Assembly: GCA_963675595.2 (NCBI GenBank) | Contig: CAXXLZ010000001.1 | Span: 1,056,001-1,120,000 of the forward strand | DNA length: 64,000 nt | Direction: 5' to 3' | DNA from: Thermodesulfobacteriota bacterium | Lineage (GTDB): Bacteria > Desulfobacterota > Desulfarculia > JACQYL01 | Part shown: in pieces, positions 1 through 64,000 of the stretch | Layout: each line of letters begins with the position of its first letter | Numbering within the stretch: the first letter of the stretch is position 1 | Position numbers and translations under genes: made by a program | Notes under the pieces: model-generated | What the model saw: only the letters and a program-made list of their open reading frames with translations | The model's database searches: none | Told to the model about the DNA's origin: nothing

Positions 1-158
1 GAGAACCCGTTCAGCCATCGTCATTACGGAATGATGGAAGAAGCATGGCCGCTCCGCCGTGAGCGGTGCGGCCGCGCTTTCAGCTTTCTTAAAGCCGGGA
101 GGATTCTCTCAAGCGGGCCCCCCGTCATGCGAAGTTCTTCGTCCTACCAAAGGACCGT

Positions 159-737
159 TTACGCAACGATTTTCTTAACCAACCAGGAGAGATTCTCCGC
201 CAAGGTCTTGATGGTTTGCAGGCCCTCCTGGTCGTTTTGGATATCCCCGGGCATCAAGCCGATGCAAAGGTTCCAGTAACTGGAACCGGGGATGACCATT
301 TCGTTGAGCAGGAAGAAATTGTGGATGGCGGAAATGGTGTCCACTGCGCCGGCTCTGCGGGCAACCGAAACGGCCGCGCCCGCTTTTCTTTTGAACAATC
401 CCCCATTTACCCTGGAGACGAGACCGCACCGGTCGATGAGTGCCTTGACTTCGGCGGAAACGTTGCCGAAGTAGGTGGGGGAGGCGATCACAACGGCGTC
501 GGCCTCAATCATTCGGGCGATGAATTCATTGAGCCCGTCGTCTTTGATGCCGTGGCATTTACGATCGGCCTTTTCTTTGCATTTATAGCAGGCAATGCAG
601 CCCCTGAGTCCCGTTCCGCCGATACGAACGGTTTCGGTTTCAATGCCGTTGCTTGTGAGTACTTCCTCGACAATCTTGAGTGCCTGGGCGGTGTTTCCTT
701 CTTTTCGAGGGCTTCCGTTAAAAAGTACGGCTTTCAT
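159..737 (-). CDS. Iron-sulfur flavoprotein / NADPH-dependent FMN reductase (flavodoxin family)
   Basis: GSPRKEGNT FMN-binding loop, CIACYKC...C cluster motif, and ASPTYF. Confidence 0.9.
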   Translation of the reverse strand: MKAVLFNGSPRKEGNTAQALKIVEEVLTSNGIETETVRIGGTGLRGCIACYKCKEKADRKCHGIKDDGLNEFIARMIEADAVVIASPTYFGNVSAEVKALIDRCGLVSRVNGGLFKRKAGAAVSVARRAGAVDTISAIHNFFLLNEMVIPGSSYWNLCIGLMPGDIQNDQEGLQTIKTLAENLSWLVKKIVA

Positions 738-820
738 AATGAGTCCTCCTGAATAGGTCTCGATGGTCTGAAAAACCGGTATCGGGATACCGGGTTCGTC
801 CGTCCGTGAAACGGAATACC

Positions 821-1807
821 TTAAGAGCGATACGGGTCCTGGAAATCCCGGTTGGCGGGCAACAGCCCCATGCCGTGGGCGGAACGCACGGCATGAAGAA
901 TCGCGCGCGCCAGTACGGTCTTTGCCGCAATCCCCAGAGCGATCAAATCCGCTTCGCGGTCTCCCGCTGAAAGGGCGAAGACCACGTCACCGTCGAACAC
1001 GGTATGAGCCGGTGAAAGGGTTTTGGCCAGGGCGTTCTGAGCCCCCCGTGCCATCTTTTCGGCGGCATCTTTGGTCAAACGTGCGTTGGTGGCCACCACA
1101 CCGATGGTGGTATTGCTCATCTCCGCGAACGCCGATCTTGTCGCACCGGCAAGGAAGCATTTTCGGGTATCGGCAAATTCGAGAGCGTCCGGTGCGGTTC
1201 GCGCACCGGCCAGAATCTTCCCGGTGTCCGGGTCTCGAACGTCCCCGAAGGCGTTGACCACGGCCAGCGCACCCACCACCACATTCGGCGGAAGAATCAT
1301 GCTCGATGTGCCCAGTCCTCCTTTAGTAGCCTGGGCCACGGTGAACAACTTTCCGATGGTGGCCCCGGTTCCGGCCCCGACACTGCCCTGGGGCACATCT
1401 TCCGAAGCATTCAAGCAGGCTCGATACCCCATCTCTGCTCCGGGACGGACATCGTGTCGCCCAAATGCCAGGTCGAAAATGATCGCCGTGGGCACGATGG
1501 GGACGCGGGTTACTTTCACGTCGAATCCCACTCCCCGCTCTTCCAGGTACTTCATCGCACCACCCCCGGAATCCAAACCGAACGCGCTTCCGCCCGCAAT
1601 CATGAGGGCGTTGATAAATGGTACGGCGTGATGAGGAAAGAGAGCGTCGATCTGACGGGTTCCCGTGGCGGAACCCCGGATGTCGATTCCTCCCACGGTC
1701 TCGGGAGGGCAGAGGATGGCGGTACAACCGGTCATGGCCTCGAAATCGCTGCTATGTCCAACCAGAATACCCGGAACGTCAGTGATGGAATCCGTCAAAG
1801 TTTTCAT
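821..1807 (-). CDS. P1/S58 family peptidase (DmpA-like L-aminopeptidase/D-esterase)
   Basis: Motifs ITDVPGILVGH, GGSAFGLD, GSVGAGTGA, NTTIGVVATNA and HTVFDGDVVF. Confidence 0.88.
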   Translation of the reverse strand: MKTLTDSITDVPGILVGHSSDFEAMTGCTAILCPPETVGGIDIRGSATGTRQIDALFPHHAVPFINALMIAGGSAFGLDSGGGAMKYLEERGVGFDVKVTRVPIVPTAIIFDLAFGRHDVRPGAEMGYRACLNASEDVPQGSVGAGTGATIGKLFTVAQATKGGLGTSSMILPPNVVVGALAVVNAFGDVRDPDTGKILAGARTAPDALEFADTRKCFLAGATRSAFAEMSNTTIGVVATNARLTKDAAEKMARGAQNALAKTLSPAHTVFDGDVVFALSAGDREADLIALGIAAKTVLARAILHAVRSAHGMGLLPANRDFQDPYRS

Positions 1808-1955
1808 AGCTCGCCTTTGTAATGCTTCGTTATCGTCCTTTCAAGAGAAAACACGGCCGGGTGTGGGGACTTCGTTGCTCCCCGCTTCGTTTTATGATAC
1901 CTAAATTCCCCTTTGGAGTTTGGTGAAGATTCTGAAGCATTGGGAGGCAAGGGGC

Positions 1956-2846
1956 ATGGATAAGCATACGACCGTGGTAACGGAAACGCGCCTTGAAGGA
2001 TTGAAGTTGCTCAAGAGGGGGAAGGTGAGGGACGTTTACGACTTGGGAGAGTCGCTGCTCATCGTGGCCACGGACAGGATTTCGGCCTTTGATGTGATCA
2101 TGCGGAATCCCATTCCGGGGAAGGGACGGATTCTTACCGGAATCAGCCGGTTCTGGTTTGAGCGGATGGCCGATATCCTGGAGAATCACGTGATCTCCTT
2201 TGACGTGGCGGATTTCCCCCCGGAGTGCCGCGCTCATTCGGAGGTGTTGCGCGATCGGACCATGTGGGTGAAGAAAGCGGAGCCTCTCCCCATTGAGTGC
2301 ATCGTCAGGGGCTACCTTTCGGGTTCCGGGTGGAAGGATTATCGAAGCTCGGGGGCTGTTTGCGGCCACCGGCTGGGATCGGGACTTTTGGAGTCTTCCG
2401 AGCTTGAGACTCCTTTGTTTACTCCCTCCACGAAGGCCGAACTGGGAGAGCACGACGAGAACATCACCTGTGAACAGGCCGAGTCCATTGTGGGTAAGGA
2501 ATTGTTCAGAAAAGTGGAAACGGCGAGTCTGGCCATATATTCCCGCGCTCGTGCCATGGCCAAAGAGCGAGGCATCATCATAGCGGATACCAAGTTCGAA
2601 ATGGGCTTGGTGGACGGTCGACTGATCCTGATCGATGAGCTCTTGACTCCGGATTCTTCAAGATTCTGGCCTATGGACGAGTACGCACCGGGGCGGGCAC
2701 AGAACAGCTTCGACAAGCAGTACCTGAGGGATTACCTTGAATCCCTTGAGTGGGACAAGAAGCCGCCGGCTCCCGAGCTTCCCGAAAATATCATTGAGCA
2801 GACCGGGGCTCGCTACTCGGAGGCGCTTCAACGGCTTACCCAATAA
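1956..2846 (+). CDS. purC: Phosphoribosylaminoimidazole-succinocarboxamide (SAICAR) synthase
   Basis: Motifs [36 protein letters not shown] and [15 protein letters not shown] 1956 chosen because a GGAGG lies upstream. Confidence 0.97.
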
Positions 2847-2964
2847 CGGTACCGGTTCCAAAAGGGATACGGGGTGCTTCCTGCTCGGCTGGAGCGGGCG
2901 TTCCGCGAGGGTTTGGCGGGCCTGGAAGCTGATTCGGCGAGGGCGGCCGCTCGATGGAGTCAAC

Positions 2965-2993
2965 TTGACAATGAGTCCGGCGCACCCTATGTT
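2965..2993 (+). promoter_or_regulatory. Sigma-70-type promoter upstream of the radical SAM operon
   Basis: TTGACA-17 nt-TATGTT. Confidence 0.6.
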
Positions 2994-3156
2994 ATTTCGT
3001 GAACGTCAGGCGGCGTGCTTAGCGGCACGCCCTTGATTTTCCGGAGGTTGGACCCTCACCCAGGTCATCCGACGGCGTTTCTCCACGCACTTCATTCGAG
3101 TCCGCGATTTGTGCCGGGCTACGGCAAGCAATTCGGGGGAATGAAATTACCACGGC

Positions 3157-4104
3157 ATGACGAGCATACTTCCCGGCTACATTCGGACCCACCGCAGCGG
3201 CGAACTCAGGAAACGGATCGGCGCCGCGTATTCGCTGATGAAGAATTGCGGTGTCTGTGCTCGTCGCTGCGGCGTCAACCGTCTGAAAGGTGAAACGGGG
3301 TTCTGCGAAACCGGGAAGTACCCCGTGATCTCCAGCTACAGCCCCCACTTCGGCGAAGAGGACCCATTGGTAGGTGCGGGGGGGTCCGGTACGATCTTTG
3401 TTACCCACTGCAACTTGAAGTGCGTATTCTGCCAGAATTTCGAGATCAGTCACGAAGGAGAAGGAGAAGTCTTCGCCGTAAGAGCGCTTACGGAAATGAT
3501 GCTTCGACTTCAGAGCATGGGGTGTCACAACATCAACTTCGTCAGTCCTTCACATATCGTTCCCCAGATTCTGGCCGCACTTCCCGCTGCGATCGAAAGG
3601 GGCCTCTCCGTTCCTCTCGTGTATAATACGGGCGCCTACGACGAGTTGGGCACGTTGCGTTTGCTGGAAGGCGTTTTCGATATCTACATGCCGGACTTCA
3701 AATTTTGGAGTACGGACCTTTCCAGAGAATACTTGGATGCTGAGAATTATCCGGAAACCGCCCGCAGGGCAATCATTGAAATGCACCGTCAGGTAGGGGA
3801 GTTGGAGGAGGACGAACACGGGGTCGCCGTCAAAGGGTTGCTGATTCGCCACTTGGTGATGCCGGGATGCACCGGGGATTCCGCCGATATCTTTCGGTTT
3901 ATCGCCCACGAGATTTCTCCGGCGACCTACGTCAACGTGATGGCCCAGTACCGACCCTGCGGACAGGCATACCGCTATCCTGAGCTGGCTGAGAGGACGA
4001 CGATGGGAGATTATTCGGCGGCCGTCGTCGCCGCGGGGGAAGCGGGGCTGACACGCTTGGACGGGAGGAGGCCCAAGTCGCCGGTATTGTGGAACGGAAC
4101 ATGA
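3157..4104 (+). CDS. Radical SAM protein, PflX-like (putative PFL-activating-enzyme family)
   Basis: CxxxCxxC (CNLKCVFC), N-terminal CxxCxxxC, HFGEE, HNINFVSP and GLLIRHLVMP. Confidence 0.9.
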   Translation: MTSILPGYIRTHRSGELRKRIGAAYSLMKNCGVCARRCGVNRLKGETGFCETGKYPVISSYSPHFGEEDPLVGAGGSGTIFVTHCNLKCVFCQNFEISHEGEGEVFAVRALTEMMLRLQSMGCHNINFVSPSHIVPQILAALPAAIERGLSVPLVYNTGAYDELGTLRLLEGVFDIYMPDFKFWSTDLSREYLDAENYPETARRAIIEMHRQVGELEEDEHGVAVKGLLIRHLVMPGCTGDSADIFRFIAHEISPATYVNVMAQYRPCGQAYRYPELAERTTMGDYSAAVVAAGEAGLTRLDGRRPKSPVLWNGT

Positions 4105-4742
4105 CCGGGCGCATTTATGCCATCGGCGACCTTCACGGTTGTTCGGACCACCTCGATCAACTGTTGAGGAAGATCCCTTTTGATCCGGACTTGGATCAGT
4201 TCGTATTTATGGGGGATTATATCGACCGGGGCCCGGATTCTTTCGGAGTGGTGGATCGGCTCCTGGACCTGAAACGCTTCTACCCGAATACCATGTGCCT
4301 CCTGGGCAACCACGAGCAGATGCTGCAAGACTATCTTTCCGGGGAAGATACGTTTTCCTTCGTTTACAACGGTGGGCGGGCCACCCTGGAAAGCTATTCA
4401 GTGGAGAATCGACAGAAGAGATGGCATGGAACGCTTCCTCCGGAACATGAGAATTTTTTCCGACACCTGCCGCGATACTATGAAACCGAAGATTATATTT
4501 TCGTGCACGCGGGACTCCGGCCGGGAGTTCTTCTGGAAGATCAGAGCCCGCACGACCTGATCTGGATTCGTGATCAGTTTTTCAAGTCGGACTACGATTT
4601 TGGGAAGACCGTGGTCTTCGGACACACTCCCTTTCAGCGTCCCTTCGTTGTGACGGGCAGGATCGGTATCGATACGGGAGCGGTCTACGGCAACGTGCTC
4701 ACCTGTGTGGCCCTTCCCGAGATGGTCTTCTACCACGTGTAA
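4101..4742 (+). CDS. Calcineurin-like metallophosphoesterase (PrpA/PrpB-type Ser/Thr phosphatase)
   Basis: Motifs GDLHG, GDYIDRG, GNHE, HAG, FGHTP and IDTGA. ATGA overlap with the upstream gene. Confidence 0.93.
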   Translation: MTGRIYAIGDLHGCSDHLDQLLRKIPFDPDLDQFVFMGDYIDRGPDSFGVVDRLLDLKRFYPNTMCLLGNHEQMLQDYLSGEDTFSFVYNGGRATLESYSVENRQKRWHGTLPPEHENFFRHLPRYYETEDYIFVHAGLRPGVLLEDQSPHDLIWIRDQFFKSDYDFGKTVVFGHTPFQRPFVVTGRIGIDTGAVYGNVLTCVALPEMVFYHV

Positions 4743-4776
4743 GAGAGTTTATGGAGTTGCCCTTCGGCGTCCGCTA

Positions 4777-5784
4777 ATGCTCGAACTTCAAACCGGCATC
4801 CCCCCCTTTAACGGTATCGGCATTACCAGCACGGTCCCTGTTGAGGTGATCTTCGCCTCCGGAGCCGTTCCGGTAGACCTGAACAATCTATTCATCGCGA
4901 GCGGCCGATCGCTGGAACTGGTCCGAAAGGCCGAAGAAGCCGGGTTTCCACGGACGGTATGCAGTTGGATCAAGGGAATCTACCAGGCGTGGGCTGAAAG
5001 GACGGAGCTTCGCAAGGTGATCGGCGTGACTCAGGGGGATTGCAGCAACACCCATGCATTGATGGAGCTCATCGAGAGCCGGGGAGGGCTGGTCATTCCT
5101 TTCGAGTTTCCCAGAAACCGGGACAGGACGAGCCTCCTCAGGGAGATCGGGCGATTGGCGGCGGCGCTTGGCACCGATGTCGAGGCGGCGGAGCACTTCC
5201 GAGAGCTCCTCGGACCCATTCGAAGTAAACTGGCGATCCTGGATGAACTCACTTGGAAGGGCGATGGAATTTCGGGTTGGGAGAACTTCTCATTCCTTGT
5301 GTCCAGCTCGGATTTCGGCTCCGATCCTCAGAGGTTTGAAAATACCTTGGATAGCTTTCTCTTGGAAGCGGAGCGGAGGCTTCCTCGCCCACCCAAGGTG
5401 CGGCTGGGGCTTCTGGGAGTTCCGACCATTCTCGACGGCCTTCACGATTTTATCGAGACACTAGAAGGAAGGATTGTATTTAATGAGGTGCCGAGGCAGT
5501 TCTCCATGCCGCCGAGAGGAGGCGACCTCGCGGATCAATACCTGAGCTATACGTATCCTTACGATATTCACGGCCGAATCGAGGACATACGGACAGCTGT
5601 GCGGGACAGGAAACTGGACGGTTTGATCCATTATACCCAGAGCTTCTGTTTTCGCCAGATCCAGGACATTCTTTTGAGGGAGTCCCTGCCGGTCCCCATT
5701 CTGACGATCGAAGGGGACCAGCCCTTACCGCTGGATGCGCAGCTGCGGAATCGTATCCAGGCCTTCATGGAACTTCTCGGCTGA
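4777..5784 (+). CDS. 2-hydroxyacyl-CoA dehydratase family subunit (HgdB/FldC-like)
   Basis: CSWIKG, GDCSNT, HYTQSFCFR and the C-terminal LTIEGD...RIQAFMELL pattern. Start codon uncertain. Confidence 0.8.
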   Translation: MLELQTGIPPFNGIGITSTVPVEVIFASGAVPVDLNNLFIASGRSLELVRKAEEAGFPRTVCSWIKGIYQAWAERTELRKVIGVTQGDCSNTHALMELIESRGGLVIPFEFPRNRDRTSLLREIGRLAAALGTDVEAAEHFRELLGPIRSKLAILDELTWKGDGISGWENFSFLVSSSDFGSDPQRFENTLDSFLLEAERRLPRPPKVRLGLLGVPTILDGLHDFIETLEGRIVFNEVPRQFSMPPRGGDLADQYLSYTYPYDIHGRIEDIRTAVRDRKLDGLIHYTQSFCFRQIQDILLRESLPVPILTIEGDQPLPLDAQLRNRIQAFMELLG

Positions 5785-5823
5785 AGCCGGACCGGGGATT
5801 CGCAAAGGCTGCGGCATCGGCGC

Positions 5824-6249
5824 TTATTCCACAAAGTGCGGCTTTTTGTCCAATCGATAGACCGTCGCCTGACAGATGGCGATGAGCCGCTCCTCTTTGC
5901 CGCTGATCTTAATTTCATACGTGGCGGTCTTCCTGGTCATGGCGGCGAGATTGGCCACCGAAGTCAACACCTCGCCGGGATCCGGAGAAGCTACGTAGCT
6001 GATGGCGGCGTTTAGAGCCACAGCGATGTTTCCGTGGGAGTTCGAGGCGACTTCGAATGCCTCGTCCATAAGGGCGAAGATGGCCCCGCCGTGCGCCTTG
6101 CCGTAAATGTTGGCCATGACGTCCGGGTTGAAACGCATTTCGACTCGCGCGTAACCTTCCCTCACTTCCTTCAGTTCCATTCCCAGAGTCACCGCCAAAG
6201 GCTCGCCTTGGACCGCTTGCCTCAGTCCGTTCGCCAGAGCTGATTCCAT
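5824..6249 (-). CDS. PaaI-family hot-dog thioesterase
   Basis: N-x-x-G-x-x-HGGAIFALMDEAF motif. Confidence 0.88.
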   Translation of the reverse strand: MESALANGLRQAVQGEPLAVTLGMELKEVREGYARVEMRFNPDVMANIYGKAHGGAIFALMDEAFEVASNSHGNIAVALNAAISYVASPDPGEVLTSVANLAAMTRKTATYEIKISGKEERLIAICQATVYRLDKKPHFVE

Positions 6250-6272
6250 AAGATTCCTCCCAGTTTGAAGTG

Positions 6273-7811
6273 TCAGGATCGGTGGTTTTCGCGAAGGAGG
6301 TCATTGACGCGTTTCACCGGGTTGAAGGTGAACAAAGGCACTTCCACGAACACCGTGAGCCAACGGGCCATGCCTCCGTTCCAGAGGCCCGGCAGTTCCA
6401 ACGCTTTCAGGGGTCTTCCCTGGTGGGACTTATCGCTGACGAACACGGCGTCCGGATCCCGGAAAGACTCAAGATCAAAAGGGCGGCCTTCGAAATCTCT
6501 CAGGCCGCAAACCAGGTCCACGGGGTTGAAATGGGTTGCGGATCGCCATATGTCTTGTTGCCGTTCGTCTTTCGGGTCCACTTGGGCGGACTCGACGATT
6601 TGCAGACTCGGTTCTCCATCGGTTCCCGTAACCCAGAAAGGACCTCCTCCAGGCTCGCCTTGGTTGCGTACCACGCCGCAAATTCGTAACGGCCGGTTCA
6701 GTTTTTCCATGAGCATTTCTTGTTTCTCGTACGGTCCCATACCGGAATATCCGTCCGGCAGGAAGACGTTTAACGTGGAGCGGGCGAAGTCGGCGATTCC
6801 ATCCAATTCCTCCGGAAGAAGTGTACTCTTTTTCAGTTTTTCCAGCCGGCGGAACAGAGATTTGCGGATTTTGAGAAGAAGGCCGCACAACAGTCTTTTC
6901 TGAAGCAGGACACGAGGCTTGAGCCGGTCCGGGACCACATTATCCACGTTCTTGATGAAGACCAGCTCTCCCACGCATTCTCGAAGGTTCTTCAGAAGTG
7001 CTCCGTGGCCTCCGGGTCTGCGCAAGAGGGTGCCGTCGTCGAGTCTGAAAGGACGATTCTCCAGATCTACGGCCAAGGTGTCCGTAGATGGATCCTGAAC
7101 CGAGAGTTCCACCTGGAACCGTACCGAGAGTGAGGCCTCAAGGCGAGATTTCACCTTACGCAAACATGCCTCCGCTTCTTTGATGTGTTCCGGGGAGAAG
7201 GTGAAATGCAGGCGGCACTGTCGGTTGCCATCGACGATATAGTGGGAGGCTTCAGCAAAATGTTCCTCAAATGCGGTTCTCGATCCTTCGGGATAGCTGT
7301 GAAATGGAACAAAGGCTTTGGGCAGGTTGGCAAGGTTCAGGCCTTGCGGGGTCAACAGCAGTTCCAGTATCCGAGAAGGGTCCGTCCTTCGTATCCAGTC
7401 TTCCACTTTGGTGACGGGCCTGTCCAACAAGCGGCAGAGATGATCGAAGAAGGCGAACTGCGGAAGTTCGTCCATGAATACCCGCATTCGCTCTCCGGCC
7501 TCGGAGTCCAAAGGCTCTCCCAAGTGTGCGCGGAGAGGGTCCTGAAACATTCGGGTGGCCGCACCGGAGGCGGGAACGAAGCACATGAGCCTCCCCGCGG
7601 CAGCGGCTCGTGCGTGTTCGTCCGAAAGTTCCGTGTCATCTTCCGGAAGTTCTCCGAGAACTCCGTCTCCGAGAGTCGCGGGGCGATTGAGGGTCAAATA
7701 ATGCGGCCCTTTTTTGAGAACCTCGACCTGCCTTCTCAATTCGTCGGCGTTCAGGTTCCGATCCGCCGGCCGACTCAGGTCTTGGGGGGTGAAAACGTCT
7801 TGCTCAGGCAT
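6273..7811 (-). CDS. DUF4301 family protein (nucleotide-diphospho-sugar transferase-like)
   Basis: Motifs FVPASGAATRMF, RPGGHGALL, FIKNVDNV, GEPGGGPFW, THFNPVDLVC and KALELPGLWNG. Confidence 0.85.
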   Translation of the reverse strand: MPEQDVFTPQDLSRPADRNLNADELRRQVEVLKKGPHYLTLNRPATLGDGVLGELPEDDTELSDEHARAAAAGRLMCFVPASGAATRMFQDPLRAHLGEPLDSEAGERMRVFMDELPQFAFFDHLCRLLDRPVTKVEDWIRRTDPSRILELLLTPQGLNLANLPKAFVPFHSYPEGSRTAFEEHFAEASHYIVDGNRQCRLHFTFSPEHIKEAEACLRKVKSRLEASLSVRFQVELSVQDPSTDTLAVDLENRPFRLDDGTLLRRPGGHGALLKNLRECVGELVFIKNVDNVVPDRLKPRVLLQKRLLCGLLLKIRKSLFRRLEKLKKSTLLPEELDGIADFARSTLNVFLPDGYSGMGPYEKQEMLMEKLNRPLRICGVVRNQGEPGGGPFWVTGTDGEPSLQIVESAQVDPKDERQQDIWRSATHFNPVDLVCGLRDFEGRPFDLESFRDPDAVFVSDKSHQGRPLKALELPGLWNGGMARWLTVFVEVPLFTFNPVKRVNDLLRENHRS

Positions 7812-8091
7812 GTATCCTCCCGTTATATAGGTTCCGTCCGGAACATTAAAACCTTACGTGGACCGGCAATGCAAGAATTAACGGGTCGCGGGCGAACATG
7901 CAACCACTGCAGGGAGCGGGCCGTCCGATATCCTTCACCGTTTCCTCATGCTTTTTAGTCTCGGCTTCGGGAAACCGACGGCCCGTATTGAATGGTTCTC
8001 CGTCGATCGGCCGTTTCACCTCAATCCAGGGGGGCTTTAAACGGGATCGCTCTTTGGCCGATAGAAGAGAATCCAGAGAAAGGAAGGGGAT

Positions 8092-8514
8092 TTGCAGGTT
8101 CTCGAGGATGACCGGTACTGTTTTGCCTGTGGACCGAACAACCCGGTGGGCTTACACATGAAGGTGGACTATGAGCCGGATAAAGCTCATTGTAGAATCG
8201 TTCTCCCCAAGGAGTATCAAGGATGGGTAAACGTGGTGCACGGCGGAGTGTTGGCCACGCTGTTGGACGAGATCATGGCTCATGCCGTGCTCAAACACGC
8301 CGGGGAGGGGGTTACGGCTCGACTCAACATTCGGTTCCGCGCCGCGGCGGAAGTCGGCATACCGCTCGACGTTTCGGGCTGGATTGAGAAGCGAAAGAAG
8401 CGAGTCATCGAAGCCGGGGCGGAGATCAGGAGGGCTTCGGACCGGATGCTGGTCGCCGAAGCGGAGAGCCGGTTTCTGCTGCGCGAACCGGCTTTGCCCT
8501 CCAACGAAACTTGA
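8092..8514 (+). CDS. PaaI-family thioesterase
   Basis: CFACGPNNPVGL and QGW...HGGVLATLLDE. TTG start after an AAGGAAGGGG SD. Confidence 0.88.
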   Translation: MQVLEDDRYCFACGPNNPVGLHMKVDYEPDKAHCRIVLPKEYQGWVNVVHGGVLATLLDEIMAHAVLKHAGEGVTARLNIRFRAAAEVGIPLDVSGWIEKRKKRVIEAGAEIRRASDRMLVAEAESRFLLREPALPSNET

Positions 8515-8527
8515 GAGGGCGGCGCTC

Positions 8528-9373
8528 ATGGAGCGAGTCTGCAAAGCGGTGATACCCGCGGCGGGTCGTGGCCTTCGGATGCGATCGATATCAGGCGGCA
8601 CGCCCAAAGAAATGCTGATCGTGGGTGGTAAGCCCATGATCCTGAGGGCGCTGGAAATGCACCTCGCCTGCGGAATAACGCAAATCGCCGTTTTGGTGTC
8701 TCCGGAAAAGATGTGGATGAAGGAGTATCTTTCCGGTTTGATCCGCGACGCGGATTCCTTTTCGTCCTTTTCGCGTGACGGCCGGCGGGCGGCGGAATTG
8801 CTGTTTATCGAGCAGGAGGAACCTCTAGGCGTGGCTCATGCGGTCTCCTTGTCCAGGGAGTTTGTGGGGAACCATCCTTTCGCGCTGGTCATGCCTGATT
8901 CTTTGTTGGCCGCACCTGTTTCCTTCCTCGCCCAGCTCCTGAAGGTATATTCGCAGTATCCGGTGGACACGATAGGTTTTTTCCGCCTGGAAAGATCTCG
9001 TGCTCACGAATTCGGGAATGTGGGGCTGCTGGAGGTGGAGCCGGTGGCTCCTCCCTTATATCGAGTGCTCCACCTGTCCGATAAAAATTCGGGCACGGTA
9101 CGATTCGAGGGGGAGAATCACGCCAAGGGTTTCGCGGGCGGGATTTACGGCCCGGGCTACTTTGATTTGATTCCTCGAGCCAATCCGGCCGGCGGGGAAC
9201 TGGACGATGTTCCCATCCATCAGGAACTGATTCACCGGGGCGCTTTGTACGGTGTGGAGTTGGAAGGGATTCCGTTTGACCTGGGGAATCCCGCAGGATA
9301 CCTTTCAGCGGCGAGATACTTTCAATCTGTTGCGCAAGGACTTGAGAACGAAGGTGCGGCGAATGGTCAATAG
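8528..9373 (+). CDS. Sugar-phosphate nucleotidyltransferase (GalU-like)
   Basis: KAVIPAAGRGLRM, PKEML, QEEPLGVAHAV and FDLGNPAGY. Confidence 0.82.
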   Translation: MERVCKAVIPAAGRGLRMRSISGGTPKEMLIVGGKPMILRALEMHLACGITQIAVLVSPEKMWMKEYLSGLIRDADSFSSFSRDGRRAAELLFIEQEEPLGVAHAVSLSREFVGNHPFALVMPDSLLAAPVSFLAQLLKVYSQYPVDTIGFFRLERSRAHEFGNVGLLEVEPVAPPLYRVLHLSDKNSGTVRFEGENHAKGFAGGIYGPGYFDLIPRANPAGGELDDVPIHQELIHRGALYGVELEGIPFDLGNPAGYLSAARYFQSVAQGLENEGAANGQ

Positions 9374-9560
9374 CCATACCCGAGACGTCATCAGAAAAGA
9401 ACTGGAACACCTGTCAACGGGACAATTGGAGCAGCTCCGCCAATGGTACGTGGAGCTTGTCCATAAAGATGATGCGATCCTCCGGGAGGAGGACATCTGC
9501 CATGCGGTTGTCGCTGGAGAAATCATCGACGAGCGAGCTAGAAAGAGACGTATCGATTAA
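9363..9560 (+). CDS. Small hypothetical protein (65 aa)
   Basis: ATG overlaps the end of the upstream gene. Charged helical composition; no recognised motif. Confidence 0.5.
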   Translation: MVNSHTRDVIRKELEHLSTGQLEQLRQWYVELVHKDDAILREEDICHAVVAGEIIDERARKRRID

Positions 9561-9607
9561 TCTAAAAGATATTCTGAGGCCGGAAACTCGGCTGAGAGGG
9601 CCGACGG

Positions 9608-9964
9608 ATGTGGATATTTTCAATGGACGGATTTTTCTCCGTCGTTTCCAAACACTGCGGACCCGACGAAGTCCTGGTAAGGACTCGACGTCGTTCGGAT
9701 ATGAATAGGTTTCTCGAAAGAATCGGGAGGACCGACATTCCCGTTCTGGAGATTTCAGGTTCGGACTACGCTTTCCGGACCAAGGTCCCGAGGGACCTAT
9801 GGGCCGAATACCTGAGCGATCATGCCTCGGCGGACATTGACTACGATAATTTTCGCGTGGCCCTTGAGCTGCTTTACCCGGATGACTCGCAGCGGAGAGA
9901 GGCGTACCACCGGGTGTACGAAATCATGGCGGCATGGCAGGACGAGCCGGACGAAACGGAGTAG
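9608..9964 (+). CDS. Hypothetical protein
   Basis: Protein-like sequence (MWIFSMDGFFSVV...VLVRTR...DYAFR...IDYDNF) with a GAGAGGG SD. Confidence 0.7.
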   Translation: MWIFSMDGFFSVVSKHCGPDEVLVRTRRRSDMNRFLERIGRTDIPVLEISGSDYAFRTKVPRDLWAEYLSDHASADIDYDNFRVALELLYPDDSQRREAYHRVYEIMAAWQDEPDETE

Positions 9965-9989
9965 GAATCGGCAGTTCCGGAAAAAGGAA

Positions 9990-10220
9990 TCAAAAAAGTC
10001 GGGGCTCGTCGCGTTCGTCGGGGGAGGTTTCTTCCGAGGAGACGAAGACGGCTCGGACGCGGTGCTTTACAAGGCGGGACGACATTTCGGAGAAAAGAAA
10101 AGGCTCCCGAAAATCCCTGAAATCGGGGCATTTCAAGGCCCTTCGGCATTTCTTGCAGACTTCCACCGCCACTCGGGGCTGATTCCGTCTGTTCGTGCAT
10201 GTGATGTATCTGGTCGTCAT
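9990..10220 (-). CDS. Small Cys-rich hypothetical protein
   Basis: C-x13-CxxC-x5-C spacing suggests metal binding. Directly downstream of the pil operon on the same strand. Confidence 0.45.
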   Translation of the reverse strand: MTTRYITCTNRRNQPRVAVEVCKKCRRALKCPDFRDFREPFLFSEMSSRLVKHRVRAVFVSSEETSPDERDEPRLF

Positions 10221-10294
10221 GTGTTCGCAGGACTTTTCTTAGTCACACGGTGAGTCATGTCCGAAGCCGGGGCCGCGGTAAAACCTCGGCTCCT

Positions 10295-12307
10295 TTAACT
10301 GCTCGTTGTTTCTCCGATTCCGATGGTGACTTCCCTCTTTCCTTTGGAACCGCCGTTCTTCTCCGATACGATGAGCCGGTCGGGTAGAATCTTGACGACT
10401 TTTCCGCCGGCGCTGCCGAGAGATTCTCGGAGTCCCACCACATACTCGTTCCGGCGGGGGTCCTGAACCAAGGCTTTAACCATGTTGCCTCTGGACATGA
10501 TCCCGACGAACCGGAATGCTTTCGCCTCAAGGCTGCGCAAGCCCGTATCCGGCATCACAAAGGAGCCTTTCGGGTCCAAGCGGGCCAAAGTGCGGGGGAA
10601 AGGTTTGAAAGGATCCCTCAGGTCACGGGGAGAAACGGCGTAAGGCTCGGGAATCCGTTCAAGGTCGGCATCGGGAGCCGGGGCGATCCAAACGAATCGG
10701 CCGCAACGAAGCTGTTGCAGGTTGCCGGCGTCGAGTATCCGTTCAAGCGCCTCATCCAGAGATTGCACCTCCATTTTCAAGGTGATCCGCCCTTGAACTT
10801 CCGGTGCGGCCACTAGTTGCAACCCGTTCAAACTGCCTACCATTCGAAGGGCGCTCCGAATTTCCGCGTCATGAAAGTCGAAGCTGACCGCACCATTGCG
10901 GTCGGCTTTGCGCACGGAAGTCGAGGGGGAGGGAACGCTTTTTTTCCGTTGAGACGCCGTATACGCGGCCACAACGGACTTGGTTTCCTTCTTCCGGGCG
11001 ACTGTTGCCGTTGGTGCCGGTTCGGCGGACTCGCGGCGAAGCTCGCGAGGGGGGCCTGCATGGACGGTTTCCGCAGTTGATAACCGCTGTTCGGGGGAAC
11101 TCTCTTTTGTCTCGTCACGGACTTTTTCGGCCAAGGTCGGAAGAACGGGAGCTTTTCCGAACTCAAAAGCGGTGTCCGGTTCGGCAAGGCTCGAGTCGAG
11201 GAGACTGATTTCCGTGGATGCTCTATCAAGGGAGGGTGACGAGAAAACCACAAACACTTCGCGGGGCTCCTCGCGGATTTCCGCGGGGGGAGTCAGCGCA
11301 CCTGCGAATTCGAATACAATGCGGGTCTTGTCCTCGTGTTTCCCGATTCTGACTTCCTTTAGACCACCTCGATTCAAAGCCAGGGTGTCCAGAGCCTTGG
11401 AAGGATGAACCCCGTATAGGTCCAGTACCAATCGGTCCGGGGCCGAAAGCTCGAACCGGTGGACCCGTTGAATGTCTTCTTTTGAATGAATTCGGAATTC
11501 GATGCGGTCCGAAAAAACCTTGTAGGAAGCCACCACGGATGAAGAATCTCCCAGCGCCCCGGATTCAATGGGGCTTTCGGGCCGCTTCAACTCTATGGGA
11601 GGCGCCGGCAAGGCCGGTGTGCTCTCCTCGGCGGCCGGCACGGCTTGCTCTGTTTCAACGGGGGGGGTCTCCACCGCACCTTGTCCGGGCTGGATCAAAA
11701 TTCGTTTGGAGAATCTTGCGTAAGGATCCGGAGTCGAGGCCGTCGGTTCCTCGGCCGTACCACTTTTGGATGCCGGCCCCTCGGTTTCAGGCTCGGGGAG
11801 TTCTTCCGCGACTTCGTCGGCACGGGCCTCGGGTCGTCCGATGGACTCACGGGCGGTTGCGGCAACCCCGACCGGCTTCAGAACGAACGTTAGTTGGTTG
11901 TCTCGGGTTGAGGCCTCGTATTCGGCGTCTTCGGTGAGCGCCGCCGTGAGCAGCACGTATTCTATTTCCGGAACTCCGGAAGACTTCACCGTAACGTTTC
12001 GGATCAAACCCGCTCCTGGAAGCTCGCGGTTCTTTAGAGACGGATCCAAAGCGGTGTGGGGAAATTCCACCAGGAGCCGTAACGGATCGAACAGTTTGTA
12101 GGCTGCGTATACGAGCTCGTGAGGGCTCTGGATCGTCAGCTTGGTCCCCTCGGAGTCCTCATGGACAGCGACGGCACCGACCATCGCAACGGGCTCCTGG
12201 GGTTGGCCCGGAGTTTCCTTCTTGACCGCTTTCCCGGATTCGCACGAGACGAAAACCGACGAGCAGAGAAAAACGATCAACACGAGGCAACACAGACGTC
12301 TGGTCAT
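10295..12307 (-). CDS. Lipoprotein: AMIN-AMIN-PilQ N0-PilP fusion with no secretin domain
   Basis: Lipobox-like VFVSC. Two AMIN repeats (DPLRLLVEF; APDRLVLDL...VRIGKH). N0-like VSFDFHDAEIRSALR...GRITLKM. C-terminal PilP-like RDPFKP...FVGI...ALVQDP...GKVVKILPDRLIVSE. Confidence 0.8.
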   Translation of the reverse strand: MTRRLCCLVLIVFLCSSVFVSCESGKAVKKETPGQPQEPVAMVGAVAVHEDSEGTKLTIQSPHELVYAAYKLFDPLRLLVEFPHTALDPSLKNRELPGAGLIRNVTVKSSGVPEIEYVLLTAALTEDAEYEASTRDNQLTFVLKPVGVAATARESIGRPEARADEVAEELPEPETEGPASKSGTAEEPTASTPDPYARFSKRILIQPGQGAVETPPVETEQAVPAAEESTPALPAPPIELKRPESPIESGALGDSSSVVASYKVFSDRIEFRIHSKEDIQRVHRFELSAPDRLVLDLYGVHPSKALDTLALNRGGLKEVRIGKHEDKTRIVFEFAGALTPPAEIREEPREVFVVFSSPSLDRASTEISLLDSSLAEPDTAFEFGKAPVLPTLAEKVRDETKESSPEQRLSTAETVHAGPPRELRRESAEPAPTATVARKKETKSVVAAYTASQRKKSVPSPSTSVRKADRNGAVSFDFHDAEIRSALRMVGSLNGLQLVAAPEVQGRITLKMEVQSLDEALERILDAGNLQQLRCGRFVWIAPAPDADLERIPEPYAVSPRDLRDPFKPFPRTLARLDPKGSFVMPDTGLRSLEAKAFRFVGIMSRGNMVKALVQDPRRNEYVVGLRESLGSAGGKVVKILPDRLIVSEKNGGSKGKREVTIGIGETTSS

Positions 12308-12337
12308 TTCTCGTTCTCTCGATCGTGGGTTGAGGGA

Positions 12338-13924
12338 TCAACGCACCGTTGGACTCAGCGGATCTCCGAGCTTGACGAATGCCGTTTTGCCCGTGGACGA
12401 TTCGATTAATTCGATACGATCCGGCAATATGCGGGCCACCTGCCATGAGCTTTGGGCAATGCGCGTCTTTCCGGATACAATGTAGGCGCGGTGCTCCGGA
12501 TCTTCCAACAGTGCTTTGCCCGCCGAGCCGCCGACCGCGATTCCTCTCAGTCTCAGATCGCCGATTTTCTGACTGGAAAAGGGCTTGGGAGCAACCCTGC
12601 GAGCTTCGCTCCACGTCGTCGGGGGCGGGCCGGCCGCCTGGATCACCTCTTCGAAAGCCTGATCCCAGGTCACGTCGTCGATACTGACCGATACCACACC
12701 CCGCAGGTTGGACCCGGCGACGATGTTCTTCTTGCTCATATCACTGATGAGGCCGAGGACGCCTTTCAAATCGGCTTCAAGGGTATTGAGAGAGAACACT
12801 TCCACGGCCCCCACCTCAGGCGCCGGGGGAAGCGACTCCGGCCGCTTTTTCAACGGTTGCGATTCGGCTTCCGCCGGTCCGGGAGACGGCTGGACCGGCG
12901 CGGGTCTATCCGTGAGCAAAGGCGGGGTCTCGAACTTCGGTTCCGGAGCCGGTTTGACTGCTTCCGGAGTTGGCGCGGGAGCGGGAGACACCGATTTAAG
13001 CTGTTGCGCGGGCTTCTTGAGAGGGGTTGCAGGCTTTTCCTGAGAGACCGGGAGAACATCCTTGTTGAGACGGAACAGCAGTCTCAGCTCATTGGAGTTC
13101 TTGTTCACTTCCGTTTCGGGCATGGAGCCCGGATTGAACTCGAATACCAGCCTAATCTTGTCGGGGTGGCTCCCCAGGCGCACCTGTCTGAGCTCAGGCC
13201 GATCCACAATCAGTGTTCGCGACGGACCGGTGGTCGAAACGCCGAATAGGTCAAACACCAGGCGCGGGGGAGATTCGAGGGTAAACCTGCTGATGCGGCT
13301 TAGTTCGCCTGCGGAGCGGACCAGGACGATGACCCTGTCCTCGTAGGATTCGAAGGAGACTTTGAGGGAGTCCGACTCTCCCACGGCACCTTTCCGGAGC
13401 GGCGGGTGCTCCACCGTCTTAGACACGAGGGGCTGGGAGATCGGCGCTTTTTCCTCGGGCAGGGCGGTCTCCTGAATGTGCATCGCTGGCCTCAGGGCAA
13501 ACGAAAGGCCTTGATCTGAAACCGAAGTCTCATAGACGACTTGCTGCTCAAGGACGAGGGTGATTCTGATGCCGCCTTCATCCGTGCCCACCAGCGGACC
13601 TACGTCGGCTCGCTCGACGAGCTTTCCTTCCATGTCAAGAACCGGAGGATCCGGTGTCCTTCTGGTTGCACCGGGAAGGTCCACCACGAATCGGGTCGGT
13701 GCGGACATGAGATAAGCTTTGAACAACAAGTTCGAATCGCCCTGCACGGTCAACCTCGCTACGTCTCCATCCTCTTTCACGGAGATCGTGCCGACCGTCC
13801 GGGCCTTCTCTGTGGGAAGCGCCGGAGAGGGGCCTTTGGCGGGGCCTGCGCAACTTCCACTAAAAACAACCGGAAGCAGCGCCAAGAGCACGGCAATAAC
13901 GCCTTTAGTCCGTCGAAAAACCAT
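12338..13924 (-). CDS. Paralogous lipoprotein: AMIN-AMIN-PilQ N0-PilP fusion with no secretin domain
   Basis: Start reassigned to ATG 13924 (MVFRRTKGVIAVLLALLPVVFSGSC lipobox). AMIN motifs APTRFVVDLP and SPPRLVFDL. N0-like ADLKGVL...NIVAG...DVTWDQAF. PilP-like DLRLRGI...ALLEDP...ILPDRIELIE. Confidence 0.8.
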   Translation of the reverse strand: MVFRRTKGVIAVLLALLPVVFSGSCAGPAKGPSPALPTEKARTVGTISVKEDGDVARLTVQGDSNLLFKAYLMSAPTRFVVDLPGATRRTPDPPVLDMEGKLVERADVGPLVGTDEGGIRITLVLEQQVVYETSVSDQGLSFALRPAMHIQETALPEEKAPISQPLVSKTVEHPPLRKGAVGESDSLKVSFESYEDRVIVLVRSAGELSRISRFTLESPPRLVFDLFGVSTTGPSRTLIVDRPELRQVRLGSHPDKIRLVFEFNPGSMPETEVNKNSNELRLLFRLNKDVLPVSQEKPATPLKKPAQQLKSVSPAPAPTPEAVKPAPEPKFETPPLLTDRPAPVQPSPGPAEAESQPLKKRPESLPPAPEVGAVEVFSLNTLEADLKGVLGLISDMSKKNIVAGSNLRGVVSVSIDDVTWDQAFEEVIQAAGPPPTTWSEARRVAPKPFSSQKIGDLRLRGIAVGGSAGKALLEDPEHRAYIVSGKTRIAQSSWQVARILPDRIELIESSTGKTAFVKLGDPLSPTVR

Positions 13925-13946
13925 AAAAACAGGTCGCCTCACGAGT

Positions 13947-14519
13947 CTACTCGGATACCGAGCCGTAGGTTCGGATGGAGAAGTCTCCTTCAAGAACCAC
14001 CGAGGTTCCGGATATTTCATGTGGTTCCAACACCAGCCGGTCAAACTCCAGGATTTTTTCAAGACGATCCACAGCCGAAAAGAACTCGGAAAACTGGACG
14101 TATGTTCCCAAGGCCCTGACATGAATCGGTGTCTCCATGAAGTCCTCAAGCTCGGTTTGCGCGCCGATGTCGAAGGATACAAAGCGGATCCCGGATGCAT
14201 TCGCCGCTTCCGTGAGTCCCCTGGCGACCGCCATTGTGCCTCCCGTTCCCGGCAGCAGGACACGCAGTTTTTCAAATTCCTTGCGCGCTTGCTCTATTTC
14301 CAGGCCAACGTTCCGGAACTCCTCTTCCATAGCTTTGAGGTCGGTGTTGGCTTGTTCGAGGCTTCCGATCTCCTCGGATAACTTTCGTGATTCTTCTCGG
14401 TGGATCTGAAAAAAGACGAAATAGAAGAGTGCCGCCACGGCGAGAAGAGAGCACACCCACACCAGCAGAACCAGGGCGGAAGCCCCATTCTCGGCCCGTG
14501 ATCCGAATGTGCGTCTCAT
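13947..14519 (-). CDS. pilO: Type IV pilus assembly protein PilO
   Basis: N-terminal TM helix, coiled coil, LP motif and ETPIHVRALGTYVQFSEFFSAVDRLEKI. Follows pilN. Confidence 0.82.
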   Translation of the reverse strand: MRRTFGSRAENGASALVLLVWVCSLLAVAALFYFVFFQIHREESRKLSEEIGSLEQANTDLKAMEEEFRNVGLEIEQARKEFEKLRVLLPGTGGTMAVARGLTEAANASGIRFVSFDIGAQTELEDFMETPIHVRALGTYVQFSEFFSAVDRLEKILEFDRLVLEPHEISGTSVVLEGDFSIRTYGSVSE

Positions 14520-15166
14520 ACGCGGTCTTTCAGCGAGAAAGTGATCTGAAATTCCATTCCGTCTTCCGAAGATGCTTTTGCAGTCGGCGAGCCGGACGCT
14601 GTTTCTTCTTTGGATCCTTTCTTCTTCGAATCTTCATCGGCGTCAGGACCCGGACTCTGAAGATCTTTCCATTGTGAAGGCACCAGCCCTCTCTCCGTGG
14701 AAACAAGGGCCACCGACCCGAAGTGGGGAGATTCGCCCAAGCGTTGCAGATACTCGTCCACGACCTTCCGGTCCGTAGCTACCCCATTTATTACCACCTT
14801 ACCCCCCTGCATTTCCAGGCGAGACAAGAATATCTTATCCGGAATCAGGGCCTTGCTCAACTGATCAAGGAGCAGAATGGGCGCGCTTTTCTTGTGAGCC
14901 AAGTTGACAATGAAGTCGATTTTTCGATGAATATCGGTGTTTTCTTTGCGCATTGCATCCAAGGCACCGGCCGAATAGACGAGTTCCCTGTTTTCGGCCT
15001 GCTTTTCCGCCCGGGCGCGCCTGAGGCGATCGAGATTTTCAGTGCGTTGGTAGTAGATGTAGAAGCAGAGGGAGAGGGCCAGAAGCATGATCGCGGCATA
15101 GACCCAGCCATGGCCGAGTACGCCGCCTTTCTCCCATCGATTGGGCGAGAGGTTGATCCGGATCAC
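14516..15166 (-). CDS. pilN: Type IV pilus assembly protein PilN
   Basis: MIRINLSP (INLLP-like) PilM-binding N-terminus, TM helix, coiled coil and a PilN-type C-terminal domain. Confidence 0.87.
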   Translation of the reverse strand: MIRINLSPNRWEKGGVLGHGWVYAAIMLLALSLCFYIYYQRTENLDRLRRARAEKQAENRELVYSAGALDAMRKENTDIHRKIDFIVNLAHKKSAPILLLDQLSKALIPDKIFLSRLEMQGGKVVINGVATDRKVVDEYLQRLGESPHFGSVALVSTERGLVPSQWKDLQSPGPDADEDSKKKGSKEETASGSPTAKASSEDGMEFQITFSLKDRV

Positions 15167-16224
15167 TGAACTCCTCGCTTTCTCAGTGCGAGCCCAACAC
15201 CGACGCCGGCAAGGGAACCGGATTCGGTTAGGTAATCGGGATCGAACTTGGCCGAGGGGGCCTCCATACCGGCGAACGGGTTGAATATACCCACCTCGAT
15301 ACCGATTTTGTCCTGTAGGTAGGGTGCGAGCCCCATAATCCGTGCGCCGCCGCCGGCCAAGCCGATTTCACGGACACGAACGCCGTCGTGGGTTCGTTCG
15401 ACCAAGTCCGTCAGCCCACGGATTTGCGCAGACCACTGATCCGCGGTATCGAAAATGATTTCCCTGACTTTCTCAAAGACGTCGTGCGTAACCGCCATGC
15501 CCAGTTTTATCCGTTCAGCTTCCGCGTCGTCAACTTTCAAACACTCTTTGATCCGCAGATCGATCTCTGTTCCGCCGGGCGAGAGCTCTTTAACTAGAAG
15601 GGACTTGCCCTGGTGGACAACGTTGACATGGATGCGTTCCGCCCCTAAATCAGCCAACATGACCGGAGTGGTATGATTCGGCGAGGTGGCTTCGTAAGCG
15701 TTTTGCAGCGCCAGAGGGCCGGCGTCGATAACCTTGGCCGATATTTTCGCCTTGGCCGCCAAATCAAGCAGCGCCTGGACATGGACCGCTTTGGCCGCCA
15801 CAAAGAGAACTTCGGCTTTGTCTCCTTTTTTCCGTGGAGGCGCGATCATTTGGGCGTCCGTAATCAATTCGTTCAGGTCGAGGGATAACCTGTCCTCCGC
15901 CTCCTTCTGCACCGCCTTGGCAAAATCCTTGTCTCCGGCGTATCTCAGGGAGATATGTTCGACGAATAGGGGAAGTTCCGAGGACGCCACGGCGAATTCC
16001 CGGGACGTGATGCGAAGATTCTTGAGGAGGGCGCGAATTTGATGGGCCAGGAAGTCTCGGTCTTCTTCGTCTTCCAGGTAGGCTTGTCTTCGGGGAAGCC
16101 GTAACATGCCGAAATCGAGGAGCTTCGGCTTACCACGACCCGGCTTGACCCTACAGACCTTGAGAATGCGGGCTCCGATATCCAAGCCGATGAGAGGCTT
16201 TTCGGCACCGAAGAATCCCATCAT
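15163..16224 (-). CDS. pilM: Type IV pilus assembly protein PilM (actin-like)
   Basis: IGLDIG..LKV, ADLGA, AERIK, LAGGGA, FNPF and VGVGLALR. Confidence 0.92.
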   Translation of the reverse strand: MMGFFGAEKPLIGLDIGARILKVCRVKPGRGKPKLLDFGMLRLPRRQAYLEDEEDRDFLAHQIRALLKNLRITSREFAVASSELPLFVEHISLRYAGDKDFAKAVQKEAEDRLSLDLNELITDAQMIAPPRKKGDKAEVLFVAAKAVHVQALLDLAAKAKISAKVIDAGPLALQNAYEATSPNHTTPVMLADLGAERIHVNVVHQGKSLLVKELSPGGTEIDLRIKECLKVDDAEAERIKLGMAVTHDVFEKVREIIFDTADQWSAQIRGLTDLVERTHDGVRVREIGLAGGGARIMGLAPYLQDKIGIEVGIFNPFAGMEAPSAKFDPDYLTESGSLAGVGVGLALRKRGVQ

Positions 16225-16227
16225 GAA

Positions 16228-16428
16228 TTAGTCGCTTCCAAAAACTTGATCGTGATCTGCCAGGTCAAAGCCGAGCGCCAAAAGGACCTTCCTCTTGGTT
16301 TCCATTCGACAGTTGAAACCCTTTTCGATTCGATCGATGGTGATGGGGGAAACACCGGCTTTCCGCGCGAGTTCAGCCTTGCTCATGAGCAAACGCTCAC
16401 GGGCCGCTTTGACCCTGTTCAGGGGCAT
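16228..16428 (-). CDS. Small XRE-family HTH protein heading the pilMNO operon
   Basis: HTH sequence MSKAELARKAGVSPITIDRIEKG. Ends 3 nt before pilM. Confidence 0.88.
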   Translation of the reverse strand: MPLNRVKAARERLLMSKAELARKAGVSPITIDRIEKGFNCRMETKRKVLLALGFDLADHDQVFGSD

Positions 16429-16657
16429 GGTCGGTCCCTCCACAGCCGTCAATTGAAATGTTTTATGCTCTATTACCGTCTCTTCAAACTATTTTGTCAA
16501 GTTTTTTCATAACTGTGCATAAATTAGCATAAATTTTGTATGCGCCGGACCGGACTTTTTCCGGACTTTTTCCGCTTGCGTTACCCTTGCGAGGTTACTA
16601 AAATGCGCTTCACCCCAATGGGGAATCTCATAACAAGGAAGAGAGAATCCGCAAGGA

Positions 16658-17302
16658 ATGAGTAGTGCCAACACAAAAGCCGCCGTCGACTCCGAATCCT
16701 CCCCAAGGAAAAGCTCCACCCGGGAATATACCGAAGCGATCATCACGGCGATCATACTTGCTTTGATTGTCCGGACTTTCGTGGTCCAGGCTTTCAAGAT
16801 TCCCTCCGGGTCCATGATCCCCACGCTCATTGTCGGGGATCACATCCTGGTTAACAAATTCCGCTACGATATTAAGATTCCTTTTCTGAACAAGCCCTTG
16901 TTTCGAATATCGGACGAGCAGAGGGGCGACGTGGTGGTCTTCATCTTCCCTGTGGATCCCTCCAAAGACTTCATCAAGCGGATCATCGGCTTGCCGGGGG
17001 ATCGAATCCAGGTAATCGACAAGAAGCTTTACGTGAACGACAAGCCTGTTCCCGATATTCACGCGGTGCACATGGACAACAAAACCTCGAAAGAAGGCCA
17101 GAGGGATTATTTCGGACCGGTAACGGTCCCTGAAAACTCCTATTTTGTGATGGGGGACAACCGGGATTCCAGTTGGGACAGCCGAGTGTGGGGATTCGTA
17201 AAGGCGGACGCCATACGAGGCAAGGCCTTTCTGATCTATGGTTGCTGGAATCTGAGCGACTTCGAGATCAATTTCTCCCGATTTTTCAAGACGATCAATT
17301 GA
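16658..17302 (+). CDS. lepB: Signal peptidase I
   Basis: IPSGSMIPTL (Ser), FIKRIIGLPGD (Lys) and MGDNRDSSWDSR. Confidence 0.97.
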   Translation: MSSANTKAAVDSESSPRKSSTREYTEAIITAIILALIVRTFVVQAFKIPSGSMIPTLIVGDHILVNKFRYDIKIPFLNKPLFRISDEQRGDVVVFIFPVDPSKDFIKRIIGLPGDRIQVIDKKLYVNDKPVPDIHAVHMDNKTSKEGQRDYFGPVTVPENSYFVMGDNRDSSWDSRVWGFVKADAIRGKAFLIYGCWNLSDFEINFSRFFKTIN

Positions 17303-17439
17303 ACAATCCCCGGTTTCGCCTACGGCGCGTCCATGTCGGCGACCTGCCGGGCCGATCTGCTGAAGACACTTCAACGAGGAATGGTTTGTTTAGGCCGACG
17401 GCAAGGCGCCTCCAACGAACCGGTAAGCGGAGAGGGGAG

Positions 17440-17502
17440 ATGCTTCGAGGAGTTCGGCTTCGCTTCAACAGCTTTCAGGAGCCCACCACTACGGGTTCAT
17501 GA
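17440..17502 (+). CDS. Putative pyrB leader peptide (20 aa, [20 protein letters not shown])
   Basis: GGAGAGGGGAG SD. The stop codon sits 2 nt before the terminator stem. Not called as a separate ORF in the track. Confidence 0.45.
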
Positions 17503-17504
17503 CC

Positions 17505-17536
17505 GCCCCCCTTGCTTTCAATGGGGGCTTTTTTTT
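17505..17536 (+). terminator. Intrinsic terminator / attenuator just upstream of pyrB
   Basis: GCCCCC-loop-GGGGGC followed by T8. Confidence 0.75.
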
Positions 17537-17549
17537 GACAAGGGCGACA

Positions 17550-18479
17550 ATGACCTTCTTAGGCAAAGACCATCTTCTCGGAATGGCCGAGGCTTCGCGG
17601 GAGGAGATCGAAATCATCCTCAGGACCGCCGAGAGTCTCAAAGAGATTTCAAGCCGTGACATCAAAAAGGTTCCGACGCTCCGAGGGAAGACGGTCATTC
17701 ACTTCTTCTGCGAACCCAGCACCAGGACCCGCATGTCCTTTGAAATCGCCGCCAAGAGACTAAGCGCGGATACCATCAACCTTTCGGCTTCCACCAGTAG
17801 TCTTACCAAAGGCGAAACCCTCATCGACACGGTGCGTAACCTCCAAGCGATGAATCCCGACGTGCTGGTGTTGCGCCATCCCATGAGTGGAGCGCCCCAT
17901 TTTGTGGCGCGAAACGTGCAGGCTTCCGTGGTAAACGCCGGAGACGGCCGGCACGAACATCCGACCCAGGCTCTACTGGACATGATGACGGTTTCCGAAA
18001 AGAAGGGGCGGTTGGACGGGCTCAAGATTTCCATCGTGGGCGACATTGCCAACAGCCGTGTAGCGCGGTCCAATATTCTGGGATTTACCGCCATGGGATC
18101 CCAGGTCACCTTGGCGGGACCGCCGACCATGATGCCCATATACGCGGAGCGCTTGGGCGCCAAAGTGACTCATGACCTGGACGAGGCCGTTGAGGATGCG
18201 GATGTGATCATGGTGCTCCGGATTCAACTCGAAAGACAGGCGGAATCCCTGTTCCCCTCGACTCGCGAATACGCGCGCCACTTTGGATTGAACACGAAAC
18301 GCCTGAAGAAAGCCAAGAAGGACGTCATTATCATGCACCCGGGACCCATCAACCGGGGTGTGGAAATCGCACCGGAAGTGGCGGACGGCCCCTATTCGGT
18401 GATTCTGGACCAGGTAACCAACGGAGTCGCGGTGCGTATGGCGGTTCTGTACTTGTTGTTGGGAGGAAAAGAGGCGTGA
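17550..18479 (+). CDS. pyrB: Aspartate carbamoyltransferase catalytic subunit
   Basis: [33 protein letters not shown] and HPGPINRG. Start moved to ATG 17550, downstream of the terminator. Confidence 0.97.
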
Positions 18480-19783
18480 AATGGGTGCTGAAAGGCGGCA
18501 CGCTGGTCCATCCGGAGTCTCAAAGGATGGAACGAGCGGACCTCTTGATCTCCGATGGCCAAGTGGAGGCGTTTCTCTCTCTCGAAGAATCAACAACTAT
18601 TGAAAGGGAAGGCCTACTTCGTGTCGTTTCGGCGGAAAACCGGATCGTAACACCGGGACTCGTGGACATGCACGTGCATCTTCGAGAGCCGGGAGAGGAG
18701 TACAAGGAAACCATCTTTTCCGGCACAAAGGCTGCCGCTGCGGGAGGATTCACTGCAGTGGCCTGCATGCCCAACACCCTGCCGGTAAACGACACCCGTT
18801 CGGTGTCGGAATTCATTCTGAAGCAGGCAAAGGCTGCGGGATTCGCTCGTGTGTATCCCGTGGCTTCTATAAGTAAAGGTTCCTTGGGAGAGGAACTGGC
18901 GGAATTCGGAGAACTGGCGGAGTCCGGAGCCGCCGCTTTCAGCGATGACGGAAAGCCGGTCTGCAATGCCCTGCTTATGCGGCGCGCGCTGGAATATTCT
19001 CGGACTTTCGGAAAACCCATCATCTCCCATCCGGAAGAACTGCAGATCAGCCGAGGGGGCTGCATGCACGAGGGGGAAGTCTCCACCCGTCTGGGCCTCA
19101 AGGGGATCCCCTCGGAGGCGGAAGAGATCATGGTCCACCGGGATATCGCTCTGGCTCGCCTGACGGAAGGCCGACTGCACTTGGCCCACGTGAGTACGGC
19201 CGGCTCGGTTGAACTTATCCGAAGGGCCAAAGAGGAAGGAATCCAAGTCACGGCGGAAACCGCACCTCATTATTTCTCCCTGACCCACGAGGCTGTTGAA
19301 GGATACGACACCCGAGCCAAAATGAATCCTCCGTTGCGCACCGCCCGGGATGTGCAGGCCGTCCGTGACGGGCTCCGAGAAGGAGTACTGGATGCGGTGG
19401 CCAGTGATCATGCACCCCATTCCAGTCTGGAAAAGGATGTGGAGTTCGAGCGTGCGGCCAACGGGATCATCGGCCTCGAAACCGCTTTGGGGCTGACCCT
19501 CTCCCTGGTGGATCAAGGCGTCTTGACTCTTTTTCAAGCGATTCGCAGCCTTTCCACGAACCCGGCACGTATTCTTGGAATCCAACAAGGGGAAATTCGA
19601 CCCGGCTGCAAGGCGGATTTGACGATCATTGACCCCGACGTCACCTATGTGGTTGATTCCTCGTCATTTTATTCCCTTAGTCGAAACACGCCCTTTGACG
19701 GGATGCGATTGAAGGGCAGGGCCGTTATGACCGTCCTGGACGGCGTTCCGGTTGACCTTTCCCGGGAATCCGCCGATTTTTGA
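18476..19783 (+). CDS. pyrC: Dihydroorotase (type I)
   Basis: [21 protein letters not shown] and ASDHAPH. GTGA overlap with pyrB. Confidence 0.96.
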
Positions 19784-19985
19784 TTTGCGGACCCTGAAGA
19801 ATGCCGCGTAGGACCGAGACGACCAATCAGGGTCTCCGCCGCAGGACCGAGAACGGTCTGTGCTCCCTTCCCTTGGGCGATGAGTTTTCCAGCCGAAGCC
19901 TCAGGCTCCCGACGCCCATCCCCGACCGCCGTCACCGAATGATCGGCGGGTCTCAAAAGAAATGATTGGTGAACGGAAAAAATGA

Positions 19986-20031
19986 TTGACAAAAAATCGC
20001 ATCCGAATATAGGATAAAAAGTGTCTTATAT
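19986..20031 (+). promoter_or_regulatory. cydAB promoter with an overlapping inverted repeat
   Basis: TTGACA at 19986. Imperfect dyad ATATAGGATA-N5-TGTCTTATAT (20007-20031) covers the -10 region. Confidence 0.5.
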
Positions 20032-20102
20032 ATCGTTTATCGCGGCTTCGCCGCTCCGGCAAAGGGTTCTCAACCCTTAACTCCAACCAACAGGGGGAAT
20101 TC

Positions 20103-21413
20103 ATGGACGTTCTGCTCTTGTCCAGGCTTCAGTTCGCCGTGGCCGCTTTCTATCATTTCCTCTTCGTTCCTTTGACGCTTGGGCTTTCCGTCATGGTGGC
20201 CGTCATGGAAACCCGCTATGCTCAAACAGGGAACGAAACCTACCTTCGAATGACCAAGTTCTGGGGAAGGATCTTTCTGGTCAACTTCGCCATGGGCGTG
20301 GTCACCGGTATCACTCTGGAATTCCAGTTCGGCACCAACTGGTCTCGTTATTCGGAGTTCATGGGGGATATCTTTGGAACTCTCTTGGCCATTGAAGCCT
20401 TGGGGTTCTTTTTCCTCGAATCCACCATGATCGGTGTCTGGATCTTCGGGTGGAACCGGCTATCCGCCAAAGCACACGCTTTTGTCATGTGGCTGGTGGC
20501 ATTTGCCTCCACAGGTTCCGCGGTTTGGATTCTCACAGCCAACTCCTGGATGCAGCATCCCGTGGGATATGTGCTCAGGAATGGAAGAGCGGAATTGGGC
20601 GACTTCGCCCAAGTGGCCCTGAACCCATACGCAATCCTCATGTTCTTCCACGTTGTCGCCGCCGCCTATCTGCTCAGCGCCTTTTTCGTCATGGGAGTCA
20701 GCGCCTACCATCTTCTCAAGAAGAGCAACATCGATTTTTTCGCACGGTCCTTCCGTTTAGCACTTACCGTGGGACTCATCGCCTCACTATTCCTGATCGT
20801 CGAAGGGCATTACCACGCCTCGGATTTGGCCGTGACGCAACCCGCCAAGCTCGCCGCCATGGAATCCCATTGGGAGACGCAGTCCGAGGCCCCGATGTAT
20901 GCCTTTTCATGGCCGGACGAACAAAACGAAAGGAACGTGGTGGACTTGTTGCCCATCCCGGGGTTCCTGAGCTGGATGTCCTTCCACGACACGAAAGCCA
21001 CGGTGAAGGGGTTGCTGGATTATCCCAGAGATGAGCGCCCGCCGGTGCTTCCCACCTACGTTTCTTTCAAGGTGATGGCATTTTTGGGCTTCTATTTCGC
21101 ACTGCTCATGGTGGTGGGATGGTTCAAACGCAATCGGTTGACGGAGCATCCGGCCTATCTCAAAGTGATGTTCTATTCCATGTTCCTGCCTTACGTGGCC
21201 ATCGAGCTGGGGTGGATGGTGGCTGAAATCGGCAGGCAGCCCTGGCTGGTTTACGGGCTCATGAAGACCTCCGAAGGCGTATCCTCCATCGCGGTTTCAC
21301 AGGCGGCGCTCTCGCTCGCGGCATTCATCCTGGTTTACAGTCTTCTGGCCGTGGCGGCGGGTGTCCTGCAGGTAAGATACATCCGGAAAGGACCGGAACA
21401 TGCGGGCGCTTAA
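20103..21413 (+). CDS. cydA: Cytochrome bd ubiquinol oxidase subunit I
   Basis: RLQFA...HFLFVP, EFQFGTNW, QPAKLAAME and AEIGRQPW. Confidence 0.97.
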   Translation: MDVLLLSRLQFAVAAFYHFLFVPLTLGLSVMVAVMETRYAQTGNETYLRMTKFWGRIFLVNFAMGVVTGITLEFQFGTNWSRYSEFMGDIFGTLLAIEALGFFFLESTMIGVWIFGWNRLSAKAHAFVMWLVAFASTGSAVWILTANSWMQHPVGYVLRNGRAELGDFAQVALNPYAILMFFHVVAAAYLLSAFFVMGVSAYHLLKKSNIDFFARSFRLALTVGLIASLFLIVEGHYHASDLAVTQPAKLAAMESHWETQSEAPMYAFSWPDEQNERNVVDLLPIPGFLSWMSFHDTKATVKGLLDYPRDERPPVLPTYVSFKVMAFLGFYFALLMVVGWFKRNRLTEHPAYLKVMFYSMFLPYVAIELGWMVAEIGRQPWLVYGLMKTSEGVSSIAVSQAALSLAAFILVYSLLAVAAGVLQVRYIRKGPEHAGA

Positions 21414-21501
21414 AGAAGAGCCTCGGGTCAAAAAAGACAATATAGAAACGCCCGGTTTCGCCTAATATTAAACTCGTTTATGAAAAGTATCGGAGGATAT
21501 C

Positions 21502-22530
21502 ATGGACCTGCCCACCATTTGGTTCTTGCTCTGGGGCCTTCTTTGGGCCGTCTATTTCATCAGCGACGGCTTCGATCTGGGCATCGGTACGTTGATGCCT
21601 TTCGTGGCCAAGACCGATGATGAGAAACGTATACTTTATAACGTGATGGGGCCGCTCTGGGACGGCAACGAGGTCTGGTTGATCACCGCCGGCGGGGTGA
21701 CGTTCGCCGCGTTCCCCAAGACGTATGCCGTCATGTTCAGTGCCTTGTACACGCCCCTCATGCTTCTGTTGTTCGCCCTTATCGTCCGAGGAGTGGCCTT
21801 CGAGTTCCGCAGCAAACTCGAAAGTCCCGCTTGGAGACGATTATGGGATACCTGCCTTTTTGTGGGGAGTATGCTCCCGGCGGTCCTTCTGGGGGTGGCT
21901 TTCGCCAATATCTTCCATGGAATCGCCATAGACTCCGAAGGCGTTTATCAAGGTAGCCTCCTGACCCTTCTCAATCCTTATGGGCTGCTGGGCGGCGTGC
22001 TCTTCCTGACCTTATTCCTGCAGCACGGAAGCCTGTATTTGGCATGCCGTACGGAGGGTGTTCTGCAGGAACGTGCTCTCGGGGCGGCCAAAGGGGCCTG
22101 GTGGGCCGTTCTGGTCGCGGCGGTGCTGTTTCTGGTTGCGAGCGCCTTCGCCACCGGGCTCTACACCAACTACCTCTCCAATCCTATTCTGTTCGTCATA
22201 CCGTTGCTGACGGTCGTAGCCCTTCTGTTCGTGAAGGTTTTCGCGGCACGGGGGGCTTTCTGGAAGGCTTGGTTCGCTTCGGCCGGGACCATTATCGGCG
22301 CTACGTTCTACGGCATTGTGGGACTCTACCCCAACATGTTCCCTTCCAGTATCGACCCGGCTTACCATATTACGGTGCATGGAGCCGCTTCCAGTCCCAA
22401 GACGCTCTTGATTATGTTTGTGCTCGCACTGATCTTCACACCCGTGGTGCTCGCCTATCAGTTCTGGGCCCATCGGCTGTTCCGGCATCGTACCACGGAA
22501 AAGGATTTGTCCTACGAAGAAGCCTATTGA
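21502..22530 (+). CDS. cydB: Cytochrome bd ubiquinol oxidase subunit II
   Basis: DGFDLGIG and GPLWDGNEVWLI...FAAFP. Confidence 0.97.
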   Translation: MDLPTIWFLLWGLLWAVYFISDGFDLGIGTLMPFVAKTDDEKRILYNVMGPLWDGNEVWLITAGGVTFAAFPKTYAVMFSALYTPLMLLLFALIVRGVAFEFRSKLESPAWRRLWDTCLFVGSMLPAVLLGVAFANIFHGIAIDSEGVYQGSLLTLLNPYGLLGGVLFLTLFLQHGSLYLACRTEGVLQERALGAAKGAWWAVLVAAVLFLVASAFATGLYTNYLSNPILFVIPLLTVVALLFVKVFAARGAFWKAWFASAGTIIGATFYGIVGLYPNMFPSSIDPAYHITVHGAASSPKTLLIMFVLALIFTPVVLAYQFWAHRLFRHRTTEKDLSYEEAY

Positions 22531-22551
22531 GGTCCTATGACCCGCTTACCC

Positions 22552-22594
22552 GCCGTGGAAGACTTCCTAAGGAAGTCCTCCGCGGCTTTTTTTT
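22552..22594 (+). terminator. Intrinsic terminator after cydB
   Basis: GCCGTGGAAGACTTCC-TAA-GGAAGTCCTCCGCGGC followed by T8. Confidence 0.85.
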
Positions 22595-22882
22595 CAGTCC
22601 GACACGCCGGCGGTGAACCTCGCAAGGAGCGGATTCGCAAACGGCATGGAGAGGAGTGTCCAATCAACACGAGCTCAGCGCGCTCCTTGGCCCTTTTCGC
22701 GGACCTGAGCCCTATAGCGAGCCGTTGATGCAGGGTCCGTCGACTGGGACGGATCGATCAAAGACGCGCTCCAATGCCGATGGATCCTAAGGTCCTACCC
22801 GATCAATCCCCTTCACGAAAAAAATTGACACGCCCCCTGAATTCACTTAGATAGATCAGATTAGCCTGATGGAAAGGGTCTC

Positions 22883-23722
22883 ATGCGAGCAATCCGTTGT
22901 GCCGACATTACGGCGACTGTAAAGAGTCTGTTCATGGAAGCGAATACCAGGCTGGGGGAAGACGTCTCCGAAACGATAAGGCATTCGCTGGACACCGAAG
23001 AATCCGAAGTGGGCAAGGAGATTTTGAATCAGCTCCTGGAAAACGCCCGCTTGGCGCGGGAAACCGGAGTGCCTATTTGTCAGGATACCGGTCTGGCCGT
23101 GGTCTTCCTTGAACTGGGGCAGGACGCCCAAGTGGTTGAAGGGAATCTGGTGGACGCGGTGAACGAAGGGGTTCGCCAGGGCTACCGGGAAGGATACCTG
23201 CGAAAATCCGTGTGCCATCCGTTCACACGAGCCAATACGGGAGACAACACTCCCGCCGTGGTCTATGTGGACCTGGTTCCCGGCGACCAACTGAAGATTA
23301 TCGCCGTGCCCAAAGGGGGAGGCAGCGAGAACATGTCGCGCGTTTTCATGCTGCCGCCGTCCGCAGGCAAGGCGGGAGTACGGAACAGCATCCTGGAAAC
23401 GGTCCGGAACGCCGGGCCCAATCCCTGCCCCCCCACCATTATCGGAGTGGGGATCGGCGGCACCTTCGAGCAGGCGGCCTTACAAGCCAAGCGCGCCCTG
23501 CTGAGGCCCCTGGGTTCCACCAACCCGGACCCGGAGGTGGCGGAGCTGGAACGTGAGTGGTTCGAAGACATCAACAAACTGGGGATCGGTCCCCAAGGGT
23601 TGGGTGGACGGACCACGAGTCTTGCCTTACATATCCGGATGTTGCCCTGCCATATCGCCAGTTTGCCGGTGGCCGTCAACGTACAGTGCCACGCGGCGAG
23701 GCACAAGGAAGCCGTACTTTAA
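22883..23722 (+). CDS. Class I Fe-S fumarate hydratase / tartrate dehydratase, alpha subunit
   Basis: PICQDTG, NTGDNTP, KGGGSEN, NPCPP, GPQGLGG and CHIASLP. Confidence 0.94.
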   Translation: MRAIRCADITATVKSLFMEANTRLGEDVSETIRHSLDTEESEVGKEILNQLLENARLARETGVPICQDTGLAVVFLELGQDAQVVEGNLVDAVNEGVRQGYREGYLRKSVCHPFTRANTGDNTPAVVYVDLVPGDQLKIIAVPKGGGSENMSRVFMLPPSAGKAGVRNSILETVRNAGPNPCPPTIIGVGIGGTFEQAALQAKRALLRPLGSTNPDPEVAELEREWFEDINKLGIGPQGLGGRTTSLALHIRMLPCHIASLPVAVNVQCHAARHKEAVL

Positions 23723-24033
23723 TTCGGCGTTGTCCGTCGGGAGCCTTTGCCGAGCCTCCGGCGGAACTCCGTTTTCGTGAAGCTGTTCCTTCCGTGGGAC
23801 GTTCCCGCGCACGGAACGGCTGCAACGAACTCTTACCGATGCCGGGCGGGAGTTTTTCCGTCCGAGCAGGATCGATGCGCCTTTTTCCTTTCTAATCTGC
23901 ATGGGGAGCTTGGGCGGTCGGACCCTTCGATGAGCGGTGGGAGACTAAAGATGGAGCGGGCCGGGTTCTTGGATGAACATCGAGACACCGTCATCTTGTG
24001 CTCTTAACAGGATTTCGGGAAAGAAGCGGGATC

Positions 24034-24591
24034 ATGACGCAGACCTATCGACTGACGCCTCCTTTGTCCAGAGAAGACGTGGCCCGGTTGCGTATCGGGG
24101 ACAAAGTGCTTTTGAGCGGTGTCCTCTACAGCGCGCGGGATGCGGCGCATAAACGCCTTGTGGATTTGATCGACAAGGGAATGAAGCTGCCCATCGAACT
24201 CGAAGGACGAGTGATCTATTATGTGGGACCGTCGCCTCCGCCTCCGGGAAGGCCGATAGGCGCGGCGGGACCCACGACGAGTTATCGGATGGACCCTTAT
24301 GCGCCGACCCTCATGGCTCATGGGCTGAAGGGGATGATTGGAAAAGGAAAGAGGTCCCCCGAGGTCATTGAGTCCATAAAAAAATACGGGGCCGTGTACA
24401 TGGCCGGAGTGGGGGGTGCCGGAGCTTTGATGTCCCAGGCGATCCTCGAGGCCGAAATCGTGGCTTATCCCGAGTTGGGACCTGAAGCCATCTGGAAGTT
24501 CGTGGTTCGGGACTTCCCCGCCATCGTGGTGAACGACGTGCTGGGGAACGACTTGTACGAGGAGGGAGTTCGTAAATACCAACGTATCTAA
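24034..24591 (+). CDS. Class I Fe-S fumarate hydratase, beta subunit
   Basis: ARDAAHKR, YYVGP, AGPTTSYRMD, MIGKG and ELGPEA. Confidence 0.94.
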   Translation: MTQTYRLTPPLSREDVARLRIGDKVLLSGVLYSARDAAHKRLVDLIDKGMKLPIELEGRVIYYVGPSPPPPGRPIGAAGPTTSYRMDPYAPTLMAHGLKGMIGKGKRSPEVIESIKKYGAVYMAGVGGAGALMSQAILEAEIVAYPELGPEAIWKFVVRDFPAIVVNDVLGNDLYEEGVRKYQRI

Positions 24592-24620
24592 AATAACGGA
24601 TTTAGAATAAGGAGACGCCC

Positions 24621-25268
24621 TTGCTGTTCCAGAGAATTTTCGGAAGAAACAAGAAAGCCGACGTCTATCTGGACCTGATGGGCTCCGCAAGCGGTCTGTT
24701 CCTTGCGACGTTCGTGTGGACGCACATGCTCTTTGTGGGGACCATTGTGTTCGGCAGTACCTTCTATAACTTGGTGCCCTATGTCTTGGACACCACATAC
24801 ATTTCCTATGTCGGTATTTTTCTGGTTTGCTCCGCCATCCTCCTGCATCTGGTCGTGGCCGGACGCAGGATTCCAACACGGTATCAGGATCAACGTATCG
24901 TGTGGCAGCATTCCAAAAGGTTGGGTCAGAGAGACACCTGGCTGTGGGTTGTTCAGATCGTCACCGGGATGTCCATCCTGATCCTCGCCTCCATTCACAT
25001 CTTTCTGGTCCTGTGGGGATGGCCCATTACCGCGGCTCACAGCGCAGGCCGGGTTCAGGGAGGCGTTTTTTGGCTTTACCTTCTGCTCTTGCCCGTGGCC
25101 GAGCTTCACACCGGCATCGGGGTATACCGTCTGTTCGTCAAATGGGGATGGATCGATAGGCACCGGGTGAGCCGTGTGCTCAACTACGTCACTCTTGGCA
25201 TTCTCGGGCTGGGTCTGGCCGCGCTGCTTGTATTCCTTTTCCTCATTTCTACGGAGGCGGCCTCATGA
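24621..25268 (+). CDS. frdC: Fumarate reductase cytochrome b subunit
   Basis: About 5 TM helices with His heme ligands, plus ELHTGIGVYRLFVKWG. Directly upstream of frdA. TTG start uncertain. Confidence 0.88.
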   Translation: MLFQRIFGRNKKADVYLDLMGSASGLFLATFVWTHMLFVGTIVFGSTFYNLVPYVLDTTYISYVGIFLVCSAILLHLVVAGRRIPTRYQDQRIVWQHSKRLGQRDTWLWVVQIVTGMSILILASIHIFLVLWGWPITAAHSAGRVQGGVFWLYLLLLPVAELHTGIGVYRLFVKWGWIDRHRVSRVLNYVTLGILGLGLAALLVFLFLISTEAAS

Positions 25269-27079
25269 AATCCGAAAACACACATATCACGGATGCATTG
25301 GTTATTGGAGCGGGACTGGCCGGTGAACGGGCGGCCATCGAGGCGGCCCTTGCCGGACATGAGGTGATCATCCTGAGCTTGGTGCCACCCAGACGTTCAC
25401 ACAGTACGGCGGCCCAAGGCGGCATGCAGGCCAGCCTGGGAAACTGCTGCAAAGGTGAGGGGGACTCTCCCGACGTTCATTTCGCGGACACGGTGAAAGG
25501 GTCCGACTGGGGATGCGACCAGGACGTCGCGCGCCTCTTTGTGGAACTGGCCCCGGTGGCGGTACGTCAGATGGATTTCTGGGGAGTGCCCTGGAACCGC
25601 GTCGAGGCGGGACCGCGTACCCTGGCGGACGGAACGGTGATTCACGAGTCTTCCGAAAAACACATGCTTATCACCGCTCGCGATTTCGGCGGCACCGCCA
25701 AATGGAGAACCTGTTACACGGCCGACGGCACGGGACATACCCTGCAGTATACCATGGACAGCATCGTCGTTAAATTGGGCATCACGGTCCATGACCGGAT
25801 GGAGGCCATCGCGCTGATCCATGACGGGACCCGATGCTACGGCGCCGTGACTCGTTGTCTGCGGACCGGAGAACTGCACACCTACATATCCAAAGCCACG
25901 GTCATCGCAACCGGTGGCTATGGAAGGTTGTACGGAGCTTCCACAAACGCGGTGATCAACCAAGGCACGGGCATGACCATTGCCCTGAACACGGGAGTGG
26001 TGCCCTTGGGGAATATGGAGGCGGTTCAGTTCCATCCCACCGGTATCGTGCCGAGCTGGATTCTGATCACCGAAGGGGCTCGTGGAGACGGCGGATACCT
26101 TCTGGATAAGAACGAACACCGTTTCATGCCGGACTACGAACCGGTCAAAAAGGAACTAGCCTCACGAGACGTGGTGGCGCGCCGAATGATGCTGCATATG
26201 CGCAAGGGGTTCGGCGTCGAGAGCAAATACGCCCAGCACTTGTGGCTGGATATCCGTCACCTGGGCGAAAAGCACATTAACACGAACCTCAGAGAAATCG
26301 CCAATATCTGCCGGAACTTTAACGGCATCGACCCGGTTCACCAACTCATTCCCGTGCGTCCTACTCAGCATTACAGCATGGGCGGCGTGCGAACGAACAT
26401 TGATGGAGCGGCCCGAGGCTTGAAGGGGCTGCTGGCGGTGGGAGAATCCGCTTGTTGGGACCTGCACGGATTCAACCGGCTGGGTGGCAATTCCCTGGCG
26501 GAAACCATCGTCGGAGGCATGGTGGTGGGTCAATATCTCGCCGATTTCCTGAGCGGCGCCGAATTCGAGTATCCCGCAAAGCTCGTGGAAGACTTCCTCA
26601 AACAGCAACAGGACCGAATAGACAAAGTGATCCAAAACGGCTCCGGGGAAGATGTGTTCCAACTTCGCCGGACGATGGAAGAGACGCTGCTGGAAAAGGT
26701 GGGTATCTTCCGCAAAGGCAAAGACCTGGAAGAGGCGGTCGAGACGCTTCGTGACCTCTACCATCGCTCCTTGAACGTTTCACTGAAGTCCAAAGGCGGG
26801 ACCAGGGGACCGAACCCCGAATTGGCCGCCGCTTTGAGGCTGCCGGGGATGCTCAAACTGGCCCTTTGTATCTCCTACGGAGCGCTGACGCGCACCGAGA
26901 GCCGAGGGAGCCACTTCCGCGAGGATTATCCCAAACGGGACGACGTCAACTGGCTGAAGCGGACCCTGGCTACTTGGGAAGAGAACAAGGACCTGCCGAC
27001 GCTGAATTACGAATCCATCAAGATCAGCGAGTTGCCTCCGGGAGACCGAGGGTATGGCGAAGCCGCACGAGGAGACTGA
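25265..27079 (+). CDS. frdA: Fumarate reductase flavoprotein subunit
   Basis: GAGLAG, RSHSTAAQGG (covalent FAD His), QFHPT, TEGARGDG, HYSMGG, HGFNRLGGNSL and ESRGSH. Confidence 0.96.
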   Translation: MKSENTHITDALVIGAGLAGERAAIEAALAGHEVIILSLVPPRRSHSTAAQGGMQASLGNCCKGEGDSPDVHFADTVKGSDWGCDQDVARLFVELAPVAVRQMDFWGVPWNRVEAGPRTLADGTVIHESSEKHMLITARDFGGTAKWRTCYTADGTGHTLQYTMDSIVVKLGITVHDRMEAIALIHDGTRCYGAVTRCLRTGELHTYISKATVIATGGYGRLYGASTNAVINQGTGMTIALNTGVVPLGNMEAVQFHPTGIVPSWILITEGARGDGGYLLDKNEHRFMPDYEPVKKELASRDVVARRMMLHMRKGFGVESKYAQHLWLDIRHLGEKHINTNLREIANICRNFNGIDPVHQLIPVRPTQHYSMGGVRTNIDGAARGLKGLLAVGESACWDLHGFNRLGGNSLAETIVGGMVVGQYLADFLSGAEFEYPAKLVEDFLKQQQDRIDKVIQNGSGEDVFQLRRTMEETLLEKVGIFRKGKDLEEAVETLRDLYHRSLNVSLKSKGGTRGPNPELAAALRLPGMLKLALCISYGALTRTESRGSHFREDYPKRDDVNWLKRTLATWEENKDLPTLNYESIKISELPPGDRGYGEAARGD

Positions 27080-27096
27080 CAAGGGGAGTCTAACCG

Positions 27097-27828
27097 ATGA
27101 GTCGCATGCTATCCTTTGAGATATTTAGATATAATCCAAACGAGCCGAAGGTGAAGCCCAGGATGCAGCAGTATTCCCTGGACGAAACGGACGGCATGAC
27201 GCTGTTCGTGGCCTTGAACCGTATCCGGGAGGAACAGGACCCGTCCCTCATGTTCGATTTCGTGTGTAGGGCGGCCATTTGCGGGTCTTGCGCCATGCTG
27301 GTGAACGGCAAGCCCAAACTGGCCTGTCGAACGTTGGCCAAGGATATGCCCAACAAAATCACCTTGATGCCCCTGCCTGTGTTCAAACTGGTCGGGGACT
27401 TGAGCGTGGATACGGGTACCTGGTTTCGGGGCATGAACCTGAAAACCGAGAGCTGGATTCACACGGAACGGAGGTTTGATCCCAAAGCGTGTGAACTGCC
27501 CATGAGCAACGAAGATGCGTTGAAAATCTATGAAGCGGACCGGTGTATTGAGTGCGGTTGCTGCATTGCAGGATGCGCAACGGCCAATATCCGGGAAGAC
27601 TTCCTGGGTGCCGCCGGCCTCAATCGCATTGCGCGGTTCATGGTGGATCCCAGAGACGAACGCAAGAATGCGGACTACTTCGAGGTTGTGGGTACCGACG
27701 AGGGGGCTTTCGGCTGTGTAGGCCTTATGGCCTGTGACGACAACTGCCCCATGGAACTGCCGCTGCAGATGCAGCTCTCATTCGTGAGACGCAAGATGGC
27801 GATGCACGGCTTGGGCATCAAAAGATAA
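27097..27828 (+). CDS. frdB: Fumarate reductase iron-sulfur subunit
   Basis: CRAAICGSC...LAC, CIECGCCIAGC and CVGLMACDDNCP. Confidence 0.95.
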   Translation: MSRMLSFEIFRYNPNEPKVKPRMQQYSLDETDGMTLFVALNRIREEQDPSLMFDFVCRAAICGSCAMLVNGKPKLACRTLAKDMPNKITLMPLPVFKLVGDLSVDTGTWFRGMNLKTESWIHTERRFDPKACELPMSNEDALKIYEADRCIECGCCIAGCATANIREDFLGAAGLNRIARFMVDPRDERKNADYFEVVGTDEGAFGCVGLMACDDNCPMELPLQMQLSFVRRKMAMHGLGIKR

Positions 27829-27843
27829 CCAATGTTGAACGAT

Positions 27844-27877
27844 CTTGGAGCCCGCCTCAGGCGGGTTCCAGGGTTTT
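27844..27877 (+). terminator. Probable terminator after frdB
   Basis: CTTGGAGCCCGC-loop-GCGGGTTCCAGG followed by a short T run. Confidence 0.55.
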
Positions 27878-28067
27878 GCGGCCCGGTGCTTATCGGGATG
27901 GGTTGTCGGCCGGGCGAACATTGGGGCATCGGCAACGATCCCTGAGCCGAGCAACAGCGACCCGATAGACGACTCCGGACATACGGGAAAGCCGATCACG
28001 GACCGTCTTACCGGGTTTTCGTGTTTCAAAGACTCGGGTCGGAAGAGCGGCGTCTTCACTCAGGACG

Positions 28068-30401
28068 TCAGAGGGATCCCTCGGATTCTTCCTCCTCGGA
28101 CCGATACCACCGGGTTCCCTCCGGCCCATCGATCAGTCGCACACCCCGTTCCATCAAGGCGTCCCGCAATCGATCCGCCTCCGTCCAATTCCGTTCCTTT
28201 CGCGCCGTTTCTCTGCGAGCCAGAAGCGCCTCCTCTTCTTCAGTGAGGAGGACCGACGGAAAATCCATAATCATCAGCACCGAATTAAAACTGCGGAGGA
28301 GTTCCAGCGCCTCGGCCATGCGTTCGGCCCGCAGTTCGTTTCGGGAAATCATGGGGTTGACTTTGCGGGCGAAGGTGAATACCGACGCCAAAGCCGCCGG
28401 AACGTTCAGGTCGTCGTCCATGGCTTGGTTGAAACGGCTTTTCAATTCGTAGAGCAACTGTGGAGTTTCTTTGGCTCCCGGGCCGGGCTTGGCGAAGGTC
28501 AGTCTTCGAACGAATTCATCCAGCCGCTGGAGTCCGTTTCTCGCCGACTGGAGCGCCTCGTGGGAATAATTGAGCGGTTTGTGGTGGTGCTGAGTGAGCA
28601 ACCAGTATCTGACCTCCCTGCCCGAATACCCCTGTTCCAGCAGGTCCCGAAGAGTCACCATGCCTTCCGCCGATCGAGACATTTTGCGTCCCTGCAGCAG
28701 CACCAGCTCGCAGTGGAGCCAATAATTGGCGAAACGCTTTCCGGTCAACGCCTCGACGATGGCGATTTCGTTTTCATGGTGGGGGAAGATCAGGTCGGTT
28801 CCGCTCGTGTGGATGTCGATGGTTTCGCCTAAATGTTTGGTCGACATGGCGGCGCACTGCAGATGCCAACCGGGTCTTACGTTGCCCCAGGGGGTCTTAT
28901 AGAATATGCCCCGTTTCAATTCCGCCAGAGTGGATCTCTTGAGCAGTGTGAAGTCCCGGGGATTGTCTTTTTCATATTCATCCAGGTCCACCGTCTTGCC
29001 CACGTGGATTTTGCTCAAGTCCACCCGGGACAAGTTGCCGTAATGTTCGAAACGTGAAATGTCGAAGTACACCGAACGAAACTTCTCGTAGGCGATTCCT
29101 TTATCGAGGAGTTTTTGCGTGAGTTGGAACATCTCCTCGATGCATTCGCTGGGAACGGGATAATGATCCGCCCGTTTGACATCCAACGTATCGATGTCCT
29201 TAAGGATTTCTCCAATGTATCCCTGGGTGTAATCCTTGATGTCCTTGCCCGCTTCGCTGGAACCGTCGATGGTCTTATCGTCGATGTCCGTGATGTTCAT
29301 GACGTGGGTGACCCGGAATCCGCGGTACTCGAGATGTCTTCTCAAGACGTCGGCGAACACGATCCTGCGACAGGTGCCCAGATTCATGAATCCGTGGGCC
29401 GTGGGACCGCAGGAGTACATGGTCACTTCGCCCTCTTTGAGCGGGATGAAGTCTTCCTTGTCACGGGTCAACGTGTTGAAAAAGCGTATGGGCGATCTCT
29501 TGCGATCCTGGAACAGCGTGGTGCTGAGGTAGCGCTCCCCGCTGTCGGGGAAAAGGACCACGATCAAGCCCTCGTCCAATTCCTGGGCCGTTCGGTAAGC
29601 CAGGGCCATGGAGGCGCCGGCGCTCATGCCGACCAGGAGTCCTTCCTCTCGTACCAGCCGCCTCGCCGTCTCGAAGGCTTCTTCGTCCTCGATGTTGACG
29701 ATGGCGTCCAGTCGAGTCTTGTTGAAGATTCCCGGCTTGTAGGACTCTTTCATGTTCTTGAGCCCCTGGATCTTGTGTCCCAAATAAGGTTCCACGCCGA
29801 GGATCCGGATGTCGGGGTTGTATTCCTTCAAGCGTCGACTCACACCCATGAGCGTGCCGGAGGTCCCCAAAGAGGCCACGAAGTGTGTGACGGCTCCTTG
29901 GGTTTGTTGCCATATCTCTTCGCCCGTTCCTTCGTAATGGGCCCGGATGTTGTCTTCGTTGTTGAACTGGTCCGGAACGAAGTACTTTTCGGGATATTCT
30001 CGCGCCAAGCGGTAGACTTCTTCGATGGCACCGTCGGTCGAAAGTCGGGCGGGCGTGAGGAGCAGTTCGGCCCCGTATGCTTTGAGGATTTTCTGGCGCT
30101 CGATACTCGCCGATTCGGACATGGCCAAAGTGATGGGGTAGCCTTTGACGGCCGCGACCATGGCCAAGCCGATGCCGGTGTTTCCGCTGGTGGCCTCAAG
30201 GATGGTCTTCCCCTGGATTTCACCGCGAGCTTCGGCGCCTTCGATCATGTAGAGCGCCACGCGATCCTTGACGGAGCCTCCGGGGTTGCAGGATTCGAGC
30301 TTGGCGTAGATGCGGACCTTGTTCTTGGGTCGGATTCTACGAATTTCGACCAGAGGGGTGTTACCGATCAGGTCGAGGATGGTGTTGTGTTTTTCTTTCA
30401 T
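28068..30401 (-). CDS. cysS: Cysteine synthase (CysK/CysM-like) fused to cysteinyl-tRNA synthetase
   Basis: N-terminal half has IGNTPLV, NPGGSVKDR (PLP Lys), TSGNTG and GTSGT. C-terminal half has CGPT, NITDIDDK, RPGWH.QC, FPHHENE, KMSRS and MDDDLN. The frame is continuous. Confidence 0.93.
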   Translation of the reverse strand: MKEKHNTILDLIGNTPLVEIRRIRPKNKVRIYAKLESCNPGGSVKDRVALYMIEGAEARGEIQGKTILEATSGNTGIGLAMVAAVKGYPITLAMSESASIERQKILKAYGAELLLTPARLSTDGAIEEVYRLAREYPEKYFVPDQFNNEDNIRAHYEGTGEEIWQQTQGAVTHFVASLGTSGTLMGVSRRLKEYNPDIRILGVEPYLGHKIQGLKNMKESYKPGIFNKTRLDAIVNIEDEEAFETARRLVREEGLLVGMSAGASMALAYRTAQELDEGLIVVLFPDSGERYLSTTLFQDRKRSPIRFFNTLTRDKEDFIPLKEGEVTMYSCGPTAHGFMNLGTCRRIVFADVLRRHLEYRGFRVTHVMNITDIDDKTIDGSSEAGKDIKDYTQGYIGEILKDIDTLDVKRADHYPVPSECIEEMFQLTQKLLDKGIAYEKFRSVYFDISRFEHYGNLSRVDLSKIHVGKTVDLDEYEKDNPRDFTLLKRSTLAELKRGIFYKTPWGNVRPGWHLQCAAMSTKHLGETIDIHTSGTDLIFPHHENEIAIVEALTGKRFANYWLHCELVLLQGRKMSRSAEGMVTLRDLLEQGYSGREVRYWLLTQHHHKPLNYSHEALQSARNGLQRLDEFVRRLTFAKPGPGAKETPQLLYELKSRFNQAMDDDLNVPAALASVFTFARKVNPMISRNELRAERMAEALELLRSFNSVLMIMDFPSVLLTEEEEALLARRETARKERNWTEADRLRDALMERGVRLIDGPEGTRWYRSEEEESEGSL

Positions 30402-30584
30402 GAGTTTGGTCGAGTCCGTCCGGTTTTCCTGAACACCGGGGCAGTGACAGGGCGAGTGGTTGGCCAAGAAACGGTCGAGATTGAATTACTAGATCGACCC
30501 GTGGAATTCAAACAAAAAGGAGGCGATCACGGCTCCTGTGGAGACAAGGTGTCGGCAAGCGGTGAGTAGTTCTCCCCTTTTTCC

Positions 30585-30613
30585 TTGACAGGGTACAAAA
30601 GCTATCATACAGT
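30585..30613 (+). promoter_or_regulatory. Sigma-70-type promoter
   Basis: TTGACA-17 nt-TACAGT upstream of the DUF2080/GNAT genes. Confidence 0.6.
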
Positions 30614-30663
30614 CACATTGTAGCTAAACCGGTTACTGAATAAAATGAGAGCAGATTGCCGCC

Positions 30664-30861
30664 ATGAAAGAAACAAGAGAGCCCAATTCCGCTCGGGATA
30701 TCTCGACGGTGGATAAGTCCGAAAGTCGGGCGAGAGTCCGTTTCGAGGTCTACGGCGAGGAAATGATCGACAAGGAAGTGAAACTGAGCGGAAACAGCGG
30801 CCGAGTCTACCTCCCGCCGGACTGGGTCGGCAAACATGTGAAGATCATCCGTATTGATTGA
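30664..30861 (+). CDS. DUF2080-family small protein (AbrB-like)
   Basis: EVYGEEMIDKEVKLSGNSGRVYLPPDWVGKHVKIIRID. Confidence 0.78.
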   Translation: MKETREPNSARDISTVDKSESRARVRFEVYGEEMIDKEVKLSGNSGRVYLPPDWVGKHVKIIRID

Positions 30862-30887
30862 ACCCAAAAAGATTTGAAGGTCGGCCA

Positions 30888-31328
30888 ATGATCCCCGGAA
30901 TGGAAATCAGGGAACTGCGCTACGAAGATGTTGAGCAGGTGGTTCGAATTCATGAGATGCTCATCCGGAAACCGACCCCCGAAGTGGTGGCGGAACTGGT
31001 TCGGGAGAACTTGGAAAAAAAAAACGGAGTGGGTTTCGTCGCGGTTTCAGACGGAATGTTGCTCGGATTCATGATGGGCGAATTCAAGAGAGGCGCTTTC
31101 GGTCTGGAAGAGAGTTTTTGGATCGAGATGATGGGAGTTCACCACAAACACATGGGAGTCGGAGTCGGACGGGCTATTGGAGCCCGCCTGTTCGAATTCT
31201 GCAAAAGCAAGGGTGTATGCGACGTGTACACGGCAGTCCGATGGGATTCGGTGGATATTCTGTCCTTCTTCAAGATAATGGGGTTTGACCGGAGCAATTT
31301 CATCAATCTACGAAAAAAACTGATGTGA
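30888..31328 (+). CDS. GNAT-family N-acetyltransferase
   Basis: Motif A variant (GVHHKHMGVGVG) and FFKIMGF. Start could alternatively be TTG 30858 or ATG 30900. Confidence 0.85.
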   Translation: MIPGMEIRELRYEDVEQVVRIHEMLIRKPTPEVVAELVRENLEKKNGVGFVAVSDGMLLGFMMGEFKRGAFGLEESFWIEMMGVHHKHMGVGVGRAIGARLFEFCKSKGVCDVYTAVRWDSVDILSFFKIMGFDRSNFINLRKKLM

Positions 31329-31688
31329 CTTGGCCGAAAGGTCTCCTTCCAACACACTCCGTCGTGCCTATTGAACTCACATTCCGCAAGGGCCGAAGCC
31401 TCTCACACGCCTTCCCCATCTGCCGCCGACGGGGGATGGTTTCCCGCACACCGAACGCCGCCGCCCCGCGGTACGCAAGGGGAGATGCCGGGGCTTGGAA
31501 CACCCTTGCCGAGTATGAGGTTATTCATTTCAAATAGTCTCGAATTAACGACTTCACAACCACGAGAACGAGGTTTCCTGCTGAAACGGAAAAGGCCTGA
31601 TTCCCATAGCCATGGTTGGAAATAGGGTTCTCCGGCTCAAAGCCGGTGAGAACGTCCACTTCGGAAGTCCGGTACGAAGGGTAGCAAA

Positions 31689-33683
31689 ATGAGGTATGCA
31701 GAGACAGGGTTCAATTTGGAGGTCGATCTATCCCGTGGAAGTATTGAAAGGGTGGAAACCGATCCGAAATTAACGGAGCTTCATCTTGGTGGGTTGGGCA
31801 CCAACGCGAAGATTTTGTGGGACAGAGTGCCGCCGGAAGTCGATCCTTTTTCTCCCGATAATCTTCTCATCTTCGGCACCGGTCTCCTGTGCGGGACACC
31901 CGCGGTCGGCTGCAATCGTACGATTCTTTCCACGATTTCGCCTCAGACCAGGTTGATGGCTTATTCGATGATGGGGGGGTTCTGGGCTCCGGAGTTGAAG
32001 TACGCCGGCTACGACAAGGTGATTGTCCGCGGTAAGTCCCCCGAACCGGTTTACTTGTGGATAAACAACGACAAAGTGGAAATACGCGATGCGTCTCATT
32101 TGCGGGGTAAGGGCGCCATCGAGGCTTCCGAACTCATCGTGCGAGAGTTGAAGGAACCGAAGGCTCAAGTGTCCGCCATAGGCTTGGCCGGTGAAAACAG
32201 GGTCTATTTCGCTTCCGTCGAGCAGGGCAGGTCCAGCGCGAGCCGAGGCGGTATCGGTGCCGTGATGGGGGATAAAGGTCTAAAGGCGATCGCGGTTCGT
32301 GGAACGAAAGACATCAACGTCGCTCGACCGCAGAGATTTATGGAACTGTGCGGTGAGGTGCTCGAGTATATTCAATTTCGGGAAAAGAATCCAATTAAGG
32401 GCGTACCCGCCATCTTGGCCGGGCTCGGATCACCTCAGGAAATGGCCATTCACGATGAACAGTGGCACGCGAACAATTTCGCCTGGGGCAATGCACGACA
32501 TCGCATCAAGGATTATTGGACCGAAGAAATCGAAAAGAAGTGGACGAACACCTTGGAAGACGTCCGGCAGCGATTCATTAGTTGCTATAACTGCCCGATG
32601 AAATGCGGGGCGACAATCAAGGTTCCGGGGCTTCCCACCTACATGATGAAGTGCTATTCGAAGCTGACCTACACCATGGCCTCCATGACGGACCTGGATT
32701 TTGGTTTCAGGATCGCACAGCGTGCCACGGAATATGGAGTGGACGCCTTTTCCGCACCGCAGGTGATGGCTTTTGCCCTCGAACTTTATGAAGCCGGCAT
32801 TTTGACCGACGAGGACCTGCCGGGGATGCCCTCCGACAGAGAGGGGAGATTCCTGTGGCTGCTTGACCGAATCGTCCGGCGGGAAGGAATCGGAGATGTT
32901 TTGGCCAACGGCACCCATTGGGCGGCCGAACAGATCGGCAAGGGAGCCGAGGCGTACGCTCACAACAACATCAAGAAGCATGAGCAGCTGCCTCTCAAAC
33001 TGGGAATGCTGAATCCCATTTACTTCCTGATGTATTGCACGGGCGAGAAGATCAATATCACCCAGATCGAAGGGCAGTTTCCCCAGGCGCCTTTTGCGCG
33101 AAGAGAAGACAGAGAGGAGTTCGTAAAGGATTGGTTCCAGGTTCCCGACGACAGATTTAAGCAGTATTTCCTGGACTGGGATCCACGAGGCGAAAACTCC
33201 ATTCCGTTTTATCCCTCCGTTCAAGCAACTTGTGAAATCGTCGACTGGCAAGAGAAGATGCACTTCATCGACGATACACTCGGCATGTGTGCCGGATTGT
33301 CGTCCTTTCCTCTGAAACCTCCTTACCACATACACAACTATCCTGAATTTATCTCCGCTGCGACCGGGATCGATATGGACGAAGAAGGACTATCCCGGGC
33401 CGCCAAGAGAAACCGGACTCTCGTTCGGGCCGTCAACGTAAGGAGAGGCATGAGGAGAAAAGACGAGAAGCCCCCTGAGGACCACTGGAAGAAGAGATTT
33501 CCCGAGCTTGAGCAAGAACTTCTGAATGAATACTATCGATTCAAAGGATGGAACAGGCAGGGGATTCCCACCAGAGAGTCTTTACACGAATTGTCTTTGG
33601 ACTACGTTGGAGAGGAATTGGTTCGCCGGGGAATACTATCGGAGGGGGAAGAGATCGCCGGCGAGGAAACCGCGTCGGAATAG
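31689..33683 (+). CDS. bamB: Class II benzoyl-CoA reductase, tungstopterin catalytic subunit (AOR family)
   Basis: Closely resembles Geobacter BamB as I recall it: MRYAETG, GGLGTNAKILWDRVPPEV, EQGRSSASRGG, GSPQEM, SCYNCPMKC, YMMKC, KKHEQLPLKL, GEKINITQIEGQFPQ and CAGLSSFPLKPPYHIHN. Confidence 0.92.
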   Translation: MRYAETGFNLEVDLSRGSIERVETDPKLTELHLGGLGTNAKILWDRVPPEVDPFSPDNLLIFGTGLLCGTPAVGCNRTILSTISPQTRLMAYSMMGGFWAPELKYAGYDKVIVRGKSPEPVYLWINNDKVEIRDASHLRGKGAIEASELIVRELKEPKAQVSAIGLAGENRVYFASVEQGRSSASRGGIGAVMGDKGLKAIAVRGTKDINVARPQRFMELCGEVLEYIQFREKNPIKGVPAILAGLGSPQEMAIHDEQWHANNFAWGNARHRIKDYWTEEIEKKWTNTLEDVRQRFISCYNCPMKCGATIKVPGLPTYMMKCYSKLTYTMASMTDLDFGFRIAQRATEYGVDAFSAPQVMAFALELYEAGILTDEDLPGMPSDREGRFLWLLDRIVRREGIGDVLANGTHWAAEQIGKGAEAYAHNNIKKHEQLPLKLGMLNPIYFLMYCTGEKINITQIEGQFPQAPFARREDREEFVKDWFQVPDDRFKQYFLDWDPRGENSIPFYPSVQATCEIVDWQEKMHFIDDTLGMCAGLSSFPLKPPYHIHNYPEFISAATGIDMDEEGLSRAAKRNRTLVRAVNVRRGMRRKDEKPPEDHWKKRFPELEQELLNEYYRFKGWNRQGIPTRESLHELSLDYVGEELVRRGILSEGEEIAGEETASE

Positions 33684-33711
33684 TATGGAAACGGGACGGA
33701 TGGAGTGCGCC

Positions 33712-34263
33712 GTGCAGAAAAATAAGAAGAAAGTCGTAAAGACCATAAGAGTCGATGTTGATAAGTGTAATGGTTGTCGGGCGTGTGAAATGGTCTGCTC
33801 CGCCTTTCACGCCTCCCCGAAGTACAGCAGCAATAATCCGTCAAGGTCTCGAATCAGGGTGATCCATGAGCCGTTAAAAGACATCTATGTGCCCGTATAT
33901 GCGGGTGAGTACGCAAATGCGGAATGCAGCGGCCGGGACAAATATACGATTGATGGAAAGGAATACGAGGAGTGTGCCTTCTGCAGAGCATCCTGTCCAT
34001 CCAGGGATATCTTTAAAGAACCCGATTCCGGTCTTCCTCTCAAATGCGATATGTGTGAAAGCGACCCGCCGCTTTCGGCGCCGATGTGCGTTCAGTGGTG
34101 CTTGAACGAGGCGCTGATTTACGAAGAAAGGGAAGAAGAGACGGAGGACGAGCCCGCGCAGGATGAACTGGAACTTGGATTGGAATCATTGGCGGACAAA
34201 TATGGATTGCAGAAGATCATGGATGCCGTTACCCGCATGTCCATGTCCAAAAAGCACTGCTAA
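33712..34263 (+). CDS. bamC: Class II benzoyl-CoA reductase Fe-S subunit
   Basis: CNGCRACEMVC, CAFCRASCPSR, EPDSGLPLKCDMC and CVQWC. Directly after bamB. Alternative start ATG 33685. Confidence 0.9.
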   Translation: MQKNKKKVVKTIRVDVDKCNGCRACEMVCSAFHASPKYSSNNPSRSRIRVIHEPLKDIYVPVYAGEYANAECSGRDKYTIDGKEYEECAFCRASCPSRDIFKEPDSGLPLKCDMCESDPPLSAPMCVQWCLNEALIYEEREEETEDEPAQDELELGLESLADKYGLQKIMDAVTRMSMSKKHC

Positions 34264-34294
34264 GTTAAGCCGATTCGCTCGATCTCGGTGGAAG

Positions 34295-35716
34295 TCAGTC
34301 TAGTAAGGTTTCCCCTTCCCCACGAAGAGGAATGTTCCACTTCTTCATGTACCTCCAGATCCCCGTACGACTAAGTCCGACCTGGCGGGCGACCTCGGCC
34401 TTGTTCCAATTACAGAGATCTAGCTGCTCGATCAACATTTCTTTGGTCAATTTCTTCTTTCGGGCTGGAAGGAGTCTTGCCGAAGCCGCAGTTTCCGCGC
34501 AATTCGGCGCCCGATCGGGTCGTCGGATTTCAATGGGAAGGTCCATGGATTCGATTATATCTCGGTTGCAGAGCACAAAAGCGTGCTCGATGGCGTTTTC
34601 CAGTTCGCGTACGTTCCCGGGCCAGTCATAATCGATGAACATCCGCATGGCTTGCAGGGACAGGTTTTGGATTTGCTTGCGCGTTCTTTCATTCATCCTT
34701 TTCAGAAAATGGCTCACCAGCAGAGGGATGTCCTTTTTGCGCCGTCGCAGAGGCGGAAGTGAAATAGGAAACACCTTGAGACGGTAATAGAGGTCCTCAC
34801 GAAATCGCCCCTCCCGCACCATGGTATACAGGTCTTGATGAGTGGCGGTAATGATCCGGATATCGATCGGCCGCTTTTTCGACTCTCCCACCCGTTCGAT
34901 CTCTCGTTCCTGCAACACGCGTAGCAGCTTGACTTGGATGAAAGGCGTCAGTTCACCGATTTCGTCGAGAAACAACGTCCCACCGTCGGCCTGCTCGAAC
35001 CGTCCGACACGGTCCCCCACAGCGCCGGTGTAAGCGCCCTTGACATGGCCGAAAAGCTCGCTCTCCAATATGGATTCGGAGAGAACGCTGCAGTTGACGA
35101 CCACCATCGGGGCGTTCTTCCGTTCGCTGTTGTAGTGAATGGCTCCCGCCGCCAACTCCTTTCCGGTACCGCTCTCCCCCTGAATCAGAACGGTGGCGTC
35201 GCTTGCGGCTGCCGCCCGGATCAAGGAAAACACCCGCCGCATGGGTTGGCTCTTTCCGATGAGCTTGTCCATGCGATGCACTTCCGCCAATCGAAGCGCG
35301 ACTTCCTCAGCTTTCTGCCGGGCCGAGTTGAGTTCCGTTAGATCGGTAATGGTTTCAACCACCCCGACAGCTTCACCCATTTGGTTTCGCACCACGCTCG
35401 CGTTCTTGATGACGGGCACCTCACGGCCGTCTTTGTGTCTGATACGGCACTCCGTGGCCTCGGGCGAATCCTTGGCCATAATGCCGCATTCCTGAATGCC
35501 AGAAGGGCAAGTCTTTCCGAAACACTGCGAACATTGGAGCAGTTGACAGGTTAGACCCAGTGATTCCTTTGAATCGTAACCGCTGATGCGCTCCATGGCC
35601 TTGTTCCAGGAGGAAACACGGCCCTCCGGATCCAAGGTAAACACGCCGTCCGCCATGCAATCGAGAATCCGCTTCATGAAACGGACGTCCAAAAGGCCGG
35701 ATGCTTGATCGCTCAT
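34295..35716 (-). CDS. Sigma-54-dependent enhancer-binding protein with a Cys-rich PAS domain
   Basis: PAS domain, GESGTGKE, ESELFGHVKGAYTGA, LDEIGE, WPGNVREL and a Fis-type HTH. Confidence 0.95.
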   Translation of the reverse strand: MSDQASGLLDVRFMKRILDCMADGVFTLDPEGRVSSWNKAMERISGYDSKESLGLTCQLLQCSQCFGKTCPSGIQECGIMAKDSPEATECRIRHKDGREVPVIKNASVVRNQMGEAVGVVETITDLTELNSARQKAEEVALRLAEVHRMDKLIGKSQPMRRVFSLIRAAAASDATVLIQGESGTGKELAAGAIHYNSERKNAPMVVVNCSVLSESILESELFGHVKGAYTGAVGDRVGRFEQADGGTLFLDEIGELTPFIQVKLLRVLQEREIERVGESKKRPIDIRIITATHQDLYTMVREGRFREDLYYRLKVFPISLPPLRRRKKDIPLLVSHFLKRMNERTRKQIQNLSLQAMRMFIDYDWPGNVRELENAIEHAFVLCNRDIIESMDLPIEIRRPDRAPNCAETAASARLLPARKKKLTKEMLIEQLDLCNWNKAEVARQVGLSRTGIWRYMKKWNIPLRGEGETLLD

Positions 35717-36184
35717 CGATCTAATTTTTCTACGCCAATGCGTTAAGTTAACGTTACCTTCGAGCGGTCACTTCATATCGGATCAGCGTGTTTCACGCTT
35801 TCAGGTCATCTGACATACTCCATTACCATGGGACGTTGTTTCCGTCCTTCGGACCGCGCCACAGGATTATTTTCCATTTGCCGGCTTTGTTATACATCCG
35901 ATGTTCAGCCTAACGCATACAAGGACCGCACGCAATCCCGAGAACGACCCCTGTCCATGATTTACCGTACCTCGGCTGTCCGAAACGTCCGAAGAATGTA
36001 GCATCTTCAATACATTGTCGCCTCTTGGGCCCAAAGATAAACCATCGGGCATTGTCCTTCCTGGAAGAGCGGTTCGGTCTTTCTCCGCTTATTTCGTTCG
36101 GGGATACCGGCTTTTTGGCGTAATGAAGTGCAGGCTATTCGTTGGGGAAGTCATCGGCATAAGGCCTTGAGTTTTGTTGATGGA

Positions 36185-39100
36185 TTAAGGTAACCCATTG
36201 ATCTCCCGTTTGATTCGCTCCACAAGGATCCGAGCATTCATTTTTTCGGCCAGGGATAGGGACTTGTTCAGATCATTCATGGCGAGCTTGGGACGGCTTG
36301 CCTTCAACACTTTACCTCGTACGTGGAGCGCCATTGCCTCATGCTTCTTTGCACCCATTTTCTTGGCCGAACGAAAGGCTTTTCCGGCAAGAGAAAGAGC
36401 CTTTTCCCTTTCTCCCGTCTTTCGGCGGAGCTCGGCCAGAACAATGAAAAGTCTGGTTTTGTATCGCCATAGGGTATAAGCGATACGTTGTCGGCTGACC
36501 TCCTCCCGGGACTGCCGAAGGATCTTTTCGGCGTCATCCAGCCTGTCCATTTGAATCATGTTCTCGCCGATATTGATTCGGGCGTTGTTGATGGTTTCCG
36601 GGTCTCCGGTCGGCAGGGCTTCCTCCAGGGATTGTCTATTGAATTCCAGCGCCGTCTCAACGTCCCCCTTCTCCGCGAGAACCCACCCTAGTGTGTTCAA
36701 AAGTCTCGGCCGCCAGAACGGATCGCCTCCCGCTTCCAGATGACCCAACCCGGCCCTTAGGGTCTTTTCCGCCTCTTCCAACCGACCCAAAGCGCCGAGG
36801 ATAAGCCCCTGTCTGAAATGAAGCATGACCTCGAAATAGGCGCTGTTCAGCTTCCGGTTGAGTCTGGCGAGCTCCTTGCTGAAGGCGAGAGCTTCGTCGA
36901 AGTCGCCGGTCCAGTTATAGTATTGTATGAGAGAGGCCAGACTCCATGCCCTCCCTTCCGGATCTTTGACCTCATCGGCGAGATCCAGGGTCTCGATAAG
37001 AAGCGGTTTGGCCTTCTTCAGTCTCCCCAGGACGGAGTAAAGTTGTCCGAGGAAGCTGCTTGCCTTCTGATGAATCTCTGAGATGCCCAGGGCTTTGCTT
37101 TGCTCTACGGCTTTGATCAGATAATGCTCGGAGGATCGAGGCCGATGGCTATAAAAGGCGACCCAGCCCAGCCGGAACAGGGCCTCCAGTTCCACCTCGC
37201 GATTTTCCTGTTTTTTGGCCAGCGAAAGCATCTTCTGAAAAGCGAGACGGCTTTTCTCCATTTCCCTCACACAGAAGTGCATGCTGCCGATCCATTTGTA
37301 GAGCAGCATCCCCTCTTTGCCCGTCTGGTCCAAATTTCCTTTTTTCAGGATATCCAATGCCAAGTTGAAGCAGGTCAGCGCCTCCCGACATGAAAAGGAT
37401 TGCCTCGCTCGGTGGCCGGCATCCAAGGTATAGGATAAGGCCTTGGGCCACTGTTCGGCGTGATAGTAATGAAAGGACAAGAAACCCAACTGATTATGAA
37501 GGTTGTCGTGATGGAGTTCTTCAACAGTCTCAGCCACGATACGGTGATAGGTCTTGCGGGACCTATGGAGCAGGCTGTGGTAGGTGACTTGCTGCATCAT
37601 CTGATGCCGGAACGCGTACCGATTTCCCGAATCGGGAGATATTCGATCAATAATTCCCTCGTCCTCGAGAACGGCCAGCCCGTGTTTCATGTTTGCTTCA
37701 TCTTCAACGAGACGTTTCAGAACATCATGGGAGAAGACGCTGCCGATAACGGACGCCAACCGGCAGACCCGTTTTGCCGCCTCGGGAAGGGAATCCAGCC
37801 GGGCGGCCAGCACATCACGAATCGTCTCAGGAATCGCCATATCCTCCAATTCGAGTCGCAGACGGCATTGTTGATCATCGCAGACGACCATTCTTTGCCG
37901 GTTAAGATGCGTTCCCATCTCCACTAAGAAAAGTGGGTTACCTCCCGCACTGGAAATGATCTTCTCCGATGTTGAGGGTTTGAGACGATCCGCCCCAAGG
38001 GCGGCGTTGAATATCTTCAGGGCGTCCTCCGCCCGAAACGGAGCGGGACGAATCACCGAATCAGGCTCGATGGGGCACCAGCGAGTAGATGTCGTCCTCC
38101 CGGAAAGGATTATCAACAGGGGGCCCTGTTGCGTTGATTGATGCAAAAAACCGAAGAATTCCTTTGTTGTTGCATCTACCCACTGCATGTCATCCACCGC
38201 CATGACGATGGGCCTGATGGACATGCATGACCAAAGGAGATCCCGGATTGCCAAAAAAATATCGCGCTTCTCTCCTTCCCTGATCAGTTCGGAACGATCT
38301 TCCTCAGCCCGGATTCGACCAAAAAGAGAAAGGATTCGTTCGAGTTTCGGGAGGAGTTCTTTATCTCTGATCTTCTCTCGGATTCTGCTTCTGATCTCTC
38401 CCAATCCGTCTCTATCCGAAAATTGAAAATAGTGCTTGAACATCTGAGAAAACGGATGAAAAGCCGCAGCTTCGCCATAAGGCTGACAACGACCGGCCAA
38501 GTAGAATACGCTTTCGTGGTCGAGCGAACTTCTGAACTGCTCCAGAAGTCTCGTTTTTCCAATACCCGCCTCTCCTTCCAGGGCTATCACACAAAGCGAG
38601 CCCTTCTGAACCGAATGAAACGCCTTGTCAAGAAGCGCCATCTCCGTCTGCCGGTTGATGAAAGGAATCGGTATCGTTGATGGTTTTACTCGGGAATCGA
38701 TCTCTCTTTTTTCACTCAAAAGGGAAAAGGCCGCTACGATGTTTTCTTTGCCTTTGACCTCGAAGTCCCCAATCTTTCGAAACCGAAAGAATGGTTGGGC
38801 CGCATCTCTGATGGTTTGCGAAACCCATATTTTTCCAGGGGTGGCGATGGATTCCAAGCGCGCCGCCAAGTTGGTCGTGTCTCCCAACGCCGTGTAATCA
38901 AGACGCAAATTGTCTCCGATGGAAGCAACAACCACCGACCCTGTGTTAATCCCAATGCGCATCTTAAAAGAAATGCCGTAGAGTTTGCTCATCTCAGATT
39001 CATATTCTCGCAGGCGGGCTTGAATTCTGAGAGCAACATGGCAGGCGCGTCTGGTGTGATCTTCGTAGGCGATGGGGGCGCCGAAGAGAGCCATAACCCC

Positions 39101-39517
39101 ATCCCCCGTGTATTGATTAATTGTGCCGCCGGCGCCGTGAATCTCTTCACCCAGAATCTCAAAGCAGCCTTCCATGAGGGAATGGACATCTTCGGGGTCA
39201 AGTGCTTCTGCGATGGAGGTGAAATTGGCGACATCGGCAAACAGCACGGTTACGTGTTTCCTTTCGCCTTCCAGAGGACTGTGCCCTTTAAGGACTTTTT
39301 CCACCAGGAATGGAGGGGTGTAGTCAGAGGACGTACGTTTGGCGTAGGTGGGGATATCCGTTCCTTGGTTCAGCGAGCTTCCGCATTGACCACAGAACTT
39401 GAAGTCCAAGGGATTAGCGGCACCACATTTCGGACACTGCAGAGCCAGAGAAGCACCACAACGCCGACAAAATCTCGTGCCTTCCGGATTATTGGATCGG
39501 CAGCTAGGGCATTTCAT
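36185..39517 (-). CDS. Class III adenylate/guanylate cyclase with double zinc ribbon, AAA/STAND-type ATPase and TPR repeats
   Basis: Four CxxC pairs, TVLFADV..FT, GDGVMALFGAP, RIGINTG, GDTTNLAARL, Walker A GEAGIGKT, DDMQW, GNPLF and C-terminal helical repeats. Confidence 0.92.
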   Translation of the reverse strand: MKCPSCRSNNPEGTRFCRRCGASLALQCPKCGAANPLDFKFCGQCGSSLNQGTDIPTYAKRTSSDYTPPFLVEKVLKGHSPLEGERKHVTVLFADVANFTSIAEALDPEDVHSLMEGCFEILGEEIHGAGGTINQYTGDGVMALFGAPIAYEDHTRRACHVALRIQARLREYESEMSKLYGISFKMRIGINTGSVVVASIGDNLRLDYTALGDTTNLAARLESIATPGKIWVSQTIRDAAQPFFRFRKIGDFEVKGKENIVAAFSLLSEKREIDSRVKPSTIPIPFINRQTEMALLDKAFHSVQKGSLCVIALEGEAGIGKTRLLEQFRSSLDHESVFYLAGRCQPYGEAAAFHPFSQMFKHYFQFSDRDGLGEIRSRIREKIRDKELLPKLERILSLFGRIRAEEDRSELIREGEKRDIFLAIRDLLWSCMSIRPIVMAVDDMQWVDATTKEFFGFLHQSTQQGPLLIILSGRTTSTRWCPIEPDSVIRPAPFRAEDALKIFNAALGADRLKPSTSEKIISSAGGNPLFLVEMGTHLNRQRMVVCDDQQCRLRLELEDMAIPETIRDVLAARLDSLPEAAKRVCRLASVIGSVFSHDVLKRLVEDEANMKHGLAVLEDEGIIDRISPDSGNRYAFRHQMMQQVTYHSLLHRSRKTYHRIVAETVEELHHDNLHNQLGFLSFHYYHAEQWPKALSYTLDAGHRARQSFSCREALTCFNLALDILKKGNLDQTGKEGMLLYKWIGSMHFCVREMEKSRLAFQKMLSLAKKQENREVELEALFRLGWVAFYSHRPRSSEHYLIKAVEQSKALGISEIHQKASSFLGQLYSVLGRLKKAKPLLIETLDLADEVKDPEGRAWSLASLIQYYNWTGDFDEALAFSKELARLNRKLNSAYFEVMLHFRQGLILGALGRLEEAEKTLRAGLGHLEAGGDPFWRPRLLNTLGWVLAEKGDVETALEFNRQSLEEALPTGDPETINNARINIGENMIQMDRLDDAEKILRQSREEVSRQRIAYTLWRYKTRLFIVLAELRRKTGEREKALSLAGKAFRSAKKMGAKKHEAMALHVRGKVLKASRPKLAMNDLNKSLSLAEKMNARILVERIKREINGLP

Positions 39518-39753
39518 AGAATCCTCTTGGAAGACTTTAACGGACTTCCTCAGAGAAGTATAGCAACGACCAACCCGGGCCTTGTGACCCGGCGGCGGAA
39601 AACGGCTCCCGACGTGAGAGGCTATGTGCCGCCCATTTGTTATTGGATATTTTGGTGAACTAAAGACGCTGCTTCATGGCTCCTCGAATACTATCATCAA
39701 ACCATCTCACCGGTTATTTGGCGTTCCATCCTACGTATAACTTTATAGATCGG

Positions 39754-41556
39754 CTAAAAGACTTCTAAAACGTACCCATCCGCATCCCTATAGAGGACCA
39801 TAAGACCCTGAGGAACGTTTAGAAACGCAAAATCCAGCAGGTCATTAGCGAGCATCTTGGACTGCCGACTTTCAACAATCCTCTGACCCAGCCACTTCAC
39901 GCCGACCACCTGGTCACTTCCTTGGGTAGATCCCAGAACCTTTCTCAGGCTGGTTTCCAGGATATCCCCTCCCCGCTCCTTGTAAATAAGAAAGCTCTGA
40001 CCGTCTAATTGGGTTTTCAGCTCGAACCGGCGGGGCGGGTACACTTCTTGATAAGTTTTCTTGTCAAACCCACCGAGGTACAAGTCCTCTCTGAGTTTCA
40101 ACGGGTAGGCGATTTCTCTGAATCTCCCGTAATTACGCATGCCTGAGGCTTCGACTTTTTCTTCGGCAGCCAAATAGCCGTGAAGGTCATTGCCGGCCTC
40201 CAGGACGATCAGTCGTTCGGGATCGTCCGGGACAAGGTTGAACTGATAGATGGAATAAACGCCCCGTGCCGGTTCGTAGGGTTCACCCATTTCCAACTTG
40301 CCTAGATCTTCGTTCCACCGCAGTTGATGAATGGGTCCCGCATACTGCTCGTAGTCACCACCACACTGCGCCAGGGCTACTCGCTCACCTTGGCGATCCT
40401 CGATCACTCTCAAGTAGTACGGCCAGTCCCGGACCAGGGGCTTGAGGCGCCCATCTTCAGAAGTCAGTACAATCGAGCGGAGGCGGTTGTCTTGTTTGTC
40501 CAGGTTCCGAACCGGTTCGGCGAGCGTTACCAAAATTTCGTGCCCGCCGTCGGCGTTCAGGTCCGCCGCATGAAGGTGAAGCGGCCAAATACCGGCTTTC
40601 TCAAAGGGGTAACGTTCCTTTTCGTGCAGTCTTCCCTCTTGGACCTGGTAGATCACCAACGCCCGCTGACCCAGCAAAGCCAGCTCCCACGTGCCGTCTC
40701 CTTCCAGGTCGCACTGGACGACCCGATAAAAAGGTTCTTGCAGACGGTAGAACTCGCTTTTTTCCGACGCTGGTGTGGTATGGAAGCTCATGCCGGAGGG
40801 GAGGGGAGTGGTTAGCGCCGCATTTTCCGGCTCTTGTGGAGGCCTCAACTCCCCCGCCGTACCTGACACTGATGAAGACGCCGAAATGGAGTGCCCCACC
40901 GGAAAGATAGTACGAATCGGGTCTTGGTAGGTTTCGGTTTCGGAGAAGAGGACACGTGCGTTGTCTGCAGTGGTTAACTGGTAGACAAGATGCCCGGGCT
41001 CCGCTTCCAGCCGGAGCACGAGATCCCATGGCCGTAAATCCGCCGTTATGGAATCTCCCGCCACCTCAATGACCTGCATCCCTTTTGCCGGAAGCTCTTT
41101 TAATAGTGTCCGGTAAGGTGGGGCGCCGTGCTTCTTCTCCAGGTTGGTATAAAGGTGAATCGTTGGGGTGGGGGAGGACAGGACCCAGTCTCCTACTTCC
41201 ACCGCGGCCTCTGCGGACTGCTCGATCCGGGCCAGAACCGAGTCGGCGAAGAGCGCCTCCACCTGGATCCAGGCCACTTGACGCTGCAGCGACGGCGAGA
41301 TTCCCTTGCGATGCTCCGTGACCTGAAGCCATTGCCCTTCTTTAAGGGGAACGCTCTCTTTTGTGAACCGGAGCCGATTCCGGGATTGTTCAATCACCCG
41401 GCCGAGCACCTGGAAGGGAGCGGTGTATTGTTTCTCGAAATACTTCATGAGCTTCTGTTCGGGCCTTTCCCCGGCCTCACATGGATTGACGGCCGAACAA
41501 ACGAGGGCTGTACAGAGCCCAAGCCACAAGATGCCGTTCCTGATTTTCATGCGCAC
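39754..41556 (-). CDS. Exported protein with FG-GAP/VCBS-like repeats
   Basis: N-terminal signal peptide and calcium-blade motifs DLEGDGTWEL and DLNADGGHEI. Confidence 0.7.
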   Translation of the reverse strand: MRMKIRNGILWLGLCTALVCSAVNPCEAGERPEQKLMKYFEKQYTAPFQVLGRVIEQSRNRLRFTKESVPLKEGQWLQVTEHRKGISPSLQRQVAWIQVEALFADSVLARIEQSAEAAVEVGDWVLSSPTPTIHLYTNLEKKHGAPPYRTLLKELPAKGMQVIEVAGDSITADLRPWDLVLRLEAEPGHLVYQLTTADNARVLFSETETYQDPIRTIFPVGHSISASSSVSGTAGELRPPQEPENAALTTPLPSGMSFHTTPASEKSEFYRLQEPFYRVVQCDLEGDGTWELALLGQRALVIYQVQEGRLHEKERYPFEKAGIWPLHLHAADLNADGGHEILVTLAEPVRNLDKQDNRLRSIVLTSEDGRLKPLVRDWPYYLRVIEDRQGERVALAQCGGDYEQYAGPIHQLRWNEDLGKLEMGEPYEPARGVYSIYQFNLVPDDPERLIVLEAGNDLHGYLAAEEKVEASGMRNYGRFREIAYPLKLREDLYLGGFDKKTYQEVYPPRRFELKTQLDGQSFLIYKERGGDILETSLRKVLGSTQGSDQVVGVKWLGQRIVESRQSKMLANDLLDFAFLNVPQGLMVLYRDADGYVLEVF

Positions 41557-41810
41557 ACTCCTTGACTCGTTCGGTTTCTATAATCCTGGACGATGCCGTT
41601 TTTCCGGCGGAATTGATCCGCCTTGTCCGGAGGAGTTTGCCTCTCTTTGGCTTGATTCCCCCAGCTCAAAGCGCCCGAACAAGCAACCGAACGAAGGTCT
41701 GTTGTGGGCTCGGAAACTCCTTCAAGTTGACCGTTCAGGGGCGACCAGCCACCAGCCGACCACCCCTTCGAGAACCTTTCAATCCGACATCCGCGGCAAC
41801 CTTGCCGATA

Positions 41811-43295
41811 TCACCAAGTCCATTTAAACTCAATGGTATCCAAGAAGGCGGTCTCATCAAAATCCTCGCCCCAGATGTCCTGGATCCCATCGCCCGGATC
41901 GAAAACCGCGAAGGCGTTGCCGACGCTGAAATGCTCATTGAACCTGTAAGTCAGGAGTACGTCGAACTCCATTCCCCACTCATTGTCGATGCTTTTGCCC
42001 TCAAGATCTTCCAGAGCCCCCACATCTTCGAAAGTCATGTAAAGACCTTGAACCTTGTAGGACAAATTTTGATAGGAGCCCTTGAAGCCGATGCCGTAGG
42101 AAACGAGACCCGGACTGTCCCCGGATGAGCTGTTGCCGATTCCGCCATACCCGGGATTCAACGCGACTCCTCTGGATTTCGGGAGCCACTCGGGCGTATT
42201 GCTGTAGAGATGGGTGCCCAAAACGGGTACCAGGCGCGACACAAAGCTGTTCTCCATGCCGAAAGTGGGAGTGTATCGCGCGATATTGGTGATGGCGTTA
42301 AAGGCGTCGATGTTGTCATCGTCGGCATCTCCATCACCGCTGACGAGAGTCGCTCCGATATAGGGTATGAATACGGGCGCAATATCGATGTCGACCGACC
42401 CGTATGCAGCGTAGGCGCTGATATCGTATTCCCGATCGGTAGCGGACCAGCGGTCGGTATCGCCCGTGGCGTAGACAAATTCCAGCCGAGGGGTGAACAT
42501 GCCCAGCTTCCCGTATGCCTCCGCACCCATGTAGTGCACGCGCGCATCGGCGGTCTGACGCTTGCTGTTATCGCTGTAGGCGTAGAAGCCACTGACGACG
42601 AGACCGTTGGGCAGCTCGTATTTCCCCTTGGCCGTGTAAACCCGCCAGTCCAGGCTGTCGCTGTCCAATGGCCCGATGGCCTTCCCATGTTCCATGTTTT
42701 CGATGTCGTCCTGGATGATCAAGTAGAGAATTTCCCAAGAGAACTTGTCCCCGATGCCTCCCTGCAAACCTATGAACGGGTGGTCGTCACCGTAGAGCAG
42801 CCCGCCCGTCGAGATGTCCAGAAAGCGGTCATCCCACCCCGTCTCAAGGGTGAAAGGACCGAAGTTGTATCTCGCTGCAAGTTTCTCGACGCCGAAATCC
42901 TCACCGGTCATTCCGCTGTCCACAGGCGTACTTGCATCCGCTCCTCGGTCCCCATTGCTTTTATTCAGGTTGAAATCAGCCTCCAAAATGATTTTGAAAT
43001 CCCAGTCGTTTCCTTTTCCCAACCAGCCGATGCGCACTTCATTGCGAATACTCGCCCCGTCCATGGGGCCGTTCTCATCAAGTACGTAGTCATACGCGGT
43101 GTCCCGGCTGTTGAAATCGGCATTGCTCAGGAAAGTGGGATAGCTTTTAAGGCTGCCGATGAAGTCAAAAGAAACGTCCTTGCTCCTCAGGCCCATTTGT
43201 CCCATCTCTGCGGAAGCGGATAATGGTAGGATCAAAAGGGTTCCCACCAATCCAACGAGGCTCAATTTTTTCATTTGTTTCCATCGATTTTTCAT
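41811..43295 (-). CDS. Putative outer-membrane beta-barrel / porin-like protein
   Basis: Signal peptide ending in SASA, alternating aromatic beta-strand pattern rich in D/G/Y/F, and a C-terminal aromatic signature (IEFKWTW). Start reassigned to ATG 43295 (or 43274). Confidence 0.72.
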   Translation of the reverse strand: MKNRWKQMKKLSLVGLVGTLLILPLSASAEMGQMGLRSKDVSFDFIGSLKSYPTFLSNADFNSRDTAYDYVLDENGPMDGASIRNEVRIGWLGKGNDWDFKIILEADFNLNKSNGDRGADASTPVDSGMTGEDFGVEKLAARYNFGPFTLETGWDDRFLDISTGGLLYGDDHPFIGLQGGIGDKFSWEILYLIIQDDIENMEHGKAIGPLDSDSLDWRVYTAKGKYELPNGLVVSGFYAYSDNSKRQTADARVHYMGAEAYGKLGMFTPRLEFVYATGDTDRWSATDREYDISAYAAYGSVDIDIAPVFIPYIGATLVSGDGDADDDNIDAFNAITNIARYTPTFGMENSFVSRLVPVLGTHLYSNTPEWLPKSRGVALNPGYGGIGNSSSGDSPGLVSYGIGFKGSYQNLSYKVQGLYMTFEDVGALEDLEGKSIDNEWGMEFDVLLTYRFNEHFSVGNAFAVFDPGDGIQDIWGEDFDETAFLDTIEFKWTW

Positions 43296-43380
43296 AACCG
43301 GAACCTCCTCCTCAACGTTGCTGGGTGCTCGGAGCCCCGGAAGTCGGCGCTCCTCCAGTTCGGCTCTCAGCTCCCCGCTT

Positions 43381-43396
43381 GGCAAGGGCTGTGCCA
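43381..43396 (-). promoter_or_regulatory. Sigma-54 (-24/-12) promoter for the porin-like gene
   Basis: TGGCAC-AGCCC-TTGCC on the minus strand, about 85 nt upstream of the start codon. Confidence 0.8.
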
Positions 43397-43898
43397 AATT
43401 GATGAAGGGGTTTCCTCGGTTGCCGCTTGCGATGAGGAAATCAAGAATCGGAAGAACCGGCAACCCGCCATGGAGGCGCGTATTGAAATAATCTATGGGA
43501 GGAGGGAATAAACCCGTCCGGCCGTGTCCGAATCCCCGCCGGTCGCATCGCCTCGGAACCCGCCGGCTCCGAAATCACTATCCAAACAACGTCTCCCGTA
43601 TTGGAACAAACTTGGAATGATTAATGAGTTCAGGGCGTTCCAAGCGGGGACGAAAACGCATGGCTGAAACTGATTTTCGAAACGGTTCAGGTACAACGGC
43701 ACCGGCCTGCCTGCAAATCGATGTTTCCGTTACGCTTGTAACGTTAACATGTAACGTAACACTTAATTCTTCGGCAACCTTGGGTCGTGCCGTCTTCGTT
43801 CCTCCAATACGCCTCAACGCAGTAATCGTTCGCCGCCTCGGAGCGATGCCCTACGCTCCGGCCTACCGTTGCCGGTCAAAAGGCGCTGATTCCCCCAG

Positions 43899-43914
43899 TG
43901 GCATGATGCTTGCT
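43899..43914 (+). promoter_or_regulatory. Sigma-54 (-24/-12) promoter facing the IS3 element and the octaheme cytochrome
   Basis: TGGCAT-GATGC-TTGCT. Confidence 0.75.
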
Positions 43915-44130
43915 CCGTTTGGGGGCAATAAGTCCGCGCAGTAACAGGGTATGCATTCACGGAGGGAACTTTTTTCAAACGGTTTCCTCGCCTACCCTGT
44001 GAACAATCACGTAACAGGAGCTTGGGCTTCCTTGCGCTTGGCGGCGCCGGGATATTGATTCTCCGGAAACGAATCTCCCCGTACGGATGTCAAGCCCCCA
44101 GTTTTTGGTCCAGGAGTTATGAGAGTTTTA

Positions 44131-45042
44131 TCATGACTCGCGGTTTTCCATCCCCGGCCCTTGGGGCCTCGGCGAAGCCGAGCTGAGCGAGGCGGAGTCG
44201 AGGCCCCAAGGGCTCGCCGCGAACTGGGCCGGGGTCATGTAATTCAATGCACTGTGCGGTCTTTCCTCGTTATAGGCTTTCCGCCATTTGGCGGCCAGAG
44301 TCTGCGCTTCCTTGATGTTGTTGAAAATTTCCATGTTCAAGAATTCATCCCGAAAACGGCTGTTGAAACTTTCCACGTACCCGTTCTGCCAAGGGGCTCC
44401 CGGCTCGACGAAAAGGGTTCCCACTCCCAGGTCTTTCAGCCAGTTTCTCACCTTTTGGGCTATAAATTCGGGACCGTTATCCGATCGAATGCCCGTTGGA
44501 ACTCCCCGCTCGCCCATCAATCGGCTCAGCTCGTTCAAAACGTCTTCACCCGTAATGGAGCGGTTGATCCTCAGGGCCAGGTTTTCCCGAGTAAACTCGT
44601 CGACAATGGCCAAGCACTTGAACTGACGGCCGTCGACCAAGCGGTCATGAATGAAATCCAACGTCCAGACATCATTTGCAAAAGCCGCCTTACGCTTGTT
44701 GCACGCATTGGCATCAACTCCCAGGAAGCGTTTCTTCTTGGCTTTTCGAGGTACCTTGAATCCTTCCTCTTTCCAAAGTCTATGAATTCGCTTGTAGTTT
44801 ACCGCCCACCCCGCATCACGCAGCAGCCGAGTGATCCTACGGCATCCAAAACGGGGATGTTCTCCAACCAACCGGTGAAGAGCCTTGATCAGTTCCACCT
44901 CATCGTCCCGTTCCTTCGGCTCATAACGTTGGGTGGATCGGTGTTGACCGGCTACGCGGCAGGCCCGACGCTCTGAAGCGGCATGTTCACTTCGAACATA
45001 ATCAACCGCTTTCCTACGACGCGCCGGGCTTAGAAGTTTCCC
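44131..45042 (-). CDS. IS3 transposase OrfB (DDE integrase core), reached by a -1 frameshift
   Basis: WTLDF, DEFTRE, SDNGPEF, PWQNGYVESFN and RPHSAL. The -1 frame is open from the G-GGA-AAC slippery site at 45042-45036. Confidence 0.92.
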   Translation of the reverse strand, partial: GKLLSPARRRKAVDYVRSEHAASERRACRVAGQHRSTQRYEPKERDDEVELIKALHRLVGEHPRFGCRRITRLLRDAGWAVNYKRIHRLWKEEGFKVPRKAKKKRFLGVDANACNKRKAAFANDVWTLDFIHDRLVDGRQFKCLAIVDEFTRENLALRINRSITGEDVLNELSRLMGERGVPTGIRSDNGPEFIAQKVRNWLKDLGVGTLFVEPGAPWQNGYVESFNSRFRDEFLNMEIFNNIKEAQTLAAKWRKAYNEERPHSALNYMTPAQFAASPWGLDSASLSSASPRPQGPGMENRES

Positions 45043-45311
45043 TCCGCAAGATCCTTCAGCATTGCCTTGTCCAACATCAGATCGGCGACCAGCTTTTTTA
45101 AGCGTGCATTTTCCTTTTCCAGTTCTTTTAGCCGTTTGGCCTCCTCAGCCTTCATCCCCCCATACTGGTTTCGCCACCGGTGGTACGTCGCCTCGCTCAC
45201 CTCCAGCGATTGGCAAACCTGCGCTATCGTCTGCCCTGCCGTCAGACGACGGTCCGCGTCTTCAAGTTTCCGGATGATTTGCTCCGCGCTGTGTCTCTTT
45301 CTCTTGGCCAT
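45030..45311 (-). CDS. IS3 transposase OrfA
   Basis: HTH sequence KRHSAEQIIRKL...VSEATYHRWR and leucine zipper LKELEKENARLKKL. Confidence 0.93.
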   Translation of the reverse strand: MAKRKRHSAEQIIRKLEDADRRLTAGQTIAQVCQSLEVSEATYHRWRNQYGGMKAEEAKRLKELEKENARLKKLVADLMLDKAMLKDLAEGNF

Positions 45312-45605
45312 GCAAAAAGTCTCCTTCCGTTCTTTGGGCATTCAGACTCTCATTATACATGGACCAATTATCGGGGGGCATTCCACGGAGACTAATGTTT
45401 AACAAAGACTTCCTAGGTGCATGTTTTGATCATTAAATAAAAACCTTTCATCCCGTTCTACGCCTGGAGCAGGGTTAAGATGGTCATAAACGGCCTTTAG
45501 CAATGGCTGACTTACTACTCCGGCGAATACATGGGTATTTGTCCTACTTTCAAGTTGGTCCGACGACTTAGCAGCAAAACTACTTTAATTTAAATGGATG
45601 ATGAC

Positions 45606-47027
45606 ATGAGACGAGCATACTTAGTTTTGATACTTGTTTGTGTATGGTCTTTGTCAATATGTATAACCTATGCCGGTACTAAAAAGTCTGTTCATAAATC
45701 TGAAGATCCACACAGATCGATGAAAGGCCCCTATCCGGATGGAGTATCCGTCACAAAGGCCTGTCTACAATGTCACGAGGACAAGGCAAAGGAGATACTA
45801 ACGACATCTCATTGGCTTTGGAAAGGACCAAGTCCCAAGGTAGTAGGCCATGAACATAGGATGGATTTGGGAAAGCGGAATATCATAAACAGCTATTGAA
45901 TTGGTATCGGATCCAACTGGTGCAGTTGCACCAGCTGCCATATAGGATACGGTTGGAAGGACGCTTCTTTTGACTTCTCCGACACCTCAAAGATCGATTG
46001 TCTGATTTGCCACGACACGACGGGAAACTATCAGAAAGCACCCAAGGGTTGCGGTAAGGAGAAGGAATGGTTGAACCTGCCCGAGATCGCAAGGAATGTG
46101 GGCATCCCTTCAAGGGCCAATTGCGGAAAGTGCCATTTCTATGGGGGGGGAGGGGATGCTATCAAGCACGGAGCACTTGATTCCACCTTTGAGCAACCGG
46201 ACAGAAAAACTGATGTTCACATGGGAGGGATGGACTTTTCCTGTCAGTATTGCCACCTGGAGAATGGACACAGGATAGCCGGCGGCTGCACAACCTGTGC
46301 AGTGAGTGAAGGCACGGTTTCCTGCTTGGACTGCCACGATGAAAGGCCCCATTATGACGAAAATCCCCTGCTGGCGAAATTAAACGACCACGTCGATTCC
46401 ATCAGCTGTCAGACCTGTCATATCCCGACTTTTGCAAAGAACAAACCAACCCTCATGTGCTGGGACTGGTCAAAGGCGGGGAAAGAAATGGAACCATGCC
46501 CGGTGGATCCACATGCGATTACGATTTGCTCCAAAAAGAAAGGCCTTTTGATAAAGAAGCAAAATCTTACTCCGGTCTATTCCTGGTACAACGGAAAACA
46601 TCATCGATATTTAGCCGGCGATAAGGTAAATCTCAATGGCACTACCTATTTAAACAAGCCGGATGGAAACATTCGGGATCCGAATTCCAAAATAACACCC
46701 TACAAAATATATGAAGGTATTCAACCTGCCGACGACCAATTTGGATATCTCATTGTCCCTAAATTGTGGGGTGGTTTCTGGCGCCATTTTGATTGGAACC
46801 GGGCTGCGGAGGAGGGAATGAATTCGGTGAATCTCAAATATAGCGGCAAGATCAGATTCGTGAAGACGATCATGCATTGGGCAATCAACCATGGAGTGGC
46901 GCCGAAAGAACAAGCGCTGTCGTGTACCGATTGTCACCGTCCGGACGGTGTCATGGACTTCAAGGCCTTGGGCTATAAACGAGACCCGGTGGTTATCGGA
47001 GGGCGGTTTAAGAATGCGCGGCCATAA
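45606..47027 (+). CDS. Octaheme c-type cytochrome of the tetrathionate reductase (OTR) family, with an in-frame TGA probably read as selenocysteine
   Basis: One frame with a single internal stop (TGA 45897-45899). Signal peptide and eight CxxCH motifs (CLQCH, CTSCH, CLICH, CGKCH, CQYCH, CLDCH, CQTCH, CTDCH). OTR motifs HWLW, GGGGDAIKHG, DVHM, WDWSKAG and INHGVAPKE.AL.C. 473 codons from ATG 45606. Confidence 0.88.
45900..45934 (+). promoter_or_regulatory. Putative bacterial SECIS element
   Basis: Perfect 7-bp stem CTGGTGC-AGTT-GCACCAG starting 17 nt after the TGA, with G in the apical loop. Confidence 0.65.
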
Positions 47028-47205
47028 CATCATATCTACCAACCTAACCCGGTTTAACGCCTATGAAAAAAAGAGGCTTGAGAGTCATTTATCCAACAGC
47101 CCTAAAGAGTTAGCTGGAATCAAACAATTGCTCAAGTGACGGCCTGCTTGGAGGGCAAACGGTTTGCGACTTGAAACTAATGTAACGAAGATGGAGGCGA
47201 CAGGA

Positions 47206-48138
47206 ATGGTCGGCTCGAACGATCGGGACAGAAGGGCCACGCTTGAGCGAACGCCCCTTTTCGCGGGGCTGAATCCGGAGCAGCTCTCCGAATTTGCCCG
47301 GGTGGCGCACGAAACCAGTGCGCCGGCGGGGTCCATGATCTTCGAGCAGGGAGACGCGGGTGACGGCTTCTATATTATTAGGTCGGGAAAGGTCCAGGTC
47401 TTCAGAAGAGGGGAGCGAGGCATTGAGACCCAGCTTTCCATCCTGGGTCCGAGGGAGAGCTTTGGTGAGATGGCCCTTCTGACGGGCAACTCCCGTTCCG
47501 CTTGTGTTCGGGCCATGGAAGAGACTCATTTGATTGTGCTGTCCAAGAATGAGTTCGATCGCATACTGAAGGATCATCCCGATGCGTCGTTGTCTTTTGT
47601 AAAACAAATTTCCGAGTGGCTTCTTCGCGATGAGGCCCATTTACAGCAAGCGACGGAACGTATCATGCATCCCTCCCGGATTTCGTGGTCGGACTTCGCC
47701 TTCATCGCGGGTGTCGTCCTTCTCTGCGGTCTCATCTTCAACACAGCTAACCCCTCCGGAATTCGATGGATTCCCAAAGTCTACTCCCATGAATCCATAT
47801 CCTTCGTCGCCGCCGCTGAGGCAATAGCGGCTCGGGCTGAGGGAGCCGTGATCGTGGACGCCCGTCCCTCGAACTTCTACGAAGAAAGGCATATAGAGGG
47901 TGCGATCAGTCTTCCGCTTCCGGTGTTCGACTTCGTCTACATGATGAAATTCGGTGAAATGCGCAAAAACAAGCCCATCATTGTCTATGGACGAAACATC
48001 AGCCGTCGTTATGATTCAGAGGTCGCCTACCGTCTGGTGCTGAGAGGTCACCGGGATGTATCAATCTTAGAGAATGGTGTTTTCGCTTGGGAAAAGCAGG
48101 AGGACGCCATGGAAGCACAGGAGAATTCCGAGTCATGA
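47206..48138 (+). CDS. Cyclic-nucleotide-binding domain + TM + rhodanese-like domain fusion
   Basis: cNMP motifs FEQGD.GD.FYII.SG.V and FGEMALL...RSA. TM helix, then IVDARP...HIEGAISLP and ILENGVFAW. GGAGG SD before ATG 47206. Confidence 0.87.
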   Translation: MVGSNDRDRRATLERTPLFAGLNPEQLSEFARVAHETSAPAGSMIFEQGDAGDGFYIIRSGKVQVFRRGERGIETQLSILGPRESFGEMALLTGNSRSACVRAMEETHLIVLSKNEFDRILKDHPDASLSFVKQISEWLLRDEAHLQQATERIMHPSRISWSDFAFIAGVVLLCGLIFNTANPSGIRWIPKVYSHESISFVAAAEAIAARAEGAVIVDARPSNFYEERHIEGAISLPLPVFDFVYMMKFGEMRKNKPIIVYGRNISRRYDSEVAYRLVLRGHRDVSILENGVFAWEKQEDAMEAQENSES

Positions 48139-48647
48139 AACGTCTCATGGACCTACTGAAACGTCTTGTAGCCAGTCCACACTTGGCCTTGGTGCTCCGG
48201 CTTTACATCGGTGTGGTCTTCGTTTACGCCAGCATGAGCAAGATTCCCCACCCGGCGGAATTTGCCGAAAATCTGATCGCATACAGGCTCTTCCCGTGGT
48301 GGTCCATCAACATCCTAGCCGTATTCGTGCCGTGGCTCGAGTTGATCTGCGGGCTTTTCCTCGTAATCGGGTTGGCCTCCAGGGCGGCGTCTTTCACCAT
48401 TGGCGCCATGCTTCTTGGATTCACCGTGGCCATTGTGATCAATCTGCTACGGGGTTCCAACATCGGTTGCGGATGCTTTGAAGCCGTTGGTGGACAAATC
48501 GGATGGGGGAAAGTGATCCGGGATTTGACTTGGCTGGTGATGACGCTCCAAGTATTCTTCTTTGATCGGATCCTGTTGCTTCGAAGGGGTGGGTTGAGCC
48601 TGAAACCCAGCTCGATGATCGAGGCCTGGGAGGGGGATCGGGTGTGA
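48135..48647 (+). CDS. DoxX/MauE-family membrane protein
   Basis: LRLYIG.VF.YA..KI..P..F, PWLELICG and CGCF. ATGA overlap with the upstream gene. Confidence 0.9.
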   Translation: MKRLMDLLKRLVASPHLALVLRLYIGVVFVYASMSKIPHPAEFAENLIAYRLFPWWSINILAVFVPWLELICGLFLVIGLASRAASFTIGAMLLGFTVAIVINLLRGSNIGCGCFEAVGGQIGWGKVIRDLTWLVMTLQVFFFDRILLLRRGGLSLKPSSMIEAWEGDRV

Positions 48648-49092
48648 ACCGAAAGAGACATTTCAGATCGACGCCGTCCATCATTGTGGTTCTGATTGTG
48701 TTCGTCTGTGCGTGTACTCAGACTATTGGGTGAAAAGGACCGACTGAACCTCACGATTAGATCAATTCGTCTGCCGACTATTTGGGTCGGGAGCCGTTTC
48801 CACTCGTTCTTTCCGAAAGCCGCACCGCTGTAAATTCGCCACTTGGACGAATGTGATATGCTGTCCGGCCACGCTCTTCCGGGACTTCCGCCAAACCGGA
48901 GCGGTCGACGCCGCTTTCTTTGCCAAACCCGTCCTGAAAAATGGTAGGAATCAAACGGCATAGCTGCGGCGTATGTCTCGCGGCGCATTCAGGAGCGAAA
49001 TCCATTGCGGAGCGGCTCACTGTGAATGCCGTATCCGGCATTTCAAACGGGCGACTTTTTCGAGATCACGCTCATTGGGCTGAGGAGGAACC

Positions 49093-49383
49093 ATGCTGGC
49101 GAATTATGGCTATAAGGACGGCTCGGGCGAGTTTTTCATCACCATTGACACGGATCGCTGCAACGGCTGCGGCGATTGTGTGGCGGCGTGTCCGTCCCAG
49201 GTGTTCGTTGTGCTCGATGAAGACCCTTATGATCCTCTTCGCGACGAGCCGGTGGCCGTTGTGGGAGAGGTTCAGCGAAAGAAGCTCAAGTATGCGTGCG
49301 CCCAGTGCAAACCCGCGAAACAGAGAGCTCCCTTGCCTTGCGTGTCCGCCTGTGGACCAAGCGCCATCATCCATTCATGGTAG
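49093..49383 (+). CDS. Ferredoxin-like 4Fe-4S dicluster protein
   Basis: CNGCGDCVAACP and CAQC...CVSAC, with a GAGGAGG SD. Confidence 0.88.
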   Translation: MLANYGYKDGSGEFFITIDTDRCNGCGDCVAACPSQVFVVLDEDPYDPLRDEPVAVVGEVQRKKLKYACAQCKPAKQRAPLPCVSACGPSAIIHSW

Positions 49384-49914
49384 TCCGCCGTACAGCCGGC
49401 GAAGTGATGGGGCCGGGCCGGAACCATCGCCGCCGATCGGTTTTTCCAAGCGAATCTTCCGTGCACGGTATGAACGGAAGCGCCGCCGTGCGGCACGGAA
49501 CATGACCAGCAACGTCCCAATGGAGGCGGTTCCGCGGGAAACGACGCCGGATGCCGCTCCAAGAGCGCATATCCCATTTCGACTTTGCATCATCATTCGA
49601 TTTCCGCAGTATCACGCGGGTCCTTAGGGACCGTCTCTGTGTCGTTCGTCCGATGATTACTTCGATAATAAGGGGTGTTATGGATAATAATTAAAGCATA
49701 TCCTATGTGAATATCTTCATGCCGGCAGCGTTGCTCGATTGAAGAGAAACGCATTCTTCTTGCGGGCTATGGGTAGAGTTATTAAAATAAAGGTATTAAC
49801 CCGGATATCGTCCGGGGAGGAATTGTCTGGGAGGGGATGATGGAATTCGTCCTTTCACACGGGACATGTAGTTTATCTTACCGAAATTCCGACACGAATT
49901 TCAAAGAGGGCGGG

Positions 49915-50493
49915 ATGCTTCAGCACGGAAGGGGAGGCAAAGTCAAGGCCTTGACTTTCATGGCTCTTGTGTTCCTCCTTTTATTCTCTTCTTCCAACTC
50001 GGCGTGGAGCCAGACGGTGGAGTTCGACGCCGCCAGAGTGATTCTGCCGCAGGTCGGGGAGACTTTCAACGTTCAGGTAATGATCGAGGATGTCACGAAC
50101 CTTGGCGGGTTCCAAGTTACGTTGGATTACGATCCAACTGTGGTTCAGATATTGGGAACTCCCAGTTCATCGGTTACGTTGGGAAGTTTCATTGGAAGTA
50201 CGGGCAGGACCGTGACCAAGGTGGGCGGGACTCCGGACAACACCGCGGGGACCGTGGCAGTGGGCGCGTTTACGACCGGATCGCAGGCGGGGCCAAGTAC
50301 GCCGTCCGGGACTCCCGAAAATTTGGTGACGATCATTTTCACCGTGCAGTCGCGAGTTGTGAGTGAATTGCTGCTTCACGACATTCGAGTAACGGATACG
50401 TCCGGTGTTCCTTTTCCCGATCCTTCCGATCAAACCGGCAGACTGATTCGCCCTCTGCCCATGGGCATCTTCGCCGTCATCCTCGACGACTAG
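49915..50493 (+). CDS. Secreted cohesin-like domain protein
   Basis: Signal peptide (...SSNSAWS) followed by GETFNVQVMI...NLGGFQVTLDYDPTVV. Start codon uncertain. Confidence 0.7.
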   Translation: MLQHGRGGKVKALTFMALVFLLLFSSSNSAWSQTVEFDAARVILPQVGETFNVQVMIEDVTNLGGFQVTLDYDPTVVQILGTPSSSVTLGSFIGSTGRTVTKVGGTPDNTAGTVAVGAFTTGSQAGPSTPSGTPENLVTIIFTVQSRVVSELLLHDIRVTDTSGVPFPDPSDQTGRLIRPLPMGIFAVILDD

Positions 50494-50681
50494 CCTCGTG
50501 CGACATCTCGGCTCCCGCCACGAAGGGGGTCTCATTCATGGAGAACTGTTCGGCGTGACACAGCCGCATGAGAGCAGTGCTTAGAACGTGGAGTGCAGGC
50601 GACAATCGACGGACGGGAGAGGGCCGAAGGAGGTCGGGCGGCGTGAAGGGAGGGTAGGGGGGGTTCGACTCCCACGGCCGG

Positions 50682-50930
50682 TTAAGACTTGAAGGCGTTC
50701 AGTACATCGGCCACCACCCTCTCGGCGGCCTCTTTTTCCGATTTTGGGACCCAAACGCCTCCCCATCCTTTACGTGCCACATAAATACCGTCGTAGGCGG
50801 TATCCTGATATCCTTTGACCCATGCCGAGATTCCGGCCTTTTTGAGTGCATCGAGTATTTGGTCCGCTTCGAATTGATTTTCGAGTACATGCACTTTGAC
50901 CATGGGCTCGTCTTCCGGGCGGGACATCAT
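50682..50930 (-). CDS. DUF2007-like small protein
   Basis: ENQFEADQILDALKKAGI...DTAYDGIY...GWG.V.V pattern. Confidence 0.75.
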   Translation of the reverse strand: MMSRPEDEPMVKVHVLENQFEADQILDALKKAGISAWVKGYQDTAYDGIYVARKGWGGVWVPKSEKEAAERVVADVLNAFKS

Positions 50931-50952
50931 TTCTCCGTGGAAATCTTGAGAA

Positions 50953-51201
50953 TCAGTGGAGGTTGTTTGTCTCTTCGCTCGACGTCCGTCCCCGTCGGGT
51001 GTAAATCACCTTGAACTCATCCGGCGCGTAAGAAAGGCACGAGGTACACCCGCCTTCCGAGCCCAAGTCCACCGGCTCCAGGCGAACTTCAAAGCCGAGT
51101 TTCCGATATTCTTCGACTACTTCGCTCAAGCGGGGCTCGTTGGTGAGCATTTGACGGACCCACCCCTCTTGGGCAAGCTCTTCTTCCCGGGTCATGACCA
51201 T
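50953..51201 (-). CDS. Small hypothetical protein with a CxxC motif
   Basis: GW......EPRLSE..E.Y..LGFEV.LEP...CTSC...IYTR, with a GGGAGG SD. Confidence 0.72.
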   Translation of the reverse strand: MVMTREEELAQEGWVRQMLTNEPRLSEVVEEYRKLGFEVRLEPVDLGSEGGCTSCLSYAPDEFKVIYTRRGRTSSEETNNLH

Positions 51202-51300
51202 CCTCCCGAAACATGCCGACCGGCCGGAGAACCCGTAAGAGGCTTTCCGGACCGTGCAGGATTCAACGCGGGGCCAACTTGTAGAAGAGACTTCACAGAG

Positions 51301-51720
51301 TCAGGCGGTGCGGAGCATCTCGGACACTTTGGTCAGCAAGGCGCCGGGATCTAACGGTTTGTCCATGAATTGGTCGCCCGCTATCCCTCCCGCCTTCTTG
51401 GGCGCCTTGGCCTTGTCCTCCAAATCTCTCCGCAAGGAACTGACCATCAGAATCGGTGTGTGGCGGTAGTCGATATACTCGGCGGTCATCTTCAGAGCGG
51501 CGCTGACGGCGAAGCCCTCGAACATGCTGTCCATCATGATGTCCAAGATGATCAGGTCCGGGCTCTCCAGGGTGACCATCTGCAGTCCTTCGGTTCCGTT
51601 CCCGGCGCTGATCACTTCATAGTCGGCGGATTCCAGTATGATTTTCGTTGATTCTATGAAGTCCGGGTCGTCGTCTACGATCAGGATCTTTCGTTTCTGT
51701 TTCAACTGGAGTCCTCCCAT
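51301..51720 (-). CDS. Single-domain response regulator (receiver)
   Basis: ILIVDDD, DLIILDIMM, PILMVSS and KP. Confidence 0.93.
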   Translation of the reverse strand: MGGLQLKQKRKILIVDDDPDFIESTKIILESADYEVISAGNGTEGLQMVTLESPDLIILDIMMDSMFEGFAVSAALKMTAEYIDYRHTPILMVSSLRRDLEDKAKAPKKAGGIAGDQFMDKPLDPGALLTKVSEMLRTA

Positions 51721-52078
51721 CGCTTAGGACACTTTTGTTTGAAAATACATACTGTTACCGATCAAAGTCAAGCAAAATGACGAGGTGCGTTTGTGGCCGG
51801 GAGCCGAGTTCGGGCCGGAGTCCTTACGACTTCGTTTTGGGCTCTGGGAGGGCTTTACTTCCCTCCGGGGTTCGGATATGGACGGAATGAATGCTCGGTT
51901 CGCGCGGGCCGGAGCCGATACCGGTGCAACAAGGCTCCGGCAAACCTGAACTTGATCGGCGTCGAATAAACCGGCATGAGAGAATGCGAAGCGGATATCC
52001 GCTCATTATCGGGTTCGTATATGTGCGTGTATGGAATCGTAATCGTCATCATTCCAAACTCATAACGGTTCGAGGACT

Positions 52079-53596
52079 ATGGCGGAACTGAAATCCATGG
52101 AATTCCAATTTCCCTCAAGGCCCGGGTGGTGGAATGGAGAACGGGTCGGTGCCTTGCTCGGTGGTTTTTCCCGCTGTCGGCTCCTGGTAGTGGGAGACCT
52201 GATGCTTGACCGGTATCTCTGGGGGCGTGTGGATCGCATATCTCCTGAAGCGCCGGTCCAAGTGCTCGACGTCCACCGGGAAACGGATACCTTGGGAGGG
52301 GCGGGAAACGTGCTGAAGAACCTCGTTTCTCTGGGAGCCCAATCCGGTATTTTGAGCGTTATCGGCGAAGACGTTGCCGGAGAACGAGTGTCGGGATTGC
52401 TTGAGTCGTTGAGCGGAGAGGGGGATGGGCTTCTGGTCGATTCTTCCCGGAGGACCACTCAGAAGACGCGCATCATTGCCGAAAACCAGCAGATTCTGAG
52501 GATCGACAGGGAAAACCGGGAGCCGATTTCCAGGGACATGGAAAGCCGACTGTTGTGCTTGGCGGAGGAACAGGCGGACAAGGTGGACGGTCTGTTGGTT
52601 TCCGACTACGGCAAGGGAGTCTTAACCCCCCGGTTGATCCGTGAGCTCATAGTCATGGGGCGACGATGTTCTTTCCCGGTTTTAATCGATCCGAAGGGGA
52701 CGGATTACGAAAAGTATTCCGATGCGACGCTGATAACTCCAAACAAAAAGGAAGCCTCGGTGGCTTCGGGAGTGGAGATTTCCGATCGAGCGTCGCTGCG
52801 TGAGGCGGTGCGGACACTCCGCCTGAAAGTCAAGAATACGGGCATCCTGGTCACATTGGGCAGTGAAGGCATGGCGCTTTTTCCGGCGGAAGGCGGCGAA
52901 ACCTATATTCGAGCCTCAGCGCGGGAAGTCTATGACGTTTCCGGCGCCGGCGATACGGTCCTTTCAGTCCTTGGACTGGGACTGAGCTCCGGCGTCTCAT
53001 TGGAGGAATCGGCGATGTTGGCCAATGAAGCCGCCGGCATCGTCGTGGCCAAGGTGGGCGCCGCATCCGTCTCCCCGGCCGAATTGAGGGAAGCCCTATT
53101 GGGACGAAGCGATCCCTACGAGCGAAAAATTCGCGGTATCGGCAGTTTGGCGGTGGAATTGGACGGGCTGAGGCGTCAAGGCAAGCGAATCGTCTTTACC
53201 AACGGATGCTTTGATCTGCTGCATGTGGGTCACATACAGTTCCTGCAGGAATCGGCACGCTTGGGTGACGTGCTGGTGGTGGCATTGGACGACGACGGCT
53301 CCGTGAGACGATTGAAGGGAGAAGGACGTCCCATCCTCAAGCAGGAGGACCGATTGCGGGTGCTGTCCGCCCTGGATTGCGTGGATTATCTTTGTGTCTT
53401 TTCTTCCCCCGACCTGGACATGCTCCTTGACCGACTGAAACCGGACGTTCTCACCAAGGGGGGAAATTATTCCGAGGAGAAAATCTTGGGGAGGGAAGTG
53501 GTGCTCAGGAGCGGCGGAAAAGTGGTCGCCATCCCACTGGAGGTGGAAGGCTCTATTTCCAGCTTGATCCATCGGATACGTAACGGCGGTGCGTGA
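52079..53596 (+). CDS. hldE: Bifunctional heptose 7-phosphate kinase / heptose 1-phosphate adenylyltransferase
   Basis: GDLMLD.Y..G...RISPEAPV, SDYGKG, DVSGAGDT and TNGCFDLLHVGH. Confidence 0.95.
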   Translation: MAELKSMEFQFPSRPGWWNGERVGALLGGFSRCRLLVVGDLMLDRYLWGRVDRISPEAPVQVLDVHRETDTLGGAGNVLKNLVSLGAQSGILSVIGEDVAGERVSGLLESLSGEGDGLLVDSSRRTTQKTRIIAENQQILRIDRENREPISRDMESRLLCLAEEQADKVDGLLVSDYGKGVLTPRLIRELIVMGRRCSFPVLIDPKGTDYEKYSDATLITPNKKEASVASGVEISDRASLREAVRTLRLKVKNTGILVTLGSEGMALFPAEGGETYIRASAREVYDVSGAGDTVLSVLGLGLSSGVSLEESAMLANEAAGIVVAKVGAASVSPAELREALLGRSDPYERKIRGIGSLAVELDGLRRQGKRIVFTNGCFDLLHVGHIQFLQESARLGDVLVVALDDDGSVRRLKGEGRPILKQEDRLRVLSALDCVDYLCVFSSPDLDMLLDRLKPDVLTKGGNYSEEKILGREVVLRSGGKVVAIPLEVEGSISSLIHRIRNGGA

Positions 53597-53698
53597 CGTC
53601 AAGGAGCGGCGGCATCGCACCGAACGTTCCTCCCGCATCCCATGCGATGCGAATCCGGGCAGGCTGTTTTTCGGGTGGCCCGGTTTCGAGCCCTTGTG

Positions 53699-55075
53699 TC
53701 ACACCTCGAAGTCTCCCAATAGTGCGTTCAGCTTCTCAGGCGCAAGCACACCCTTTCGCAGAACAATTTCACGGATGGTCTCACCGGTTTCGAAGGCCTC
53801 CTTGGCCAGGGCGGCCGCCGAATCGTACCCGATTTCCGGCACCAGATAGGTAGCCAGGGCGAGACTTTTTTCCACCTTTCCGGCGCATCCGGCTCGATCG
53901 GCCCGGATTTCAGCCACGCATTTCCGTGCGAACAGCGAACAGACGCGGCTCAACAAGGTAATGGACTGGATCAGATTGTAACCGATGACCGGCATCATCA
54001 CGTTGAGTTCGAAGTTTCCGCTCATTGCGCCGAAAGTGATGGTCAAGTCGTTTCCCATGACCTGGGCGGCTACTTGAAGCACGGATTCGGGAATAATGGG
54101 ATTGATCTTTCCGGGCATGATGGAAGACCCGGGCTGCAATGCCGGCAGAACAATTTCCGAGAACCCTGCGCGAGGCCCGCATGAGAGCCACCTGATATCG
54201 TTGGCGATCTTGACGAGACCGGTCGCCAGGGTCTTCAATGCGCCGCTGGTTTCCACCGCGGCGTCCCGCGCCGCCTGGGCTTCGAAATGGTCTACCGCCT
54301 CCCGAAAGGCGAAACCGGTTTCTTCGCTGATGCGTTGGATGACCATTCGAGCGAAGGCCGGATGGGTGTTCACTCCGGTGCCCACCGCGGTTCCTCCCAA
54401 AGGAAGTTCCGCCAGTCCGTCTTCCACCGCTCGGATTCTGTCCGCGCCCAATTCCATCTGCCTGGCGTATCCCCCGAATTCCTGTCCGAGGGTTATGGGG
54501 ACCGCGTCCTGAAGATGGGTTCTGCCGATCTTGACGATACCTGCGAATTCCTTCGACTTGTTCCGCAGGGCACCCTCGAGTTCGGCGACGGCCGGAAGAA
54601 GCTCCTTTCGAAGTAAGGAAAAGGCCGCCATGTGAATCGCACTGGGAATCGTATCATTACTGGATTGCCCCAGATTCACGTGATCGTTGGGATGCACCGG
54701 AGACTTGGCGCCCCGGATCCCGGTCAGCAACTCGTTGGCCCGCCCCGCGACGACTTCATTGACGTTCATGTTCGTGGACGTTCCCGAGCCGGTTTGGAAC
54801 ACGTCCACCACAAACTGGTCGTCCAGGACGCCGTTGAGCACTTCCGAGGCTGCGGAGCGTACGGCGTCCGCAATGTTGGTTCCGATCAGCCCCAGCTCAA
54901 GATTGACTTGGGCGGCGTGCTTTTTGATCAAAGCGAGAGCTCGGATGATAGGAAACGGCATTTGGATGCCGCTTACGGGAAAGTTCTCCACGGCACGCTG
55001 TGTGGAAGCGCCGTAATAGGCTTCCGACGGCACCTCCATAGGTCCCATTGAGTCCTTTTCCACGCGGGTTTGCAT
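53699..55075 (-). CDS. fumC: Class II fumarate hydratase
   Basis: RVEKDSMG, QTGSGTSTNMN, HPNDHVN, GRTHLQDA and GSSIMPGK.NP. Start reassigned to ATG 55075. Confidence 0.94.
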   Translation of the reverse strand: MQTRVEKDSMGPMEVPSEAYYGASTQRAVENFPVSGIQMPFPIIRALALIKKHAAQVNLELGLIGTNIADAVRSAASEVLNGVLDDQFVVDVFQTGSGTSTNMNVNEVVAGRANELLTGIRGAKSPVHPNDHVNLGQSSNDTIPSAIHMAAFSLLRKELLPAVAELEGALRNKSKEFAGIVKIGRTHLQDAVPITLGQEFGGYARQMELGADRIRAVEDGLAELPLGGTAVGTGVNTHPAFARMVIQRISEETGFAFREAVDHFEAQAARDAAVETSGALKTLATGLVKIANDIRWLSCGPRAGFSEIVLPALQPGSSIMPGKINPIIPESVLQVAAQVMGNDLTITFGAMSGNFELNVMMPVIGYNLIQSITLLSRVCSLFARKCVAEIRADRAGCAGKVEKSLALATYLVPEIGYDSAAALAKEAFETGETIREIVLRKGVLAPEKLNALLGDFEV

Positions 55076-55164
55076 AAGAACCTCCTTGGGTCGGTTTCGA
55101 GCCGAAATCGGGTTCAAGACCCGATCGGAGACGCTTCGGCGCTCCTTACAGCCCGATTCAAAGT

Positions 55165-56124
55165 TCAGTGCGATCTTTCCTTGAGCACGTCGGAAACGCC
55201 TACGACCATGCTGTCCAAAACGACCTGGATGATATGGAACGCCAGAAGAGGGAAGAGGGCGAAAGGATTGCTGTGAGCGAACACCAGGGTCCATACGGTG
55301 ACGGGGACCGTCAACGTCTTTTGAGCGCAAACCATGGATACGGAGCGGACCGCGGCCTCCTCGATGGACAGGAGATGCTTTCCGGCGAAATATCCCACGA
55401 AGAGGACCAGGCCGTGCACAAAAGCGGAAGGAGGAATGTAGGAGGCGAACCGTTCGGGTTTCAAGCTCAGAAGCGCGTCGTGATGCGAGCACAAAGAACT
55501 GTAAATGATCAGACAGAGGGCCGCGGTGGGGACATGCTTGATCAGGGAAGCCAAAGCCCGAGTGCGGTACCGACCGGGGACTCTCCGGTATAGGGCGAAG
55601 CCGATCAGTGCCGGGAGCAGGACCAGGAACGCGAGCTTCACGGCAAGCTTCAAAGGGCTGATGGGTAAGTGGAGCCCCAGTGCCGGCTGCAGGATGAGCG
55701 GATATGTGATCACGGAAGCGAGATTCAAACCGGCGGAAAGAGACAGAGAGACCAGTGGGTCTCCGCCCCATCGACCTGCCAGAACCGGTCCGGAAACCAG
55801 AGTCGGTGCCGCGGCGCAAATCAGAATGAAGCCCACATAGTCGTCTCCGCTCCAGCCCAAAGAACGGCAATACAGAACGGCCACCAGCGGCGCCATCACC
55901 TGAGATAGGACGAAACCCCATGCCAGGCACCGCAGGATCGTATCGGGGCTCTTCAACCGAGAGGATGAGAGGCCGGCGCCTTGGCATAAGAAAATCAGGA
56001 AAATGAGCACGTTGACCACGCCCATGGTCTTGAGCGTTCTACCCGGGCCCGGCAAAAGGAACGCTCCGGTAAGGGCTGCAAGGATCCCTAGGAGAAGGAC
56101 ATTCTGTCTGATCAATCGCGCCAT
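55165..56124 (-). CDS. Bile acid:sodium symporter (BASS/SBF-like) family transporter
   Basis: Multi-TM protein with IFL..G, P.TL.SG, QKTL and FH..Q motifs. Confidence 0.8.
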   Translation of the reverse strand: MARLIRQNVLLLGILAALTGAFLLPGPGRTLKTMGVVNVLIFLIFLCQGAGLSSSRLKSPDTILRCLAWGFVLSQVMAPLVAVLYCRSLGWSGDDYVGFILICAAAPTLVSGPVLAGRWGGDPLVSLSLSAGLNLASVITYPLILQPALGLHLPISPLKLAVKLAFLVLLPALIGFALYRRVPGRYRTRALASLIKHVPTAALCLIIYSSLCSHHDALLSLKPERFASYIPPSAFVHGLVLFVGYFAGKHLLSIEEAAVRSVSMVCAQKTLTVPVTVWTLVFAHSNPFALFPLLAFHIIQVVLDSMVVGVSDVLKERSH

Positions 56125-56213
56125 GGATCGGGCATTTCTTCAGCGGTTGGGAAGAAAAACAGGGCGTCTCCTTCGGGAAGACGCCCTGACTTCGGTCTTC
56201 AATTCACCGGGTT

Positions 56214-56918
56214 CTATTCTTTCTTTTCCTTTTGGATGGTCTGCTTGAGCGTGTTGATGCATTTGGTGACCGGGATTTCCTTGGGGCAGACGCGGGTGCA
56301 TTCGAAATGATTCACGCAGGACCACACTCCGTCGGGACGGTCCAACTCGGAGAGCCGTTCCGACCGTCTTTCGTCACGGGAGTCGAACACATAGCGAAAA
56401 GCCCAGACAAGGGGAGCGGGCCCGACATACTCCTTGTTCTCCAGAGTCACGGGACAGGCGGCGACGCAGGATGCACAAAGAATGCAGCGGATGACCCGGT
56501 CCAGTTTCTTCATGTCTTCGGGACTCTGGATTCTTTCCCCGTCCGCCGGCGCCTCTCCGGCGGTCAAATAGGGGCGGACTTCTTCAATGCGTTTGAAGAA
56601 CGGTTCCATGTCCACAATGAGGTCTTTCAGCACCCGAAAGGACGGCAAAGGCTCGATGAGAATCCGGTCCCCTCCACAATCCTTCACCAGGGTTTGGCAG
56701 GCCAGGGCACAGCGGCCGTTGATCTTCATGCCGTCCGAACCGCAAACTCCGTGGGCGCAGGACATGCGATAAGCCAGGGTTCCGTCCTGCTCCCAACGAA
56801 TTCGATTCAGACAATCCAGAACTCGTTCTTGAGGTTCCGCGTCGACCGTGTATGTACGGTAATAAGGTTCCGTGTCCACCCCGGGATCGAAACGGAAAAT
56901 CTTCAGGCGTATTTCCAT
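56214..56918 (-). CDS. sdhB: Succinate dehydrogenase/fumarate reductase iron-sulfur subunit
   Basis: SCAHGVCGSD...LAC, CILCASCVAACP and CVNHFECTRVCPK. Confidence 0.93.
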   Translation of the reverse strand: MEIRLKIFRFDPGVDTEPYYRTYTVDAEPQERVLDCLNRIRWEQDGTLAYRMSCAHGVCGSDGMKINGRCALACQTLVKDCGGDRILIEPLPSFRVLKDLIVDMEPFFKRIEEVRPYLTAGEAPADGERIQSPEDMKKLDRVIRCILCASCVAACPVTLENKEYVGPAPLVWAFRYVFDSRDERRSERLSELDRPDGVWSCVNHFECTRVCPKEIPVTKCINTLKQTIQKEKKE

Positions 56919-56919
56919 A

Positions 56920-58641
56920 TCAGTACACCCTGGGTTTGGGTTCGAATCGTTTAAGGTTCACCGATTTGGAGGACAATTCCGGACCATCCCCACCCTTGTG
57001 CACAAGGGTATGCTTCAACCATCGATCATCGTCCCTTTCCGGGAAGTCTTCCCGGAAATGCGCACCCCGGCTTTCCTCCCTGGCCAGAGCGCTCGAAAGG
57101 ATGACTTCGGCCAGACCGAGCAGTCCTTCCAGTTCCATGGCTTCCAGGAGATCGTAGTTGAAGGCTTCACCCCGATTTTCGACTCCCACGTCCTTGTACC
57201 GATCCATCAAGCCCCTCACCGCCGAAAGGGTCTTTTCCAAGCCTTCGCGGTTCCGGAAGACGGAACAATGGTCGGTCATGGCTTGTTGAAGCTCCTTCCT
57301 CAGCAGGCCGGCGCGTTCGTTCCGTCCCGTCCTCTTAAGACGCTCCACACGCTCTTGACTTGGCTGCACCGGGTCCGACGGGAGGTTCGAGAAAGACAAT
57401 TTCCCCACTTCCGCTGCGATCTTCTTTCCGGCCCTTCGGCCGAACACCACGAGGTCCAGCAAGGAGTTGCAGCCAAGTCGGTTGGCCCCGTGCACGGATA
57501 CACAGGCACACTCTCCAGCCGCATACAGGCCCGGAACGATGCCGTTGTGTCCGTCGAGAACCTCGCCGTCCACACTGGTGGGAATGCCTCCCATCATGTA
57601 ATGGCAGGTAGGCTGAACCGGAATGGGCTCCTTAGAGGCGTCGATTCCGCGATAGATCTTCACGAACGAAGCTATGTCCGATAATTTTTCCGAGATGCGT
57701 TGGGCGCCGATATGCGTCAGGTCCAGGTGTACGTAATCTTTGCCGTCGATTCCCCGGTCTTCTCTAATTTCCGTCAGGATGGCCCTGGAAACCACGTCGC
57801 GTGGCGCCAAGTCCTTTATGGTCGGGGCGTATCGTTCCATGAAACGTTCCCCGAGTCGGTTCCGGAGGATCCCTCCTTCGCCGCGCGCGGCTTCACTGAT
57901 GAGCACTCCGAGTCCATAGATTCCCGTGGGATGGAATTGGATGAATTCCATGTCTTCGAGGGGCATTCCGGCGCGATAGGCGAGATACACCCCGTCTCCC
58001 GTGTTGGCGAAGCAATTCGATGTGGTCTTGAAGAGCTTTCCGAACCCGCCCGTGGCCAGCATTACGACTTTCGCGTGGATGACCTGGAGCCGTCCGGTGG
58101 CCAGTTCGTAAACCACCACTCCGCCGATGCCTTCCTTGGTCCGAACCAGGTCGACCATTTGGTGCTCGGGATAGACGCGTACGCCCTGCCTGACCGCCTG
58201 TCCATACAGCGTGTCCAGAATCACGCGCCCGGTCCGATCCGCCGCGTGACATGCCCGCTTCACCGCCGCTTTGCCGAACTCACGCGTGTGCCCGCCGAAC
58301 GCCCGTTGGGCGATCTTGCCTTCGGGCGTCCGATTGAAGGGAACGCCCATGTGTTCGAGTTCATAGATGGCCCTGGGCGCGTCCCGGGTGAGCACCTCGG
58401 CCACGTCCTGATCGGTGAGATAGTCCCCGCCCTTCACCGTGTCGTACATGTGCCATTCCCAGGAATCCGGCTCTTCGTTGCCCAAAGAGGCGGCAATGCC
58501 TCCCTGGGCGGCGCCGGAATGGGATCGGGTGGGGTAGACTTTGCTGATCAACGCCAAGTCCGCCTTGCCCGCGATCTCCACGGCGGCTCTCAAGCCGGCG
58601 AGTCCGGAACCCACGATGACCACGTCGTGTTTTTGAGTCAT
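56920..58641 (-). CDS. sdhA: Succinate dehydrogenase/fumarate reductase flavoprotein subunit
   Basis: [42 protein letters not shown] and ESRGAH. GGAGAG SD before ATG 58641. Confidence 0.94.
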
Positions 58642-58679
58642 GAGACTCTCCGTTTCTTGCATCGGCAGGCCCCGAATGA

Positions 58680-59861
58680 CTATGGGCGCTCCGTAACGGA
58701 CTGATAGAGACATCCCGTCAAACCGCAGTACTCTCCCACGTATTCAGCCTTCGGACGATACAGGGCCGGCGTGCCCTGAGCTTCGGCGAACTTTTCTTCT
58801 ATGGCGTGGGCGCACCAACCGGAAATCCGGGACATGGCGAAGATCGGCGTCATCAAGTCACGGGGAATACCCATCATGTGATAGACGGATGCGCTGTAGA
58901 AATCCACATTGGGCTTCAGCTCCGTCTTTCCCCGTTTTTCGAATTCATCGAGCACCGTCTCTTCGATCTTCATCGTCATCAAAGGCCATTTTTCCAGGCC
59001 GGTCTTCTTTCCAATACGGAGGGCCATTTCCTTGAGTATTTTGGCTCTCGGGTCCATGGTCTTATAGACCGCGTGCCCGACTCCCATGATCCGGTTGCCC
59101 GCGTCCAGTTGGCGAATCACCCAGGCGGGGAGATCCGGTTCGTTTTCGATTTCCATGAGCATTTTCATCACCCGGGCATTGGCGCCGCCGTGCAGACTCC
59201 CGGAGAGAGCTCCCACACCGGCCGCCACGCCCGCGTACATATGGGCTCTTGTGGAAACCACTTCGCGGCACGCAAAGGTCGAGGCGTTGAATGTGTGGTC
59301 TGCATGCAGGACCAGACAGACGTCCAGATCCTTCGCAACCTCGGGGTCCGGCTTGGTTCCGTGAAGCATCCAAAGAAAATTGGCCGCGTGGGGCAGGGTA
59401 TCGTCGGGAGGAAGAGGTTCCAGTCCGTTGCGTATCCTGTGCCATGCCGCCACCACCACGGGAAGACGGGCGATAAGACGGACGGCCATGTCAACGTTGC
59501 CTTCCCGGGTTTCATCTCCCAGGTTTGGGTCCGCCGTAGCCAGCATGGGCACGGAAGCCTGAAGCACGTCCATGGGGTCGGCGCTCTTCGGCCACGTCTT
59601 GAAACTGTCGAACACGAATCCCGGAACTTCTCTTTCCCGCTGGACCCTTGCTGCGAAAGCTTCCAGTTCTCCTTTCGTGGGGAGGTTGCCCATGAGCAAA
59701 AGATAAGCCGTCTCCATGAAGTCCGAATGGGCGGCCAGTTCCTCGATGCGAAACCCCCGGTAGATCAAGATTCCCTGAGTCCCGTCGATGAAACTGATCT
59801 TGGTGTCGGCCACGGTCACTCCGCGGAGTCCCATGTTTTTCACTCGCACCGTGTCTGCCAT
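58680..59861 (-). CDS. gltA: Citrate synthase (Si-type)
   Basis: [31 protein letters not shown] and PNVDFYS. Start reassigned to ATG 59861. Confidence 0.93.
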
Positions 59862-60051
59862 ATATCCCTCCGTGCTTAATAGCCCGTTGCAAAATTCCGT
59901 ATGCCGTAGACCGGTGAAAAACCGCGACACGCAAAGCCCGCCGATCCTGAAAAAGGAGGCGTACATGGAGCATGTCGCGGCAAGTGGAACGTCGCGCAAT
60001 CCGCCTGTTGAGGGCGGATCGGGTTTCTCACCGGGGTGTTGTTCCGGCGGG

Positions 60052-61989
60052 TTACCCCGTCACTTGCTGCTTGACATAGTTGAGCGCGCCCCCCGCCAGA
60101 AGGAACCTACGCTGGCGGGGTGATACTTCAAGTCGAGCCATAACGGGTTTTCCATCCACTTCCGCCGTGATCTCCGTATCGCCTTTTTCCACTTTGTGTC
60201 GCACGTCCCGGATGGTCAAGAGGGCGCCGGGTGCGCAAAGGGCATAGTCGTCGGGGTTCACGAAGGTCAACGGGAGGATCCCGAAGTTGCACAGATTGGC
60301 TTTGTGAATCCGGGCGAAGCTCTTGGCCAGCTTCACCCTGACGCCCAGGTACCTCGGGGCCAGCGCGGCATGCTCCCTGCTCGATCCCTGACCGTAATTC
60401 TCTCCTCCGATCACGGCGACCACGCCGGCTTCTTTGGAGCGTCGGGGAAAATCAGGGTCCACCTGGGTGAACACGTAGGTACTGATGGCGTCGATGTTCG
60501 ATCGGAGAGGAAGAATCTGACTCCCGGCCGGCATGATGTGATCCGTGGTAATGTTGTCTTCCACCCGCAGCGTGATGCGCGCTTCCAACGTCTCCGGGAG
60601 CGGGTTCATGGCGGGCAGGGGACGAATGTTGGGGCCGCGGAGCACTTCCACGTCACGCTTGCCTTTGTCGGGAAAGATCAGGGAGGATTCGTCGATGAGG
60701 TACTTTTCCGGGTCTTGAATCCTCGGATAAGCCATTTCCTTTCCCAGGTCTCGCGGGTCCGTGATGACACCGGTGAGTGCCGCGGCGGCCGCGGTTTCGG
60801 GCGAACACAAATACACCTTGTCGTCCTTGGTGCCCGACCGTCCGGGAAAGTTGCGCGGAAACGTGCGCAGACTGACCTGCCCGCTGCCGGGAGCCTGACC
60901 CATGCCGATGCATCCCAGGCATCCGGATTCGTGAATCCGTGCGCCGGCCAGGAGCAGCCACAAAGCGCCGCCCTGAACCGCCACGTTTTCCATCACCTGA
61001 CGGCTGCCGGGGTTAATGTGGAAAGAAACCTCCGGATGCACGTGCCGATTTTCCATCACTTTGGCCGCGACCATGAGGTCCCGAAAAGACGAATTGACGC
61101 TGCTGCCCACAATGACCTGATGCACCTTGACGCCTGCCGTCTCCCTCACCGGAACCACGTTTCCCGGAGAAGAGGGGCAGGCGATGAGGGGCTCCAGGGT
61201 GGAGAGGTCGATGCGGTCCTTTTCATGGTAATCCGCATCCGGGTCCGGAAGCAGTTCCACCCAGTCCTCGCCCCGTCCCTGGGATTCGAGATACTTGCGG
61301 GTATTGTCGTCCGAAGGGAAGACCGTGCTCGTGGCGCCCAATTCGGTGCCCATATTCCCGATGGTTTCGCGGTCCGTGGCCGACAGGCTCATGAGTCCGG
61401 GGCCGTGGTATTCCACGACTTTGCCGACGCACCCCTTAACCCCGTAGCGTCTCAGCATCTCGAGGATCACGTCCTTGGCACTGACCCAATCGGGTAATGC
61501 TCCCACCAACTCGATGCCCAAAACTCGAGGGCAGGGGATATAGTAGGCTCTTCCCGCCATGGCCATGGCCACGTCGAGGCCTCCGGCGCCCACGCCCATC
61601 ATGGAGACACCGGCGGCGCCCGGTGTGTGGCTGTCCGCTCCGATGACCGTCTTTCCCGGAATGCCGAAACGTTCCATGTGCACCTGATGCGAAATCCCGT
61701 TGCCCGCCGGGCTGTAGGTGATGCCGTATTTGGCGCAGGCCGTGCGCAGGAATTGGTGGTCGTCGGCGTTTTTGAAATCGGTCTGAATGATGTTGTGATC
61801 CACGTACTGCACCGCGGTTTCGATGGAGACGGATTCAAGGCCCATGGCTTCAAATTCGAGCATGGCCATGGTGCCGGTGGCGTCCTGGAGAAGGGCGTGG
61901 TCGATCCGAATTCCGATTTCCTCCCCCGGTATGAGTTCGCCTTCCACGAGGTGATTTTCCAGTATCTTGTAAGTGAGAGATTTACCCAT
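60052..61989 (-). CDS. Aconitate hydratase
   Basis: QDATG, DHN, GADSHT, GCLGCIG, RNFPGRSG, TTDHIMP and NYGQGSSREHAA. Confidence 0.93.
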   Translation of the reverse strand: MGKSLTYKILENHLVEGELIPGEEIGIRIDHALLQDATGTMAMLEFEAMGLESVSIETAVQYVDHNIIQTDFKNADDHQFLRTACAKYGITYSPAGNGISHQVHMERFGIPGKTVIGADSHTPGAAGVSMMGVGAGGLDVAMAMAGRAYYIPCPRVLGIELVGALPDWVSAKDVILEMLRRYGVKGCVGKVVEYHGPGLMSLSATDRETIGNMGTELGATSTVFPSDDNTRKYLESQGRGEDWVELLPDPDADYHEKDRIDLSTLEPLIACPSSPGNVVPVRETAGVKVHQVIVGSSVNSSFRDLMVAAKVMENRHVHPEVSFHINPGSRQVMENVAVQGGALWLLLAGARIHESGCLGCIGMGQAPGSGQVSLRTFPRNFPGRSGTKDDKVYLCSPETAAAAALTGVITDPRDLGKEMAYPRIQDPEKYLIDESSLIFPDKGKRDVEVLRGPNIRPLPAMNPLPETLEARITLRVEDNITTDHIMPAGSQILPLRSNIDAISTYVFTQVDPDFPRRSKEAGVVAVIGGENYGQGSSREHAALAPRYLGVRVKLAKSFARIHKANLCNFGILPLTFVNPDDYALCAPGALLTIRDVRHKVEKGDTEITAEVDGKPVMARLEVSPRQRRFLLAGGALNYVKQQVTG

Positions 61990-62383
61990 GAAATACGCTC
62001 CCTGAGTTTCTGTGTTGCAGAGGTCGTTTCGCCGTTCGTCCCATACAAATAGGCGAAAACCGACCTAGGATTAAGAATGGTATCGAAAAGAAGGGTTCAT
62101 TTCATCCACTTTCTCCCGGACCCCGTCGCCGGACGGGCCATGGAACCCGGTGGCGTGCACCATGGGAGACATTTCAAGGCTTGCGCGGTCTCATTCCATG
62201 ATTATTTTCACATCCGGGTAAATGAAGGGACACTGCACGGTGTGCGCGGCGTTTCGAGCGCCGGCGCCCGTGAGCAGATTCCTTGACCCGCGTGGAACTT
62301 CACTATATGTAACCCAACGTTGATCGTGCGTAGTACTCCCACCGGTATCTTCTAATTTCACTCTTTCCGTCGAGGGGAAAAGA

Positions 62384-62707
62384 ATGGCTTACACAAGCGC
62401 CGAAGAAATATTCTCGCAAGTAGAAAATAAGTTCAATGCGGACAAAGCGAAAGGCCTGAGTGCGGTTTTTCAGTTCAACATCACCGGGGACGGCGGAGGC
62501 AAGTGGTACGTGATCGTGGACCAGGGAAGTTGCACCGTTCAATCCGGCATGCACGCCAGTCCCAACGTGAGTCTGACCATGGACGCTCCCACATGGGTGG
62601 GCATGGTCAACGGCGACGTTAGCGGGATCCAGGCGTTCATGAGCGGTAAGCTCTTTGTGAACGGCGATCTCAACCTGGCGCAGAGTATTCAGGACCTGTT
62701 CAAATAG
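62384..62707 (+). CDS. SCP2 sterol/lipid-binding domain protein
   Basis: VFQFNITG..GG.W...AFMSGKL.V.GD...A. Confidence 0.9.
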   Translation: MAYTSAEEIFSQVENKFNADKAKGLSAVFQFNITGDGGGKWYVIVDQGSCTVQSGMHASPNVSLTMDAPTWVGMVNGDVSGIQAFMSGKLFVNGDLNLAQSIQDLFK

Positions 62708-62830
62708 AGACCATTCACAGTTGGGGGAAAGTGGGCGATCGCACTTCCCGTGTCTCGCAGGGGCCGAATGAACAAGCCGGTGCCGGGCGATCCCCTCTTG
62801 TGACTCTCAGTACGCAGGAAGGCACTTTTT

Positions 62831-63229
62831 ATGATCGGTCTTCTCGTTCGATGGGTGATCGTCGCGGTGGCCATTGTGCTCGCCGCTTATCTCGTGGACG
62901 GTATTCAGGTGAAGGGGTTTTTCTCGGCCTTTTTCGCGGCGGCCATGTTGGGCATACTCAACGCCTTTTTCCGGCCCATCCTTCTGATTCTCACGTTGCC
63001 CGTGAATATTCTGACTTTCGGGCTTTTCACCTTTGTCATCAACGCCATGATGCTCAAAATGGCGTCCGCGGTCATCCCCGGTTTCCAGGTCGTGGGTTTT
63101 TGGGCGGCGGTGGGCGGGTCGCTCATCGTGAGCGTGGTGAGCTGGCTTCTCACTTCGTTCATCAACGAGCGAGGCCGGGTGGAATATATCGAGCTCCGCA
63201 AGAAACAGGACGGCACCTGGGATCGCTAG
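62831..63229 (+). CDS. Phage-holin-like 4-TM membrane protein (DUF360 type)
   Basis: RPILLILTLP.NILTFGLFTFVINA. Confidence 0.88.
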   Translation: MIGLLVRWVIVAVAIVLAAYLVDGIQVKGFFSAFFAAAMLGILNAFFRPILLILTLPVNILTFGLFTFVINAMMLKMASAVIPGFQVVGFWAAVGGSLIVSVVSWLLTSFINERGRVEYIELRKKQDGTWDR

Positions 63230-63627
63230 CGGACCGGTGAACCAGGCGGTCCAAGGCGTTACGCCTCCTCCCTCGTCACTTCCCGTAGACGGCCCTTCGC
63301 GATGATGCCGAGCACTGCGTCGCTTGCGGGCGTTTTCGAATCTCCGCCTGACACGACCTTTCAGGTTTGTGCCCATCGGTTCGTCCGGATTTGCGGAAGG
63401 ATGAGAGGCCTACCCAGGTACCGGAAATGCCGCGTGCACGTTTGCACGGGAGTTGCTGAGAACGCCGAGCCCCGGCTCGGCGCTACTCCGGGCGATGCTT
63501 CCACTCGAATGCACCCTTGGAATGATTCGGCGCCACGGAAATTCGAGTCCATACGGGCGTGCTTGAAAGTTCCGCGGGACAAGTCCGGGAGGGTACGTTC
63601 AGCGGACAGGCGTGAATCGGAGCGGTT

Positions 63628-64000
63628 CTACTCCAACAGGTTGGCGTCGTCGGCCGGAGTGAGGAGATCATCCAAGGCTTTGCTTTCCCCCGGCCCCCGA
63701 TCCGGTTCCGTGATCATGCGGCAGAACCCGTGCAGCAGGGCCCCCTTTTCCATGGTGAGAATCCCCGCCTCGATATCGCCGTGCACCTTGCCGGTGCTCC
63801 CGATGTCCAGTTGCTTCAGGGCGGAGATGCTTCCCATGACTTCGCCGTTCACCACCACGTGGTCCGCGATGATGTCCGCTTCCACCAAGCCTTTCCTACC
63901 CACCACCACGGATGACTTGGATTCGATTCTTCCCTTGAAGCTGCCTTCCACATAAACGGAATTTCTCAGGAAGAGCATGCCCTGGAACACGCTGTCGGGT
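63628..64000 (-). CDS. Bactofilin / polymer-forming cytoskeletal protein (5' end outside the window)
   Basis: Beta-helix repeats V.G...G.I, G.V.ADI.A..VVV.G.V.G.I.A and G.V.GDI....L..E.GA...G. Confidence 0.88.
   Translation of the reverse strand, partial: PDSVFQGMLFLRNSVYVEGSFKGRIESKSSVVVGRKGLVEADIIADHVVVNGEVMGSISALKQLDIGSTGKVHGDIEAGILTMEKGALLHGFCRMITEPDRGPGESKALDDLLTPADDANLLE

Follow-up and report, generated by a model that had tools for sequence, protein, structure and literature searches.

Downstream of pilMNO in the genome of a Thermodesulfobacteriota bacterium (assembly GCA_963675595.2), two genes, A and B, encode chimeras in which the N-terminal part of the secretin PilQ is joined to PilP, and they are found in a genome where PilQ, PilB, PilT and PilC are missing. 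In our judgement it is somewhat probable that the chimeric proteins, together with PilM, PilN and PilO, form a wall-tethered scaffold of the inner membrane that is kept by selection and has a role other than pilus formation. The loss of motor and pore, with the scaffold genes and two hybrid, predicted wall-binding lipoproteins kept, suggests a different job for the leftover scaffold. Positions refer to the window, the whole stretch of 64,000 nucleotides that was analysed.

Gene order and domain composition

All genes of the operon are located on the minus strand. An XRE-type HTH gene of 74 amino acids (16228-16452; Pfam HTH_3, 32.9 bits), a homologue of which (64-85% identity) is found upstream of pilM at all six related loci examined, precedes pilM (15163-16224), which encodes a strongly diverged actin-like ATPase of 353 amino acids that matches PilM_2 (120.2 bits; positions 1-339 of the 340 in the profile). 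This is followed by pilN (14516-15166; 216 amino acids; Pfam PilN, 48.9 bits), pilO (13947-14519; 190 amino acids; Pfam PilO, 57.8 bits), gene A (12338-13924; 528 amino acids) and gene B (10295-12307; 670 amino acids). The start of A was placed at the Met ahead of the signal-like segment, the mechanical ORF extending to 14275, into pilO. The spacing is operon-like, with overlaps of 4 nt at pilM/pilN and pilN/pilO and gaps of 3 nt (HTH-pilM), 22 nt (pilO-A) and 30 nt (A-B), and the five reading frames are uninterrupted across 6 kb. PilN begins with MIRINLSP, which we take to be the cytoplasmic motif of PilN-type proteins, retained here. A and B are predicted to be lipoprotein-like, considering their signal-like N-termini that end in Cys (Cys25 in A, Cys22 in B).

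The architecture AMIN-AMIN-N0-PilP that the initial annotation had proposed for both proteins was confirmed by Pfam together with profile comparison, structural modelling with AlphaFold and Foldseek matches, and the domain coordinates given there were correct within about 30 nt. AMIN is significant in two stretches of each protein (59.3 and 59.2 bits; Pfam, cut-off 20.5), located at 13496-13786 and 13085-13303 in A and at 11882-12172 and 11285-11470 in B. N0 and PilP, by comparison, stayed below the curated cut-offs in hmmscan (PilP 24.4, N0 19.7 and STN 17.5 bits in B; 13.5, 13.8 and 15.9 bits in A); they were recognised independently by hhalign (N0 in both proteins, PilP in A) and by the structural model and Foldseek matches of B. 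The gathering cut-off of PilP (PF04351) is 25.6 bits, which the PilP of B exceeds in a six-frame search of the genome (27.1 bits). The PilQ-type N0 profile covers the whole domain in B (about 10670-10897; hhalign 98.8%, E 5e-17), whereas in A only profile positions 35-95 are matched (about 12620-12802; 97.2%, E 4e-11) and the last hairpin is missing. The PilP profile matches A over the beta-domain (about 12398-12592; 96.9%, E 1.6e-10), beginning after the segment RDPFKPF, which in the consensus of 24 PilPs stands ahead of the beta-domain; B contains this N-terminal segment (10598-10618) as well as the beta-domain (about 10316-10513), and A lacks it.

The AlphaFold2 model of residues 465-670 of B (mean pLDDT 81) comprises a beta-alpha-beta-beta-alpha-beta-beta domain and a beta-sandwich. 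Its top Foldseek matches in the PDB are PilP (3jc8 chain P, 2lc4, 2y4x/2y4y and 2ivw; E 2e-6 to 3e-4) and also PilQ N0 (4ar0, 4av2 and 3jc8 chain Q). In the model of A the PilP part reaches pLDDT 85-95, and the N0 part is of low confidence (56-79). The models predict a PilP beta-sandwich fold in both A and B. At E up to 1, neither Secretin (PF00263) nor Secretin_N (N1) was found in A or B with Pfam, and the genome search yielded no stand-alone PilP, PilP occurring only as the C-terminus of the 528- and 670-residue proteins; the description of the operon as having neither a separate pilP nor a secretin is thereby borne out.

Each chain contains both partners of the known contact between PilP and N0, and the two paralogues differ in their junctions, B being complete, while in A the last hairpin of N0 and the segment at the N-terminus of PilP are absent. 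These features would suit the idea, raised in the initial annotation, that A and B assemble head to tail into a closed ring anchored in the wall, each subunit's N0 being held by the PilP of the following subunit. We regard such a ring as improbable: no result supports it, and although both domains are confident in the single-chain model of B, its pTM is only 0.49. In characterised machines it is N1 and the barrel of the secretin that organise the ring, and both are absent here.

Absence of the pilus machinery

Profile searches detected no PilQ, PilB, PilT or PilC in the genome, the completeness of which is 98%. Only four secretins are encoded, two GspD in type II secretion (T2SS) clusters and two of the Tad type, and the only four T2SSE ATPases above cut-off all lie in T2SS or Tad clusters, to which T2SSF is also confined; five relatives have 7-10 T2SSE matches each. 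With the PilQ of a relative as tblastn query, no remnant of a PilQ-type barrel was found anywhere in the genome, and the C-terminal half of the relatives' PilQ matches only GspD elsewhere in it. The gene cluster of PilT-sized and PilB-sized ATPases present in the relatives is absent from the syntenic site (about 2572720-2574734 on C2 of the present genome, G000). Because all four proteins are missing, the module cannot belong to a type IVa pilus, a consequence that the initial annotation had not considered. The separate canonical pilMNOPQ for which it had left room elsewhere in the genome is likewise not there.

The secretins that remain raise the question of whether the PilP domains of A and B dock on the N0 of a GspD or Tad secretin, providing it with a peptidoglycan anchor and a PilMNO-type base. 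Domains of the HR/PilP type that bind secretin N0 and tether it to the wall have a precedent in GspB/OutB (PMC9239104). None of the four secretins contains AMIN, which in this genome is restricted to A, B and two small ORFs; the distance from the operon to one of the T2SS clusters is about 27 kb; and G000 has two Tad secretins, whereas in G001 and G002 only three secretins are seen per genome, PilQ and two of GspD size. Nevertheless, an adaptor role is quite unlikely, considering that each T2SS cluster has its own GspL- and GspM-like genes, that relatives with a normal PilQ carry the same two GspD-type secretins, so that no new need is evident, that neither co-localisation nor co-variation supports a link to a secretin, and that A and B bring N0 domains of their own, which would be competitors for the PilP domain.

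Evolution of the chimeric genes

The locus is orthologous to pyrC-pyrB-lepB-HTH-pilMNOPQ, which is kept in canonical form in five related genomes (G001-G004 and G014), and A and B are thus chimeras whose two parts, the N-terminus of PilQ and PilP, come from within the family. In G001-G003, pyrC-pyrB-lepB-HTH-pilM-N-O is followed by PilP (ORFs of 175-289 amino acids) and PilQ (844-1006 amino acids; AMIN-N0-Secretin_N-Secretin), and in G004 and G014 the ORF that matches the N0 of B carries a secretin domain. The two halves of B lie in separate ORFs in all seven related genomes where both were matched. Residues 538-670 of B are 39% identical to residues 30-179 of a relative's PilP of 180 amino acids, and residues 1-151 and 229-546 align to the PilQ of that same relative. 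In the trees, the PilQ-derived and PilP-derived halves of A and B cluster with the PilQ and PilP sequences of the family itself (SH-aLRT 92 and 84). Since normal pilP and pilQ are present at the orthologous locus of the relatives, the fusion is a derived, lineage-specific state; no AMIN-AMIN-N0-PilP fusion was found among 340 other genomes searched.

A and B arose in place from a canonical pilP-pilQ pair, probably by tandem duplication and subsequent in-frame deletion from behind N0 into the next pilP. Each chimera combines the N-terminal part of PilQ, namely the predicted signal and lipobox, two putative peptidoglycan-binding AMIN domains and N0, with PilP, of which B holds almost the whole mature protein and A only the beta-domain. 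As the initial annotation pointed out correctly, the order Q-then-P is not obtainable through read-through of pilP-pilQ.

Probable selection on the locus

An independent contig of 11,877 nt from another study (X4) is collinear with the window over 8978-19800 and shows the same arrangement with 359 differing letters (approximately 3%), and because the gene order is the same, misassembly is rejected. A normal pilQ in relatives had been expected, in the initial annotation, to signify either misassembly or recent deletion; the relatives do have normal pilP and pilQ, but the first consequence does not follow, and a fresh deletion is probably also not the explanation, because the PilM lineage is shared with P0154, a metagenomic protein that is 74% identical to the PilM of G000.

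The locus could also be a decaying remnant, in which pilMNO and rearranged pieces of pilQ and pilP are merely not yet destroyed and their products are inactive. In favour of this, PilB, PilT, PilC and the barrel of the secretin have been lost, the PilM_2 score of PilM is 120 bits compared with 214-242 bits in relatives, the architecture occurs in one genome only among those searched, and the N0 of A is incomplete and poorly modelled, which speaks against retained function and may mean partial decay of A. We nevertheless consider decay unlikely, and the locus as a whole is probably not decaying. First, all five frames are intact over 6 kb despite a PilM stem of about 1.9 substitutions per site. 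Second, the indels between X4 and the window add up to whole codons within the genes (+9 nt in B, -6 nt in A), and the sole one that is out of frame (11 nt) is intergenic. Third, the domains change several-fold slower than the linkers: between B and its 94% homologue P0002, changed positions amount to 1.5-4.6% in AMIN1, AMIN2, N0 and the PilP beta-domain and to 17.6% in linker 1, and the C-terminal 231 residues are 97% identical, this conservation of A and B being seen only among strains about 3% apart. Fourth, five of the seven operon differences common to X3 and X4 are synonymous (among the 40 of 406 differences listed).

The PilM of G000 is 34-38% identical to those of the relatives, which are 61-73% identical to one another. 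In the PilM tree, G000 and P0154, the latter from a metagenome contig of 43.9 kb, have a common stem of 1.91 changes per site, with tips of 0.22 and 0.17, compared with 0.15-0.22 for the tips of the relatives. Short tips in two lineages after a long stem argue against decay, and the sequences indicate that PilM underwent a burst of change and then returned to normal constraint. Of the 59 columns with a conservation of 90% or more among 30 other PilMs, this PilM has lost 23, which could reflect relaxed constraint. No acceleration is seen in the periplasmic parts: the identity of PilN is 37% here and 33% among relatives, and the PilP part of B is 39% identical to the PilP of G001, the value within G001-G003 being 41%. 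The rates at which PilN, PilO and the PilP part of B diverge do not exceed those in relatives whose pilus works, which is again not what a remnant would show. This pattern of rates fits a module in which the contacts between PilN/O and PilP were kept and the cytoplasmic face was remodelled after the loss of PilB, PilC and PilT.

Functional implications

What could such a module do? The lineage has lost the PilQ barrel and the genes for PilB, PilT and PilC, so that a type IVa pilus can no longer be built. In the repurposed scaffold that we propose, the remaining module of cytoplasmic PilM, bitopic PilN and PilO, and A/B would have been maintained by selection, most likely as an inner-membrane complex attached to the cell wall, with no outer-membrane pore. 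The AMIN domains of PilQ, together with PilP, are described as bringing PilO to division sites ahead of secretin assembly (PMC5285504). The chain of recruitment from AMIN through N0/PilP and PilN/PilO to PilM would be hard-wired into single polypeptides in A and B, and the complex may, by analogy with Pseudomonas, be positioned at septal or polar peptidoglycan, where it could act as a scaffold or landmark for a non-pilus process.

The reuse of parts of one envelope machine in another is mostly documented for events so old that their intermediates are gone, the Campylobacterota flagellar cage being an example. Here the ancestral pilMNOPQ persists at the same locus in sister genera, and what has been derived from it is a compact module of five genes, which cannot produce a pilus yet looks constrained. 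If it is a young exaptation, it would be one nearly in progress, of which the ancestral and derived states can both be compared. If functional, the module offers a tractable system for the pilus-independent roles of PilM, PilN, PilO and PilP. It would also present, naturally and in one polypeptide, the AMIN-PilQ(N0)-PilP chain of recruitment that has been proposed to target the pole, and would allow a test of whether the contacts with PilB, PilC and PilT mainly shape the sequence of PilM. Otherwise the locus simply captures one moment in the loss of a pilus.

Relation to known systems

The canonical pilMNOPQ of Myxococcus xanthus, Pseudomonas aeruginosa and the relatives has the same order through pilO, at an orthologous locus in the relatives; PilM_2, PilN, PilO, AMIN, N0 and PilP are all present here, and the signal-like start ending in Cys is found in the relatives' PilQ as well. 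Unlike it, the present operon lacks Secretin_N, Secretin and a stand-alone PilP; PilP is joined to the N-terminus of PilQ in the order Q-then-P, twice, in a genome from which PilB, PilT and PilC are missing. Pilus operons of Nitrospinota encode N0-N0-PilP proteins (P0203, L048; Pfam N0 46.5 bits, PilP 38.4 bits), in which N0 likewise precedes PilP in a secretin-less single chain, but this is an extra gene between the normal pilP and pilQ of a complete pilMNOPQ, and it has no AMIN. In OutB of Dickeya type II secretion, a homology-region domain of the PilP/GspC type binds secretin N0 and is coupled to peptidoglycan attachment, as predicted for A and B, whereas OutB, as described there, accompanies a working secretin as an accessory anchored in the membrane and has no AMIN or N0 of its own (PMC9239104).

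A parallel to a pilus-free PilMNO is the FcpMNO/PflD/PflA cage of the Campylobacterota flagellar motor, which is described as consisting of exapted PilMNO, the PilP-loop/PilQ-N1 chimera PflD and an AMIN-like domain, other pilus genes being lacking (10.1101/2025.02.19.638559; PMC10823254). G000 likewise combines PilMNO with chimeras derived from PilP and PilQ in the absence of other pilus genes. By the precedent from Helicobacter and Campylobacter, A and B with PilMNO might form a periplasmic cage of the motor, and FliG is indeed present in G000. A flagellar role is very improbable, however: FliG is also found in four of the five relatives with a normal pilus locus, so that flagella do not correlate with the change, flagellar genes are not found close to the operon, FliG being on another contig, and A and B differ from PflD in composition. 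We tentatively entertain, as a possibility short of probable, that the module is a second, independent and young exaptation of the type IVa alignment complex in another phylum, in which, once motor and pore had been lost, those parts of PilQ that bind the wall and dock PilP were fused to PilP itself, with a remodelling of PilM, giving a self-targeting module of the division site or pole that scaffolds another envelope process. PflD, according to these sources, has the order TM-PilP loop-PilQ N1, which differs from the lipobox-AMIN-AMIN-N0-PilP of A and B, and the independent origin proposed here would be far more recent than that of the cage, because A and B are still 30-39% identical to PilQ and PilP of neighbouring genera.

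Gene organization and domain structure of the locus

Six tightly packed genes occupy positions 10295-16452 of the window on the minus strand. The HTH gene (16228-16452, 74 aa, Pfam HTH_3) comes first and is followed by pilM (15163-16224, Pfam PilM_2, 120.2 bits), pilN (14516-15166, Pfam PilN), pilO (13947-14519, Pfam PilO), gene A (12338-13924, 528 aa) and gene B (10295-12307, 670 aa). pilM overlaps pilN, and pilN overlaps pilO, by 4 nt; the remaining gaps are 3, 22 and 30 nt. The HTH gene, which is 64-85% identical to its counterparts in six related loci and far better kept than the pil genes behind it, may have a role that is not limited to the pilus operon. Upstream of it an 11-nt unit (CCGGACTTTTT) is tandemly repeated at positions 16550-16575, and the strain represented by sequencing run X4 has one unit fewer. 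A scan for promoters and terminators gave results at chance level.

Both A and B begin with a signal-like hydrophobic stretch, which ends in Cys25 in A and in Cys22 in B, and each contains two AMIN domains, detected as two significant stretches (59 bits, Pfam cut-off 20.5). The Pfam scores of N0/STN and PilP stay under the cut-offs in both proteins, and therefore these two domains were tested separately. Against a profile of PilQ-type N0 domains, hhalign matches B over the whole domain with 98.8% probability and A with 97.2%, the latter over profile positions 35-95 only; against a profile built from 24 PilPs A reaches 96.9%. The AlphaFold2 model of residues 465-670 of B (mean pLDDT 81, above 90 in both domains) has the topology of an N0 fold and a beta-sandwich, and the PDB structures that Foldseek ranks closest to it are the PilPs of M. 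xanthus, P. aeruginosa and N. meningitidis together with PilQ N0. No weight is given to the linker in this model; alignment A1 misplaced the N-terminal motif of stand-alone PilPs. Neither Secretin_N nor Secretin is found by Pfam in A or B. The AMIN-AMIN-N0-PilP layout proposed in the initial annotation is thus confirmed for both genes by Pfam, hhalign, the AlphaFold2 model and Foldseek, its domain boundaries were correctly placed, and the lack of a secretin domain holds.

The two proteins share only about 25% identity. In B the N0 domain is complete and nearly all of mature PilP is present, the conserved RDPFKPF segment included; A is without the last N0 hairpin and the N-terminal segment of PilP, and the model of its N0 part is of low confidence. 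Prediction of a complex between the C-terminal modules of B and A gave a score of 0.15 (mark 0.32), which speaks neither for nor against an A-B complex.

Derivation from a canonical pilMNOPQ locus

When B was searched against 40 related genomes, both of its halves were matched in seven, and in all seven the matches are split between a long ORF (750-1006 aa) for the N0 half and another, short ORF for the PilP half. In two genomes of the same family (G001 and G002) and one of the same order (G003), Pfam annotation gives the order pyrC-pyrB-(lepB)-pilM-pilN-pilO-pilP-pilQ, with a PilQ of 844-1006 aa built as AMIN-N0-Secretin_N-Secretin; in two further relatives (G004 and G014) the secretin domain is located in the same ORF that matches the N0 of B. 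The window has the same neighbours, pyrC, pyrB, lepB and HTH, and its locus is therefore orthologous to the pilMNOPQ locus of the relatives.

Residues 1-151 and 229-546 of B align with G001 PilQ at 38% and 30% identity, and residues 538-670 align with residues 30-179 of the 180-aa G001 PilP at 39%; A shows the same alignment pattern. In the relatives, too, PilQ has a signal-like N-terminal stretch with Cys at its end, and the lipobox of A and B therefore goes back to PilQ. Quick trees place both halves of A and B, the PilQ-derived and the PilP-derived one, with the family's own PilQ and PilP (SH-aLRT 92 and 84, respectively), on long branches that fit one fusion followed by duplication and two separate fusions alike. 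Taken together, the comparisons indicate that the locus is derived from a canonical pilMNOPQ locus. The order Q-then-P is not obtainable by read-through of pilP-pilQ, in agreement with the initial annotation. The simplest path would start from pilP-pilQ duplicated in tandem; a deletion that kept the reading frame would then have run from behind N0 into the following pilP. As an interpretation, the initial annotation was partly right: it had the architecture correct, proposed a ring model that is hypothetical, and overlooked both this canonical origin and the loss of the whole pilus.

Beyond B, the window has lost synteny with the OmpA-family and Big_1 genes found downstream of pilQ in the relatives. 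Just past the end of B, a 512-aa DUF4301 protein (6273-7811, minus strand, 606 bits) adjoins two 4HBT thioesterases and a nucleotidyltransferase. Elsewhere in the window, a 799-aa ORF (28068-30467, minus strand) combines PALP (247.8 bits, residues 31-308) with an entire cysteinyl-tRNA synthetase (tRNA-synt_1e, DALR_2 and CysS_C); judging from its domains, it is a cysteine-synthase-like PLP-dependent domain fused to CysRS.

Loss of the type IVa pilus machinery

The host genome, in which the window occupies C1:1056001-1120000, is 98% complete in three contigs. It encodes four secretins: two are GspD proteins of complete type II secretion clusters, and the other two belong to Tad loci. All four T2SSE ATPases over the cut-off lie within those four clusters, T2SSF domains are confined to them as well, and the AMIN domains of the genome are limited to A, B and two small ORFs. 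Each of five relatives shows 7-10 T2SSE matches, among them neighbouring genes of PilT and PilB size, and the host has no orthologues of these genes. The flanks of these ATPase genes map to positions ~2568850-2572720 and 2574734-2579053 of host contig C2, separated by only some 2 kb of small, unrelated ORFs, and the C-terminal half of the relatives' PilQ has no match in the host apart from GspD. Because the PilQ barrel, the PilT/PilB-like ATPases and any extra T2SSF are missing, this organism cannot build a type IVa pilus, of which pilMNO, A and B are the sole remainder.

The exact site of the relatives' pilT-pilT-pilB-like ATPase cluster is occupied in the host by a 213-aa ORF that contains an AMIN domain (26.2 bits; C2:2572854-2573495, minus strand); a small HNH-like ORF and an RNase H gene adjoin it. 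The two Tad/Flp loci (C2:1231961-1235449 and C1:1695566-1699048) are complete and contain RcpA, RcpC, TadZ-like, TadA, TadB/C, TadE/G and TPR proteins. In G001 and in G002 no more than three secretins are seen, PilQ and two of GspD size. Type IVa pili may have been replaced by Tad pili in the host lineage.

Independent confirmation and probable selective constraint

The arrangement is real, as the same gene order is present in a contig from a different study: an 11,877-nt contig of run X4 is collinear over positions 8978-19800, with 359 differing letters. A second run, X3, provides a 6,223-nt contig over 11144-17366 with 19 differences (depth 2.5 at the 11144 end, no cover at 9182-10757).

The operon is probably under constraint, and the remodelled module looks as if it is maintained by selection. 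Between the strains, the indels within genes sum to multiples of three (+9 nt in the first linker of B, -6 nt in the linker of A), and the sole out-of-frame indel (11 nt) is intergenic. The database protein P0002, 94% identical to B, carries three additional residues at the same place as the strain indel in B; its changed positions amount to 1.5-4.6% in AMIN1, AMIN2, N0 and the PilP beta-domain versus 17.6% in linker 1, and the C-terminal 231 residues are 97% identical. Among the 40 listed of 406 strain differences, seven located in the operon are common to X3 and X4, and five of these seven are synonymous.

The strongest argument for constraint comes from PilM. PyrB and PyrC of the host are 70-76% and 60-65% identical to those of the relatives, the same as among the relatives themselves, and the host is thus at the usual distance. 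PilM, on the other hand, is 34-38% identical to the PilMs of the relatives, which share 61-73% with one another. A metagenomic PilM, P0154, encoded on a 43.9-kb contig, is 74% identical to that of the host, and in a maximum-likelihood tree the two form a clade (100/100) inside the family, with a stem of 1.91 changes per site and tips of 0.22 and 0.17, compared with 0.15-0.22 in the relatives. The pattern is that expected of a burst followed by ordinary constraint in two lineages, and decay does not predict it. A metagenome scan with P0154 yielded only nine loci at 22-36% identity, and the contig of P0154 was not among them. The alignment shows the phosphate and adenosine motifs of the actin fold to be kept in host PilM. 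At the same time, it has changed in 23 of the 59 columns with at least 90% conservation across 30 other PilMs, 11 of the 23 to the same new residue in P0154; the relatives keep 55-58 of the 59, a comparison that is partly circular, as five relatives belong to the defining set.

By pairwise identity, no acceleration relative to the relatives is seen in PilN, PilO or the PilP part of B. PilN is 37% identical between host and G001 versus 33% between G001 and G002, PilO 22-30% between host and relatives versus 29-34% among relatives, and the PilP part of B is 39% identical to G001 PilP versus 41% between the PilPs of G001 and G003. The unaccelerated periplasmic partners suggest that the periplasmic contacts between PilN/PilO and PilP have been kept; the cytoplasmic face of PilM, normally meeting PilB, PilC and PilT, may have been rebuilt after the loss of those partners.

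Distribution of related architectures

An exhaustive HMMER search with the N0-PilP part of B returned 1062 proteins at E ≤0.001, only B's own cluster being below 1e-30; numerous proteins that contain 2-6 N0-like repeats are matched by the N0 part, and PilPs of 130-250 aa by the PilP part. Word-based searches among proteins turned up nothing for B beyond B itself, P0002 and one PilQ-like protein, a metagenome scan with B found no relative, and the best score in the ESM Atlas (0.80) is below the useful range. N0 and PilP are also combined in a few unrelated database proteins: P0025 (548 aa) is AMIN-N0-N0-PilP, P0027 and P0203 are N0-N0-PilP, P0043, P0131 and P0004 combine N0 and PilP, and P0009 and P0044 have them in reverse order. 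In 300 genomes sampled from the phylum, matches to N0 and to PilP never fall in one ORF; in one genome (G105), a match running from N0 into the PilP part was rejected, since an ordinary PilQ and an ordinary PilP lie side by side there. The literature outside subscription-only papers yielded no account of an AMIN-N0-PilP protein.

In a Nitrospinota record, L048:9557-11035 encodes a secretin-less N0-N0-PilP protein of 492 aa between normal pilP and normal pilQ of a complete pilMNOPQ operon, the same layout as the intermediate proposed on the path to A and B. Three other Nitrospinota records (L049-L051) contain homologues that are 74-86% identical, the context having been read at L048 only. Many metagenomic proteins of 240-1350 aa (P0004, P0005, P0006, P0010-P0013 and others) have 2-6 tandem N0/STN-like domains and no secretin domain, and some add TPR and a PilP-like domain (P0004 is TPR, two N0, PilP, two N0). 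These multi-N0 periplasmic proteins appear to be an uncharacterised family.

Possible function and comparison with known systems

What could a pilus alignment complex do when the pilus itself is gone? A study on P. aeruginosa describes that PilP and the AMIN domains of PilQ monomers recruit PilO to future division sites, and that this recruitment precedes and is independent of secretin assembly (PMC5285504). A and B each have this very chain in a single polypeptide, namely a putative lipid anchor (outer-membrane or periplasmic), two AMIN domains, N0 and PilP. By this analogy, the proposed and most likely arrangement is a PilM-PilN-PilO-(A/B) complex in the inner membrane, which would be tethered to the peptidoglycan of the septum or the pole, would have neither pore nor filament and would act as a scaffold or landmark.

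Another possibility is that A and B anchor the GspD or Tad secretins, which are themselves devoid of AMIN domains. There is a known case of an HR-domain scaffold tying a secretin to the wall (PMC9239104), but none of our results speaks for A and B in such a role. As candidates for a PilP/GspC-like protein of the type II secretion systems themselves, two unassigned ORFs in their clusters match the PilP profile with probabilities of 9% and 0.7% (hhalign).

Besides a wall-tied scaffold or landmark, a flagellar role should be considered. FliG is present in the host, but it is also present in four of five relatives with a normal pilus locus, and a flagellar role is therefore only one possibility. 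The locus represents an evolutionarily young remodelling of the pilus alignment complex that is specific to this lineage. The closest precedent is the flagellar cage of Campylobacterota: according to two reports (10.1101/2025.02.19.638559; PMC10823254), FcpMNO (orphan PilMNO), PflD (a chimera of PilP-loop and PilQ-N1) and PflA (AMIN-like domain) cage the motor in species that have no further pilus genes.

Follow-up and report, generated by a model that had tools for sequence, protein, structure and literature searches.

A probable selenocysteine-containing octaheme cytochrome of the OTR family with a variant SECIS loop and a decayed partner gene

The octaheme tetrathionate reductase (OTR) of Shewanella is credited with tetrathionate (or nitrite/hydroxylamine) reductase activity. 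In the structure paper of 2004, Cys64 is reportedly placed in the active site with a catalytic role. Bacterial SECIS elements are hairpins located shortly 3' of the UGA with a G in the apical loop, and SelB binding follows rules of distance and loop. According to one account, C74xxC77H78 is the binding motif of haem 2 in OTR and Lys56 its ligand (PMC3769277). In Table 1 of a selenoproteome review of 2026, TIGR04315 is listed as a GenBank-annotated selenoprotein family with the representative WP_331457571.1 and one selenocysteine (Sec) per protein (PMC13188914). The entry in that table carries no Sec motif, SECIS description or function. Another Sec-containing cytochrome, MccSep/ExtKL of Geobacter sulfurreducens (NF040886), is described as a pentahaem Sec polysulfide reductase occurring mainly in Desulfobacterota (PMC13510729). 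In the same description, its Sec325, which neighbours the Cys-ligated haem 2, is indispensable and is the proposed nucleophile on the chalcogen substrate. The enzyme showed no tetrathionate activity.

The window analysed here is the whole stretch of 64,000 nucleotides from a Thermodesulfobacteriota bacterium. Under table 11, two open reading frames in it share one frame on the + strand, namely 45594-45899 (101 aa) and 46071-47027 (318 aa). The translation of 45606-47027 is interrupted by a sole stop, the TGA at residue 98 (45897-45899, + strand). When this codon is read through, a protein of 473 residues with eight CxxCH motifs is obtained (CLQCH, CTSCH, CLICH, CGKCH, CQYCH, CLDCH, CQTCH, and CTDCH), and the 375 codons 3' of TGA98 are open with no further lesion. 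This agrees with the initial annotation, in which the two frames had been joined into one gene split by a single TGA. An alternative start, ATG 45594 on the + strand, lies four codons upstream of ATG 45606. The N-terminus shows by eye a hydrophobic segment with RR and a TYA site. A putative Sec-pathway signal peptide, MRRAYLVLILVCVWSLSICITYA, is thereby assigned to 45606-45674 on the + strand, with the TYA cleavage likewise read by eye. Similar hydrophobic N-termini are found in the orthologues.

The read-through protein matched TIGR04315 with 510.1 bits (cut-off 375), and the genome-level search gave 506.8 bits with one TGA. Its Pfam match was Cytochrome_cB. The OTR of Shewanella oneidensis (SO4144, PDB 1SP3) was aligned with residues 34-462 at an E-value of 4e-132, and the fold of the protein is taken as already fixed by this sequence identity. 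In the alignment, Lys90 (codon 45873-45875, + strand) corresponds to Lys56, the ligand of the catalytic haem 2 in the account of PMC3769277, and the TGA corresponds to Cys64, the chain positions being counted by hand. The earlier remark that the TGA falls eight codons past the conserved Lys is thus borne out. Among the 112 aligned homologues, the Lys90 column is Lys in 112, and the TGA98 column is Cys or TGA in 112, with Cys in every Cys-type homologue. As judged from the alignment, the conservation of both columns is far beyond chance.

The protein and Shewanella OTR belong to a common family and share the eight CxxCH motifs, the Lys56-type haem-2 ligand, and the GK...NNF[C/U] segment ahead of haem motif 2. 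In contrast to Shewanella OTR, the study protein would have Sec for Cys64. Further differences are a Ser at the place of the Arg that precedes haem motif 2, the replacement of a conserved Asp by Ala (D190A), and the two additional cysteines Cys106 and Cys149. With MccSep, as far as described in PMC13510729, the predicted protein has in common that both are periplasmic multihaem cytochromes c with one Sec near a specially ligated catalytic haem 2. Unlike the study protein, MccSep binds five haems, with Cys as the ligand of haem 2, and carries its Sec in a C-terminal Ig-like domain. An assignment of the study protein to MccSep was rejected because TIGR04315 was its only match in NCBIfam at E-values up to 0.01. 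The best match to NF040886 in the host genome reached 20.2 bits against a cut-off of 250. The Sec members of TIGR04315 in PMC13188914 can be likened to the study gene by their family listing, with the same family and the same kind of recoding. Compared with that listing, the study gene differs in its variant loop and in the loss of its partner gene.

A degenerate DNA pattern, 'N-x-[FY]-TGA-27 nt-CT[ST]CH', was scanned against genome contigs and gave at least 114 stretches. Five of the 114 listed matches are chance matches and not OTR, and at least 109 further OTR genes carry a TGA at the column. Judged by their record titles, the listed OTR matches are nearly all from Desulfobacterota. The closest full-length relatives among the matches listed are L118 (66% identity), L136 (62%), L083 (61%), L078 (60%), and L149 (58%), and all five have TGA at the U98 column. 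It had been suggested that homologues be searched by tblastn for Cys or TGA at this position, and both were found; the supposition that the TGA is unique and the relatives have TGC or TGT fails with these numbers. A locus search with the study protein alone returned three related loci, none of them close.

In a FastTree tree of 82 rows, from which L149 had been left out because its identity to another row exceeded 85%, the study gene lies within a fully supported five-row clade of Sec forms only. The members of its clade are stand-alone OTRs of about 470 residues, all with UGA at the active-site Cys column. At least 4-5 changes between Sec and Cys are needed on this tree. The share of Sec rows on it is meaningless because these rows were gathered by a TGA-specific pattern. 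In the own taxonomic class of the host, 36 OTR matches were found in 95 genomes, and TGA occurs in only two of them, the study gene and G040. The latter has its TGA at the U98 column as well and belongs to a different clade. The two OTR paralogues of the host genome have Cys.

The TGA is followed after 17 nt by a hairpin at 45917-45934 on the + strand, CTGGTGC-AGTT-GCACCAG, with a 7-bp stem CUGGUGC/GCACCAG and the loop AGUU. Its perfect pairing and its distance from the TGA had been pointed out in the initial annotation, and both the letters and the fold agree, the hairpin being the centroid structure. The whole 64-nt fold had a z of –0.82 and was equalled by 38 of 200 shuffles. Therefore, the hairpin by itself proves little. 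In the Sec forms, two hairpin types occur at equal distance 3' of the TGA, the NWC type and the NEAR type. The NWC type (31 among the matches listed, including the study gene) has the stem CUGGUGC/GCACCAG and the loop AGGU in 30 of 31, and the loop AGUU is found in the study gene only. The NEAR type (78 among the matches listed) has the stem GCAACGA/UCGUUGC and the loop GGC, and nearly all are identical in nucleotides. Its variants are one compensatory double change in L096 and one loop variant in L087.

Across the codons of Asn104 to Ser110, seven in all, 29 distinct NWC-type sequences show either no variation or only changes that preserve wobble pairing. AAC, TGG, and TGC are each found in 29/29, the Arg codon AGG in 28/29, and ACC in 28/29. 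The next two codons after Ser110 vary freely (TGT 17, TGC 12; CAT 15, CAC 14). In 26 Cys-type sequences, the Arg is encoded by CGN in 26/26 and by AGG in 0/26. RNAalifold on the 29 NWC-type sequences gave 7 pairs with 0/203 cells broken. Five one-sided changes were seen in the stem, all of them to G-U, and compensatory double changes were absent among these 29 sequences. Therefore, the structural support in the NWC subtype consists of the frozen synonymous sites and the wobble changes. Judged by this pattern, the hairpin is selected as RNA, with synonymous sites frozen in Sec forms only. The conserved downstream hairpin that the initial annotation had wished to see in homologues is accordingly present, kept at the nucleotide level in the Sec forms and not in the others.

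The 3' arm of the stem is formed by the Cys-Thr-Ser codons of haem motif 2. R107S in the study gene is the base change that also turns the loop from AGGU to AGUU, and Arg107 is kept in 108/112 homologues. Like the fdhF-type SECIS, the hairpin is a stem-loop in the coding region soon after the UGA with a G in the first loop positions. It differs from the fdhF type in that its stem is made from haem-motif codons. It is also comparable with the selD and fdh hairpins of the host, but its loop is about 5 nt further from the UGA.

Taken as a whole, the sequence evidence makes it very probable that the locus holds a single, intact gene whose product is an exported c-type cytochrome with eight haems, a member of the OTR family (TIGR04315), and that its UGA98 is decoded as selenocysteine. 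The host genome (6.79 Mb in 3 contigs) contains selB (404 bits), selA (621 bits), selD (386 bits, with its own in-frame TGA), and a tRNA-Sec (77 bits, anticodon tca). All four of the selA, selB, selC, and selD functions proposed for inspection are thus present. In addition, there are three Fdh-type genes with one TGA in each. The TGA is followed by a hairpin in selD and in all but one of these fdh genes. A full-length protein would likewise result if UGA98 were read as another residue, by near-cognate insertion of Cys or Trp or through a reassigned code. Nothing specific favours this reading, and it is extremely improbable given the complete Sec machinery and the conserved SECIS-type hairpin. 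TGA closes 1373 of 2524 long host frames (stop to stop, at least 400 codons) and is their commonest stop. Therefore, the host code is not reassigned. It is also most improbable, although slightly less so, that TGA98 arose by nonsense mutation or faulty assembly and that the gene is a pseudogene of a Cys-type OTR. The split of the gene into two frames under table 11 and the disturbance of the locus by an insertion sequence (IS) would fit with it. Against it stand the TGA in the five nearest genes and in the at least 109 further ones, their conserved hairpins, and the absence of other lesions downstream. Moreover, the second frame would have no signal peptide and could not receive haem. The letters of the TGA at 45897-45899, for which a check in independent data had been advised, agree in the contigs of two studies. 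The X1 contigs, which may come from the source sample, cover 45359-47100 with zero differences. The X3 contigs, from another study and under another organism label, match the stretch 45760-46103 in every letter but the one at 45840, and share TGA98, the AGT codon of Ser107, and the hairpin with the study gene. An assembly error was rejected on this basis. The outcome for the earlier proposal is that the Sec-containing OTR, and not the nonsense mutation, is favoured by the complete machinery, the TGA of the relatives, and the conserved hairpin.

The surroundings of the gene bear on a further reading. In 5/5 of the nearest orthologous loci among the matches listed, the OTR gene is immediately preceded, in the same orientation, by a gene of 558-624 codons for an SBP_bac_5 solute-binding protein, and this partner matched no specific NCBIfam family over cut-off. 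In the study locus, only a decayed 3' stub of such a gene is left at 45387-45593 on the + strand, with four in-frame stops in 69 codons. The stub had a local alignment score of 51 versus 21 ± 4 for shuffles (0/500 reached 51) and 18-27 for the other two frames, and the orthologous SBPs score 250-358 among themselves. No orthologue of the lost SBP was found elsewhere in the host genome, the matches there being paralogues of 21-28% identity. Directly abutting the stub is an IS3-family insertion sequence of 1298 bp at 44088-45385 on the - strand (transpos_IS3 208 bits, cut-off 160; orfA 45030-45341, orfB 44131-44898, both on the - strand). About 25 copies of it are present in the genome with 98.6-100% identity, and the copy at the stub is identical to others. 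In a simple consensus scan, nothing resembling a sigma-70 site was found on the + strand from the IS to the start codon, and the consensus scan of 45300-47250 for promoters and terminators gave fewer matches than shuffles. The gene could then be a selenoprotein gene by descent that is silent or impaired in this strain, its partner and probably its promoter lost, an active IS adjacent, and its SECIS loop and Arg hit by one mutation. The AGUU loop as sole exception among the listed NWC-type sequences, the near-invariance of Arg107, and the second altered residue, D190A, point in the same direction. This reading is nevertheless unlikely. Of the 82 columns conserved to at least 97%, the study frame keeps 80, the exceptions being R107S and D190A. 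The gene is no outlier, since two such deviations are also seen in each of seven other rows. That a frame of 473 codons has stayed intact next to a degenerate stub speaks for selection having persisted on the OTR gene after its partner was lost, and hence for decoding of the TGA. The AGT codon and Ala190 are both present in the contigs of the second organism, which means that these changes are not fresh lesions, and the AGUU loop retains the GU step. An X3 contig extends to the left of 45385 with letters that are not of the IS, suggesting that the IS is strain-specific and the insertion recent. Of 18 listed differences between X3 and the study frame, 9 are synonymous and 9 non-synonymous, a weak hint of mild constraint from few sites. 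The concern about IS-driven silencing in the initial annotation was partly right, given the IS3 copy and the decayed partner directly upstream; the OTR frame itself is intact. On the downstream side, a gene for a protein with cyclic-nucleotide-binding and rhodanese domains (47164-48138, + strand) and a MauE/DoxX-type membrane protein gene (48087-48647, + strand) follow. The former is not conserved at orthologous loci. By tblastn, these and other neighbour proteins were found beside no orthologue apart from a weak cNMP-domain match in L108.

If the gene is a functional selenoprotein gene, SelB with Sec-tRNA would bind the hairpin and insert Sec at UGA98. In the mature periplasmic enzyme, a selenolate would then occupy the place of Cys64 of Shewanella OTR, within the pocket around haem 2 and its Lys ligand. 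As a nucleophile, the selenolate may attack tetrathionate, polysulfide, or selenite-like compounds and open their S-S (or Se-O) bonds, and the adduct so formed (Se-S) would subsequently be reduced through the chain of eight haems. Such chemistry would parallel that shown for Sec in the unrelated pentahaem MccSep.

Additional cysteines had been proposed as selenenyl-sulfide partners of the Sec. Cys106, the extra Cys of NWC, is encoded at 45921-45923 (+ strand) inside the 5' arm of the hairpin, and Cys149 of a GCG motif is encoded at 46050-46052 (+ strand). Their counterparts in 1SP3 are Pro72 and Ala115, respectively. The two cysteines may form a disulfide or act in a relay with Sec98. In the alignment of 112 rows, Cys149 is present in 23/23 rows with Cys106 and in 0/89 rows without it, and all 23 rows with the pair are Sec forms. 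The 5' arm of the stem forces Asn-Trp-Cys, whereas the Cys-type homologues have Asn-[Trp/Glu]-Pro. Therefore, Cys106 is partly explained by the stem, because its codon is in the 5' arm. On the tree, the Cys106/Cys149 type forms two clades with two changes, which offer at most two independent contrasts and make a statistical test impossible. The Sec forms of the NEAR subtype have neither Cys106 nor Cys149, indicating that the pair is not generally required. The proposal for the WCSC cysteine thus stands in so far as Cys106 is conserved, but its codon also forms the SECIS stem, and Cys149 had been overlooked. The cysteines of the 'GGCTTC' region are poor candidates, since they are unconserved (Cys231 in 2/112 rows, Cys228 in 16/112). 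A tentative and rather doubtful idea is that the NWC-subtype Sec-OTRs are a distinct catalytic subclass, in which Sec98 and Cys106/Cys149 would form a selenol-thiol relay over the Lys-ligated haem. Such a relay would provide for the formation and resolution of a selenenyl-sulfide. If the subclass were real, shared codons would underlie a co-evolution of active site and SECIS stem, and Cys106 would serve the RNA as one half of its stem and also take part in the chemistry. The presence of two hairpins at one position would reflect either that Sec was gained twice or that the SECIS was remodelled. The natural variant of AGGU to AGUU, and of Arg to Ser, would in that case be a ready probe of the RNA and protein roles.

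The Sec-OTR is a known and widespread kind of protein, common in sulfur-cycling bacteria. The initial annotation had known of no characterised Sec form. As to novelty this holds in part only, as Sec forms of TIGR04315 are already annotated and listed; on the side of biochemistry it holds, since a full-text literature search for octaheme or tetrathionate reductase together with selenocysteine or selenoprotein found none for Sec-OTR. What goes beyond the catalogue entry is, by comparison of the homologues, the two alternative SECIS hairpins on haem-motif codons and the strict pairing of Cys106 with Cys149 in one subtype. The variant loop, the lost partner gene, and the IS neighbour of the study gene go beyond it as well. 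The gain from the study gene itself is modest: one more member, a variant loop, and the locus history of a decayed partner and an IS. Pipelines lacking a Sec model would split the gene wrongly or call it a pseudogene. Read correctly, it would add to the periplasmic respiratory enzymes of the host a further one that acts on sulfur or selenium compounds. After the MccSep work of 2026, the Sec-OTR is an obvious target for the question of why haem enzymes acting on chalcogens recruit selenium. The frequency of such genes was obtained from an unbiased sample of 201 genomes spread evenly over the phylum, each at least 90% complete. There were 34 matches to TIGR04315 over the cut-off, and nearly half of them (15/34) carry one in-frame TGA, any column counted.

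The Sec-type genes of the octaheme tetrathionate-reductase (OTR) family, as found at loci L047–L160 among the matches listed, carry the UGA in the same column of a single protein family. Two distinct SECIS hairpins, each frozen at the nucleotide level, follow this codon. In the NWC type, to which the window's OTR gene belongs, the pairing partner lies in haem motif 2, namely in its Cys-Thr-Ser codons. In the NEAR type, the Ser-Asn-Glu codons are paired with the Arg-Cys codons. At locus L099, the pattern match is a Sec-type OTR, yet tblastn gives as its best match over the full length a sequence free of stops; Sec and Cys paralogues may both be present. The whole genome around the window (G000) is a multiple Sec user. 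One in-frame TGA each was found in selD (C2:3335545–3336462) and in three formate-dehydrogenase-type genes (C2:18237–20237, C2:3228677–3230683 and C2:4120581–4121342), and this codon is followed by a hairpin in selD and in two of the three fdh genes.

An intact SBP_bac_5 gene is located upstream of the Sec-OTR gene in all of the five nearest orthologous loci among the matches listed, and in the window it is represented by a decayed 3' stub (45387–45593). SBP_bac_5 and Sec-OTR are a conserved gene pair, for which no description was found. An IS3-family element occupies 44088–45385 on the minus strand. About 25 copies with 98.6–100% identity are distributed over all three contigs of the genome, which points to an element that is actively expanding. 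Besides these, the genome has three copies of the element with about 87% identity and some fragments of it.

The contigs of another study and organism label (X3) differ from the window by a 1-nt insertion immediately 5' of ATG 45594 (within 45592–45596) and by a 3-nt GAT insertion within ATGGATGATGAC. Indels are tolerated in this region, in keeping with ATG 45606 as the real start. In metagenome contigs from other samples (runs X7 and X8), the match to the window is confined to a short segment, 45912–45977. Their loose ends resemble other Sec-OTR variants, with features that include a TGA after NNF and the hairpin of the NEAR type. Sec-OTR genes seem to be common in these samples.

A zinc-ribbon/adenylate-guanylate cyclase/AAA_16/TPR protein is encoded near the OTR gene (36185–39517, minus strand). 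A protein of the same architecture lies directly downstream of the OTR orthologue in L078 (4979–8000), and a TPR fragment flanks that in L118 (7231–7932). These neighbours and the rhodanese protein with a cNMP-binding domain (47164–48138) jointly hint at cyclic-nucleotide control of the OTR locus. Further downstream, among other ORFs without assignment, the ORF at 49837–50493 contains a cohesin domain (Pfam E-value 1e-10).
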